Part shown: positions 1 through 64,000 of the stretch, one piece after another
How positions within the stretch are numbered: the first letter of the stretch is position 1
How the letters are laid out: each line of letters starts with the position of its first letter
Assembly: GCF_011745625.1 (NCBI RefSeq)
Contig: NW_027191470.1
Span: 124,001 to 188,000 of the forward strand
DNA length: 64,000 bases
Reading direction: 5' to 3'
Source of the DNA: Cladosporium halotolerans
Taxonomy: Eukaryota
Program-made: the position numbers and the translations under genes
Notes under the pieces: model-generated
The model's database searches: none
Told to the model about the DNA's origin: nothing
Seen by the model: the letters and a program-made list of their open reading frames with translations, nothing else

Positions 1-1485
1 GTTGATCATCATCGTGCCCATCGCTCTGACCTCCATGGGAAGGAACTCGTTCGCTTGCCACGGGACGCAGCCTAGGCCTGCCGCATAAAAAGCGACGAAT
101 AGGATCATGGCTACCAAGACGAGGTATGCAGGCCATCCCACGGAGTCGGAGGTCAGCTCAAGTGTCTTGTGGTCGATCGGCACCCAGACAAACGCAACAG
201 CGGCAAGTACTAGGCAGACCGGCATGCCCCACATGGTCCAGAGCAGAAGGCGACGGCGTCCAACACGGTCAATGATGAAAATGCTCAAGACGGTGAAAAT
301 CCAGTTGACAACGGCGACCACACTGCCGACGGCGATTGGGTTGGAAAACCCGACAATGTCGAAGAGGGTCGAGGAGTAATCTGAAGGCAAGTCAGTTGAT
401 TTCTTCGTAAGCATTCACCCGGAGGTCTTACACATGAGCGTGTTGAATCCGCAAAATTGCTGGAAGAACATCAAGCCACAAGCAGCAACACAGGCTCGGA
501 GGTTTGCTGGGATCGTGAAGAGCATGCTGAGCGATTTGCGCAGCGAGATCTCCTCGTTCAAACTCTTCGCAGCGTTGACGCCATGCTCGATCGAGATGAG
601 TTTTTCTTGGACCTGTTGTTCCGAGGCATTCACGTAAATTCGGCGAATGACGCGCTCGCACTGATCTCGGCGACCATGGTACATGAGCTGTCTCGGCGAC
701 TCAGGACACCAGAAGAGGAGAATGCCGAGGACAATTGAAGGTAACATGCCCAATCCGATCATGTAGCGCCAGCCATGAGCGACCTTGTAGAATGCTGCAT
801 CGAATGCATAAGCAAGCACTGAACCAGTCCCGAGGAAGATCATGTCAACAGAGATCATCCGTCCTCGGAAGCGTGCAGGACTGATCTCGGCGATGTACAG
901 GGGAACAATCATGCTTGCGCTGCCAACACCGAGGCCGATGCAGAAGCGGCCGGCACACATTTGAGCGATACTGAATGAAGTCGCTTGAACGAGGGCGCCG
1001 ACAGTCTTTTTGATAGTATCATGGTCAGCTGGTGTTTGGGTGTCTTCCATTCCGGGCACTTACGAAAAGAACACTGGAGAACCAGATCGCGGGCTTTCGA
1101 CCATACTTGTCAGAGGTGATACCTGCCAGGATGGCACCCACGAGCGCACCAGCAGCACACAGCGCGGTAATAGCTTCTTTCTCAGAGTCGGTGACTTCCC
1201 TGCCACCTAGATCTGTGCCGAGCACCACAAGGACACCCGATATGACACCAGTATCGTCTATGGTCGTGTCAACCTATGCAACGTCCCTTCTTCGTTGGAA
1301 TCAAACTTACAGCCAAAAAGCATGCCTCCGATAGCTGTTGCTGCTGCACACAGCCAGACAAATGCACCCGGCTTGGTGTCTTCGATGGTATCCAGCCTGC
1401 TCATGTCGTCTGCGTTCTCGATCATAACGGCCCCGTGCTTCTCAGTGTGGACATTATCGTCGACGATGTTCTTTTCTGTGGCCAT
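1..1485 (-). CDS. MFS sugar porter, myo-inositol transporter (ITR) type; 3' end runs off the window
   Basis: Spliced model: exons 1485-1311, 1257-1064, 1005-432, 380-<1 with GT..AG introns. Motifs GGMLFGYDTGVISG, DKYGRK, PLYIAEISPARFRG, PESPR, FQQFCGFNTLMYYS and DRVGRR are sugar-porter signatures; overall sequence resembles fungal ITR transporters. Confidence 0.88.
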
Positions 1486-1734
1486 TATAATGTATGTCTG
1501 TCTTGGCAGATGTGTCTTGGTAGACGGTAAGGTTGGTGTTCGGAAAAAGGATGGCGCGTCTACACTACCAAGATAAGATGATGGCAGATCAGTGAAAAAA
1601 CAGCGTCCTCAAGGGAGATATATATACACCAGGGCTCTACCATGTGCCTTCATGTCTCTACCACAGTCCGGACAGATGAGCCCGCGAAGAGTCTAGCCCG
1701 GTAACCCTCGCCCTACCTAGAATGAGGCTGCATT

Positions 1735-2016
1735 CTGGGGATCCCGCATCTTGCACCTCGTAGGTCTGGGGAAGCTCAAACCTAGATCTTGCATGACACA
1801 CCCGCCAAGTCATGCTGCGACTTTATGAATACTGAATCGAGGGTATGCTGAAAATTCCCCGCCCTGTCTCCCTTCTTTGTGATGCTGCCAAAGAAGTTGT
1901 GGCGCTGGGAGGCGCTCCGAAGCGACAGCGTTGTGAGCCCCGAGGTCAACCCGACCTCACTAATCAGGTTAGAGTCACCGAGATCATGGCAACTCTCACC
2001 GAAACACCCACTGGGG
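1735..2016. promoter_or_regulatory. Cluster of CreA/Mig1-type SYGGRG sites in the divergent transporter/dehydrogenase promoter
   Basis: CTGGGG at 1735, 1766 and 2011 and CCCCGC (GCGGGG on the minus strand) at 1857. The motif is short and can occur by chance; it fits carbon-catabolite repression of polyol genes. Confidence 0.3.
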
Positions 2017-2339
2017 AGAGGCAGCGGACGCCCGGCGGTCCTTTCCTCTTCCGCGCAACAAATTACTCTCTACGGATCTCCATCCCACAACAACGACAAA
2101 GCCGTGGATAGATCGCGCTGAGTTGTGTTCTCTCAGGCAATTGACCCACGGGGTACCTATGGAGCTCGAACATGTCGGTCTCCACTGCTCAGATGGATCA
2201 ATGAATATAAGTATGAGCGGTAAGGACTTGCATTTCCTCCTTACCAGCTTCAGTATTCACGAGCAAACTGCTGCTGTCCTCTTTACGTTTCGTGTTTCTT
2301 AGACTTCCTTTCTGCACAATACAACAGATAACGAAAAAA

Positions 2340-3410
2340 ATGGTCCGCAAGCTGAAAGTGGCCGTCAGTGGCCTTGGCCGAATGGGTGCTCGCCATGCCA
2401 TCAACTACCTTGAGCGCACTCCGCGAGCCGAGCTAGTAGCGGCTTGTGACCCCAACCCGGAGGTCATCGCATGGGCAAAAGGCCGTCTCGAGCCCTCTGG
2501 AGTCACCCTTTACACGGACTTCGACGAAATGCTCGCCCACGCTGGCGTTGAGGCTGTCATCGTCGCCGGTATCACTACCGAGCATGCACCGCAATCCATA
2601 AAGGCCATTCGGGCAGGCAAGCATGTCTTATGCGAGAAACCTCTGTCTACAGACGTTGGCATCAGCCAGGGAGTACTCGACGTGGCGAAGCAATACCCGC
2701 ATCTCAAGGTCATGACTGGGTTCTCGCGCAGGTTCGATCAGAGCTACCGCAATGCGTGGCAAAAGGCGGACGCCGGAGACATCGGACGCCCTGTCGTGTT
2801 CAGATCGCAGACCTGCGACAAGTACCGTGACGATGATTACTTCATCGGGTACTCGAAGAACTCTGGATCGATCTTCGTCGATGCATCCGTCCACGACATC
2901 GACCTTTCTCTCTGGTTCTTTGGTCAGGACAGTATTGTCAAGAGTGTGTCGGCTGTCGGCACTTGTGCTCGCTACCAAGGACTCAAGCAGTATGGCGATG
3001 TTGACAATGGCGTCGGAATCGTCGAGTTCTGGGGTGGAAAGATTGCCTACTTCTATGCATGCCGGATGATGGCAGTAGGACAGCATGACATGACGGAAGT
3101 GATTGGCACACATGGAAAATTGACGATTAATGCCAACCCGACTCATGACCTCGTGGAACACCATGAATCCACAGGTATCCGAAGAGAAATCGCACAAACA
3201 TACTGGGATCGCTTCGAGCCGGCATTTATCCGGGAGAGCAATGAGTTTACAGAGGCCGTCCTTGATGACAAGCCACTGCCATTCAAGCTATCAGGCGCGG
3301 TCAAGTCCTTGCAGATTGGTAGTGCATTGCAAGAAAGCCTGCGGACTGGCAAAAAGCTCTTTTTCGACGAGACTGGCAGCCCTATCATCGAGAAGGTGGC
3401 GAAGCTGTAA
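2340..3410 (+). CDS. Gfo/Idh/MocA NAD-dependent oxidoreductase, probable myo-inositol 2-dehydrogenase-like
   Basis: Single exon from ATG 2340. Rossmann GLGRMG, HVLCEKP, GFSRRFD and DxxVHDID motifs. Divergent from the inositol-type transporter. Confidence 0.85.
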   Translation: MVRKLKVAVSGLGRMGARHAINYLERTPRAELVAACDPNPEVIAWAKGRLEPSGVTLYTDFDEMLAHAGVEAVIVAGITTEHAPQSIKAIRAGKHVLCEKPLSTDVGISQGVLDVAKQYPHLKVMTGFSRRFDQSYRNAWQKADAGDIGRPVVFRSQTCDKYRDDDYFIGYSKNSGSIFVDASVHDIDLSLWFFGQDSIVKSVSAVGTCARYQGLKQYGDVDNGVGIVEFWGGKIAYFYACRMMAVGQHDMTEVIGTHGKLTINANPTHDLVEHHESTGIRREIAQTYWDRFEPAFIRESNEFTEAVLDDKPLPFKLSGAVKSLQIGSALQESLRTGKKLFFDETGSPIIEKVAKL

Positions 3411-4647
3411 AGTGTTTATGTAGCCAATTTATCCAGCGGATCAAATGCATAATTTGCATCAAGCTCTTATTCTTATGATCAGGACCGGCAAGATCAAGTT
3501 TCCGTACTTTCTCCACCAGCGCCGTTGAGTAGCGACCGGGACGAACAGCGACACTTGCGATCTTTACGCGGCTATCCGTATGAGGGATGCCGGAGATGGA
3601 CGTGATGAAGCCCATAGACCAAGCCTCTCACCGCAACTACGACTTACACGATCTTTGGATACAGGCGAGCCTTCTCCTTGCCGCCTCCGCACCCGGAGAT
3701 AGCGTTGAGCGCGTTGCAGCGTAGCCCGAAGATCTTCCAATCTAACCCCGTGGGGGGTGTTAGCACAAACAGCAAACAATAATAAACACCCGTGAGCAGC
3801 TAATGCATCCGATTGAGCTTACCTCGCGCTTGGATACAGGAGACGGACACGGGACAGGTCCAGAAAATTCAATCAGCGTCACTTTTGAGGTGGCGAGTCT
3901 TCCTATTCAGCCGCAAACCTGGGCTGCAACGCCACCGCAAGGAACAGGCAACTCAGCGCCGGCAGAGTGAACCGAATGCCAACGACACCACGAACCTTAT
4001 TCGAGACCTGGAGAAGGCTTGAAGATTTGCTGGGGAGTTACTTTTTACAGGCCCTTTGCAACAAAAGTCGGGGTCGTTTCAGCTAGGGCAAGGTCAGCCT
4101 CACCGGACGATTTTAGAAACATCACGTGATAAGCTTCCGCCAATCAGGCTTCAGCGTTTGATCTCCGATACGAAATTTGAGAAACCTAACTTTGACGACC
4201 GCATGAGTCTGATAGTCGTCACCGGCGAGATAACGCATCAATTGGGGCCATTAGTCGACACGTCGTCGTCGAAGATGCTGGCAGGACGAGTCGTAGACGC
4301 AAATTCGCGTGGGCACACCGACCAGCCAGGCCGCCGCCCTCCACGTGTGAGACGTGGTCTGGTCTCTAGCCTCTCAACACCCGGACCCTTCCTGAGAAAA
4401 AATGGATCTCCGTCCAGAGTCAGTGCGAAAAACTAGCACGCCGGTCCACCCGGTCCACCTAATGATGGCAGCCCTCTGTGTGTCCATGATTGCATCATAC
4501 GTACACCCCGGAGTCAATAACAACGCTGCCGGCCTCCAGCGGTGAGCAATCTGCCACGCACTTCCTTTCACTCTCCTTCTCACATTTCTATCTCTCCGCT
4601 CCATCTCTCTTACACGCATTTACGAATTTGTTACGCCCTCTTCCATC

Positions 4648-6177
4648 ATGCCGCACAGCACAGAATCATCCCTCAGGCTGAACAGCCAGAACCTGCCTGA
4701 AATCACGAAGAACAACGTCCAGTCCACAAACTACGACCGCAAGGCAGCAAAGCATGGCATCGTTCACATTGGTGTTGGTGGCTTCCACCGCGCCCATCTT
4801 GCCGTCTATGTCGACAGAATCCTCTCGCAATTCCCGTCCAACGACTGGTCCATCTGCGGTGTTGGCCTGACGAAGTGGGATGTTGCCATGCGCGACGCCC
4901 TTACCCCTCAAGACTACCTTTACACTGTGATTGAGCGTGGTGCTGGCGGCAGCAGTGCGCACGTCATCGGGTCTATCACCGACTACATCTTCGCCCCTGG
5001 CAACAGCGAGGCTGTCATCTCAAAGATGGCTCAGCCCGAGACGCACATTGTCTCCCTGACCATCACCGAGAGTGGCTACTTTTACAACGAGAACACACAC
5101 GAGCTTCAGACGGAAAACGAGGATATCCAGGCCGACGTAAAGGGTGATGGACCTCCGCGTACCACCTTCGGCTACCTTTACGAGGCCCAGGCCCGCCGCC
5201 ACGCCGCTGGCCTCAAGCCCTTCACTGTGCTTTCTTGCGACAACATGCAGAAGAACGGCAGCATTACACGCCACATGCTTCTTTCTTTCGCTAAGCTCAA
5301 GGACGCTAAGATTGCTGCATGGCTCGAGGAGAACGGCGGTTTCCCCAACAGCATGGTTGACCGCATTACTCCGCGCACTTCGGACGAGGACAAGGCGCTG
5401 CTGGCCAGCGAGTTTGGTGTCGAGGACGCATGGCCTGTTGTCACTGAGCCCTTCATGCAGTGGGTTCTTGAGGACAAGTTCTCTGACGGACGTCCTCCGT
5501 TCGACAAGGTCGGTGTGCAGGTCGTCAAGTCGGTGCACGACGTCGAGCAGTTCGAGATGCACAAGCTGCGTTTGCTCAACGCCAGCCACACTGCTATCGC
5601 CTACCTTGCCTATCTGGCTGGTTTCCAGTATGTGCACGAAGTGCTTGCCGACCCTACCTGGAACAAGTACATTTCCGACATGATGCACCTCGAGGTCAAG
5701 CCGCTCCTGCCGGCCATCCCTGGTGTCGACATCGACAAGTACTGCGCGACCCTCATGGAGCGCTTCTCCAACCCTACGCTCAAGGACGAGGTCGCCCGTC
5801 TGTGCATTGGCGGTTCCGGCAAGCTCCCTCAGTTCATCATGCCTTCTGTCGCTGAGCAGATCATGCGCAAGAACGATGGTGTTGAGGATGCGCCGCTGAG
5901 CCGTCTTACACTCACCGTTGCCGCCTGGTTCCGCTATCTCACCGGCCTCGACGAGAAGGGTGCCGAATACACCATCCGCGCCCAGGACGAGCCCGCCATC
6001 GAGGACCTGCAGGTCAAGGCTCGCGCTGGCGGCAAGGAGCCGACCGAGCTTATGAGCATCCGCAACCTCTTCGGTGACGATCTTCGCGACGACAAGCGCT
6101 TCATGGGCGAGCTCACCAACGCCCTGCACAGCCTTTACGAGGTCGGTGCTAAGGCTACCCTTGCCAAGTACGCTTAA
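4648..6177 (+). CDS. Mannitol 2-dehydrogenase (long-chain mannitol dehydrogenase family)
   Basis: 509 aa single exon. IVHIGVGGFHRAH, SLTITESGY, SCDNMQKNG, FPNSMVDRITP and KLRLLNASH motifs; strongly biased codon usage. Confidence 0.93.
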   Translation: MPHSTESSLRLNSQNLPEITKNNVQSTNYDRKAAKHGIVHIGVGGFHRAHLAVYVDRILSQFPSNDWSICGVGLTKWDVAMRDALTPQDYLYTVIERGAGGSSAHVIGSITDYIFAPGNSEAVISKMAQPETHIVSLTITESGYFYNENTHELQTENEDIQADVKGDGPPRTTFGYLYEAQARRHAAGLKPFTVLSCDNMQKNGSITRHMLLSFAKLKDAKIAAWLEENGGFPNSMVDRITPRTSDEDKALLASEFGVEDAWPVVTEPFMQWVLEDKFSDGRPPFDKVGVQVVKSVHDVEQFEMHKLRLLNASHTAIAYLAYLAGFQYVHEVLADPTWNKYISDMMHLEVKPLLPAIPGVDIDKYCATLMERFSNPTLKDEVARLCIGGSGKLPQFIMPSVAEQIMRKNDGVEDAPLSRLTLTVAAWFRYLTGLDEKGAEYTIRAQDEPAIEDLQVKARAGGKEPTELMSIRNLFGDDLRDDKRFMGELTNALHSLYEVGAKATLAKYA

Positions 6178-6712
6178 GCATACAAATAGTAGTGCGAGCG
6201 AACGAAACTGTTCCTCGAAACGCTATTCGTTTCCTTGCTTCAAGCGATTGCCTCTTCGGCTGCGCTCACGGGCTTTCGGTGGTCTGGCAATTTACTCGTC
6301 GTTGCCTCCACGCGATGATTACATGTTCGGTGCTCTGGTCGACGGCGTCGCACTCTGCCGAAGGGGCACGCCGTCACGAAGTTACGCTAACCGACACGAG
6401 CGATGCCTGATCATGACATATGACCAGTCTGTGCGTCGCACCTTTCATGTACTTTTGCCCACTCAAGAGATGGAGATACCTGTAGCGAATGCAACATATG
6501 GATAACAATACGGGCTTGGATATAGACATCGGTTCTTGTTTCCATCGAGGAGCAATAAGATTATATGCTTACGGATTGTAAGCTACAGTCTGTTTGGAAC
6601 CGGTCAGCGCCATAGATATAGAGGTATACATCGCAAGTTCTTCGAAATCATACTATCTCACATTCAACGATTTCCCCACAGACGTGAAATCGATTACAGT
6701 GCGTTTGCTGTG

Positions 6713-8520
6713 TCAGACTGCAATCTCTTCGAGTTTCTCCAGGATCTGTGCGCTTTGTCAGCGATCGAAGCGCACCTTGTCGAATGGTGAGCGTCACGAA
6801 CATTCTGTATGTACTGCACTCCCATGACAACGCCATCGTCGTCATCCGAAAGAGCGTTAGACTGAGCAACCCCACTGCCCTTTTCCAGGCATGTCAGGCA
6901 CGCCAGCACTACCTCACAATACCGATCGCCCATGGAGTTGGGAAGTCTCTCAGAGGCAACCCCTGTCAGCACGCGCTTCAGCTCAAACGCCCGCTTCCTC
7001 TCGTCGCGCATCTGCGGCACCGCAGCGATTTCATGCAGTCCGGGCAGGATTGCCTCTTTGCCATCCGGCCCGATGGCGTACTGCACGAAGGAGGTCCAGA
7101 CCCCAATCTCGAGCAGGCATACTCCAAGGCTGTACACGTCGTGGTGCATGTTGTACATTTCTTCAGGTACCATGCCCTGCCGAGTTGGGTGACGGTAAAG
7201 ATTTTGATTCCATAAAGTGTCGCCGAGCATGTATGTATAGCCTGCTGCGGGGCGGAAGCGTGAGAAGCCAACGAGATAAGAGGCTCCAGAGTCGGTGGTG
7301 AGCACTATCTCGGGTCGGATGTTCTTGTGGACAAAAGATGCGCTGTGCAGAAAGATCACGGAGCGTGCAATGCTCCTTGCAATGATTAGTCGAGAGGTCA
7401 GCGATGGTGCAGAAGTCCGATTGAGAAGCAGGTCTCTAAGGGAGCGTGTGCTCGACTGGGCTATTTTAGCAAGCCGTTTCAGACGGTCCAGAGCATTTTG
7501 CTTACCACTGCCTTCGTTTCTTGTCCATCCTGAGGTGGTAGGATCCTCCCAGAAACGACACGCGCTGCTGGGGGCATTTGGAAGACCAGGGAAAATCCCA
7601 CCAGCGTTCCCTCGCTCATATTCTTCCTCACACCACTACATGCCAGCAAGCTGCATGTGATAGGATCTAGCTTGGAGAGCACTCTAGCAAGCTTCTGTAT
7701 ATCTCTGGACACTTCTGCCTCGCTCGTTCCCGGAGTGTATTGTACGTTGTCAAGTACGGCAAGCGCATGGTTGTCCGATCTGACTGACACCGTGGCTGTT
7801 GAGAAGCTCACGGGACTGGGCGAGCAGAACACCAAAGTCTCCGGTAAGAAGCCTATGAGATCGCACTGTGCGTCTTCATTTGCTCTTTTCGCATCACGAA
7901 GGTCTCCCAAGATATTTACGGGTTTGCGTCGAGCGCTGTCCTGTGACTTTTGTCGGCGGATTTCGACGTCGGCTTCCACGCCGGAGAGTCGAGCGATTAA
8001 GAACCAGGAAGGATCCCATCGTCTGTACCAGGTCTCTAAATCGTTGACCGATTTTTGAAGAGTCTCTTTGCGATAGAGTGCGTATGTCAGCTTCCTGCAG
8101 AAAGGTCAACCCCACATCACTGTGTCGACCGTCTCGCGAGAGCTTCAGCACCTTTCAAACGACGAAGACTTCGCGAACTTCTCGATGATCTTGATCAACT
8201 CCAAAAGCCTCATTTGCAATATCGCAAGCATTCGACTCTGGATATATTGATACTCGTCACCCAGGCTGGACGCTGTCCGGCGAAGGACCAACACTTGTCG
8301 CTCTATGCGGGCCCAGACAGCGCGAACGAGGAGCAATAGCTCTTGCACTTCCGTATCCGCATTTTTAAAGTCGTTGCAGATGGCGATAAGCGTCTTGCCA
8401 TATCTGGGGATCCTCCCGTATCAGCCTAACAATGATACTGGCCGATGATACTGGGGACACTTACTTTATACAAACGTCAATCGTCGAGACTACACCCAAA
8501 CCCACGCCTGCTGCCTCCAT
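6713..8520 (-). CDS. HeLo-like (prion-inhibition/propagation-type) N-terminal helical domain plus C-terminal pseudokinase; MLKL-like architecture, about 527 aa
   Basis: Five exons 8520-8465, 8403-8152, 8094-7506, 7455-6802, 6745-6713 join into a 1584-nt open frame; the intron 2 donor GTGCTG is weak. N-terminus MEAAGVGLGVVSTIDVCIKYGKTLIAICNDF...KLTYALYRKETLQKSVNDLETWYRRWDPSWFLI. C-terminal kinase-fold motifs FLHSASFVHKNIRPE, YLVGFSRFR, LYRHP and DVYSLGVCLLEIG. Confidence 0.8.
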
Positions 8521-8878
8521 GATTACCTGCAATCGGCCCTCAACGTCCGTACTATCCTTAGATATCTTCCTGCATGAGTGATGGCGGAAGGTTCTCATCG
8601 CAAGGAAATACACCGGAGCGTCGAGTGCGCGGGTGCTAGGCTGGGGCTGAGCATTTGGGCGCTTATGCACGAGGTGCATGGCACCGCCACACATGCATTA
8701 GCGAGCTCTAGCTGAAAGGCACTGCCATGAGGCGGTACAAGGTCACGAGAAGGACCATGTTTTGAATCAATCTTCGACTCGATGGACCTATGTCAGCTAC
8801 TCGATGCCCAATTCATGGCCCGACCGCCAACTTACTCGACCGACTTGTGATCAATTCTACGGATGATGCTCCTTCACT

Positions 8879-10874
8879 ATGGATGATATACTTGAGATCA
8901 CTAGGCTAAGAGAGACTTCAGTGAGTGCGACTGAAACCACACATCGCATTTATCAAGGGCAGGGCCATTGGCGCAGTGAAAGATGGGTCAGGTGTGAGAA
9001 TATAGGTCGGGGCGGCTACGGCACAATCTGGCGTGAGAAAGAGATGCAAAGCCAAAGTAAGCGTGCGTTGTGATAACTCGGTCCTATCATGCTAATGTAC
9101 AGTCCTCCAGAGTTCCGCGCGGTCAAGCGAGTACCGAAACATGCCGCGACCTGGGACTACAAAAAAGAGATCGCGGCGATGGCGAAATGTCGACAGTTCC
9201 CTCATCACTTTGCATATATGCATGGCTGGTATGAGGATGACGATTGCATATTCCTTGCCATTGACTGGTTCGAATTCGGGGACCTGTCACAGTGCGTCAA
9301 CGCTCAGATTCCTGAGGAGCAAGCGAAAGACATCACTGGACAGCTTTGTGCAGGACTTTCTGCAATACATCAAATGGGACTCACACACCGCGATTTGAAA
9401 CCCCAGAACGTGTTCGTGGTTGCTCGATGGCCGCCCTCTTGGAGTGTGAGGATTGGCGACTTTGGTATCAGCAAACGAGTTCAACAGAATGAGACTGCCC
9501 TGAGGACGATGACGGGAACACAAGCATACATGGCACCGGAAATATTCCCCTGGCTTATGGATGATGATGAGACACACGTTTACACCATGGCAGTTGACAT
9601 GTGGGCGCTTGGTGTCGTGATCTACCAACTGTTGACTTTTCAACTCCCATTTGGGGACCACAATCCACTGTACAGGTACTGCAAAAGTAGCAGCAGCTTT
9701 CCTGAAGCACCCTTACTTGACGCAAGGGTGACTACGCAAGGCATCAACATCGTCAAGTTACTCCTACAAAGTCATCCTGGGGACAGATTGACCTCCAGTG
9801 ACAGCTTGACACATCCATGGCTCTGCAAAGCGGTGTCTTTGCCTAGACAGGCAGGCAGTAACAAGATACAGTCAAATCTGGACAAGGCTCTCGAGTTGCG
9901 CAAATCGACTGATTCAACTCTGTCGAAGGCGGCCCAATTCGATCTGACTCCGCCCAGGATACTTGTTCCACACGCGGGAGGCGACGGGAGTGACCAAACG
10001 GCCTCGCACATGAGTGGCCACGGAGCAGGAGATGCTACATCCCAGCTGACAAACGCGATGATCGATACCCTCATGAGAGCTTCTGGTTATCTGTTACATG
10101 ATTCGACGTGGAGCGATGAATCAGCCTTGCAGTCTAATGAGCCCCTAGGTGTCGTGGAACACGGAGACTCCGAGGCGGTCAAGCTAACATCTCATAAAAT
10201 GGGGGGTCCCGAGCGCCCCAAGGTCGTCCAGAACAAGTACGACACTACCGTAAAGCATAATTACAGAGTAAGAGGTACGTTTAGCTCTCACTGCGATCCG
10301 CGCTATCCATCGCTCTGCTGATCATCACACAGTCATTGAAGTGAGCGGGTTGAAGTGTCCTGTACTACCAGGAACAAGCATTTGGAATCGCATTTTGAAC
10401 CATGACCGTACATCCGACGCAGACCTGCCGGGCATCTTCGTCCGGATCTTTGTCGGCCGCGAGCGCTTCGACACTCGAGCAATTAAGTGGAGGCGTCATC
10501 TAGAGTGGGACGAAAGTTTTGACTTGTATATTCCCGAGCCTCATTTCTGCAGAAAATGGATGCGCTGACGCCACCATCAAGGGCATTTTCTCGGAACGAG
10601 ACGCTCGCAGTCAGCATATGGGACGAGCGTAGTGCCAACAGTAAATTCTCTCGGGCCTTAGCAAGAGATTATATCATCACGAAGAAACTCATTGGTCTTC
10701 CAGTCGACGAAGAGAGTAAGTACGCCAACTGCAACACGTGGCTGCTTAGAACTAACTTTTCGAGAAATCATGGAGTATAAATTGCGACACTTTGAGGAGT
10801 CCGAGAAGGAAAAGGACCCAGCAACGCGCAAGTCAGAAATATCCATCCGACTTGGTTTCACGGCGAGACCGTGA
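8879..10874 (+). CDS. Ser/Thr protein kinase with C-terminal C2-like domain, about 592 aa
   Basis: Exons 8879-9056, 9111-10274, 10333-10525, 10582-10715, 10765-10874 (1779 nt, in frame; the last acceptor is a non-YAG and tentative). Complete catalytic set: GRGGYG, RAVK, HRDLKPQN, DFG, GTQAYMAPE, DMWALG. The tail YRVRVIEVSGL..FVRIFV..DTRAIK..WDESFDL..LAVSIWD has a C2 beta-strand pattern. Confidence 0.82.
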
Positions 10875-10989
10875 TTAGTCGACAGCCTTTTTACATCGAG
10901 CTGAAAGTTCGTCATTGGGTGTTGTCATCCTCACTGTCGCCAAGGTCACTGTAATGAAGGGTTTGCTTCCAGATGCTAATATTGAATGA

Positions 10990-13058
10990 TCATTGCAAAC
11001 GTCCTACGCGAACCTCCTGCTGTTTTTGAAGTTCCCGCCACCGCTCCTTGCGATCTTCGCCCTTTTGCACTTTCTTCTTTTGAGCCATTAGACGGCCAAA
11101 CCGCCCTCTAGCGCCATGCTTGAGTTTCGTAATCTGATCTCCAGCCTTACCCTTCGTTACGGTTTCCACAGTCAGCTTCTCATTTTCGCCACGAAACTTA
11201 TTCAGCATATCCACTTGGGCCTGAGTAGCTGGTCGTCGGCGCCAGCTGGCGTGCTTGTTGATGATCTCGAAGGAGAACTTCTCCTTGGCGAAAGTGTCTG
11301 CTGCGGAGACGGCACCTTCGAAGGTCACGGACGATGCTATGACACGAGGTCGCATGTAGGGTGATTTGGTCTTGAAGCTGTCGGACAACTTCCCAGTAAA
11401 CAAGACTTCGGACTCACTTTCACTGCGCTTGATCGTGATGAAGTCACCAGACCTGTCGGACAGGATGTAGCGGTCTTCATCGATTTGCACCCAGGCGCAG
11501 GCTGACAGCGCGCGGATGTGACGTTCGCCAGAGGTATCTTCGATCAGATCGTTGACATTGTCGTAGTCCGTGAAAGTGATGTCTCCAGTGAGGTGTCGTC
11601 TCTGGCTGGAATTCTGCGGTGATAGCTCCGAGGCCTTTTCCTCTCGCTCTTTCTCACTTGCTCTACGATCCCGAACGTCTTTCATAGCAGATGCATCCGC
11701 GTCGTTGACCAATTCGTGCGGATCAAGGCCGAAGAGGGTGGGTGTGGTGACAATACCTGTCTCCAGCGAGGCCACCATGTCAATAACGTGACAATTATTC
11801 TTGCCGGTGTACTTCCTTAACCCACGGCCGATCATCTGAACAAGAAGATTTCGAGATTTGGTTGGCCTAGCAAGCAGGACGCAGTCAATGTTGGGTATAT
11901 CTGTCCCCTCGGTGAAGATTCCACAATTTAGCAAGACAGGAAACTCTCCTGTTTTGAAAGCCTCAAGTCGTTCGAGGCGTAGTTGACGCGGCGTATCGCT
12001 CGTCACGAAACGAGCGTCAATGCCGTATTGTCGGAAGGTTGCTGTCAAGCTCGCAACATGTGCTAGGTCTACACAGAAGACAATGGTAGACTTGCGATCA
12101 GCGGCCTTGCTGAGCCAGGCGCGTACAGTAATTGCGTTGATCTCGTCGTTGTTCACAGCCTTGGAAAGAGCTCCTGTCTGGAAATCTCCGGCAGTCGTTT
12201 TGACGCGAGAAAGGTCGGCACCGGAATGTACCGTCGTAAAAATGACATCGGAGAGCCATTTGTCATCGATCATGTCAACGTAATCCCTATAGAGTCATGT
12301 CAATATTTGCATGAAATAAACAAGCATACACAGGATCACACTAACTTGTGGTACACAATATGATCAATAGCACTGCCCAGACTCAATCCGTCTGCTCTGG
12401 AGAAGGTAGCGCTGACTCCAACAAGAGCCGTATGAGTCTTTGCGTCCTTATCCATCAGATTGAAATGCTTCAAGATATTAAGATACGTCGGTGCCGCGAT
12501 GTGATGGGCTTCGTCAACAAGGATAAGTTTGAAGCGCTTGGGATCATACTTCTGCAGCCGCTCTCCAGAGGTAATACTCTGTACACTTGCCACAGTGATG
12601 TCGCCCGTGCCAGTCGCGTGCTGCTCCGCCATCTCGACTTCCACGCGCTTCAGCGGATAAAGATTTGTGATATGGCGAGCAGCCTGCTCTACAAGCTCGC
12701 GACGATGTGCGAGCACCAGTGTCTGACTGGCATCTGGCGTAGGGCATGGCACACGCTCGATAAGATGGCTGAAGATGACCGTTTTGCCACTTCCGGTCGC
12801 GAGCGAGAGTCCTAAGCGGCGAGCACCTTGGGCAAGACTCGTGAGGACGGATGCGATAGACTCTTCCTGATATGGACGGAGCTGAATGCCAGAGCCACCA
12901 TTGCTAGACAGCCGCGTCGAAGTGGCGATTGAGTGTGACCGGAGGTTGTTGCCGCGAAAGGGGTCATGTTGTTTCGACAAAGATGGACAATGGCGATAGC
13001 CTTTCAGGGCTGCAGCAGCAAGGCTAGCTCCATTCTGGAAAATGAGCGTACGACGCAT
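10990..13058 (-). CDS. IRC3: Mitochondrial DEAD/H-box SF2 helicase Irc3
   Basis: Exons 13058-12346 and 12286-10990. [37 protein letters not shown] and QMIGRGLR motifs; Arg/Ser-rich presequence-like N-terminus. Start codon choice is uncertain. Confidence 0.88.
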
Positions 13059-13635
13059 GCACGCCGGTGATGGAGGTGTTGCGGCGCGATGATGATGCCT
13101 CCAGTATCCTGCGCCTCCTCTGTTCACGCGCTAAGAACTGCGAAACGCGTGGGGGAAGAAGTCTTATCCGGAGAAGCGACCAACCGCATACGCGGACACG
13201 GCGACTTCACGGTCAACCGGCTTAGCCCTAGTAACATACAACTCTGAGGTAGTCTACTGGATTGAAGTATGTCCAAATGGTCCAAGCTACCGGGAAAGCT
13301 CTTCACTAGAGAGACGCTCTAGCTATCAGAGGGCCCCCTGGGCCACGAATCTGCCCTGGTTGCCTATACACACGCGGCCATCAGACGACACATCCGACCG
13401 AGCGTGCAGGGCTCGACCGATAGCGGCGCCCTCTCACACATCTCGCTGCCAGAAAATTACTTCTGGCAGAGATCTAACGATGAAGATTGAGCAACGGCCA
13501 CGCGTCTCGGGGCATGTCCCTTGATGCGGTTTAGCAGAGGAGGGGATGTTGTTGGTATAAGAAACCTGCTCATCCTCATCCATCTCTTGCCAGTACAACC
13601 ACAAATTAGGACTCGCTCAATCCAGACGAAGAACG

Positions 13636-15428
13636 ATGAGACAATGCCTCCTCCTTGCAAGCGGTTTTTCCGCTGCTTCTGCTTCCACTTTGGCCAGCAT
13701 CTGCAGCACATCTAACATCCAAAACAGCTTGCCTAGCAGCTCCGACATCGATGGCCTGATCTTTCGCGACGTGACGGCTCAGGCTGTCTATAATTCCTCG
13801 GTTGAAGCTGGCAACAACTACCCAGCGGCTACTGGTCGGAATTTTTGCAACGTGACTGCCGCATACAAGCATGCCGGCAAGGATGACGCAGTAGGTTTTG
13901 CAACGCTCGACTTGTTTCCTAGAACTCATGTTGACGACGAATCGAACAGATCAACGTTTGGTACTACTTCCCTGATCCTGCCCAATACCAAGGTCGCTTC
14001 CTTGCCACGGGTGGCGGAGGCTTCGCCATCAATTCTGGCGCTTCCGGTTTGGAGGGTGGTCTAGTATACGGCGCCGTTGCTGGATGCACTGACGGTGGCA
14101 TGGGATGGGGCGGTCAGCTCAACGACGTCGTCCTCAAAGCGAACGGAAGCCTGGACTACGACATTATCAACAACTTCGGATATTTGTCGATCCACGAGAT
14201 GACCGAGATTGGCAAGACCATGAGCAAGAACATCTACAATTCGTCCAAGCTGTATTCGTATTACCAGGGGTGCTCTGAGGGAGGTCGTGATGGCTGGTCT
14301 CAGGTGCAGAGGTACTCGGACCAGTTCGATGGCGCTGTCGTTGGCGCTCCGGCTTTCCGTCAATCGCACCAGCAGCCGAATCATGACTGGCCGCAGATCT
14401 ATGAGCAGTCAATTAGCTACGCGCCTAACAGCTGTGCGCTTGAGAAGATCGTCAACGAGACTGTAAACGCTTGTGACGCTCTTGACGGGAAAGTCGATGG
14501 CGTCGTTGCACGATCTGATCTTTGCAAGCTGAACTGGCACCCGGAGAACGTTATCGGCAAGAGCTACGCTTGTGCGGCCTCTACGGCCTTCAACCCGATC
14601 ACTGGTGGCGCGGGTGCAACTACACCAGCCGCAAATGGCACTGTAAACGCGAATGACGTGGCTGTCTTCCTAGCTGTCCAAAACGGTCCCTACGACAGCA
14701 AGAACCGCCACCTATACGTCGGCTTTCAGCCTGGAACGGACACCTCATCCAATGCTGCAGGGACCTACTCGAACAAAACAGGATCCTACGAAATCGCTGC
14801 CATCACCGACATCGGCGCCGAGTGGATCACCGAGCTGCTCCAGGAAGTGAACAGTACCTCTCTCTCCTTGGATGGCGTTACAGTCGACACGCTGCGCGGC
14901 TGGATGATCGAGGGAATGCAGAAGTACGCCGGCACGTTGAACACCGTCTGGACGGACCTGCAAGAATTCAGTGAGGCTGGCGGCAAGATCATCCACTACC
15001 ATGGTGAAGCAGACAACAGCATCCCGACTCTCTCGTCTGTCATCTACCAGGAGCAAGTCCGACGCGTCATGTACCCTGATCTCAGCTACGAGGACTCGCT
15101 GGAGAAGCTGCATGAGTTTTACCGTCTGTACATTGTTCCGGGAGCTGCTCACTGCTCGCCCAGCGCGGAGAATGGGCCGTTCCCGCAGACTGTGCTGGGA
15201 TCTATGATCGAGTGGGTGGAGAATGAAGTCGTGCCTGTGCAGCTGAACGCAACCGTCTTGCAGGGTCCGGAGGAAGGCAACGCTGAGAAGATCTGCACGT
15301 TCCCTTACAGGCCGATGTGGAGTGGCAATACGACTGAACACAAGTGCGTGATGCCGGAGAAGGATGCTTTGGATACCTGGTTCCCCGTGCTTGATTCTAT
15401 CCCTCTCAACAGTTACGGCAATGCTTGA
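13636..15428 (+). CDS. Secreted tannase / feruloyl esterase
   Basis: Signal peptide MRQCLLLASGFSAASAS; intron 13891-13949. GRFLATGGGG, GCSEGGRDG (nucleophile Ser), CDALDGKVDG, YHGEAD and GAAHC are tannase-family motifs. Confidence 0.9.
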
Positions 15429-15768
15429 GAGCTAGGGCATGTTGACTGGTGAGAGTCGATTTGGAGATGACAATATCTCGAGAGCTTAATAGTAAACTAA
15501 GTAGTCGGTACACATTTGACCCGTCGAACGAATAATGATTATTAGAGGTGACTTTCTATCTTGGTGTGGAACCCGGAGAAAATGTATGTTTCTTGAACCC
15601 TCGCGTGCCTCGGCCTTTGGCGAACGACTCTCCAAATTGCGGGCAGATGACGAACGTTGGCGTCCAATCGCGACATCGCCGTGAACGTCAACTGGAGAGC
15701 TTCGCGTAACTCTTGCTTCCCTTTGAACCACGCATACAGACACGCGGCATCTGCCCAACAACCTCAAA

Positions 15769-16366
15769 ATGGCTTCAGCAAAGTCTGTCGCAGCCACAGT
15801 GCTCAGGAGCAACCTTGGCCGCCAATGCCGCAGCGCATTCGCTCCCAGACAATTCCAGAACGGCCTCACCAAAGCGCAGCCCACCCAGCGCGCTGTCCGA
15901 CCGGCCTTCGTCCCAGTCCGATGGCACTCCGTTCCTCCTTCGGCAAGCTCGAAAAATTACGAGTTCGGCGAGATCAAGGAGCTCAGCAGTTCTCCCTCTG
16001 CTGAACGCCTGCTGATTGGTAAGCTTCGCTCCGCGCCTCCTGCCATCCAACTAGAAGTATACTAACCTTTTCAACCCAGACGTTCGTGAGCCTTCCGAGT
16101 ATGAAGCGGGTTTCATCCCCAGCGCGATCAACATCCCGGTCAAGTCGCAGCCCGACGCGATGTTCCTGCCCGAGGAGGAGTTCGAGGACCGCTTCGGCTT
16201 CAGCAAGCCGGCGATGGACCAGGAGCTAGTGTTCTACTGCAAGGCAGGCGTGCGGAGCTCGGCTGCCGCGCAGCTGGCCAAGCAGTACGGATACAAGAAT
16301 GTCTCGGAGTACAGAGGGAGCTGGCTGGACTGGGAGAAAAATGGCGGGCAGTCGAGCAAGCCTTGA
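15769..16366 (+). CDS. Single-domain rhodanese / thiosulfate sulfurtransferase (Rdl1/Rdl2-like) with mitochondrial presequence
   Basis: Intron 16019-16079 restores LIDVREP; GFIPSAINIP, FYCKAGVRS active-site loop and YRGSWLDW. The N-terminus is Arg/Ala/Ser-rich and lacks acidic residues. Confidence 0.88.
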
Positions 16367-17025
16367 GTGAAAAGAAGCATGATTGTATACAACACTTGCA
16401 CGCCTTTGCTTTGGTGCTACGATGCGATATCACTTTGTGCCGTGTCCTTATATGAACCGTCATATACGTGCCTATCGATGAAGCAGCCGAGTGGGGCTTT
16501 CTCATTGAATTCTACAACGCGAGAATGCTGGCGCTGCACAGAATCTCACGCACAGCAGGACTGGAAAATGCACATACGCAACGTTGGAAGGGATTTCGCT
16601 CTAGTAAAGCTGTTGACCATTGGCCTTCCCTTGTGATCAAGTAGATAGCATGTTCCGACCTTGCACCTACATATCGACTTTTGTTGCTCCAATTATGTCG
16701 ACGTGAATAACGAATATGTATTTGAAATTGATTTCGCCTTCAATGCCTCACAGTGTAGCATTCTTGTGCTCGTGCCATATGGCTCGATCAAACGTTGTAT
16801 AGTGTCTGCTCGCGATGTATGTGTCAGTCACGACACTTTCGTCCGCCAGAGGATGAGCATGAAGCTAGGATTGATATATTATGGAGGAGGACGCAAATAT
16901 CGTCTAATAAACCCCAGACATAACCTAGATATATCCAGAAAAGCCTAAACTCAGACTTAGGAAGTGGCTACGGGGCAATGAACAGCACATAACCCAACCA
17001 TGACCACTGTGTCCTGACCGTGAAC

Positions 17026-17043
17026 AACCCCAACCCTAACCCT
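17026..17043. repeat. Interstitial telomere-like motif AACCCCAACCCTAACCCT (copy 1)
   Basis: The same 18-mer occurs at 20590-20607; it is a degenerate (CCCTAA)n. Confidence 0.6.
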
Positions 17044-17170
17044 AGCAACCCACACCTCGCTTGAGATTTGAAAGACCGCATGCGGACTGGACGCGGCATG
17101 TTCACTCATGCGAGTTAAAGAAGGTTGTGAGCTAGATATACAGTTCCCATCAGACGGACAGATTGATCTA

Positions 17171-19186
17171 TCAGTCTACCGACAGCGCATCCTTGAGCTC
17201 AGCAAAATGCCCCTTGAACTCCTCCGCCATCTTGCCCTCCGTATCCGCCACAATCGTGCAGACGAGCGAGTAATTATTGTACAGGAACCTGTCTCTCTTC
17301 CTAGCCTCCGGAACACTCTTACTTTGCTTGACAAGGAATGCCTCGTATTCTTTTCGCAGCCTGCCGAGACTGCTGCCAATGGGCTCGTCGTCTCCAGCTT
17401 CGCTGCTCAGCGACAAAATGCCTTGCAGGAAGTTGGCAAATCGTTGCGTGAGAGGATGGGGAGCGGTGCTCTGTGATGACGCCGAAGAGGACGTCAGACT
17501 CAGAGCCGAACCTGCGGGCTTGCCAGACAGCGACGCTGTGAGCTTGCGCACTGATTCGCAATGAACGTCAATGATACGCTGGAATCGGGGCCACAGAAGC
17601 ATATTGGTGCCGTTGATGTAGCCTTCGACGGCGGGCACTTTGCGGCGTTGGAGCTCGAAAGCAAAGTGTTGGTTCAGACGGACACAGGTCAGTATTCCGA
17701 GGGCGTCGACGCTCTGTTCGACAAGCTGACGGGTGAGGGCTTGACCTAGCTCGAATGTCGGCTGGAAGATCTCGTTGAACTTTCGGTTGGTGGCGTGGAA
17801 GGACTGCTTGGTGAAGAATTCAGTCAAGAATGAGTATTCTGCAGATGCGTTGTCGACAAGCGCAAGGTTGAATGCCCGGAATGGAACTTCCAAGTAGTGA
17901 GTGCCTTTATCTTCCTCCGCAAGGTAGGACGAGAGGGCCGTGTCGTTAGTTGTCCGTAGATTCTCCGTACGGCGACCAATCGAGAAAGCATCATGTGGTG
18001 GTGCGCCGGGCTTGACCGTTTTCCGAGCTGGGTCAGCAGCAATGGCCTCGGTCTGATCAATATTATGTATGTTCAACTTGTCCAGAGCAGTCCTGTACCG
18101 GGTAAAATTGTTGAGGTAATACCAACGCATGGTGTTGATGTATGCTTGGGATATCTCTTCACCAAGCTGTGGCTGGCGCTGCGCGAGGAATCCAAATACA
18201 CCACGATATCGCAAAAAGCTGTTCTGCTGAATGATCTGAGCGTTGATACTAGGTGAGCGCAACGCTTTGATCTGTGCAACAACGTAATCTCTGATGCGTT
18301 CCACGGCTTTGTTTGACACGTCGTCGACCAAAGGTCGAATATCTTGGGCAGCTTTGATATCCTTGCCCTCTTTGAGTTTCGCATCGATGCTTCTGGAGCG
18401 CTTTTCCAGCTCTTCCAATGCTCTCACCCAGGAATCGTCCACTGTGCCCTCAGCTATCTTCCTGACAGCAGCAGGTGGTATGCCGAAAGCCTCCACTTCT
18501 GGCGCCAGCACCTTCTCGACGACTTTCCGATTTTCTAATTTTGTGTTCAGGGTGGTGGAACGATTCTGCAGTGTTTCAATCTCAGCTGCTACGGCAGCCA
18601 GATCCGCCTGGAAGCTGGTAAGATATGTCTCAACGGAGCTGAGGACCTCATCGCAGGACACTATGGATTTGTGCAGGTCTTCAAATCTGTCCTTCTCTTT
18701 CTCGAAATCCTCAACCGCTGCATCTGTAGACGGTGGAGGTTGGGTTGTGGATGCGGGTTGTGGGCGCGCATTGGCAAACTGTTCAAGGCTCAGACCCCCA
18801 AAATCAATGTCCCCATCGATCGCATCTGGTGCGCCGGTTTTTTGTTTGATATCACCTCCTTCATCTTGTCCCTTTGCTGGCAGCGGGCCGAGGATACGCT
18901 CAAGCACATCTACTGGATCTTGTACGTCGGTTGCGGGTGAACTAGCCAGATCTCGCCTCAAATTGGAAGCACCGGGTATACGTGCCGCGGCGGGCAGACT
19001 ATCGGTGGATCCAACGAGCGATGCGGCAGAAAGAGAGGTCGTTCTGGAGGGCAGGCCAGGCCGACGGGGTAATGTGCTGGGCCCTAGCTGGAACGACTTT
19101 CGAGGCGACGGCGAATAGGGCCTGTTTGGAGAGCCTCCTGAGGGCGTCGACTGGGCAGATTGCCCCGAGAAGCGCTCCAACCACAT
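17171..19186 (-). CDS. VPS52: GARP complex subunit Vps52 (Sac2)
   Basis: 671 aa single exon. LHKSIVSCDEVLSSVETYLTSFQADL coiled coil, AVERIRDYVV, YINTMRWYY, LLWPRF, PHPLTQRFA and FLYNNYSLV match Vps52. Confidence 0.92.
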   Translation of the reverse strand: MWLERFSGQSAQSTPSGGSPNRPYSPSPRKSFQLGPSTLPRRPGLPSRTTSLSAASLVGSTDSLPAAARIPGASNLRRDLASSPATDVQDPVDVLERILGPLPAKGQDEGGDIKQKTGAPDAIDGDIDFGGLSLEQFANARPQPASTTQPPPSTDAAVEDFEKEKDRFEDLHKSIVSCDEVLSSVETYLTSFQADLAAVAAEIETLQNRSTTLNTKLENRKVVEKVLAPEVEAFGIPPAAVRKIAEGTVDDSWVRALEELEKRSRSIDAKLKEGKDIKAAQDIRPLVDDVSNKAVERIRDYVVAQIKALRSPSINAQIIQQNSFLRYRGVFGFLAQRQPQLGEEISQAYINTMRWYYLNNFTRYRTALDKLNIHNIDQTEAIAADPARKTVKPGAPPHDAFSIGRRTENLRTTNDTALSSYLAEEDKGTHYLEVPFRAFNLALVDNASAEYSFLTEFFTKQSFHATNRKFNEIFQPTFELGQALTRQLVEQSVDALGILTCVRLNQHFAFELQRRKVPAVEGYINGTNMLLWPRFQRIIDVHCESVRKLTASLSGKPAGSALSLTSSSASSQSTAPHPLTQRFANFLQGILSLSSEAGDDEPIGSSLGRLRKEYEAFLVKQSKSVPEARKRDRFLYNNYSLVCTIVADTEGKMAEEFKGHFAELKDALSVD

Positions 19187-19512
19187 ATCACGGCGAGGTA
19201 TCCGAAGTAGTGTGCGCGAGGCGCGACCTTAAAGATGTCCCTCCCTTTAGCCCGTGCCTGGACTCGCGTAGGCATGTGACTTGAAGCTCCCTCTGGCGTG
19301 CAGCCAATCAGCGAGGGCTGGTATTGCTCTTCCAGCCGCTCAATCGGGCGGGCAAATGTGGGTCCCGCTCTCGCCCGCCGACTTTGGCGCGGGGCATCGA
19401 ATATCCTCCCACAATCTTCTCTACCACACGACACAATCTCCGAAAAACTCACTTCCCCAAGCACTTAGTCACCCCTCCACCACCACCCACAACCCAGCAA
19501 CACTCAGACAAA

Positions 19513-20235
19513 ATGGCCGAGCAGCCCAACGACGCCCAGGTGAGTCGCCCGCGAACACCGACTCCGACACACCTCGGCGCTGCGCCTCTGCATGCGCTGC
19601 GACCCTGGAGCATCGCCACGTACTAAACTGACCACCATCACTACAGCATGAGGTCTCCTTCGACAGCGCCGACGCCGGTGCGTCCGCGACCTTCCCGATG
19701 CAGTGCTCTGCTCTGAGGAAGAACGGTCACGTTGTCATCAAGGGCCGTCCCTGCAAGATTGTCGACATGTCCACCTCCAAGACCGGCAAGCACGGTCACG
19801 CCAAGGTCCACTTGACTGCCATCGACATCTTCACTGGCAAGAAGCTCGAGGATCTGTCCCCGTCCACCCACAACATGGACGTCCCGAACGTCTCCCGCCG
19901 CGAGTACCAGCTGGTAAGGAATACCCGAGCAGGAGCGAAAAAGCGGGGCAGATGACTGACTTCGCTTGCGCACAGCTCGACATCACCGACGACGACTTCC
20001 TTTCCCTCATGCACGACGACGGCTCCACCAAGGACGACGTCAAGGTCCCGTCCGGCGAGGTTGGTGACAAGATCAACAAGCTCTTCAAGGAGGAGGAGAA
20101 GGACACCAGTGCGTATCACCGGAGCCATTTGTCGAATGTACCTGTACTAACGCAATTCCAGACGTCATCATCCTCACTGCCATGGGCGAGGAGTGCGCCA
20201 TTGACGCCAAGGAGGCCCCCAAGGGCTCCGGTTAA
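19513..20235 (+). CDS. HYP2: Translation factor eIF5A
   Basis: Exons 19513-19539, 19647-19913, 19976-20108, 20162-20235 give 166 aa; hypusine motif [13 protein letters not shown]. Confidence 0.97.
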
Positions 20236-20589
20236 ATTTCTCCCGAATCGACTAGATGAGGGGTTTCTTGCAGCGCATGCAGTAGGCATACAATCAATAC
20301 CAAGCGCTGGCGCGATTAGCGGAATGTTACGACAGCATGGGCTGCGGCCGTCATGCGGACATGCGGGTTTATGAGTTATTGCAAAAGCGATAGCGCATTT
20401 GGCAAAAAACAGGAAAGCGATGTTGATTTTTTTCGAATTGGGACGCACCAGCATCCACGTATCTACGACAAGGAAATGATCTGACGTGCTCTCAATTTTT
20501 GATACTTTTCTCACTCAGTGATAAGTAACGACATAGTGACCATGCAGGCCAATATTGCGAAAGCGCGTTGTGTCAAAGGTGAATGCTAT

Positions 20590-20607
20590 AACCCCAACCC
20601 TAACCCT
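20590..20607. repeat. Interstitial telomere-like motif AACCCCAACCCTAACCCT (copy 2), upstream of RRN7
   Basis: Identical to 17026-17043; about 330 nt upstream of the RRN7 ATG. Confidence 0.6.
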
Positions 20608-20937
20608 GTGTACCCTGAAAAGCTGTGTAAAAACCTCGGCTCTCGCCGATGGCGCTCGTCGACTGGTCGCGACGACCATTCAATAATTCTATACACATGT
20701 AAACAGCAATCAAAACGGATGAGAATATGTTCGCATTGCTCTGACAAAGTGACGATGAGCATTGAAGGGTTAGTTAGCTGAAATAGTTCATTCCAGCTTC
20801 CTATGTCCGAAGCTGCCATCGCGCTTCACACCTGTATGCACATTTAACAAGGATCCGGACGCATGGCCACCGACAGCGAGCGCACACCACAATGAGGCGA
20901 ACGACAATAGTCTCTCACCCATCACCGCAGCCACAAG

Positions 20938-22979
20938 ATGTCGTTGCGAGCTCACAAACGCCCTGAGCCCTGCGGCGAAGAAAACTGTGGTTCACGCAGA
21001 TTTCACGTCGGCGACGATGGCTACACATACTGCGACCGAGGTCACCAGCAATCACACGTAAGTGAAGCTGCCGAAACGCTGCCAATAAGGCTATGTTTTC
21101 CTTGCTGTCCATATTAAGGATCCCACTGACCACCCTCTCCAGCGCGGCACTGTCATCGCTGAAGACACAGGCGAGCTCGTCCAACTCGGCCGCAAACAAC
21201 GCCGCCGCGATTCGGACGCCGAATCGTCCGCGCGAAGTCGCTCGAGAGGCTTCACCGGCTCCAAAGCTCTCGAACATTACCTACTGGCCCTGCAGCTCGT
21301 GCTGAGGAAACAAGTCGCGTGGCTGGTGAGCGTCGCGAAACTCCCCGCGGAGCTCGAGGTGCGTTTTATGTCTTTCCTTCGTACTTCATCTCACCCCGAC
21401 CTCCTCAGCCTTACGAGCCAGAGCGCTTCAGCATGTCTTTGCGAAACGTCCGCTTGTGCCAGACACGCTCAGACGAAACGACGAGGGGGACGTTTGCTGT
21501 CTCTTGCAAGTACTATGTCTCGACGACTCACAGACACATTGATCGCGAGACCTCACAAGGCAAAAACATTGTACTGACGCTACTCCACCCCCCCCGCAGG
21601 CCATCACCCGCGACATCTGGGCCCTACGCCTGCGCCGCCTGCAAAGCCGCGTCTCCTACGACTCCGAAACCGACACCGAAGCGCCCTCGCAAGTCTTCAG
21701 CTCGCAGTCCGAGAACGAATCCGCCACCTCGCGCGGCGGCGGCAGCAGCACCATCGGCCGACGGCGCAAACGCCACGTCAAAACGGACGGCACCGTCAAC
21801 CTCGCCGAGACGCTGGCGGTGCTGCACGTGAGCGCCGCGCTGCTGCGCATCCCGCTGACAATCGCCGACATAGTCGACAAAATCGACACGGGCGAGCTGC
21901 TCTACTACTCCGCCGCGCGCGCCGTGCCCGCGACGCTGCTCGAGCGGCTGCCGCCCGAGTTCCAAGGCCTGCTGGAGCCGCAGCGGCAGCTGCGAGGAAG
22001 CGCGCTGCACAAGCGCGTGCTGGAGCTGGCGGCGCTGCTGGGCGGCGAGTTCGGGATGGAGGCGCCGCGCGCGAACGTGCCGCTGCTGCTGTACAGGTGG
22101 ATGGGGGAGCTGGCGCTGCCGCTCGAGGTGTATGCCGGGACGCGGCGGCTGGCGCGCGAGCTGGGGGCGGACTTCACGGTGCAGGTTCGGGAGGGGGGCG
22201 CGGGCTCGCCGGTGCTGCTGCGGTACCCTGAGGTGCAGCTGATGGCGTTGCTGGTCGTGGCGACGAAGCTGTTCTTTCCGCTGGACGATGTCGAGCGCCA
22301 TCCGACGTCGGCGCAGGACCTGTCCGCTCTACAGATGGACTGGGACGCTTGGGACGCCACACACAATGTCTCTTCTTCTTCCTCTACAGAGCAAGACAAT
22401 GCCGCACGCGGCGAGCTGCGCTTCAGCGAAGCTGCCGGCGTCACCGAGCCCGACTGCCTGACAATGGGCGAGGCGGAACTAGACCGATACCTAGACTGGT
22501 ACGAGACGAACCTCGCGAGCGAGAGCGTGCGCGAGCAAGGCCGAGCAGGCCGCGACGCCGACTTCCGGCGCACGCTGATGCGGCTGTTTCCCACTCAGCC
22601 CTCGTCTCGCGCTCCACCCGTCGAAGGCGAAGACAGCGTCGGAGGCGAAGACAGAAGTCTCGCGCGCTCGTCGGCGGACGAGGCGACACAGCGTCTCAGG
22701 CGAGTGCAACAAGCGCTGCGGCCGCGGGGGATTGTTGTCTCAGCGGGAGATGGAGCAGGCGGCGTCGAGCAAGGAAAAGTCGCGCGAGCGGGGAGTTTCT
22801 ACAGGCGGCATCGCGAGGCGGCGGACCTGGAAGGGCCGACGAGGACGCTTTATGCCAAAGCGGCGACGCTGGCGGGCGTGGCGCTGGAGGAGATGACGCG
22901 GGCGGTATTTCTAACAGAGAGGGGATTGCAGAAGCGCGAGCAGCGCGGCGCGAGGGAGGAGGACGCAGGGGAGGAATAG
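20938..22979 (+). CDS. RRN7: RNA polymerase I core factor subunit Rrn7 (TAF1B-like)
   Basis: Exons 20938-21057, 21143-21358, 21600-22979. N-terminal zinc ribbon CGEENCGS..DDGYTYCDRGH, then LQLVLRKQVAWL..LPAELE/AITRDIWALRL and PEVQLMALLVVATKL. Confidence 0.85.
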
Positions 22980-25180
22980 CGAGGGAGAGGGCGTTGAAAA
23001 ATTTGGGCTATGACAAAGCCCGACGAGGGCGATATTGAGACATAATGAAAATCACCACCTCGTTTCTGGCAGTGCTGTTGGGAGTGGAAGTTGGGCGAAC
23101 GGCCGCCGGCCGCTGACCGCTGGGATGCCGCGTGTATCGGAGAGTTTGCACAGGGCGAGATCAGCGCGGAGCGAACCCCTTCCCTGTTTAACGGTCGAGG
23201 GAAAGGCAGTTTGCGCGTCAGCACTCGTTCGCGTGAGGTGATGTTGTTGTTGTCAGCTGTCAGGACCGTTTCCGCCCAATTTCCAAACGCTCGGTGCCCG
23301 TTTAGCGCCAGATCTCGGAATCAAGCGGGCCCTGCCTATAGTAGGATCGCGATGCCTATATGAGCAGAGCAAGGGCTCTCCACGCAAGCGGGTGATGCCG
23401 GCATGGAGATGAACAGACGTCGAGAGAGTGAGCACTGTGTCTGATTACTCGATCCACCGTGCGAGGTGCGAATTGGAGGTGTCGCAGAGCGTGTCTTCGA
23501 GCGAGCGACGGTCGCGGGTGGGAAGAACGGAGGGTCGTCCGTTCCAACATCAAAACGCTGCCAACCGACAAAACACTTGAAGATACCTGATTGACTGTCA
23601 CCCCGCGGTGTGACCAGATTCATGCAGACGGGTGTCTGAAATGCGCCGGGCCGGCCATGAGGAGGCAGGGGGAGTGGCTCTCCTGAAAGGGACAGGTCGA
23701 TGCAGAGAGATGGCAGATCTGGTGGGCTGTCGCGCGGGCGGCGCTGGCACCGGTGGTGAGGTCCACCTCGTCGACCCGCCATTGGCCAGCTGCGCGGGCT
23801 CGCGGTGACTTTCGACGATCCCGTCGCGGCTCCAACAGTTTTGTGGGGTGGAGCATTCGGCGGTCGGTGATCCCCCAGACGTGCTCGCAACTCTCCTTTC
23901 CACTGCCGGCGGGTCGGCTAGTGCTGTTTTCGCTATCGCATCGTCCTGTCATGCTGAGGGCGCGTGCCCGCCTATATTGCTCGAGGCCGCTATAAGGGCA
24001 GCCAGCGCCGGCGCCTTATGCCCTGTTCGTTCGAGCCGCTGTGGCCCCGGCCACCCCTGCTCCCGTTCATGCACTGGTAGGCTACTGCCGGCACGCAGCT
24101 ACATGCTGGCGCTCCTGTGGCTAGAGAGCTGCGCGCCCTGGGTCGGGAGTCGGGGGCGCCTCCTGGAGTGGGGAGGAGAGCGGCGGTGTAGGCCTGATGT
24201 TGCGTTGATGCGACGTGCGGTGGAGAGGGCGAGGGCAGCGTGCTCCATTGCTCCCTCGAGGTGCATCGATGCGCGCGCGGAATACTGCGCGGCCAGACCG
24301 CCAGCAGGGCGCGCAGACTCTGCGTGCGCGCGTGCCCGGCCAAGATGCAATAGCGTCCCGAGCAGGCCGGCGACGGCATGCGAGGCCGAGTGCGATGCTA
24401 TCACGGGGCAGGGGAGCGTACGATCTCTTCACGGGCAGGCGAGGGTGTGCCAGGCCATCACGCCGCATATGTGGCATCGCCGACGGCAGCTGGGATGCGA
24501 CCCCTGCGTGTGCGGGCGCGGGCGCAGGCGATGAAGAGCGCGCGGCGGCGAGTGAGGGCAGAGGCGCAGGGTTGGCAGCGCGCAGGCGGCCCAGGGGAGT
24601 CGGTGGTGTGGCGCGCAGTGGTACCTGACGATCCGTGAGCCGTCGCAGGGCCGCATTTGCAACGCACAGCGCGCCGCCCGCCTGGCGATGCACGTCAGGA
24701 CTGCTGCTTCGGGGCGGCGCATCCTGGCCCATCTGGCATGCCGTGTTGCATCCGCCGCAGGTGCTGCCTCCATGCGGCCTCCGCGGGCTGCCCTCAGCCA
24801 CTTCGGGCGTTGCCAGCGGGCGCGCCAGAGCTTTGCGCGCGCGCGCCCGTACACCTGCCTACTGCGCTATACTGTTCGCCGTTGCTCGCCCGCGCGCACC
24901 CCAGCGCGCACAACCCCCATTGCCCGCCTCACTGACCTCGTCGTCGCCCTCATCGTCCGGGCTGCGTCGCGCCAGCCCGCTCGCCAGCCCTGTCGCCGCC
25001 TGCCCGCCCGTCCGCTCGCCTGTCCGCCTGCAGCAGCAAGGGATGGCCGTACGTCCTGTGTATCCTCCGGGCACCCCAATGGCGGCGGCGCTGCTCTCTT
25101 CGGGCGCCGTCCGTCCTGCCCAGGCGTGCCAGTCTCCCGCGGCTGAGAATGGCCGCACACAGGCTGCGCTCCGCGACATA

Positions 25181-25210
25181 GGTGGCCGTGGGTGGCCGTG
25201 GGTGGCCGTG
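25181..25210. repeat. Tandem 10-mer (GGTGGCCGTG)x3
   Basis: Three perfect copies read directly. Confidence 0.85.
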
Positions 25211-25890
25211 GGCGGCCCACACGCCCGTCCGCCCATTGCCCGCCGCCCGCAGCGCCTGCGACTCTGGGACGCCCATACCCACGCGCACGCGCGGTGAGCA
25301 TTGCGCTGAGATTGCGGCATCATCTTGCCGTTGCGCGTGTCCGGCGGTATGCGGGTGCGGTGGTAGACAGTTTAAGCTTCTTTTGGGCCGGCCAGAGTGG
25401 GGCTAAAAATAATGTCTCGCAATGGCCGCTATAGCGCATCATACAAGCCGGCTGCTATCGAAGTGGCTCGCTGCGATCGGCTCTACCCACCCAAGATCCT
25501 TCTCCCCAGGGCCCTGCGCACACGACGCACGGCGGCGGTGCCATGGGCAGAATGGGCTGGCGTCATGGAGCCAGTCAGCTGCCTTGCCTGCCTTGCCTGC
25601 CGTCCTGGCGTCCTGGCCCAGGGAGATGCAGTGGCCCAGTGGCCCCTCAGTCTGGTCTCCTCACTCATCGCTGGCTTTTCTGACTGTTCCCGTGTGTCGA
25701 ATACAGATCGACGGCTCGCCGTCATCCGTTTCATGGTCATATTGATTGCGCTTTCTATAGCGCAATTCCTCACGGCCGCCGCAACGGTTTCGCCTTCTGA
25801 TACACATATCTGACCTGACACCACTCCTGCTGGTTTCTTTCCACACCTGCATTCTTCTGGCGAGCCCTCGACGACTCCTCCGCCGTCGGC

Positions 25891-25908
25891 CAGTCAGTCA
25901 GTCAGTCA
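25891..25908. repeat. (CAGT)n microsatellite near the probable medA transcription start
   Basis: cagtcagtcagtcagtca read directly, after a pyrimidine-rich tract. Confidence 0.8.
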
Positions 25909-27239
25909 TTCACTCACCCCAGCCAGCCCATCCGGATCACTCTGAAACCGTACTCAGCATCTCGGATCCGCTCTCCTGGCTTCCATTCCAAGACCTATCC
26001 CACCCACCTGGATTGCACCCACACCGACGCGTCTAACCACAAGGTCAACATCGTTCGAGCACCGCTTTCAGCTCACCCCGCCTCCGGAAACACGACCTGC
26101 CTAATCGATTTCACCGCCCATCACGAATCCACATTGACACTTGTGGCTTCGGCAACCTGCACTTAATACCAGTCACCTGACGACGAAACACTTTCGCTTC
26201 TACCCTCCTGTTAGACCACGGTCATCAGGATAATCTAATCGCAATAGCCTAAACCGGCGTTAATACCAACCAACTTCCGTGCTCCAGCCCTTGCTGCGCT
26301 TGGACCTGTACCCTGTAAGTGTTCAATTGATGGTCATCCCGACGAAATCGATGCGCCCTTTCGCCTCGGGATGCTACACCCAGGCCGCTGGGACGGCGTT
26401 TCCCTCTCCATCCTGACCGCAGAGCTGGCCACCACCGCATTCGCCCAAGTGGCGACGGAGACTTTACCCATCGCGGACGTCGCTGACGAATGTTTAATGC
26501 CAGTCTCGCAACCCGCAACAATCACAGTCGCTACAGCCTTGTTTCTTTGATCTCGCGTGCGGAGTCGGCACCGGATACCCACAGTAGCCCAACACCAGCC
26601 CCTTGGGACGAACGACGGGAACAACCCTGCAATCTCCTGCGAACGCCTGCAATCGCCGCCAGAACTCCATACCAACCGCGCAGATCTCCTTTTTGCGCCC
26701 GGCAATTGGTGTGTGAAGAACGCCCCATTGACGACCGTAGCAAAGCAGACCTATTTGCGGGCTGCATGTCTCGAAGCGGATAAGTGCTTTGCTGCTTGGA
26801 CCACCCAGTTCGCCCAGCCTGCGCTTCCTTGCATCGAATTGAGTTGTAGTACGTCGCGCACCTATTCTGCGGCGTACATCTGTAGCAGACTGCCTCTGCT
26901 GCCCGTGTGATTGAACCCATCATTTGCCAAAAAGGCAGAAGACAGACGTATGCGTCACCAGGTGCGTGGAAACCCCTTTCGCCTTGCAACATTCCTTCCC
27001 GGCACGAGATGGTCTTGAAAGTGTCAGCGCGAGACTTCTCTTCCTGTGACTGCAACACCCACGCGACCGGCGAACACAATCACTGACAGGCGATCGTGCA
27101 GCTTTCCCAGCGTAGCCGCAAGTCACCGGTGATAGTTGATGAAGATTGCGGCATCCCCACCTCAGTGATCGACAGTTATCGAGAGGAGTACGACAGCGGG
27201 CCTCTTGGCCCAACGGACCCCAGGACGCTGCTGTTGTCG

Positions 27240-29575
27240 ATGTCGGATTACAAGCAGCCGCAGAGTTACGATGTGTACGGTAAGTTTGTTCCATACTTCT
27301 AGCGCTGCCAAATCGCGCATTCCGACGCTTCGCCGCCTGAGCTTGCGAAGCTCCTGCCTAGCGTCGCGCATGCGGGCACTGGGCATGTGAGAGGTCAATT
27401 GCGCAGATGACTGACCATGACGCATTCAGATTATAATGCAGCCACACGACCAGAACAGGCACAAGACTACGCTGGATTCGCAGCCAACCCAGCCTATGGG
27501 TCCGAGTATGTGGGTGCTCAGGCGCAGGTACCATCTGGTCTCCCGCAGTCAACAGGGCTGAACATGCTGCCGTCTGCACATCAAACGTACGGGACGCATG
27601 ACCCGACCTATTACAACCAGCAGCAGTCACAGTACCCTGCATATCTGGACTCCGAGGCTCGCCAACTCCCGGAGGTTATTTCCTACTCGCCGGCACAGGG
27701 ACAGCAAGGCACCAAAGTCACCGTCTACTTCAGGACCAACTACAACCTTGACAGCGCTCCTCAAGCCTCTCTCGTTATGATGTTCGGACAGAAGCGCTGC
27801 GACAGCGTTCTGTCCAAGACCTCCCACCAAGGTCCGCCTTACCAGTACGCCCTCACTGCGGATGCGCCTTCGCTCTCATCGACGAACTCTCCGTCTCCTC
27901 AGCTCCCTCTTCACATCATGTTCGAGGGCTCCGCGACCTGGCAATCGCCATCGCTCGAGTTCGGCAGCTTCTCGTTCCTCGACGAATACCCCATCGACTC
28001 GCCCACTCAGCAGCACGCATCTTCAACCCAGCGCAAGCGCAAGCTCACACCCGAGGCCGAGGAGCGCCGTTCGCCGACCAAGAAGCAGTCGTATGCGGCT
28101 CTTCCTCCTTCCACCGGCTCTGACTCCCACGCATACTACCCCAGTGCGCAGCCCGCGATTTCGGTGTCGACCGACTTCGCTCGCCCGACTATGGCTGATG
28201 CGTACTCGCAAGCCCGTCGTTTCTCCGTGCCGGAGCCTGTCTACGGTCAGAACATCTCGCGCGTCCAAGCACAGCAGCCTTACTACGGCGCTCAGCCTTC
28301 GTCTGCCGCTGCCAGGCTGCAGTCGACCCAGAGCCCGTCATACAACTACTACTCGTCGCTTCCCAACACCACCAGGTCGCCTTCCATGCAAGGTCTCTCT
28401 GCTGGAGGCAGATCCTCGATGCTTTCAGCGCCCGGCGGTGGCAGCAACCCGCCTCTGATCCGCACGTCGACCATCACGCAGTCGCCCACGACGCCTGGTG
28501 CCCAGTCGCAGTCTTTCAACCCGTACGCAATGTACCCCGCCAACACCAAGGCGATGCTGAAGATCGACGGCGACCTCAACACCATGGTCGACAACTGGAC
28601 GCCGGAGGAGTGGGACGTCAAGCGTCGCCTGGTGCAATTCAAGCGCAGTCAGGCGGGCAGTGTCATCACCACCACCTTCGAGCCGGTAAGCCCGGAAGAG
28701 CGCGCGCCCAACAGCATCTGCGTCAGCTGCATCTACTGGGCGGAGAAGGGTGAGTGTTACGTCACCAGCGTCGACACCATCCAGCTCCTGGAGGCCCTGG
28801 TGGCTGTGCGATTCACGGTCGAGGAGAAGAACCGCATCCGTCGCAACCTCGAGGGATTCCGCCCGGCGACCGTGTCCAAGGCGAAGCAGGACAGCGAGGA
28901 GTTCTTCAAGCTGATCATGGGCTTCCCCAACCCCAAGCCGCGCAACATTGAGAAGGACGTCAAGGTCTTCCCGTGGCGCATCCTCGCCACGGCCCTCAAG
29001 AAGATCATCGGCAAATATGCAAGTCATCCCGCTCCCACAGCTGCAGCCTCGTTGCAAGCGCTAACCAAGCCTCACAGTCCGCCAGCTACTCGTCCACCGC
29101 GAGCGCCATGCCTCAGCAGATGCAATCAGCTGCCGGCTACGCGCGCGGCTCCGACGCGGGCCTGCGCCAGATGGCCTCGCCACTCGCGACGACCGCGCCG
29201 TCCCACGCCTACGCATCAGCAATGACCACGCAGGCGTACGCGGGATCAGCAGGCTTCGGCCCGTCAGCAGGCCCACCCGACCTCCGCCTCACGGTGCCGG
29301 GCGGCTACCAGTCACAGTACGCCCCGTCGGACCTCAGCGCGGCGTCCAGCGCCGGACGCGGCAACTCGTGGGACTTTGGCACGTACATCAGCGCCTCGCC
29401 GGCCACCGGCCTGCCCGGATCGGCGCAGGCGACGCAGTACCAGTACGGGATCGGCGCGGGCCAGGCGTCGCAGCAGCGCGTGTCGACGCTGGCGGCGCAG
29501 TCGATGAACGAGGGCCGCTTCCTGCCCATGTACGCGCAGGCGGAGGGCAGTCAGCAGACGTCGTCGGGCGCGTAG
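27240..29575 (+). CDS. medA: Developmental regulator Medusa (MedA/ACON-3/Ren1 family)
   Basis: Exons 27240-27279, 27430-29018, 29078-29575 (the last intron is GC-AG). Conserved core WTPEEWDVKRRLVQF..CVSCIYW..CYVTSVDTIQLLE..FTVEEKNRIRRNLEGFRP.TVSKAK.DSEEFFKLIMGFPNPKPRNIEKDVKVFPW..LKKIIGKYSASYSST. A possible N-terminal extension starts at 26950 (see findings). Confidence 0.9.
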
Positions 29576-31163
29576 GGAAGGGCGACCACCCCCGCGGGAC
29601 GCCTGACTCGAACAAACAATCACAGCATGATGGTGTGCAGCCCTCCCAGAGCCGCAAGGCACGGTGGTGGGTAACGTCGAGGTCGGACTGGCGCGCACTG
29701 ATTGGGCACGGCATCGCCCGGGGCGCTGCAGGCCGCGCGCAAGACGGCGCGGCCTTCTTGATCCTGTGGCACACGCGCAGCAGAGCGGCAGCCCTCGATT
29801 CCATGTCCTGGGCGCCGCGGGCTGCAGCCTTGACTGCTGCTCGACCGTGTGCCCGCGGCCGCCGTGTCACCCGACCTGGCTGCGCAGCGGGTACATGGTG
29901 GATACAGCCATCAGTACTATAGTCGGGCGCGCGGTTGGACCCACGCCTGCGGCCCCGGAGATCGGCAAGGGCTTGCTTGCTTGCAGCTGGCGTCGCCGCC
30001 AGCCAATCCCGCCGCGCGCCCGGCGTTTGCTGCGCCCGTCACGCTACTCGATCGACGACCGCCCGCATGCACACACAACATCGACGAAACACGCCCCCTT
30101 CGACAGACACACGCACATCGTTCTACCTCATACACGGACAACGGAAACGGAAACGGACACGGGCACCGCATCACACTTCGCATTCCGGCGCGCTATACCC
30201 CATGCTTGCTTGCTTTTTGGCTTTCTCTCTTTCTCTTAAAGGCATCTAATCACTTCTCGTCGCTTTTATCTCTTATCGCTCGCAGTCGATCGTCGTCGTC
30301 GTCGACTCTTGCAGCTTCTTTCAACACAACAACACAACTTAATGTATGAATCACCACGAGACCGGCTCTTTTCCGTCGAAGCACACAATCGACGACCAAA
30401 GATGCGCCCTCACTCAACAAACCAACCAACCAACCTTCCATTCTTCTCATCGGATTTTCTTCACACTTTCGTTTCCGCTCGAACTCTCCCACGCTGGAGC
30501 ATCGAAGCATAATCTAATCACCGACATCTTTTCTTTCTCTTCTATTTCTTTTCGTTTCTGTCGGACAGCTATTCTCGTTTTTTTTTTTTGCTGGCTTTTG
30601 CTTTGCTGTACGATATGATACCCAGGACTCACACAAACCAAGCCGCCCGAAGGTCAAAGGGGGAGAAAGACGGATGGATGGATGGGTGCATGGATGGATT
30701 GACGGAAAGGGCGGCTTACACGAACATACAAATCACTTTTTCTTCTTCAACAATCGAAATTACTTCAATCTGTTAGATCTTCCCAGCTCGTGAGTCGCTG
30801 TCACGTTGTGTGCGTTTGTTTTTGGATTTGAGTGCGAGCAGTGTTGGTGTTCGCGTTGCCTTCGTTGCTTGCCTGCACTTTTTCAACGCCGCGCGCGACT
30901 CGTTCGGCCGTTCAGTTCATTATACTTAGAGCTTCATGTCATAATACCTGAAGGATAGATCGCCTTCCAGACCTGACCGAATCCTCTGTACATCCACATC
31001 TTCCGTCTCGTCTTCTCCTCCAGATACCAAATTCGTCACTTGACTGGCAAGATCGTTCCCCATTGTCACGAAAGAAAAACGATATCTCTCCCAACGTGTA
31101 AGCCGGCCGCATATCGCTTGTGTGAAGAGATGAAGTAGCTAGTGCTGGTGGCGGCATCTTGGT

Positions 31164-32624
31164 CTAGCTCATGACGATGCCGCCGTCGACGCAGATGCTA
31201 AGATAAGGTGTTAGTTTCAATACACAGTCATTTGCAAAGCGATATGCAAAACTGCAGAACGCGCACGAATTTCCCGGCAAGACCGACCTTGCACGCCTCG
31301 CGCACGCCTCTCCTCCGCCTGCGGAGTGAAGCCAGAAGATTCGAGGCGCGACCGAAGCGTGCGAGACAAAACCCAGCCAAGCATCTCCCTCGAAAAGCCG
31401 AAAAGGAGGGAAAAAAAAACGACTCAAGGAAAACGGCCGAAAACTCACGTCTGCCCCGTCAAATAATCACTCCCCCTGCCCGCCAGATACCCCACCAAGC
31501 CCGCAACATCCCTTGGCTCGCTCGTGCGCCCCAGCGCGATCAAGTCGCGACTGAACTGCTTGATCGTCTCGCCCTTGGCGGCGCCTTTGGTCTTGCCCAG
31601 CTCCTCGTCGATCAGGTCCCACATCGCCGTGCCGACGATCCCGGGCGCGTAGGCGTTGACGGTGATGCCGTGCTGCGCGAGTTCCATGGCGTAGGCGGAG
31701 GTCAGGCCGCGGACGGCGTATTTGGAGGCGGAGTAGTGGGAGAGGAGCGGGAAGGGGCGGAAGGCGACGATTGAGGCTGCGGCGATGAGTTTGCCTGGGA
31801 GGGAAGTCAGCGTTTGGGGGGATTGGAAGGGTTTTTTTGGATGAGGCCTGGTGATTCTTCCGCTTTTTCTTTTGTTTCGGGATTTGGGAGAGATGGGATG
31901 AAGTCGGAATCGCAGACTTCAATTTTTCCGACTTCAGACCTCACGTACCTGGCTTCTCAACACTGCAGTTTCCTTGAGCGATCATCTGCTTAGCGGCCGT
32001 AGAGTGGCAGTTCTGCACGCCGAAGACGTTGATGCGGAACATGCGCTCGAAGTCCTCCGGCGTAAGCTCGAGTAGTGATTTTACCTGCGCGATGCCCGCG
32101 TTGGCAACCCTGTTCGCGCAAAAGTATCAGCGGATCTGCTGCTTCGAATAGGAAAAATATAAGTAGAAGTACATCGTGTTCAACGGCCCCAGCGCATCAA
32201 CGCTCGACCTCACGACACTTTCGACCTCGCTCAAGACCGAGACGTCTCCCAGCGCGACGGTGGACTTCCGGCCGATCTGTGAGATCTCGTGAGCGACTTC
32301 TTCGGCGCCCTGCTTGTTGGCCGGGATATCGTTGATGCAGACGTCGTAGCCGTCTTGGGCGAGGCGGAGGGCGATGGATTTGCCGCTGCAGAACGTAGTT
32401 GGTTAGGTACAAGATGAGCATGCAACATATTGCTGGTACACGGCCATGGGCGAGTACACGTACATGCCGCGGGCAGAACCAGTCACAATGGCTGTTTGCT
32501 TGTCTCCGGTCTGGTATTGAGCCGGGAAAGCGTAGGTACGGTGCTGCTGGAAAGAGGATATTGCTGTTGTGCGAGGGAGCACGCGGCTGGTGCGGGAGAA
32601 GACAGTTCGAGGAATCGAGGCCAT
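31164..32624 (-). CDS. Classical short-chain dehydrogenase, acetoin(diacetyl) reductase-like, with presequence-like N-terminus
   Basis: Five exons; donors at about 32463, 32172, 31948 and 31448. TGSARGIG, VANAGIAQV, AASI, YSASK, VNAYAPGIVGT and TGQTICVDGG motifs. Confidence 0.85.
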
Positions 32625-33264
32625 TGTTGTTAGCTGGACTGAAGACGGGAGAACTGTGATACAAGCTCTGAATGGAATTGGGAAAGGCGCTGGACGCGAA
32701 TAAAGTAGCTACTCCAGCTATGCTTCGAGTACGGGCTAGTGCTTGCTATGTAACGGGAAAGGCAGGGAGTAAGAGACGCCGGAGATTATATTGAAGAATC
32801 AGAGATTGTATACTTGCCCGGAGCAATGGCATATCCGTGCCAAATCCATGGGCGGGCATATGCTACCCCTCACAGAAGAGGAGGAACGCGGCTCGCGTGC
32901 TTCTCTCCCGCAAGACCGAGCGATATGGGCACACACGAGGAGTGGCGGAGGTTCGAACCGGCGGGTTCCGATTTCCACTCTTCGCGTGTGGTGAAGCCTC
33001 GAAATGATTTTGGAAGAGCCATACGCATGAAATTCGTACCTAGAAGCGCAAGGCTTCACCCGAACTCTGCTGTCCAAGGTGAAGTAGCAGCTGGGACATG
33101 GAGGTGGAGAGCTGAGGCGAGCTAGTCGGACGATCTCACAACGCGGAACAGAAGCCGCGCGACGACCCCTCTTCCAATCGCGTCGTCTTGCACGCGTTGT
33201 GCAACAATAATGCACCTTGCCCATGCAGCATTGTGAATAGCCTCTTCCACTCGCCCAACACACC

Positions 33265-34569
33265 ATGTCTCGTCCGGCCGCCTCAAGAGGCCTCACCCTC
33301 ACCGAGGAACTAGAGCGTCTTGAACAGCAGATCACCCTGACGCTGCAAGAGATCGACAGCAACTTCAGCAAAGCTCACCGCATCGTCACCAGCAGCATCC
33401 TGCCGATAGTCGAACAATATGGCAAGCACAGCAACGATGTCTGGGAAAGCTCCAAGTTCTGGAAGCAATTCTTCGAGGCGTCCGCAAACGTTTCTCTTTC
33501 GGGATACGAGGAGGGAGCACAAGACCAGGACGCTACCAACACCGAAGTCGACGACACCGCAACTGCGCTCGAAACGCCTGAAACAGAGCGACGGCCTGCT
33601 GCAGGACACCAGAGCGAGGATGAGGAGGAAGATTCATATACCATCGATTCGCCCACGCAGGTTACAGGCGTGCAATCGACCCCAAAACTGCCCGCTTCCA
33701 CCACCAAAACACGGCCGGCCCAACAAAAGTCTTCGTTCGGCAAGTCAGCCGCTTCCTCCTACCGATCGCCCTCTCCACGCAAATACACCGGACGAAACCC
33801 TCTAGCCGTCTCTCAAACAAGCGAGGAGCCCTCCACGCCGAACGCGCCTGGGAACAGGAACGACGAGAACCTCTTCTCCTCCTCGCCCTTCCAGGCCGAG
33901 TCCGCAGTCCGGCCTCAGACTCAACACTCAAACGCAGACGCCGTCCTCCACCGCAATGTCCTCGACAAGAACTACCGCATCCAAGCAACCCCCCACAGCC
34001 AGCGCAAACAGCAACAGCAACAACACAAACCCTCCGCGGCCGCCACCCCCGCAACCGCAACCCGCACAACCCGACAACCCTGGGACGACTCGCCCGGCTC
34101 CTCGCCCGAAATCTCCGCGCCCCAACTACGCAGCGACCTCTTCTCGCCCGCACCCGTGCCCAAACCCCGCGCCGCGCAGCCACAACAACCCCCTCAGCCC
34201 CTCACACCAGGCATCTCAGTCCTCACGCCCGCCAAACCCACCTCGACGGGCGTGCGCACAACCAGCACCGGCCGCCCCCTCATCAGCCCCGCCAACCGCA
34301 GCTCGCGGCTCTTCTCGGGCGCTGAGTCGGACTCGGACGACGACTCGCTGGGCATGTCGCCGCCGAAGACGATGCAGTTCCACGTGCCGCAGAGCCGGCT
34401 GCTGCAGACGCCCGCGCGCGAGGCGAGCCGCAAGATCGTGGAGGATCTGCTGTTGACGGCGGGCGCGGACGCGACGGATGAGATTGAGGGGCAGGAGGAG
34501 AGTGGGTTTGTGGAGGAGCCGAGCCCGAGTGTTGTTAGGAAGGCGTGGGAGGAGGATGACACGTTCTGA
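33265..34569 (+). CDS. ASK1: DASH/Dam1 complex subunit Ask1
   Basis: N-terminal EELERLEQQITLTLQEIDSNFSKAHRIVTSSILPIVEQY..SSKFWKQFFEASANVSL; C-terminal MSPPKTMQF..LLQTPAREAS. Confidence 0.92.
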   Translation: MSRPAASRGLTLTEELERLEQQITLTLQEIDSNFSKAHRIVTSSILPIVEQYGKHSNDVWESSKFWKQFFEASANVSLSGYEEGAQDQDATNTEVDDTATALETPETERRPAAGHQSEDEEEDSYTIDSPTQVTGVQSTPKLPASTTKTRPAQQKSSFGKSAASSYRSPSPRKYTGRNPLAVSQTSEEPSTPNAPGNRNDENLFSSSPFQAESAVRPQTQHSNADAVLHRNVLDKNYRIQATPHSQRKQQQQQHKPSAAATPATATRTTRQPWDDSPGSSPEISAPQLRSDLFSPAPVPKPRAAQPQQPPQPLTPGISVLTPAKPTSTGVRTTSTGRPLISPANRSSRLFSGAESDSDDDSLGMSPPKTMQFHVPQSRLLQTPAREASRKIVEDLLLTAGADATDEIEGQEESGFVEEPSPSVVRKAWEEDDTF

Positions 34570-35448
34570 GGGCTTTCAGTATCGTTGTAGATGCAGCGCC
34601 CCTGGCCCTTGTTGTGTATAGATGCAGTCATATCCTGCAGAGCTTGCTCTAAACTACATCAAATGGTACCTTAGTACGCTTTGATATTGCCTTCGACCGT
34701 GATCAGCCAGCCAATTGCTCACCACAATTTACCTTCATTACCTCCATCTCACCAATCATGTTTTCCATCACCTCAACTTCCCCGTGCAACCGCATGTGAA
34801 GCCGTAAGAATGAGATATACAAGACCAACAATCCACGGGAAAGAGCACAGAGATGCAGGTCCAGAAACAAGTTGTCAACAAAAACCGGCTGGAATAGATT
34901 AAGCGCTCGCGAAGCATGACATAGAGGTATATCCGTTTTCTCGCCGCACGAAAAATACGACCAGACCCAAAACAAGACATCATCCACCCGCCTTATCAAC
35001 CAGTCAGCAAGTCCCGTCTCTTTCCCCCCATCTCCGTGCCCTCACCTCCCCCACTAAACACATTTCTCTCAGCCCAATACATAGACTTAACCACACCACA
35101 AAATCATTCAAGAAGCAAAGGACGAACGGCGAAGAAACAGAAAAGCAGCCACAAACAACATCGACAAGTAAATTTTCATTTCGCAGCAAAAAAGCATATA
35201 ATCGGGGGGTATTGTCTCTTCTTTTCCGGTTCCCAAAAAGCACAAAACAACTAAAACAAGCAGCAGCAAAAAAGATAACAAAGCCAGAGGGGGATATAGC
35301 AGTGAAGTGAAACGAAGACACCGGATCCGAATCTCCCAGAAACCCCACGAACCAAACCCCTCTCCGAGCCCTTGAAAAGATATCAATAAACAACAGAACG
35401 CGTCAGAAAAAGAAGAAGCACAAAGAGGTATCATCTTTCGAGAGAGTT

Positions 35449-38400
35449 TCAACGCGGAGGCCCAATCGGGGCCGGGTATCCTGAACTAGCATTCGCATCA
35501 GAAGTAGTCGTAGCGGCGGAAGCGGAGGTAGAAGGGGCGGCGGCGGAGCCGCGCGAGCCGGGGCGCGAGGAGGCGCTGCGGGCGTCGTACTTGGGCGTGA
35601 CGTCGCCGGCGAGGGAGGAGACGCTGGTGGTGTGCTGGCCGTGGCCGTTGACCATGCCGAGGCCCGGGATGAGTGGAGTGGAGAGGGAGGAGGTGGAGGC
35701 GTTGCCGTTGGCGCCAAAGGGGAATTTGGTCTCGAAGGCGCCGGAAAGGGAGTTGGAGGAGGTGTTGGGGCGCGAGGTCGAGTGGGAGGTCGGCGCGGGC
35801 GCGCCCAGCGAGCCCCACGTGTTGCCGGACAGGCTGTGGGAGGCGGTGTGCGCGTGGCCGGTGGACGGGGCGGCGAGGCCTGGGGCGCCGGGAGCGGCGT
35901 CGTGCTCGAGGTCGATGCCAGAGTCGTTCCATGGGTTGCGGTAGCCGGAGTCGCGAGATTCCATGGAGACGAGGGAAGCCTTGGAGGCGTTGGAAGACGC
36001 GTGTTTGAAGAGAGAGCCGGGGGAGTTGGAACCGTTGCGGCGGCGGTCAAGGAAAGAGCTGAAGCTGCTCATGCTGCCCGGCTTGCGAAGCTTATCGAAG
36101 AAGGACCGCTGTTGGCCGTCCTCAGCGAAAGTCGAGCGGGTTGGGGACTCCGTGGTGAGCGGAGCTTCAGCGCGTTGAAGCAGCTTAGATTCGAAGAACG
36201 GCATGTTGTCCTCAAAGGAGTCAGACTTGGGGCGAGGGATAGCACCCTTGACCTCTGTTGCTTCCAGACCGCGAGAGATGAAGGGGAGCAGAAGGAAGTC
36301 AATGGCATCTTTGAGGCCACCAGCGTTGTTGCGAGTGTAGCTGAGCATCAGCTTCTCGACAATGACCTCCTTGTCACCCTGCATTTCAGACCGCGGCTCA
36401 CCCAAGGCAACGTCGACTTCGTATTGATCTCTGAGCTTCTGAGCAGTGTCGAAAAGGAACTCTTGAGACCTGACAAAGGTGCTGAGCTCCTCGGAGGTCT
36501 GGAACTCCAGCTCGTGAGTTTCTGGAACCATGCCCTGATGGCGTTGTTAGTAAAGGTTAGGTTGAAAGGCCGTGAAAATAGACTTACCAGAAATTCGTCC
36601 AGAGCCTGAGGGACCTGGTACTCCGGACCAGAAATGGTGATGATGTCGCTGGCTTGCTCAGTGCCAGGGAAGGTGATCTTGCAGTTCCACTTCTTCTCAA
36701 GCGACTCAATCTCCGGCATGCGGGTGATGAGCTCACGGTGGTAGAGACGGTCAACAGGGACGGGCTCAGAAACGAACTCGGCGTCAACCTTCTCAACCAT
36801 GTCCATGATCTCCTGCTTGACGAGCTCCAAGTTGTCGGCATTGCGCGCAGGCGTACGGCAAATGACGTTGTCAACCTTGATGTCATCATCATCCTTTCCG
36901 ATGCCGCCACGATCCATGGCGTTGGAGAACTTGACGAAGACCGAGTACTTCTTCATGATACGCTGAATATGCTGACCACCAATGCCGATGATGCGCTTGT
37001 GGTACTGATCCGGCACGTGGAACGAGATGGAAGCCGGCATCTCCAGCTCCACGAGGTCCAGGCCGTTCTTCGTAGCCTCGTATTGCGCACCGCGTACATC
37101 GATGTAGAAGTTGTACTCGTTGAAGCCGTCGAAGACAATCTGCACGTTGCTCTGGCTCATGATCTTGTTGATCTTGCCGTTCTTCTTGCCACTGACGAAC
37201 TCCTTGTGTTCGTTGGCGAGCTCGACCTTGACGCGTAGAGTGCACTGCGCACGCTGGAGGAAAGGAAGGCTGTTGATGATGGACATTGCAGCCTTGACCG
37301 AATCGTCACTGCCGTTGATGTGGAAGTTGAGCTTCTCAAACGTGATCTCGGCACCGGAGTTGATGCAGATATCGGGCAGCATCGCGCGGATGTCCGAAGG
37401 AGTGGGCTGTCTCTGGTGAGGATCGGCAGTAGTGACCCACCAAGAGGCACTGTAGAACTGGCCAGCCAGGCTCATGATCTCGCGGACGGTCCTCTCGACA
37501 TTGAGAATGTCCGTGGCCTGCACGCGGAGAACACCGCTTGTGTTACCAAGCGGCGGCAGAAGGACATACGAGCCATTGGCCTCGATGATCTTGCGGATCT
37601 TGTCAAGTCTCTCCAGAAGGATATAGTCAACCTTGCTAGTCGTCACGTGCACGTCCTTGACAAAAGTTTTGGTGGTCATGACCAGATCGTGGAGCCTCTT
37701 CTTCGCCAGCAGGATGTTATCCATAGTGTCTCCCGTGATGATGATTTCATCTCTTCCGCGCAGAGGGACGGAGCCAGGCGCAGTGTAGCCAAAGACCGAA
37801 GGGAACATGGGCGGGAAGTAGATCGCGGTACCAGTGGCAGACTCTATCATCTTGATGTTCCGGCGGTGGCGGCCGGAGATCAAACTGTGCAGAGAGAGCT
37901 CCAGGCGAATGGTGTCCACTTGGCGCTGGAGAATTTGGTCGATCATGATCAACAATCTCGTCTTCGCGTTCTCACAGCTCTCCATATCTCCGTACACCTG
38001 GATCCTCAGGCGGTTGTCCATGCTCGTCTCGAAAGCACCGTTTGTACTGGCGGATTCAGAGTCCTTTCGTCGTGCTTTCGCTTCCAGAAGGAAAATGTCT
38101 GCCTTCGTCTTGTCTGCGATCTCATCCATGTGGTTCAGGATGTCGGCCCGCGCGGCGTCCTGGCCTTTCGGAAAGATAATCTCGCGGTCGATATCGATTG
38201 TGGCACATTGCTACGCGTATGTCAGTTCCTGCTTCTTTCATCTCGGATATTTTCAGATGGATGTACCAATGTGATGGGCGTCTCGTTGAGCAGCCTCTGA
38301 CGCATCTTGTGTACCACTTCCGAATCACCGGAAATGCACACATTCGTGACAAGAGCTGTCAGCGGTCCTCTCTGCATGCCAGGTACGGGCTTGGGCTTGG

Positions 38401-38839
38401 ACGACGTGACAGTCGCGTGTATCCTGTCTCCGCTGCCCTCGCTGACCTGCTTACAAAGACTCCGCAGGTTCTCTACATTCCGGGTGTGAACGGGCAGGGC
38501 GTGTACCGGGACATCATCCACGACGCCGTCCGGGTGCGTCCATTTCTGGAAGGCACCCAGACTGCTGTAGAGGACGTCTTCCTTGTCCGGACCGGGCAGG
38601 TTGGAGTTGAAGGGCACGTTGAAGGAGATGTTCACGAGATGGCCGGGCATTGCGGGACTGGGGCTCATCGAGGCGCCGGGCATGGCGGTGCCGGGCATGG
38701 GACGCTTGAGCGGCGGCGGCGTGACGGACATGGAGTCCTGCTGATGGGGTTGGGGCCGCGACATGCCGAAGCCCATCGAGGGCGTCATCTTCTCCCAGCC
38801 ATGGCGGGCCTGGCCGGTGAAGTTTGAGATTTTGTGCAT
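35449..38839 (-). CDS. Multi-KH-domain RNA-binding protein (fungal Bicaudal-C/Mug60-like)
   Basis: Exons 38839-38267, 38210-36588, 36534-35449. KH GxxG loops ISGRHRRNI, VSGKKNGKINKI and IIGIGGQHIQRI; Ser-rich low-complexity C-terminus. Confidence 0.85.
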
Positions 38840-40240
38840 GGCGGTCTAGGGGGTGTGCATGCAGCGCCAGGCGTGCAGACTCGGGCACGCGTGGGCGGTG
38901 GGCGGTGGCGTGGATAAAAGCGAAGGGATGAAAGCAGGGCGGCAAAGAAGGGCAGAAGAGAGCGACGCGAACAGAAGCGCCAGGCCTTTGCGCGAGCGGA
39001 AGGACGGACGGCGCAGCTCGTCGTCAGTGGCAGGCGGCAGGCATGCGGTGGGCGGCGGGGTTAGTATTGGCGGCGGTGGGCGGTGGTGGTGGAGGAGGCG
39101 GAGGAGGGAGGGTGGAGAGCAGCAATGGGGAGCCAGCGGCCAGCAGCAGCGGTGCAGTCCAGGCGAGCCAGGCCAGCTCGTGTGCTTTGCGAGCGAGGGC
39201 CGATTTCAGGTCGCGCCGGATGTGAGTCGGGACGGGGAGCGCGGTAGCAACGGCCGCCCGCGCGCACGGCCGCCCGCCTCTCCCTACACCAGACATTCAT
39301 TAATCAAATGCCCAAAATAAATACTCCCACGGGGCAGCCGCCGTAGCAGGTATACGCGGCTGCGAGGCACAGCATGTGAAAGACTCGCCGCACAGCGCTT
39401 ATCGACAGCATTGAAACCCCGGCGGCAAAGCCAGCACAACACAAACAATCAACAAGGCGGTGCGATATACACTCCGTTAATGCATACACAAACACGCCTT
39501 GCAGCACCCTATAATATGACAGCATCGTCCTCCGCGGCACTCGTCGTGCAGGAATCAGACACCACTGCCAATCCCCTGCATCTGGGCCTTTCTCCTAGCA
39601 CAAACACTCCGCACACTCAAGACATATGTCCACCTGCCACTGTCCCCCAGTCCGCTCCAAATCCAACCCTTGTAAGCGATCGCCGCTCTATCCACCCTGA
39701 TCGGAAGCCGTTGCGCTCGCTCCCTGACCCTGCCTGCCTGGCTCCTGGCACGCCTGGAGGATGGCCTGACCTTCGCCTGCGAGGAGACCGGTTGGCTAGT
39801 TGACCTGAGCATTTCTTGACGTCTCCACTTGCTGCGAACGGGTGGACACATGTGTGCATAGACGTATGCAAAAGATGATGTCTGGATCTTGGATCCTGGG
39901 AAAACACGCATCACCTTCTAATCATTACGCGTACGCAGAATTTCACGGACAAACTGCTTGATGTAAGGAAAAAGAAGCACAGCCTTCTTGATAGGTATTG
40001 AATTGAGGTGGGTGTTGAGTTGTTCAAATGAGAGGTTGCTTGTCCTATTCGAGCAAAAGAGAAGTATGCTTTGCCCATTGGTGTCTTACGTACAATACAA
40101 TTGGATTTGTTTCACTGGAGCCCTACTCGCAGCACCTCTTCCACGCAACGACAAAACGCAAAAACAACACTCTGCCTTCTCATGAACCCCAACCTCTTCA
40201 GAACCAAAGACAAACATTCAACCATCCCAACTCAAACCCC

Positions 40241-42922
40241 TCAATACCTAAACTGACTCCCCTGCCTCACCTCCCTCGGCACAACCTCCCGCCCATACTC
40301 ATCCAGATACCTCACAGCCGGCTGCTGCGGAACAGGAGCATAGCTCGGCGCACGCTGCTGGTACGCCGGCGCTCCATACTCAGGCGCAGGCATGACGCTC
40401 ATGGCGCGAGGCGGCGGCGGGGCCTCGTGGCGGACATACTGGACGGGCGCAACGCTCGCTTGCCGCGGCGCGTAAGTGAACTGCGGCGGGTCTTGGGCGT
40501 CGGGGCGGACGCTGTAGGCTCGGGACGGGGCCGCGTAGACGGGCGAGGTTGTTTCGTGCGGGACGGATGGTGGTGGCATTGGCTCGTAGTGAGATTCGCG
40601 GGGAGCCGGGCGCGCGGACGGGGGAGGCATGTGGTCGTATTGCGGTGGTTGTTGGTAAACTGGGGAGGTCGGGGCGTGGGAGTAGCGGATTGGTTCGGCT
40701 GGGCGTGTACTATACTCTCGGACGCGGTAGCCGTTGGAGTCGAGATGCTCTACGGCTTGCTCAGGTGGTGCATGCCTTCTTGCTGGCGGTGGTCCCATGG
40801 CAGACTCGACTGGTTCATAAGGCGCCGCCTGAGGAGGTAAGGTGTACGATCCTGGCATCCTGCTAGACGCACGTTCGTATCCGAGTTCGGGCTCCCCATG
40901 TCGACCAAGTGGCGCCACAGATGCTCTCGTATGCATGGATGGTTCAGCCGCATAGTATTTGTTGCCGTACTGGTCAACGACAACGCGCCGCGGAGCTGGA
41001 GGCGGAGGCATCATAGTTGGACTGGATTCTCTGTACTCCTGCAGGCGGACAGGCTCGTGTTGTGGTTCGGTAGGCAGATAGCGCACCGTCGAAGCCTCCT
41101 GGCCGTATCCAGTATCTGGAGCATAGGGTGCTACTGATGCTTGACGTTCCGTGTATGCTCTTCCGTTAGACGAGTAAGCGGCAGCAGGTGAGTACACCCG
41201 CTGAGCAGGAGAAACAGGACGCTGTGCGTAGTGTAGGCTGGCAACACGACGTAGATCCTGGGTGTCCCTTTGAGCGGGACGGTAGCCGCTTGCTGAACTG
41301 ACACGCACAGCGGTAGGTGGCGGCATTGAAGGCGCATACTCGTATCGTGGAGAGGAAGCGTACACGTATTGGGGCTGGGGAATGTTGCGTGGAGGCTCCG
41401 GATCGAGCTGTATTGGAGCCGCTGGGTTTGTGTACCTGTACGGGTACGGCTGTACTTCTGGCACGTTGGTGAAAGGTGGCGGAGAAAGCGGCTCCGGTTT
41501 GATATAGGGCTCCTTGTAGATGGGCGATACGGGAGACTGTGCGTTCTGTCTCTCTTGACGCTTTTTCGATCGATTTGACGCCTCCAGCTCTCGCTTTCGC
41601 TTCTTGTTCTTCTTCTTTCTGGATCCTGGTCCGGTACCCGGCCCTGGAGGCGAAGCTGACGAAGGTCGAGATTGAACCTGAGCGTAGCGTTTCTGCGGTT
41701 TGTGCACAACCTCCGGACATCCATTCACCAACTCCAGCTCAATGCTCGGCCCCTTCTGAACAGCGAGTGGTGAGACGCGATTCGGCTGGGGGGCTGCGAT
41801 GGTACTGAGGTGATTGCGATATATAGGCACTTGGGGCGAGGGTTGTGCACTGGGCTGGTTGTTCGTATAGGGCGTCACCACAACGCTGTCCTGGGTGACC
41901 TCACCGGGTTCGTACTCGGAATCGTCATCTTCGTCGGCGCCCATATCACGCACGTCCATTGTGGTGTCGGCGTCGTAGAAACTGTCAAAAGCCGCAGGAT
42001 CGGGCGGCGAATACTCCTCATCTTCATCATCAGCCTCATTGACACCGTCTGTCTCGTGGGTAAAGATATTAGGACGATTTTTGGACGCGGAAGAAACGTC
42101 TGCACGATGGAAGGTGCCATGTGCTTGAACGGGCTGCTTGCCACGCGCCTTTGAAGATGCCGCAGCGACACCATTACGATGATCGAGAGTTTCGACATCG
42201 GCAGGGAAAGCACCTACAGCTTGATCGGAGCCGTTACGGGATGCGACATCTGACGACCATTCGCTCTGCACTTGGCTTGAATAATAGTCGTTCTCATCAA
42301 ACGAAGTCGCAGCACTTCCAGCCCGGTATGCGGCCCTGAGTCCTGAAATTGGCTTCACTCGCCGCTGAGCATCCGCCAACGCGGCATCGATGCTAATGTT
42401 CGACGGGCCTTCAGGAGCGCCCTCTTTATCACGACCGGACAACTGTTTCCGTTTTTCCCAGCTGTCAAATAAATCGTGCTCGATCCGCTGGCGCTTCAGC
42501 TGTCCCTCTGCTCTTACAAGGCTATCCGACTTTTCCAAAAAGATAGGGTCGAGTCCAGCAGACGCGGGCTTTGCGTGGTATTGCTGTGTCGGAGGGATAC
42601 TCGAACCGAGCCCAGGGAGACCTGGATACATCATCGTGGGCGGAGCTGCTGCGTTAGCACTAGACGGTAAGCCGTTTGTGAGAGCATTGCTCGTCTCCCT
42701 AGGAGGCTCAGCATGCTGGCTGGCATTCTTTGGAGACTGTGGAACATGAAGCGAGGCCTTGAGTGCTTCTATCGCCGCAGCCGGCAGCTTGAGCGTGGGA
42801 TGCCTTCCTTCGACCACCGCATCTCGAAGATCCAAGACCTTCGTGTAGAAGTCGTCTTCCTCTTCCAGCGTAGGCGGGACCGAGTGATGGCCATGCGCAG
42901 GCGCGTGTGCATCTAGTGCCAT
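40241..42922 (-). CDS. Hypothetical protein, disordered, with Pro/Tyr-rich C-terminus and basic NLS-like segment
   Basis: About 890-codon single ORF from ATG 42922. Domain-like islands FYTKVLDLRDAVVEGRHPTLKL, LDPIFLEKSDSLVRAE, HLSTIAAPQPNRVSPLA and IKPEPLSPPPF; RKKKNKKRKR; repeated D-x-Y/N-G-(N/R) motifs. Confidence 0.8.
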   Translation of the reverse strand: MALDAHAPAHGHHSVPPTLEEEDDFYTKVLDLRDAVVEGRHPTLKLPAAAIEALKASLHVPQSPKNASQHAEPPRETSNALTNGLPSSANAAAPPTMMYPGLPGLGSSIPPTQQYHAKPASAGLDPIFLEKSDSLVRAEGQLKRQRIEHDLFDSWEKRKQLSGRDKEGAPEGPSNISIDAALADAQRRVKPISGLRAAYRAGSAATSFDENDYYSSQVQSEWSSDVASRNGSDQAVGAFPADVETLDHRNGVAAASSKARGKQPVQAHGTFHRADVSSASKNRPNIFTHETDGVNEADDEDEEYSPPDPAAFDSFYDADTTMDVRDMGADEDDDSEYEPGEVTQDSVVVTPYTNNQPSAQPSPQVPIYRNHLSTIAAPQPNRVSPLAVQKGPSIELELVNGCPEVVHKPQKRYAQVQSRPSSASPPGPGTGPGSRKKKNKKRKRELEASNRSKKRQERQNAQSPVSPIYKEPYIKPEPLSPPPFTNVPEVQPYPYRYTNPAAPIQLDPEPPRNIPQPQYVYASSPRYEYAPSMPPPTAVRVSSASGYRPAQRDTQDLRRVASLHYAQRPVSPAQRVYSPAAAYSSNGRAYTERQASVAPYAPDTGYGQEASTVRYLPTEPQHEPVRLQEYRESSPTMMPPPPAPRRVVVDQYGNKYYAAEPSMHTRASVAPLGRHGEPELGYERASSRMPGSYTLPPQAAPYEPVESAMGPPPARRHAPPEQAVEHLDSNGYRVREYSTRPAEPIRYSHAPTSPVYQQPPQYDHMPPPSARPAPRESHYEPMPPPSVPHETTSPVYAAPSRAYSVRPDAQDPPQFTYAPRQASVAPVQYVRHEAPPPPRAMSVMPAPEYGAPAYQQRAPSYAPVPQQPAVRYLDEYGREVVPREVRQGSQFRY

Positions 42923-43288
42923 CGTAGCCTGCGGCACCACGCGTAGAATGTTGTAAACCACCACTGGACGCGCTCACCTTCGACGGCAGCGAAAGCGCGT
43001 GCGTTAGAAGATCGCCGTGCAGCAGATGGGCGGATGGAAGTTCGAGTCTCCGATTCTGGGTTGTGGCGGCGCTGCAAAGGGAGCGCCAGCGCTGGGCGAG
43101 CCCGAGGGCGCGGGCCCCTGCGTCCAGCGAATCGGCAGCGTCAGCGTTGAGTCGAGGATTCGCGGGCGTTCGTGAATGGATACAGTCACCGGGCCATGAA
43201 CCACTCATCATATATGAAGCGTCTTGCTACAAGCCCCCGTTTCTTTCGCCCTCCAGCATTTTCCTATAGACGTTCATTTTCAGTCACG

Positions 43289-44058
43289 ATGGCGACGAAT
43301 GGTAGCACGACAAACGGTGTCAGGCCTGACAACCGGAAGGTCTTCTTCTTCGACATCGACAACTGTCTTTACCCGAAATCTTACCAGATCCACGACAAAA
43401 TGGCGGTGCTCATTGATAATTATTTCCAAAATCATCTTTCTCTTTCCCCCGAAGACGCGACAGTGCTGCACCAGCGGTATTACAAGGACTACGGACTTGC
43501 AATCGAGGGCCTTGTTCGCCACCACAAAGTCGACCCTCTGGAATACAATGAGAAGGTCGACGACGCTTTGCCACTTGACGACATAATCAAGCCGGACCCT
43601 AAATTGAGGAAGCTACTGCAAGACCTGGACCCGGAGAAGGTCAGGCTGTGGCTGTTCACCAATGCATATGTGAACCACGGCAAAAGGGTGACTCGTCTTC
43701 TCGGCGTGGATGACTTGTTTGACGGAATGACATTCTGTGATTATGGAGCTGAGAGGCTCCTGTGCAAACCTTCAAAAGAAATGTACGAGAAGGCTATGAA
43801 GGAGGCTAATGCGCCCAGCGTTGAAGACTGCTATTTTGTTGGTTCGTATATCTCCGACCCTCGGTTTCTTGACACATTACTGACATGGTTCCAGACGATT
43901 CTGCATTGAACGCAGGTGCCGCTAAGATGTACGGCTGGAAGACTGCGCATCTTGTTGAACCTACCGCAACGCCGCCCCCCGAACCGGTCTCTCAGCACCA
44001 GATCAGCAATCTCGAGGAGCTACGCAAGATATTTCCCGAGATTTTCAAGAGTTCATGA
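43289..44058 (+). CDS. SDT1: HAD-family pyrimidine 5'-nucleotidase (Sdt1/Phm8-like)
   Basis: FFDIDNCLY motif I, LFTNA, CKP, and YFVDDS restored by intron 43842-43894; stop at 44058. In-frame upstream ATGs at 43172, 43196 and 43214. Confidence 0.88.
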
Positions 44059-44611
44059 GCCGATATGAGCTCACGATTTTACACGATGTCATGATTAACA
44101 GGTTGTAATTTGGGGAGGGAGTTGCGCGACGCGAAATCAAGATCTCGCGCCAATCTTTCGACTGTACCACCATTTGAGGCTGCAAAACCACTTTGGTGAG
44201 GAACAAGTCTCATATACCAACTTTCTGCGCATGCCAGCATTTGCAGGAGCCCTCAAGACGTAGAAATGGTCTAGAAATGTTTTTTGAGCGCTGTTGCCGA
44301 GATCAGTTCATACATTACATCAGATAGAGACGATCAAACAGCAGGAAACACTCTTGCAATACCCGAGAACAGTATTGAGAACAGTCACCTAAGAATTTAG
44401 CAGCACTCAACTTTGAAGTTGGTGCCACTCTTGAAGCCGCCGCCTCAGCATCGTAGACGTCAGGCATCAAGGCTGAAATTTCTGCCAAGTCCCCGGGAGA
44501 CGCCCGCGCCCTAACTGTTTTGGGACCGCACACTTGACACAATTGCTGAGCAGCAGCCCGCGACCATTCCTGACGACTGCTCCACGACGACCTCCGACAA
44601 ACTTAGCAAAG

Positions 44612-45380
<769 letters not shown>

Positions 45381-46073
45381 ACGACTCGCTTTTGGCTGGT
45401 GCGGATTGGGTTTTGGAAGAAGCGGACGACGTCGGGAATGTTTTTGGTGGACTACCACGGCGTACTCGTGCAATAAGTAGCGGGAAATGCCAATTCTGCC
45501 ATGTTTGAACGCCACCAAAAAAGAGAGAGCCTTGCTCGCCTTTTCCTTCTTGTCAGCTCTCCGAAGATGGACTCCGACCGCAACGAACAATGATCGGATG
45601 TCGATCTACATGGTCTAGTACGGCGCACATGATACACAGCATGCACCTGTCGTCTTGTTATCACAAATCCACGATTGACTATCGGACCTTTTCGATAATT
45701 TTGATTGCATGAGCATCACTATGACGGGCCTTGCGGTTTGCATTTCTTCTCAACAATTTGTGGCGTGGCCATTGCCCCTGCGAATTTTGTTCGCATCGTC
45801 CCTTGTCTTGATCCGCTCATCTAGTCCGGGTGCCTCTTCACTTTCGTTGAAAGACAGCGCTAGTAAATATGGCACGTCGGATGTCGTGGACGAGTCGTGA
45901 CATCAATCCGCGAAAGTTTAGACTCTTACAGTTGGCACTCAAGGCAAAACACATTCACAAAACAGATATTACCCGTACATAAAGACACCACCACAATCAG
46001 CCGTGACCCCGTCCAGCAGCCAGACGGCAATCAATAAACCTCATCCATCGTATCTCGCCCTTCCTACTCTCAC

Positions 46074-47187
46074 TCACATGAAAGGCTTACTCTCCCTCTC
46101 ACACCACTCCCACAACTTCTCCCCCTCCTTACTCGCCTCCAAATCCGCCCTCAGCACGCCAAACCTCCCCCAGGGAACCACATACCTGCCGTCATTCTCC
46201 TTCCTGCCCGCCTCCTCGCTCCACCCCGCAAACAGCTCCGTGTACCCTCCAAAAATCGGCGGATAGACCAAGAACCCGATGATAAACCGCTCCACCGCGC
46301 TCGAATGCCTCTGCAGCTCGCTGGCCAGGTTCCCCGGGTTCCAGGCGTTGCTCACGACGCCGACGGACTTGCCGTGGCGGGCCGCGTACTCGCGCGCGAG
46401 CAGGACGTTGGCGGCCTTCGACTGCGCGTAGTCGGTCGCGCGGTCGCCGTGGGTCTTGGGCTTGCTGCCGTCGGCGGCCCAGGCGAGGCCGTTGCGCGGG
46501 CTGAACATGGTTGCGAGCGAGGCGGCCCAGGTGACGCGGACGGAGCCGGCGGGGGAGGCCGAGGCGGTTTTGGCGAGCAGGGGCGTCAGGAGGGTCGTGA
46601 AGAGCCAGGGGCCGAGGACGTTGGTGCCGAGTTGGAGTTCGTGGGATTGCGAGGTGATGGAGCCGACGGGGGGTGTCATTACGCCGGCGTCTGGGAGGGG
46701 TGGTTAGTTGTGGGTGGGGAGAGGTGGCGGAGGGCGGTTTCGTGACGGGAAGAGGGATGCTTACTGTTTGTGAGAACGTCCAGCCTTTGCTCGCGGGCCG
46801 TGAAGTCTTCGACGGACTTCTTGATAGTGGAGAGATCCGCCAGGTCGACGTGCAAGAACTCCAGGCGGCCGTCGGAGCTTGGGTAGGCTTTCTTGATCTC
46901 CTCAATCGCGGCATCGGCTTTGCTCTGGGAGCGGCCGGCAACGTAGACGGTGCCATTGTGTTGGTACAGGATCTTGCATAGCTCTTTGCCGACGCCTGAG
47001 GGTAGATTGGGGTCAGCGCGTCTGTCCCGGTAATGGTCTGGCAAGCTTTTGCGGATGCTTCGGATTTACCTGCGTAGCCTCCGGTCACGATGAAGACACG
47101 GCCGGATTGATTGGGAAGGTTCTTTTCAGTCAGGGTGGGCTTCGGGATGAAGAAGCATTGGCGGAAGGAGTCCAGATATGCTGACAT
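46074..47187 (-). CDS. Short-chain dehydrogenase/reductase (retinol dehydrogenase/WWOX-like subgroup)
   Basis: Exons 47187-47070, 46995-46765, 46690-46074. VTGGYAGVG, VDLADL, LTNNAGVM, GTNVLG, YAQSK and NPGNL motifs. Confidence 0.88.
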
Positions 47188-47672
47188 GACGGGCAATCAA
47201 TGTGATGGTGTGGTGGTGATGGGAAGTCCAATAGTTGAGATGAAATTCGCGGCAAATCGGGGTCAATGGGTGGATTGAGGTGTGAGTGAGATGAGAGAAA
47301 CGTCTGCCACGGATGGAAGGATGGGATGGCAACAAAGATGTGAGCGGATCGCACGAGCTTTATAATTGCATCGCAAACTCTCTACATAGTACATAAAGTT
47401 GCGCTGACAGTCGCACGAGCCTTTCACGTGCGCCTAACTACGGTATCTACATGGCCTGCATGAGGTACAACCAAGCTAAAATCAGGCAGCGGCTTTCTTC
47501 TGCAAGTCACCGGCTTTTACGCTGACTGCATCTTGCGTCCGTACACTATGCTGGAATAACAGGGTTTATGCCGCTCAGCATAAACCGTGTCGCACACTCT
47601 CTGCCTTGCCGAGCACCAAACCGTGGTGCGTGTCAGCGCTGCCGTCGCGGTCGGCAACCAGTCATCAGCCAG

Positions 47673-47780
47673 TTTCGCGGGTGGAGAGAGCCCGGGGCCA
47701 GCCATCCAGACGCGCGAACATGACATCAAAATTGCCCGCGAGCCCGCCCTCTTCACGCGTTTCTGTGGGGGGCGCGCGTT
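47673..47780. promoter_or_regulatory. MCB/SCB-like G1/S elements upstream of TOS4
   Basis: TTTCGCG (CGCGAAA on the minus strand) at 47673, ACGCGCGAA at 47710, ACGCGT at 47755 and CGCGTT at 47775. The GC-rich background lowers specificity. Confidence 0.35.
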
Positions 47781-48274
47781 GCCAGCTGCGAGACCTGCGC
47801 GTGGATACGGCGTTGGACGAGCGTGCAGACGAAACGATTCATATTTGGGGAAATATAAAATAATAACGTCCCCGGCAACAAGACAGTAATTGCACAGCAA
47901 AATCAGAGACACGCTCCCGGGGTTGTGAAGAGGCCGCAGAGGAGGCTGAGGCGGGAGCGACAGGGCGAGCATTGGCCATCGCGCGCTTCCTTAGCCCGAC
48001 GCGAGCTCAGGAACGCACTGCACGCTTTTACTCCATGGCCGCCGTCCTTCGACCTCCCACACCCACACAGTCCCTCCTTCGTCTGTCCTCGTGTCCGGTC
48101 ATGTCCTCCGCCTACTAACGCCATTGATCAGACCGCCTGCTCGCCAGAAGCAGCTGCATATCACCCGCTGCGAGCCAGACACGTGCCCAGCCGCGTCGTG
48201 CTGTCCTGCCGCACGTAGCAACCACTCTACGCGGCACCTGGCCTTGCCTCGCGTCCTGAACGCCCACACCCACC

Positions 48275-49864
48275 ATGGAAGGCTCGCCCTTTCGTGGCAG
48301 GCCAGTCGTCAAGTCGACAGAGGCCGCTGATGCACCTTCTCGTCGCCCTTCCCTCCTGCCCGCGTTCGAGCCGCTGTCGTCCTCTCCCGGCCTCCCTCGG
48401 CCGATGAAACGCAAGTTCGACGACTTGGTGGAAGCAAGAAAGTTCTATCCTACTCCCATACCTACATCATCCACCGGTATACTCGCGTCGTCCTCGCCTG
48501 CGCGTCAGACGCGTCCTGGCCTCCAGCGGACCGTCTCCACTCTCTCTGAACGCGCTCCTTTGGGAGACGTGCCTACACTTCACATCCCCTACAATGGCGA
48601 GCCCGTCTTGATGGGACGATCGAGCAACTCTTCAGACTACCAACTCCCCGGCAACCGTCACGTATCTCGCGTCCATGTACGCGCGTCGTACATCGCTGCC
48701 GACTCTTCATACCCGGCGGGTAAGGTGGAGGTGGAATGCTTGGGATGGAATGGCGCGACCGTCCACTGCCGCGGCCAGGTAACAGACTTGGCCAAGGGCG
48801 AACTCTTCTCATCGGACAAGCCGCACGCTCAAATCATGGTCGACGTGCAAAGCACGCGTATCATGCTCACGTGGCCGAAAGAGGCATTGGAGCCGGGCTC
48901 CAGCCACTCCAGGTCTTCGTGGCTGGAGGAGTCTCCGACAAAGCGATCTCGTAGCGACGAGAACGTCAACCTCGCTTCCAGCCCGCCCGCGATGCTGTCT
49001 TCGCGTCAGTACACGCCTCCTTCACCAACACCGAACAACGCGGCCAACAGCTTCGAGGCGACTTTCCACGAAGACGTCTCCAAAAGCCCAGTCAGAGTCT
49101 ACGAGGATCACAGCTCGGATGAGGATGCTGTTGGCGAGTACGATACGCCCGTGCCTAGCAGTGACCCTGACCAGACCATCCTCCAAATCGGCAATGAAGA
49201 CACTCCGAAGGCTCAACTGAGCCACAGCACGGAGAACGAGGAGCTGTCGGAGCACGATGAAGAGAACGATCCCATCGTGCACTCGTTCGGTCCTTTCGGT
49301 GACAACCTTCTCTCCAAATTCGAAACCTTCAAGCCGGCGTCTCCCGAGCGTGCGCGCAAGCCTCTGGGCTCCACCACTAGCTCACCCATGAAGGCTAAAC
49401 CGACAGCCGCGCCCATCCCGCAAATCGACCTGGCTCCTGTCAAAAACCACGTCATCAACCAGCTCGCATATTCTCGCATCCACTCTCTTCCCCTGTCCAT
49501 CATCCACAGCAACCTCCCTGCCGAGCTTCGCGGCACCAAGTCGAAGAAGTCGGGCACTCCAGACAAGCCGGTCGTCTCTACCGCCAACCTGAAAGCCATC
49601 ATCGATGACATTTCCTGCGTTGGCGAGATCAAGCGCGAGGGCAAGGATGCTGCAGGCAAACTGCTCGAGAGCGAGTTCTACTACATGCCAGAAATGGACA
49701 GCGACGAAATGCGTCGCGAGACGGTCACCCAGAGCCTGGGCAAGACCAGCATGCGCGCTGCGCGTAAGCAACACAAGGTATGTGCACTGCAGTGCTCTTG
49801 ACATAATACACCCCCATACTGACCGTCATTCCAGCAATACTACTGGAAGAAGCCGCGTGTCTGA
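48275..49864 (+). CDS. TOS4: FHA-domain protein Tos4/Plm2
   Basis: YPTPIPTSSTG, FHA GRSSNSSD..HVSRVH..GWNG, NHVINQLAYSR, GEIKREGKDAAGKLLESEFYY and RAARKQHK/QYYWKKP (intron 49778-49834). Confidence 0.88.
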
Positions 49865-50483
49865 GACGCGCCATACTCCATGCTGTTACGTTATGCGACT
49901 CAACGATCCTTCCATTCTCATTCTCTTCTTTTTCTCCTTTTGCATGGCGGTTTGGTTTGGTTTGGCTTGGTAAAGGCGAGAGATACCCTTCGATGTGCGC
50001 ATCTCTTCAGGGCTTAGGGATGTTTTCGATACGGCAGGCATCGCATTGCCGGCGGCAACCATCAAAGGTTTAGCTGCGGTAAAAAAGGCGTGGAGCCTGG
50101 AGTGTATCGTTCAATCGCGCGTCAACGGGCGCTTGTTTGGGGTGCAACGACTGTGACGGACTATGCAATGCGAGACTGTTGATTTTTTGGAGTGTTGGTG
50201 GAGGAGTAGGGCAGTGTAGGCAAATGAAGTGTTTAGACGAATGTTGAGTCGAGACAAGATTCCAGACCTTCGATGTGACGTCCCGTTTACCCCGCGCGGG
50301 GTTCGCGTAGGGCTGCAGCTGCCGATCTTGCCGAGTCGGGTGCATGATGCTTGCAATCCATCGAAGCTTGGCCTGCTCGCGCGCGCTGTCGCATCGAAGT
50401 CTACTCTCTCGTCTTCCAGACCTCAAAACCATCCATCACTTTTGTTCCTCAAACAAGGCCTAGCGCCTCCCACCCTACCAACC

Positions 50484-51563
50484 ATGCGCCTCACCACGCT
50501 CCTCCCCCTCCTCCCCCTCGCAACCGCCCTCCCACCCCCAGCCACCACAGCACCCTCCTCCTCCTCCTCAACCTCCACCAACAACAACAACAACGCCGCC
50601 AAACCCCTCCCCCTCCTAATCTGGCACGGCCTAGGAGACCGCTCCGACGCCTCCGGCCTACACACCGTCGGGCAGCTCGCCTCGCAAACCCACCCGGGAA
50701 CCCTAGTCCACTACATCAGCCTGCCCGCCTCCGACCCCCTAGACGGCGCCGCCGACCAACGCGCGACCTTCTTCGGCAACGTCAGCGCGCAAATCGCGTC
50801 CGTCTGCGCCTCGCTGTCCACCAACACGACCCTCCTCGACCCCGCCAGCAACAGAATCCGCGCCGACGCCCTCGGCTTCTCGCAAGGCGGGCAGTTCCTG
50901 CGCGGGCTCGCGCAGCGCTGCCCCGCGCTGCAGCTGCGCAGCCTGGTCACCTTCGGCAGCCAGCACGCGGGCATCAGCGAGTTCCAGCGCTGCGGGGCGT
51001 GGGATTTGCTTTGCAAGGCGGCGACGGCGCTGGTGGGCGGGAACGCGTGGACGGATACCGTGCAGGGCGGGGTCGTGCCGGCGCAGTATTATCGGGAAGT
51101 GAACGAGACGACTGGGGAGGGGACGGAGGCGTATTTGGCTGCGAGCCATTTTCTGGCGGATGTGAATGCGGAGCGGGGCGGGGGGAGGCGGAACGAGGAG
51201 TACGCGGCGCGGCTGGGGGCGCTGGAGAACTTTGCCATGTACGTGTTCGCGGGGGACGAGACGGTGGTGCCGAAGGAGAGCGGGTGGTTTGCGGAGGTGA
51301 ATGGGACGAGCGGGGAGGTGACGCCGCTGCGGGAGAGGAGGGTGTACAAGGAGGATTGGATTGGGTTGAGGGAGTTGGATCGCAAGGGCGGGCTGGTGTT
51401 TGGGAGTGTGGAGGGGGAGCATATGCAGTTGGATAAGAGGGATTTGGAGAGGGCTTTTGGGAAGTACTTTGGGCCGGAGAGGGAGGGGAGGGCAGTGGAG
51501 GGGGTTGAGAAGGAGGGGGGCGGGCAGGTTGTGTTGGGCGCGGGGAGGAAGGGGGATTTGTGA
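50484..51563 (+). CDS. PPT1: Palmitoyl-protein thioesterase (secreted/vacuolar)
   Basis: Signal peptide MRLTTLLPLLPLATA; PLLIWHGLGD, GFSQGGQFLR, VTFGSQHAG, VPAQYY, DETVVPKESGWF, YKEDWIGL and GEHMQ motifs. Confidence 0.9.
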   Translation: MRLTTLLPLLPLATALPPPATTAPSSSSSTSTNNNNNAAKPLPLLIWHGLGDRSDASGLHTVGQLASQTHPGTLVHYISLPASDPLDGAADQRATFFGNVSAQIASVCASLSTNTTLLDPASNRIRADALGFSQGGQFLRGLAQRCPALQLRSLVTFGSQHAGISEFQRCGAWDLLCKAATALVGGNAWTDTVQGGVVPAQYYREVNETTGEGTEAYLAASHFLADVNAERGGGRRNEEYAARLGALENFAMYVFAGDETVVPKESGWFAEVNGTSGEVTPLRERRVYKEDWIGLRELDRKGGLVFGSVEGEHMQLDKRDLERAFGKYFGPEREGRAVEGVEKEGGGQVVLGAGRKGDL

Positions 51564-51975
51564 GCACGTTTTGCTTTGGGGTTCGGATTGGGCGTTTTCG
51601 GGAGGGGGTTTTCTTTGTTCGCTTGGAGTGAGGGCCAGGCTGCCTTGCGGTTTGAGCGGATTGGCTATTCGCAGTTTGAGTGATGATAAAAAGCACCCAG
51701 CCTTTATTTTCCCATCTTAGTATTCGTGTACTCGTACAAACAAAAAGAAACACTATCGTCAATCCCATGCCATCCCATCGTAGTCATTCTAGTCGTACAA
51801 ATCAACCTTTGGTCTTTCGTCCCGTCCTTCTTTGTGAGAACGCCGACGCAAACGAGAAAACCCCCAGAAATCCTGCCAGTCTACCAGTCTGCCAGCCCCA
51901 AGAAAAAGGCAGTAATGATCCCCAACGCCATCGAAAGCAACCGAATACGGAATCAAAGACAAACAACGAAGGCTG

Positions 51976-52835
51976 TCATCCCCTCTCAGCCTCCCCAGCC
52001 AAAGGCGAAGCCCCCCTGCCATTCTTGCCATGCCCGTGAGGACTCATGTCCGAGATCTGCCGCTCTGCATAGAAAGTCAGCCAAGCGAAACTCAAAGTAT
52101 GGAGTGTAGAAATAGAGGAGAAATACAACGGAAAGAATACGTACCCAGTTCCCTAACCCTACACCTCAACATCTGGTTCTCCCTCGTAAGCGTCTGCGTC
52201 TCCGCCTGGTAATAGAAAGCCGGGTCGTCGCGCGCCACCACGCCCGGAGAACTCCCAGAAGGCAGCAGGACGAACTCCTCCGCGCCCAAGGCCGGCGGCG
52301 AAGCCGGGCGTTGCTGAGCAGGGCTGTTGGTCGCCGTCGAGGAGGTCGTCAGCGCCGAGGACGAGTGGCGCGAGAGCGGAGGCCGTTCGGCGGAGGGTTG
52401 GCGCTGGCTTTGGGCGGCCTGCAGCTTCAGCGCGGCCAGCTGCTCTTGCTGTAAGCGGATCATGTGCAGGAGGCGGTTGACCTGGCCTTCGGTTTCGGCT
52501 TCGAGGTCTTGGTGCAGGGCGCCGAGGCTGGGTTGGCGGGTGTGGTGGTGGGGTGGGTAGGAGGAGGGTTGGAATTCGCCGGGGGAGGGGAGGGTGGGGT
52601 CGTTGAGGGCGAGGTTGGCGGCGAGGCTGCTGCGGCGGCGCGCGAGGGTGACGGGGGGTGAGCGGTGGTGTAGGCTGGCGTTGAGGGTTGCGGCTGCTTG
52701 GAGGGAGGAGAGGGAGGGGGAGCGCGGGGAGGGAGAGGTGGGGATGGGGTGGGTGGTGTCGATTGAGATGCGACGGGGGCGCGGTGGGCGGGATGGTGGG
52801 GTCGAGGGGGTCATGGTGTCTATGTCGGGCGACAT
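51976..52835 (-). CDS. Hypothetical protein with two short coiled-coil segments
   Basis: Exons 52835-52145 and 52064-51976. SPSLSSLQAAATLNA, QPSLGALHQDLEAETEGQVNRLLHMIR and FYYQAETQTLTRENQMLRCRVREL/ERQ look like conserved blocks within low-complexity sequence. Confidence 0.75.
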
Positions 52836-54979
52836 TGTGGTTGTTGCGAGGTTGTTCGAGATAGTTGGTGATGGGTGGTAGGATTGGTTGTAGGATGCCA
52901 ATGAGGTGACGGGAGAGGGAGGGCGGCGGAGGCAAACAAAGAGATACCTTTCTATAGGTGCAGCGCTGCACCCCGGCTTACCCAGGACAAACGACAAGTA
53001 CAAGCAGCAGGTGGTGGAAGCAGTCACACCCCGCTCCCAAGGCATCCGGCCGGCGCCGACCTACCGGTACAGCAGTTGTCAATACGCGGGCGCGGTAGGG
53101 ATGATTTCACGCGCAGGTGACGATGACGATGATGTGATATAGCCGGTCGGCGAGTTCCAATGGTCGCCGCAAACGCATCGCACGATGGGCTTGACATGTG
53201 CAGTGGTACGGAGGGTACAACATCTATAATGGGTGTGGTCTGGCGTGTCTGCGACGATCTTCTGGAAGCTCCGGAGCTGCTTCTCGGCTGTCCCCCGATT
53301 CGCTCGCGTGCATTGAAGCTTCTTGGCCGGGCTGAGTTCCGACCGCGAGGGCTGCCTGAGGCTTCATTGCTACAGCACATCCATCGACACATCTCGCAGG
53401 AGCCCCGCGAGTGCGTTTGCCATAGCGAGCAGATGCTCCGCGGTGCTTGCGCTAGACCCGCAACATCATTACAATTATTAAGCGTGCTGGATGCGCCGTG
53501 CTCGGCTCCTCCCCCATCCGCGTGATGGTGTTTGGGCCTCGCCGCGAACGCGTCCGGTGCCGAATGGAGGGCGCACTAGACAGCCAGCTTCATCACGGTC
53601 CCTCGCGCCCGCGTGCTAGTCCAGAGGCACCCTCAGCCATCTCCTCTGCTAGTCTGCGTGTGATTGTTTGGGTGTGCACAGGTCGGTGGGACGCGAATGA
53701 TTGTTTGGAGCTAAGATAGCACCACACGAGGCCGCCATTGCCCTTTTGTGCCCTGCAGTGCCTTAGGTACAACGTGCTCGCCGACCCCGCGAATCCGCCG
53801 ACGAGCAGCCTTCCGTCCACGACTCGCACCACCGTCGCCCTGCCCACCACTCCTCCTGCGTCGTCCTGACACCGGCGTCTGGTCTCGTCCGTCTCTCGCT
53901 GCTCCTCTGCTCTGCTGCGCTCTGCGAGACCTGCCGAAACGGCAGCTAAGCCAAGCTCGCATGCGAAACGTCGCGGAAGCTAGGCGCAGGAGCCAGCAGG
54001 GGTGCCTCGCTTCCGCCCAATGCTGCCCCTGAAGCGAGCCGGGCGACGCGACCGCATCCACCCATCCACGCCATCCTTCCCTGCCATCCATCAATCTGCG
54101 AACGCCTGGCCACGCCTCGCCTGCTGCCATCTGCCGCTTCCACTCGCTGCTCCCGGCGATCGTACATCGTACATGTCCCGTCTGCCGCCACTGGAGATGC
54201 ACTGTTGCGCCGAACAGGCCGCTTGAGGCACTCAGGGATGTCGCCTCAGCCGCTGAAGTTGAGTGTATCTACCAGGTAGTATCTACCAATAGTATCCCAT
54301 GTCGTTTCACCTCATCATTGCGCACGATCTCTGCCCTCGCCCTTCACACTTCCCACATCTCCCCTACCTACATCTAGTCATTGCACCCCGCGCCACTGGC
54401 CCACCCCAACTTTCGCCGCTCCCTCCCAGCGCTGACCTCCAATGCAATAACTGCCCGATGCGATCGTGCTACCTGCGCTACCGCCGCTACCGTGCCCTCA
54501 CGCACGATCGGCTACTCCGTCCGGTGGAGCGGGAGCGGTCCTTCGCCCGGACTCCTGGCGAGACTACCGTCGTTGTCTGGAGTTGCTGTCGACGCATGTG
54601 GTTTAGACACCCTTGCCTAGCGAACGTTTCATCTTGAATCGCTTCAGCGGACGAGACTTTTCCTTAGCGTAGTCATCACACCATCATCCATAGTCAGCCT
54701 GCCGTCCAGGCATTCGTTGAATTTCCGACCTCAGCTTCCACAGACACGCACTCCCACGGCGCGGACGGTGTGTGGCCATTCGTCCTGCTTTCCTTTCCAA
54801 CCCAGCAATCCTCGCTTTTCGGTGTTGGTCTTCGCTCATTTCATCCAAGCCACCGCCACCGTGCGACCCCAGCATTTCCATCTCGCGACCATTCTAGACA
54901 CGCCACGCGCCGAGGATACAAACTGCATCCTTCGAACTATCGTAACATTGCCCTTCCCGTCCGCCGCACCCTGCACCCC

Positions 54980-57769
54980 ATGGGTCTCGGCAGTCGACCA
55001 ACCTCGAGAGTCACCACACCTCTTTACCACGAGAAGCCCTTGCCTCCGATACGCACCGGATCCGACCAGCAATGGAGCGATCGACGACAAGCTGAAGTCC
55101 GCGGGAGGAATCACGTTCCACGAGAAAGCTACGATGGCAAACCGCTGCCGCCCATAAACGACGCAATGGACAAGCCCGTCGCGGGGCCCTCTCGCAAACC
55201 AAACATGTCGCTCTTCAGTCTCTTCAGCAGGCCCAAGGTCCAAAAGCTGCGTGGCTACGCCGAGTCCGGCCTCGCCACGCCCGTGAAACACGACGACACG
55301 AACTCCTCCAGAATGGACCTGAACGACCTCCCTCTCCCCGACCCGCCCCGCGCCCCCAGCTCAATGTCCTTCCGCACCCACCGAACCTCCAACTCAGGCA
55401 CCACCATCTCCCGCCACCCCGCCCGCCGCCCCTCCGAAGAACACCGCAGCAGCAGCAACCCCCCCTGGAACCCGCTCCCCCTCTTCCAAGCCCTCGCTCG
55501 CTCGACCAAACACGGCCTCGTCGAAGTCTCCACCGCCTCCCCCGAAACCGTCCTCGCCAAATCCCGCGCAAAGCGCATCGGCGCCCTGCACCTGCCGCCG
55601 CCCGACCTCAAATCCTCCCCGCGCACGAGCGCCGAGACGAGCCGCAGCGGCGACAAGCTGGGCCGCTTCGCGTCCAGGGCCTCCGCCTCCGCCTCCGGGT
55701 CCGCGCCCGCGGGCGCCACGCACGTCGAGCTGGAGCGCAAGATCCTCGTGCTGGTGGCGACGGGCCACCTGGTGCAGTACGCCGAGTACGGGCCCAGCGG
55801 CCGGCTGCCGGAGAAGGTGCTGCCGCTGGGGTCGGCGTCGGCGGCGTTCGCGAGCGATCTGATCGGCGGGCGGCCGCACGTCGCGCACGTCTCGCAGGCG
55901 GTGGACGCGCAGGGGTTGCCGGTTGCTGCTGCGGCGGGCGGGGGGCTTTTTTCGAAAGTCGGGATCAAGAGTGCGGGGGACAAGATGAGGATGTCGGACG
56001 TGCTGATTGTGCTGCCGGACGGGGACGAGTTGAATTTGTGGTTGGGCGCGGTGAGGAGGCTGATTGAGGATCTGGGCGGTGCGAAGAGCGGTGGTGAGGT
56101 TGGGGCGGAGTCGCACAGTCGGAATGTGTCGAGGAGCGACGCTGGGGTTTCGGGGCAGGATGAGCAGGGCCCGATGCAGCGGTATCATATCAAGCGGCGG
56201 TCTGAGAGCGTGGGACCGTCGAATCTGCGCGAGACGGAGGTTTCGGTGTCGCCTGTCGAGCCGCCTAAGATCGCCGAGCCGAAGGCTGAAGGGAACGAAG
56301 CGCCTAAGAAAAGCCTAGACGAGGATGAGGCGTTTGCTGAGAAACTTGCTGCTGGGGCGTCTTACACCAAACCTGGATCGGTCCGCGATCGTAGGACGTC
56401 CGACGCGCAGTCTGTGAATTCGTCAGTCGCTCAGTCGGTCGACCATCTGCGACTCAACAGTCTGCGCAACAGCGTGCGGATGTCGACGAACACCAATGTC
56501 ACCGGATGGACTTCTCGGACAAACTCCCTGACCAGCGAACACGCAGCACCCAACAAGCAGAGTCTTGAAAGTCCTACCGAGACGTACTCCTCCCGTGGTC
56601 CTTATCGAAACCTCTCATCCTACAACTCCGGCAAACGCAGATCCGCAATGCCCTCGGCACCACTGACTCGAGCTCCCTCAGGCGCCAGCATCGACACGGC
56701 GATCACAAGCACTCTCCCCCCGAAAGTCCCAGAATCAGGCGAGGACTCTCCCGTCGTAGGCTACAACGCGCCTCCCCTCACAGCCCTGCCACCTATCGCA
56801 CCTCCCCGTGGCAAAATCCTCAGCTCTCGCCAAAGCATGCCTCTCCTCACTGCCTCAATGAGCAAAACCGACACTACCACCCCCAAACTTCCCCCTCCGC
56901 CTCCCATATCCGAAGCTGGCGAACGCCCGCAGTCCTTCGTCGCAGACCTCCCCTCCTCCTCCACCACCTCCTCCACCCACTGGACCTCCAAACTCGTCTC
57001 CCCCGCCAAACGCTCGTCGACAATCCAGCCCTTCCCGCCAATGGGCCCAACAACAACAACAGCACCGACAGACCGCAAGCCCCACCGCATGAGTTCCGCG
57101 CCCGCCCTCCAAACCACCGCCGCCACAAACCCTCGCACAACCGCCGCGCGCCGCAACTCCTCGCAACCCTTCTCCCTCCCCCTCAAAGTCAACCCCTCAG
57201 GCTCCCACGCCTCCGCCTCCTGGCAAAGCTCGCGCCGCCCGAGTCCCAGCGCCATCAAACCCGCGCCGCAGCCCTCGCCGCCCCGAACGCACACGCTCGA
57301 AGCGCAGATCGCCACCCCGCGCCCCTCGTCCGAGAACAATCCCAGCACGCAGGCGGCCGCGGCCGCGGCGCGCAAGACGTCAAATCCCCAGCGCCTCTCC
57401 ATCTTCCCCCCCGCTGCGCCCGCTGCTCCAACAACACCAACCCTCACCCCCTCCCCCCTAGACCAAACCCAAATGCAACCCCAACCCCAAAGAAACCACC
57501 TCAAACGCCCCATCAGCATCCAAATCCGCTCCTCGCCCGCGCCCTTCCTGTCCAGCCGACCAGCGGCTTCGCCCCAAGTGGGCGGCGACGGGAGGAACGG
57601 GAGGAAGAACGTGAGAGCCAGGGCGTCGCTGCCGGTTCTGGATCTGGGGATTCCGGTTGTCGGGTTGGGGCCGCCGGCGCCGCCGCCGGGGGGGCCGTTG
57701 CCGGAGGTTCCGGCGGGGGGTGCTGGTGGGGGGAGTGGGAGGAGGGGGGTGGGGGCGGAGTTGAGGTGA
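54980..57769 (+). CDS. Large Pro/Ser-rich protein with a central PH-like domain
   Basis: Long single ORF. The globular segment WNPLPLFQA..RKILVLVATGHLVQYAEYG..RLPEKVLPLG..SAAFASDLI..LIVLPDGDELNLWLGAVRRLIE ends in a PH-type terminal Trp helix. Start codon is uncertain. Confidence 0.72.
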   Translation: MGLGSRPTSRVTTPLYHEKPLPPIRTGSDQQWSDRRQAEVRGRNHVPRESYDGKPLPPINDAMDKPVAGPSRKPNMSLFSLFSRPKVQKLRGYAESGLATPVKHDDTNSSRMDLNDLPLPDPPRAPSSMSFRTHRTSNSGTTISRHPARRPSEEHRSSSNPPWNPLPLFQALARSTKHGLVEVSTASPETVLAKSRAKRIGALHLPPPDLKSSPRTSAETSRSGDKLGRFASRASASASGSAPAGATHVELERKILVLVATGHLVQYAEYGPSGRLPEKVLPLGSASAAFASDLIGGRPHVAHVSQAVDAQGLPVAAAAGGGLFSKVGIKSAGDKMRMSDVLIVLPDGDELNLWLGAVRRLIEDLGGAKSGGEVGAESHSRNVSRSDAGVSGQDEQGPMQRYHIKRRSESVGPSNLRETEVSVSPVEPPKIAEPKAEGNEAPKKSLDEDEAFAEKLAAGASYTKPGSVRDRRTSDAQSVNSSVAQSVDHLRLNSLRNSVRMSTNTNVTGWTSRTNSLTSEHAAPNKQSLESPTETYSSRGPYRNLSSYNSGKRRSAMPSAPLTRAPSGASIDTAITSTLPPKVPESGEDSPVVGYNAPPLTALPPIAPPRGKILSSRQSMPLLTASMSKTDTTTPKLPPPPPISEAGERPQSFVADLPSSSTTSSTHWTSKLVSPAKRSSTIQPFPPMGPTTTTAPTDRKPHRMSSAPALQTTAATNPRTTAARRNSSQPFSLPLKVNPSGSHASASWQSSRRPSPSAIKPAPQPSPPRTHTLEAQIATPRPSSENNPSTQAAAAAARKTSNPQRLSIFPPAAPAAPTTPTLTPSPLDQTQMQPQPQRNHLKRPISIQIRSSPAPFLSSRPAASPQVGGDGRNGRKNVRARASLPVLDLGIPVVGLGPPAPPPGGPLPEVPAGGAGGGSGRRGVGAELR

Positions 57770-58353
57770 GGTGAGGTGAGGGTGTTCTTGGGAGATGTGT
57801 GGGGGTTTTTTTTCTTTTTTTTCTTTTTTTTCTTCTGTTTTGGGGAGAGCGTTGGGTTACGATTTTAAGGGTTGATTTGGGTGGTGAGGGTTGGATGATT
57901 GGTGGGTTGGATGGGACGGATGCCTTTCATTTTTGAGATACCACGCGGCTTTTTGTTGAGTGTTACTGTAGGGATAGATCAGGCCGGAGGCTTCGAATGT
58001 TCACCTATAATCCCTAGTCATCATTTGATTCCTGAAACTTACCTTGAATTGAATTCTTCTTTCATGTCGCTTTTTTTTTTTTTGTTTTCATTTTGCTTTT
58101 TCGCTTGGCTTTCGAGTTTTTGATAATGACCGTGTGCATGAAATACAAGAGAGCCCGTCCCAGGACACCTCGATTCATTCTTTCGACGCTGTATACATAG
58201 TGATAGTAATACCTGATACACCAGCCCGTTATTGTAGTCTTCAAACTTCAAAAAGGAAAAACAAAAAAAAAAAGAACGCCGTCGCTCAATGCCCCAAAAT
58301 TGTAGCCTTTTTGGTGAGAGAAACCAGACAGAAATCACACCACCTCAACCTCC

Positions 58354-59619
58354 TCAATTCAAATCCGCAGCCTTCATCCTAGGCTTCTTCACCTTCTTGT
58401 CCGCGGCAGCTCCGTCCGCCTTAGCAGCCACCTTCGCAGCCTTCAGCGCCTCCTTCCTCGCCGCCTTCTCCGCCTTCTCAACCGCCTTCGCCTCCTCCAC
58501 CGCGCTATCCACAACCTTCTTGCCCGGCTTCTCCAATCTCCTCATCTTCCCATCCGCGCCCGGCACCTCGATCACACCATCCTCCTCCTCAACCCCCGCC
58601 AGCGCCCCGCGCTTCCTCTTCCTCCCCTCGCCCTCAGCCGCCACGTCCTCCAGAACCTGCGTCTCCTCCGCCCACAGCTCCTCCGTCAACCAAACCGGCA
58701 GCGCCGCCGTGTCCGGGCCCTTCACGTGCACGGCCCGCACATTGCGCCACTGCTGCGGGACAAAGCGCTCCACGAGCCCCGCGACGACGGCCTCGACGTT
58801 CGCCTGCAGCGCCTCAGGCGCCTGCGCCGCGGTACCGACTTTCACGGCCGTGGTGGTCGACGGCGCGAGGTGCACGAGCGCGGAGCCCAGGGCCTTGGTG
58901 ATCTCGGCCGCGAGGTCGGCGGGCGAGACGTCGCTCTTGGTCACTTTGCTGCCGCCCTCTGAGAGCTTGGCGCGCTTGTTGCCGGCGTCGTCGACGGCCT
59001 GGCGGCGGCCCTCGAGCGACACGGGGATCGGGCGCTTGGCGCCGGATTTGTAGAAGGTTTTGCCCAGCAGGGCGGGCAGGTATGTGATGACGCGGTCGTC
59101 GGCGAGGAAGACGTCGTGCTCGGCGAGGAGCTGGCGCTTGGCTTCGAAGGAGTGGTATTTGGCCTTGAGCTTTTCGAGGCCGAGGACGCGGGAGATGGAG
59201 GCGCTGAGGGGCGCGGGGAACGAGGGCTCGGCGAGCAGGTCTTTGTAGCGACGTTGCGGGTCGGCGGTGATGAGGCAGATGCGGAGGGGGTTGTCGGGAG
59301 TCTGGGAGGAGAGGGAGAGGTAGGGGTGCGGGAGGGCGATTTTGCCGGGCTTGAGGCGCTTTTTGTCGACGACGTGTTTTTTGGTCGTCAGGATGAGCCA
59401 GATGGGGACGGCGTCGGAGGGGTCGGAGGCGTCGTCGGCGTCGGCGAGGAGGGACTCTTTCTTGTCGCTGGAGGAGGATCGGGTCGCGGCGTCGGATTGG
59501 ATTTTGCGCACGAGGGCTTTGGTCGCGCGCAGGGTTTGCGCGGAGTCGAGCTGGTAGGGGGAGGAGGAGGAGGGGGTGGCGACCTTGGCCACGGTCGTGG
59601 TGGTCTTTGCGGGCGCCAT
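58354..59619 (-). CDS. CIC1: Ribosomal-L1-like domain nucleolar protein Cic1/Nsa3 (Utp30 family)
   Basis: IWLILTTKK, KPGKIALPH, ICLITADPQR, FEAKRQL..HDVFLADDRV, LGKTFYK..KRPIP and WRNVRAVHVKGPDTAALPVW motifs; Lys-rich tail. Confidence 0.85.
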   Translation of the reverse strand: MAPAKTTTTVAKVATPSSSSPYQLDSAQTLRATKALVRKIQSDAATRSSSSDKKESLLADADDASDPSDAVPIWLILTTKKHVVDKKRLKPGKIALPHPYLSLSSQTPDNPLRICLITADPQRRYKDLLAEPSFPAPLSASISRVLGLEKLKAKYHSFEAKRQLLAEHDVFLADDRVITYLPALLGKTFYKSGAKRPIPVSLEGRRQAVDDAGNKRAKLSEGGSKVTKSDVSPADLAAEITKALGSALVHLAPSTTTAVKVGTAAQAPEALQANVEAVVAGLVERFVPQQWRNVRAVHVKGPDTAALPVWLTEELWAEETQVLEDVAAEGEGRKRKRGALAGVEEEDGVIEVPGADGKMRRLEKPGKKVVDSAVEEAKAVEKAEKAARKEALKAAKVAAKADGAAADKKVKKPRMKAADLN

Positions 59620-60304
59620 TGTGGGTGTGTGTGTGGTGGTGGGTTGTGGTGTTGGTCGCAACAGCAGCGCAGCGCAACTGAGGGCTGCACTTCTTCTGCT
59701 TTGCTCCAAAAAAACCAGATGAACTTATCGATCGGCGCGGCAGCTGCCCGTTGCGGTTAGCGTGATGGAACCTCGGGCTGAACCCTCGCGCTCTCACATG
59801 TCTGGGGACTGCAGAGATTGTTTGTATGTGAATTGTTGACAGCAATTTAGACCAAGCTCTCTTGTCGCGGTAAAAAAAAGTCCGACGCTGTAGCTGAGCT
59901 CCAGGAAGTCATAATGACGGTGCATTGAACGCAATATCACGACCAGAGAGTCTCTACGCCAAATCAAGGGCCAAGTACCCCAAGCCTTCGCCGCAATCGA
60001 TAGTCTGACGGCATGGCGGCATGGGTTCACTCGAACCAGCCTTTTTCCAAGAGGCAAAAATCTGTCGTCAGATATAATATACGCTCTTGTAGTCGCAGAA
60101 ACATGTCACCTTGGACTATTTTCTCTCCTGCATGGTTCTGATATTATCCTAATCATCCTGCCACTAGATCGAAAGAGTGGGCTACTTTAACTTTAGCCTC
60201 TGTCTCCCGCCCCAGCGACTTCGGACTCTCATCTCGACCCGTGCAGATATAAGACGCCACTGTTCCTGCGTGCTTTGGCACCACGATCAGGGCAGTCTCT
60301 TGTT

Positions 60305-61834
60305 ATGGACCGCAAACCAGAAGTGCATGGGCACGTGCCCTCTGGCAGCGACATCAACACCAAGGGCGATGTCGCCGCCCAGGTTGTCGGCACTGAAGCT
60401 CACGCTTACGACCCGTCCGTCGAGCGACGCATCGTTCGTAAAATCGATCTCTGGGTCATACCTTTCTTGTGGTTTGGCTACGGTCTGGTATACTACGACA
60501 AGGCCATTCTCGGTGGCGCAAGTATCTTCGGCATGATCGACGACCTTGAACTACGCGTCGTGGTGGACGCTTCTGTCGACCCGCCCGTGACCTCAACCCA
60601 GCGACTCTCCTGGGCCAGCTCTATTTTCTACTTCGGCATGCTCGCCGGCGTCATCCCAATGACCTACGCCTTCCAGCGATTCCATCTAAGCAGGATCATC
60701 GGCGCAGCAGTCGTCCTATGGGGACTGTGCTGCATGTCTACGGCGCTCGTCACAGACCACCAAGGCCTCTATGTCCAGCGCTTCTTCCTTGGCTTCCTCG
60801 AATCCATCATGCCGACCGCATTCATGGTCATCGTCTCCTCCTTCTACACGCAGCGCGAGCAGACGTGGCGCCAATGCCTCTGGTATTCCGCGACAGGCGC
60901 CTGGACCATCATCGGCGCAGGCTTCAACTACGCATTCGCCGGCATCAACTCCGGCGCTCTCGAGCGCTGGCAATACCTGTACATCATGGCCGGTTCGCTG
61001 ACGGTCCTATATGGCCTCTGCTTCTTCATCTTCCCCCAAACTCCCTACGCCGCCTTCTTCCTCCGCGGCGACGAGAAGACCATCTCCATGGAACGCCTGC
61101 GCGCCAGCCACATGGGCGTTCGCTGCAACACGATCAAATGGGACCAGATCCGCGAAGCACTCACCGACCCCAAAGTCTACCTCATCAGCCTAATGATGGG
61201 CCTGGCCTACACCGTCAACGGCGCCGTCAGCGCCTTCGGCCCGCTCATCGTCCGCACCTTCGGCTACGACCCCTTCACCGCCCTGCTGTGGCAAATGCCG
61301 CTCGGCGCCGTCTGCCTCGTGACCACCCTCGGAGCCGGCTACGCCTCGCTGCTCTTCAAAAACATCCGCCTGCTCATGCTCATCTTCTGCTCCCTACCCG
61401 TCATCGCCGGCTGCGCGTTGATCTGGCGCTCGCCCTGGTCCGCCGGTGGCGCCGCGCCGCTCGCGGGCTACACGCTCATCGGCTTCTTCGCGCCCGTGAC
61501 CAGCCTGATCGTCAGCCTCGGCATGGCGAACGTCGCGGGCAACTCGAAGAAGAGCTTCATGGCCAGCGCGACGTTCGTCATGTACTGCGTCGGCAACATC
61601 GTGGGGCCCTTCTGGGTGCGGACTGAGCAGGTTGCGGAGCAGTACCCGCGGGTGTGGAAGGGGATTATCGGGAGCTATGCGGTGCTGGTGGCCGTTGCGG
61701 TGTTGTTGGGATGGATGCTGAGGAGGGAGAATAAGCGGCGGGAGGCGATGGTGTTGGATGAGAAGGAGGGGGAGAGGTGTGCGTTTGGCGATTTGACGGA
61801 TCGGGAGAATTTGTGGTTTCGGTATGCTTATTGA
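60305..61834 (+). CDS. MFS anion:cation symporter, allantoate permease (Dal5)-like
   Basis: RKIDLWVIP, YYDKAILG, SWASSIFYFG, RFFLGFLES, FYTQREQ, WQYLY, NVAGNSKK, GNIVGP and FGDLTDRENLWFRY motifs; about 12 hydrophobic segments. Confidence 0.88.
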   Translation: MDRKPEVHGHVPSGSDINTKGDVAAQVVGTEAHAYDPSVERRIVRKIDLWVIPFLWFGYGLVYYDKAILGGASIFGMIDDLELRVVVDASVDPPVTSTQRLSWASSIFYFGMLAGVIPMTYAFQRFHLSRIIGAAVVLWGLCCMSTALVTDHQGLYVQRFFLGFLESIMPTAFMVIVSSFYTQREQTWRQCLWYSATGAWTIIGAGFNYAFAGINSGALERWQYLYIMAGSLTVLYGLCFFIFPQTPYAAFFLRGDEKTISMERLRASHMGVRCNTIKWDQIREALTDPKVYLISLMMGLAYTVNGAVSAFGPLIVRTFGYDPFTALLWQMPLGAVCLVTTLGAGYASLLFKNIRLLMLIFCSLPVIAGCALIWRSPWSAGGAAPLAGYTLIGFFAPVTSLIVSLGMANVAGNSKKSFMASATFVMYCVGNIVGPFWVRTEQVAEQYPRVWKGIIGSYAVLVAVAVLLGWMLRRENKRREAMVLDEKEGERCAFGDLTDRENLWFRYAY

Positions 61835-61989
61835 TGAGGAGGATCTCGATTAACTAATTGATCATATCACTGTGCGGAACATGCTGTCGCTCACTTGAAC
61901 TGTCATCGCGGTTCTAAGCAATATTGCCGACGAAGATTCGTGATTTTATCTCTGGGTATGATAAGACACAACCCAGCTGCAAAGGAGAC

Positions 61990-62400
61990 ATCGGTAAGCG
62001 TACGATGCTGTGGAAAAGTCACGGTGTCGTGTAATGCCATCCCCTTTGTGACGATTGACCCAGGCCAGAGTCGTGCCGTCTGCCGAGAATGCCAATCCTT
62101 CACACAAGCAGTGGAATCGGTCTAGCGTCTTCACACATCTCCAAGCTTCTAAAGTCACAGATCTTGACCTCGCCTTTCGATTGCCGGCGGTCACCACTCT
62201 GGGAGTGCTTGTAGGAACACGGCCCTAGAAGCTTGCCGTCAGGGGAATACTGCATCGCCCAGATCTTGTCGTCTTTGCTGGAGTCCACGGTCTTGAACCA
62301 CGATCCGCTCTCGGTGCGCCACGTGCCGATTCTGTTGTTCATAGCTATTGATGCTAGAAAATCTCCGCAGGGTACGCATTTTGAGGCATGGCTTGAGCCG
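61990..62400 (-). pseudogene. Frameshifted WD40-repeat remnant
   Basis: PCGDFLASIAMNNRIGTWRTESGSWFKTV..IWAMQYSPDGKLL..GEVKICD, then after a frame change near 62152, LEAWRCVKTL..GLAFSADGTTLA. No long ORF upstream. Confidence 0.5.
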
Positions 62401-63746
62401 ATTGACCACCAGCTGTGCGGTTTGTAGTCCTGCCGAGACGCCCCACAATCGGACGGTTTCGTCCTCGCTCCAAAAGCGATCATATACTTCGCCATCACTA
62501 TTGCTACTGGACGGCTCGCTACATTTTACGCATCAACGGGTGAAGCGCACGAATCGTATTGGTATAGAGAATATTTAAAGCTAAAATGTTTCCTCATCCA
62601 ACACGGCTTCCTGTTAATTTGTGGACTCCAACTAATAAAAGCACGGGATTTGGACACCAGAGACATCATCCAATCTTTCCAAACACCAACTGCATGTATG
62701 AGCGTCGTCGGACAAATGCAGCAGGGCAACTCTCTCATTGCTGTTTGAGGGTGCAAATATTTCATAACTAGCTTTTTAGCACTCGAGACGCCATCTCTGC
62801 GATTCGAGGAGCCGGTCTTCCACTTGGACGAAGCGTTGATGGGTGCTTCGAACTTGTGATGACAGCCAATGCTCCACGTCTGGGGCACTGGAAAAGAAAG
62901 TACTCAGGTGTTGGACTCCAATGATTTTCTCTCAAACATTTCTTGTCAATTTTGCATATGTTGAGTGTGCGACTTTGATGATTTCTAAATTCTTTTGTGA
63001 AGAGATGCCTTCTGAGAGAGGTCCGCGCACTCTTCGTCTTCGTGAAACGAAAACTTGACATTTTTTCAGCACTCTGAGCCTTGGATTCACGACTGGTGTG
63101 GCCAAATTACTGTATCTCTGCAGTTGTAAACATGGGAACGGGTTATGCGGTGTACAGTAAGCAACAGCTTGCCGCTGACCAACCGCTCCCGTTTCCCTTT
63201 CCTGCAGCATCGCAACAAGGGTCTTACCACCATGTACGACCCAAAGTACAGTAATGCACCTGCATGCAGCTCAATGCAGGTGAGCCGGATACGGCTTGAT
63301 TGCGGGCGTCTGGGGTGTTGGAAAGAGCTGTGGCCGAAGATGTCCGACCTGGAAGACGCGTCGCTGGCTTCCGATTCGAGCTCTTACAATCGTAAGCACG
63401 GCAGATTCGCTGATGTACCAAAGCCGAACACCGGTGAGCGCTCCGGCATGATAGGCATTACCGGAAATCGCGGGTTTCAAATGGTATGTACGACGTCTTA
63501 CATCGTCACCGACTGGGGGACCCCTGTAAGCCATCCACGTGCATTGGGTCGAGAGCTTTATTCACAAGCATCCCGTCTCCCATGTAGAGGTAGCTTTATG
63601 TTTCTCCCAGCCATTGATAACTAAAGCCTTTCCCAGACCCACTCCTTATGTTGTCTTTTGCTGGAAATTGATCATCCCAAACATCAACCTGAACTACAAT
63701 TCTATCATCCTCCACCGTCGGAATGCCGATCACTTACACATGTACA

Positions 63747-63994
63747 ATGGCCGAACAGGCCTCAACGCACGCAAACGACAATCCTGCGCCCGCGGGAGCC
63801 AAAAATCGACCTGATGAATGGAAGATCGAGCAAGGCCTCGCTGGCGCGAAGTTAGCATACCTCGACCAGACGGGCGACGTCACCACGGAGAATCCTCCGG
63901 CGCCATGGCCTGAGATGACCAAGGACGAGGCAGCCATCAAATCAGTCGGAAATCGGGATGAGCTCTTTCAGCGTGAGAGGAAGGGTTGGAAAGG
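63747..63994 (+). CDS. First exon of a gene running off the window; probable nitrate-reductase-like molybdopterin oxidoreductase
   Basis: ATG 63747 in a good context (ACAATGG); the exon ends at donor GTGAGT at 63995. RPDEWKIEQGL..LDQ..RERKGWKG resembles, from memory, N-termini of fungal nitrate-reductase-like proteins. No catalytic domain lies inside the window. Confidence 0.55.
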
Positions 63995-64000
63995 GTGAGT

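Follow-up and report, generated by a model that had tools for sequence, protein, structure and literature searches.

The locus lies in a stretch of 64,000 nucleotides of Cladosporium halotolerans DNA (the window) and consists of two divergently oriented genes, which we call gene A and gene B. Gene A is encoded on the minus strand (6713..8520); its spliced open reading frame of 527 amino acids was built from the sequence as five exons (8520-8465, 8403-8152, 8094-7506, 7455-6802 and 6745-6713) joined by GT-AG introns, and both its N- and its C-terminus are consistent with full-length relatives. Gene B occupies positions 8879..10874 of the plus strand, and its five exons, again built from the sequence (8879-9056, 9111-10274, 10333-10525, 10582-10715 and 10765-10874), form a spliced open frame of 592 amino acids. 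Between the start codons at 8520 and 8879 lie 358 nt (8521..8878), which presumably serve as a shared promoter. An earlier sequence-only reading of the window had described two intact spliced genes with these start codons and with ends at 6713 and 10874, and our gene models agree with it. All eight introns are bounded by GT..AG and are 49-61 nt long. RNA-seq contigs skip five of them, three of the four in gene A (8404-8464, 8095-8151 and 6746-6801) and two of the four in gene B (10526-10581 and 10716-10764), which confirms these introns and the transcription of both genes. The other three (7456-7505 in gene A, 9057-9110 and 10275-10332 in gene B) lie outside the coverage of the RNA contigs; only the reading frame and the match to homologues speak for them. 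The contigs of three other runs, which are probably DNA, contained no joints at the introns of the two genes. The pair is surrounded by housekeeping genes, and neither an NLR gene nor any other death gene is present nearby.

Judged by its motifs, gene B encodes a catalytically intact CAMK-type Ser/Thr kinase. The catalytic domain (8987..9823, including intron 9057-9110) matches the Pkinase family PF00069 with 143 bits (E 1e-41; cut-off 31.7), and, as had been claimed from the letters alone, all catalytic motifs are in place (GRGGYG, AVK, HRDLKPQN, DFG and APE). The second exon is 95% identical to P0121. The nearest solved structures are Rad53 (E 5e-35), CaMKII, Chk2 and phosphorylase kinase, all of the CAMK type, and no RIP kinase was found among the best 60 solved-structure matches. 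The RHIM core follows the pattern [IV]Q[IVLF]G, and no such core was found in the spliced protein of either gene. Because gene B is of the CAMK type and has no RHIM-like core, the designation of this kinase as RIPK3-like has to be given up as a statement of homology and can stand only as an analogy.

Downstream of the kinase domain, exons 3-5 of gene B (10333..10874) encode a tail of 145 aa that appears to be a divergent C2-like domain. The spliced tail aligns (phmmer/blastp) to the PF00168 C2 regions of four related kinases, P0244, P0245, P0246 and P0272, with 9-26 bits; the kinase domain of gene B shares 61-64% identity with those of the first three and 42% with that of P0272. The C2-like tail proposed earlier is only partly borne out: these alignments favour it, and none of the three exons taken singly gave a Pfam match at E <=1. 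A tblastn search with the tail and the linker found no match in the 80 loci described below, and a phmmer search with exon 3 against 1.84 billion representatives yielded nothing beyond an ORF fragment of 87 aa and two matches of low complexity.

The C-terminal part of gene A (6713..7832, about residues 191-527, including introns 7456-7505 and 6746-6801) has the signature of a kinase fold that lacks the catalytic residues. Against Pfam, gene A matches PK_Tyr_Ser-Thr with E 7e-6 and DUF7580 weakly; gene A and its full-length relatives give weak matches to Pkinase and PK_Tyr, the family also matches DUF7580, and the gene A profile leads to TKL kinases such as B-Raf. The earlier claim of a degenerate kinase domain is borne out: HKNIRPE stands in place of HRDxKxxN, GFS in place of DFG and RHP in place of APE, and a motif scan of the spliced protein found no GxGxxG glycine loop. 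These degenerate motifs are common to the family, in the versions HKN, GFS or GFE, and RHP. At the same time, a threonine in the activation segment is found in all 43 aligned family members (43/43, as a serine in one row).

The N-terminal part of gene A (7833..8520, about residues 1-190, including introns 8404-8464 and 8095-8151) had been proposed to be a HeLo-type or four-helix domain. Structure predictions, Atlas comparisons and whole-protein Pfam searches were carried out with relatives of gene A as stand-ins for the spliced protein of the window. The AlphaFold2 model of the first 200 residues of one relative (pLDDT 79) has six helices, four of them long, and two to three shorter, brace-like helices are predicted to follow the bundle, at residues 145-157 and 164-177 in this model and at 146-188 in a second one. 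Three comparisons link this part of the protein to HeLo and MLKL. First, the ESM Atlas features of a stored relative are nearest to PF14479 HeLo clusters (0.94, with 187 of 256 features in common), and a sister cluster has HeLo in 32% of its members. Second, Foldseek with the model of a full-length relative gave MLKL (4btf, E 3.7e-8) as the top match, with an alignment that extends across both domains; the model also matches kinase structures. Third, a wide structural search with the N-terminal model found the MLKL N-terminal domain 6ux8 (Z 10.9, rmsd 2.6, 117 residues aligned) and AtMLKL3 (6ka4) with Z 7.9, although a Z of 10-11 for a helical bundle is within the range that the search tool rates as unspecific: CBL and IncA ranked above MLKL, unrelated bundles reached Z 11-13, plant CC domains scored similarly, and the HeLo domain of HET-s was not among the best 50 matches. 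Foldseek of the N-terminal model alone against the PDB gave no match below E 0.1, with MLKL (6d74) at rank 7, and an N-terminal sequence profile searched against PDB chains found neither MLKL nor HET-s, its six matches at E <=10 all being unrelated coiled coils. All Pfam matches of the N-termini of the family to MLKL_N, PigL_N and HeLo are sub-threshold: MLKL_N matches four of 57 members (best E 0.0021), and the N-terminus of the relative L025 matches HeLo (PF14479) with E 0.087 and 13.1 bits, the cut-off being 23.2. Ten full-length relatives gave no HeLo match at E <=0.1, and single exons of the gene A N-terminus gave no Pfam match. Since the HeLo score is under the Pfam cut-off, gene A would be a distant relative of the HeLo proteins rather than a member of the Pfam family. 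The proposed fold stands with moderate strength, carried by the Atlas features and the predicted models but not by Pfam or by Foldseek of the N-terminal model; taken together with the degenerate kinase fold, gene A appears to have the layout of MLKL, i.e. a HeLo-type bundle, brace-like helices and a pseudokinase.

The association of the two genes recurs far beyond the window. We collected 80 metagenome loci with an A-like gene and grouped them at >=90% identity into 53 clusters; 35 of these are informative, their upstream sequence extending for 1 kb or more. In 21 of the 35, a kinase of the active type is encoded head-to-head within 1.5 kb; a head-to-head kinase was found at 2.5 kb in one cluster and an adjacent kinase in another orientation in three, and ten have no kinase. 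The first profile matches of the head-to-head genes are 394-865 nt apart in 19 of the 21 clusters, and 1242 and 1435 nt apart in the other two. The far flanks contain three kinase genes in 241,553 bp, which corresponds to about one chance occurrence in 35 upstream slots; the linkage of A-like genes to active kinases thus far exceeds chance, and the idea withstood the first refuting check that the sequence-only reading had set. The metagenome contigs come from undefined source organisms and may include mis-assemblies. In named genomes, a B-clade kinase is one or two locus tags away from the A-like gene, on a contig of equal length, for ten of the 34 NCBI-named A-like proteins among the matches listed, from Pleopsidium flavum, Cladophialophora chaetospira, Exophiala bonariae, Leptodophora sp., Endocarpon pusillum, Rhinocladiella mackenziei, Geoglossum umbratile, Trichoglossum hirsutum, Aspergillus nanangensis and Fonsecaea erecta. 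For three further NCBI-named pairs, A and B are on contigs of equal size. In compact fungal genomes divergent gene pairs occur frequently, and this would suit the idea that two unrelated genes merely share a bidirectional promoter. Such a coincidence is extremely improbable: the pairing, which recurs in 21 of the 35 informative clusters as well as in at least ten named species, always involves one kinase clade, and the trees of the two genes are correlated. The recurrence in metagenome clusters and named genomes refutes a coincidental adjacency in practice, and it suggests that the Pezizomycotina possess a conserved two-gene module, of which A and B are a single copy.

The partner kinases form a coherent group. 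In a FastTree phylogeny, all 30 locus kinases, gene B and 40 database kinases fall into one clade (71 rows, SH-like support 97); this tree was calculated with FastTree only, gave long-branch warnings and has outgroups without named fungal CAMKs. DFG- and APE-type matches are present in all 23 head-to-head kinases tabulated, and an HRDxK match in 22 of them. The distances among the A proteins correlate with those among the B proteins (Mantel r 0.83, none of 2000 permutations as high), part of which may be due to shared species history, and the nearest neighbour is identical for A and B in 17 of 29 pairs. Beyond the catalytic domain the kinases of the clade differ, with WW, WD40, ANK, C2, ULD_2, KA1, RicinB, Drf_GBD/FH3 or TPR domains at the C-terminus. 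As far as the compared loci indicate, B-clade kinases nearly always adjoin an A-like gene, and their C-terminal interaction domains appear to be interchangeable.

The conservation of the pair across many ascomycetes suggests a so far undescribed switch for cell death or immunity that is controlled by phosphorylation. The C-terminal domain of the kinase would sense a cue or localize to it, the kinase would phosphorylate the pseudokinase domain of gene A, with the invariant threonine of the activation segment as the candidate site, and the HeLo bundle, once freed by this phosphorylation, would act on membranes, resulting in a necroptosis-like cell-death or immune response. We infer that the two proteins bind, that one phosphorylates the other, in which direction and with what effect, and that membranes are attacked and cells die; on balance, a conserved module of an MLKL-like protein and a CAMK-type kinase that phosphorylates it and thereby releases its HeLo bundle for a necroptosis-like response is the reading towards which we lean, if only slightly. 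A complex prediction for the kinase and pseudokinase domains of the intron-free L029 pair scored 0.00 in a single run without supplied alignments or controls, which counts neither for nor against binding. Linkage and co-diversification would suit any functional partnership, and it is conceivable, though rather unlikely, that A and B form a conserved pair that signals without killing, in which the pseudokinase, anchored to the membrane, is a scaffold or an allosteric partner of the kinase and the bundle only localizes or oligomerizes. Comparable kinase-pseudokinase pairs are known, a bundle fold does not by itself mark a killer given the similar scores of CBL, IncA and plant CC domains, and the housekeeping neighbourhood without death genes fits this idea. 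Against it stand the proximity of the N-terminus to HeLo clusters in the Atlas features, MLKL as the nearest match of the whole-protein model of a relative, and the variable repeat and sensor tails of the partner kinases, which resemble those of the activators of fungal death clusters as described in the accessible text of a recent review (PMC12881547).

The ten informative clusters without a kinase, which include one whole subfamily (L033, L048, L056 and L063), indicate that a neighbouring kinase is not obligatory, and no alternative partner is common to the neighbours of these ten A genes. They also bear on the sign of the regulation. The linkage data are compatible with either sign, and the invariant threonine or serine could equally be an inhibitory site, so that the kinase might constitutively keep A inactive by phosphorylation and its loss or inhibition, which a pathogen or an antagonist might bring about, would free the executioner. 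We regard such a guard or brake as improbable, since A genes without a kinase, as common as they are, would be expected to be toxic unless there is another brake. In one case, presence and absence of the kinase meet within a single cluster: the A genes of L023 and L024 are 95% identical, and the two loci differ in whether the kinase is next to them. This would be in line with an allorecognition locus, at which death ensues when incompatible kinase and executor alleles meet after hyphal fusion (heterokaryon incompatibility), a process in which fungal HeLo proteins function according to the accessible part of the review (PMC12881547). However, L024 is possibly mis-assembled, and the contigs of the three other runs, again probably DNA, diverge by no more than a few percent from the window across the two genes and have small indels in the intergenic region, which makes a role in allorecognition more doubtful still than a brake.

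The activating switch that we favour resembles several known systems, each in different respects. Animal necroptosis is defined by the step in which a kinase acts on a helical bundle gated by a pseudokinase. As in the RIPK3-MLKL system, the modelled executor of the gene A family combines a helical bundle, brace-like helices and a dead kinase fold, and, by analogy, the activator is proposed to be an active kinase that works through the activation segment of the pseudokinase. Unlike RIPK3, gene B is of the CAMK rather than the TKL/RIPK type and has no RHIM-like core; moreover, the fungal genes are physically paired and the fungal kinase has swappable C-terminal domains. Plant MLKLs (AtMLKL3, wheat Pm13) likewise combine HeLo/four-helix bundle, brace and pseudokinase outside the animals, whereas the degenerate motifs HKN, GFE and RHP are peculiar to the fungal A family. 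To our knowledge, a paired upstream kinase gene is not a known feature of plant MLKLs.

Among fungal systems, the triggers known so far are NLR-templated amyloids for HeLo executors and proteases for gasdermins. The HET-S/NWD2 and HELLP/PNT1 clusters of filamentous ascomycetes also place a HeLo or HeLo-like executor beside its activator, as far as the accessible text of the review goes (PMC12881547), but there the activator is an NLR rather than a kinase, and the executor ends in an amyloid prion-forming motif rather than in a pseudokinase. In fungal gasdermin clusters, the membrane-attacking executor adjoins its activating protease, which according to the same text is often fused to WD40, ANK or TPR domains (PMC12881547). 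In many relatives of the pair the partner kinase carries these same domains, but the enzyme is a kinase and the executor fold is distinct; with a kinase in place of the protease, activation would be a reversible phosphorylation rather than a cleavage. By its sequence features, the pair thus exhibits two traits of such two-gene clusters, the recurrent adjacency of a putative executor and activator and a variable sensor or repeat domain on the latter.

Part of this architecture has been noticed before. The gene A family shares with the Pfam DUF7580 (PF24476) proteins the match to DUF7580 and a weak kinase match, and a full-text search found no paper on DUF7580. A single sentence in the accessible text of the 2025 review mentions a HELL domain in a kinase/pseudokinase architecture, with neither function nor partner given there (PMC12881547). 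The literature searched mentions a HeLo-kinase architecture, and a HeLo-pseudokinase paired with a dedicated kinase gene was not found in it. The architecture is thus already on record (PMC12881547), and it is its combination with a dedicated kinase, of which the earlier reading likewise knew no characterized example, that appears to be undescribed. A broader view, to which we can give only tentative credit, is that such pairs are widespread in the Pezizomycotina as a third class of two-gene systems for death or immunity, in which sensor-kinases with swappable receptor domains switch on the HeLo-pseudokinase by phosphorylating the invariant threonine; this would be a necroptosis-like pathway that originated with a CAMK-type kinase and independently of RIPK3. 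If the proposed mechanism is true, a kinase-triggered HeLo-pseudokinase would represent a third activation logic for fungal executors, and the defining step of animal necroptosis would be present in fungi with an unrelated kinase, which matters for the question whether necroptosis-like signalling has an ancient or a convergent origin. It would also suggest what the DUF7580 proteins and a large, unstudied clade of fungal kinases do: our database searches returned at least 1541 A-like proteins at E <=0.001 and at least 838 B-like kinases at E <=1e-30.

The pairing of gene A, which encodes a predicted MLKL-like protein, with the kinase gene B is solidly conserved and apparently undescribed. Gene models were built from six-frame translations and canonical splice sites, the window being fungal DNA with short GT-AG introns: Gene A has five exons on the minus strand (8520-8465, 8403-8152, 8094-7506, 7455-6802 and 6745-6713; 527 aa), and gene B has five on the plus strand (8879-9056, 9111-10274, 10333-10525, 10582-10715 and 10765-10874; 592 aa). 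These models reproduce the 358 nt that the sequence-only reading had placed between the two opposite-strand ATGs, and full-length relatives match the model of A over its entire length, at the N-terminus and the C-terminal motif as well as where the two kinase lobes join. In contigs from X12, a run recorded as RNA-Seq, three introns of A and two introns of B are spliced out at exactly the predicted borders; five of the eight introns are thus confirmed and both genes are transcribed. Together with the intact motifs of B as opposed to the degenerate ones of A, this confirms the gene pair as first observed. The flanking genes are ordinary ones, a mannitol dehydrogenase gene on one side and a helicase gene on the other, followed by tannase, Vps52, Rrn7 and others, and no NLR or other death gene was found within the window.

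To what extent the linkage recurs can be judged from 80 loci obtained by scanning metagenome contigs with the A-family alignment. Profiles of both the A family and the relatives of B were run against their six-frame ORFs, and the matches were merged into genes. The loci form 53 clusters at a threshold of at least 90% identity, and 35 of these clusters are informative, having a 5'-complete A gene preceded by 1 kb or more of sequence: In 21 of the 35, an active-type kinase is encoded head-to-head with A no more than 1.5 kb away, in one it is at 2.5 kb, in three a kinase adjoins A in another orientation, and ten have no adjoining kinase. DNA more than 3.5 kb away from A contains three kinase genes in 241,553 bp, so that chance would fill about one of the 35 upstream slots. 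The proposal that A-like genes recurrently sit head-to-head with active kinases is therefore borne out. In the 18 clusters left out because their upstream sequence was too short, head-to-head kinases are present in L061, L074 and L080, and downstream kinases in L031 and L062. Annotated genomes gave a similar picture: For 34 NCBI-named A-like proteins among the matches listed, a B-clade kinase has the consecutive locus tag in nine cases and lies two tags away in one, and in all ten pairs both genes are on contigs of equal length. Three more NCBI-named pairs and two others are also on equally long contigs. This comparison uses the best 120 of 838 kinases, and the lack of a kinase there for the remaining species does not imply its absence. 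In Aspergillus mulundensis, the sole kinase among the matches listed is on a different contig from the A-like gene.

The partner kinases are related to each other. A FastTree tree was built from 142 kinase domains; it carried long-branch warnings and had no named fungal CAMKs among its outgroups. In this tree, all 30 locus kinases, B and 40 database kinases make up a single group with 71 rows (SH-like 97), separate from CDPK-like, phosphorylase-kinase-like and bacterial kinases. The tabulated head-to-head kinases match the DFG- and APE-type motifs in 23 of 23 cases and HRDxK in 22 of 23. The distances between A proteins and those between their partner kinases are correlated (29 pairs; Mantel r 0.83, with 0 of 2000 permutations as high), and for 17 of the 29 pairs one and the same other locus supplies the closest A as well as the closest kinase; shared species history may account for part of this correlation. 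The C-terminal parts of the partner kinases vary greatly, with WW, WD40, ankyrin, C2, ULD_2, KA1, RicinB lectin, Drf_GBD/FH3 and TPR domains.

Exon 2 of gene B matches Pkinase in Pfam (E 1e-41), and the spliced protein has all catalytic kinase motifs. Among the best 60 matches to solved structures, the nearest relatives are Rad53, CaMKII and Chk2, i. e. CAMK-type kinases, and there is no RIP kinase. A motif search with the RHIM pattern found no RHIM-like core in spliced A or spliced B. The idea of a RIPK3-like kinase thus does not hold as homology, and the likeness on the kinase side is one of analogy. The tail of B (exons 3-5) has no Pfam match exon by exon, no counterpart in the 80 related loci and next to no homologues in a set of 1.84 billion representative proteins. 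Its proposed C2-like nature draws support from relatives: P0244, P0245 and P0246, the closest full-length kinase gene models among the matches listed (two from Cladosporium), share 61-64% kinase-domain identity with B and carry WW plus C2 (PF00168), and P0272 from Exophiala bonariae (42% identical) carries ANK, WW and C2. The spliced tail aligned with the C2 regions of all four at 9-26 bits in a local run, making a C2-like tail plausible.

The C-terminal exon of A weakly matches kinase and DUF7580 in Pfam, and TKL kinases, B-Raf, LIMK and IRAK4 among them, were found with the A-family profile. A has HKNIRPE in its catalytic loop, GFS in place of DFG (family: GFE) and RHP in place of APE, and it lacks the glycine loop. 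Since the degenerate motifs are kept across the family, A is a pseudokinase. All 43 aligned members have a threonine in the activation segment, except for a serine in one row.

The N-terminal half of A has no Pfam match above the family cut-off. All fold tests were run on relatives rather than on the window's own spliced A. The first 200 residues of one relative (AlphaFold2, pLDDT 79) fold into six helices, first four long and then two shorter. A wide structural search with this model found the MLKL N-terminal domain (Z 10.9, rmsd 2.6, 117 residues), within the range below about Z 13 in which, according to the tool's warning, helical-bundle matches are unspecific; potato Rx CC, NRG1 CC-R and AtMLKL3 were also matched, and CBL and IncA outscored MLKL. 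Pfam HeLo matches the modelled N-terminus below threshold (E 0.087), and the commonest non-kinase sub-threshold matches of 57 family members are MLKL_N (four, best E 0.0021) and PigL_N (four). In the ESM Atlas, the first 200 residues of the relative P0013 have features nearest to HeLo clusters (0.94; 187 of 256 features), and 32% of the members of a sister cluster carry Pfam HeLo. When the relative from Fonsecaea erecta was modelled in full length (pLDDT 78.5), Foldseek ranked MLKL (4btf) first, with an alignment across both domains; RIPK2, LIMK2, IRAK4 and other TKL kinases came next. From these results we conclude that A probably has an MLKL-like layout, and a HeLo-type bundle is predicted with moderate strength for its N-terminal half.

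With a kinase as the activator enzyme and a pseudokinase as the regulatory domain of the executor, phosphorylation-gated release of the HeLo bundle would be the simplest reading: The B-type kinase would phosphorylate the pseudokinase of A, with the conserved activation-segment threonine as the obvious candidate site, and the bundle would be freed. We infer the binding of A to B, the phosphorylation, its sign and the killing; the death switch is a well-motivated hypothesis. The kinase-less clusters, which include a whole subfamily, indicate either further activators or a modulating rather than triggering role of the kinase. The outline of such a phosphorylation-gated module would be that of RIPK3-MLKL, although its kinase does not belong to the RIP kinases. 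In fungal clusters as presented in a 2025 review (PMC12881547), an executor gene adjoins an activator with a variable sensor domain, as for HeLo/NLR and gasdermin/protease; the anatomy of A/B follows this two-gene pattern, whereas its kind of activator is new. The same review mentions a HELL-plus-kinase/pseudokinase architecture in one sentence. The freely accessible literature, searched by full text, contains no description of the paired kinase gene and no occurrence of 'DUF7580'.

Several loci show further variation. The A genes of L023 (8870-11610) and L024 (8617-11375) are 95% identical, and a kinase is upstream in L023 but absent from L024, whose upstream DNA matches stretches lying downstream in L023; this reflects either a structural polymorphism removing the kinase or mis-assembly. 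The A-like genes of L025, L033, L048, L056 and L063 belong to a subfamily set apart by an N-terminal sequence signature of its own; none of its loci with long flanks has an adjoining kinase, and Pfam shows no common alternative neighbour. ULD_2 (PF22893, ubiquitin-like) forms the C-terminal end of the Fonsecaea partner kinase P0142 and is also found in an ORF of L014 (5775-6392, plus strand) directly downstream of a kinase-less A gene, which may point to another kind of partner. Additional same-clade kinases occur near the pair in L023 (5228-6007, minus strand, as a tandem kinase) and downstream of it in L020 (12710-13651 and 19361-20274, plus strand), an arrangement found in L020-L022. In L016, where the partner kinase has a WD40 region, a pentapeptide-repeat ORF (79-1020, minus strand) lies just past that region.

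Three long ORFs of the window (40244-42973, 48260-49798 and 54668-57766) are without a Pfam match at E 1e-5. The G+C content is 0.62-0.67 in blocks 22000-30000 and 52000-58000, as compared to about 0.52-0.56 elsewhere. Contigs of other runs carry small indels at 8553, 8722 and 8784 (3 nt and 13 nt missing; GTC inserted), restricted to the shared A/B intergenic region, with none listed within the coding parts.
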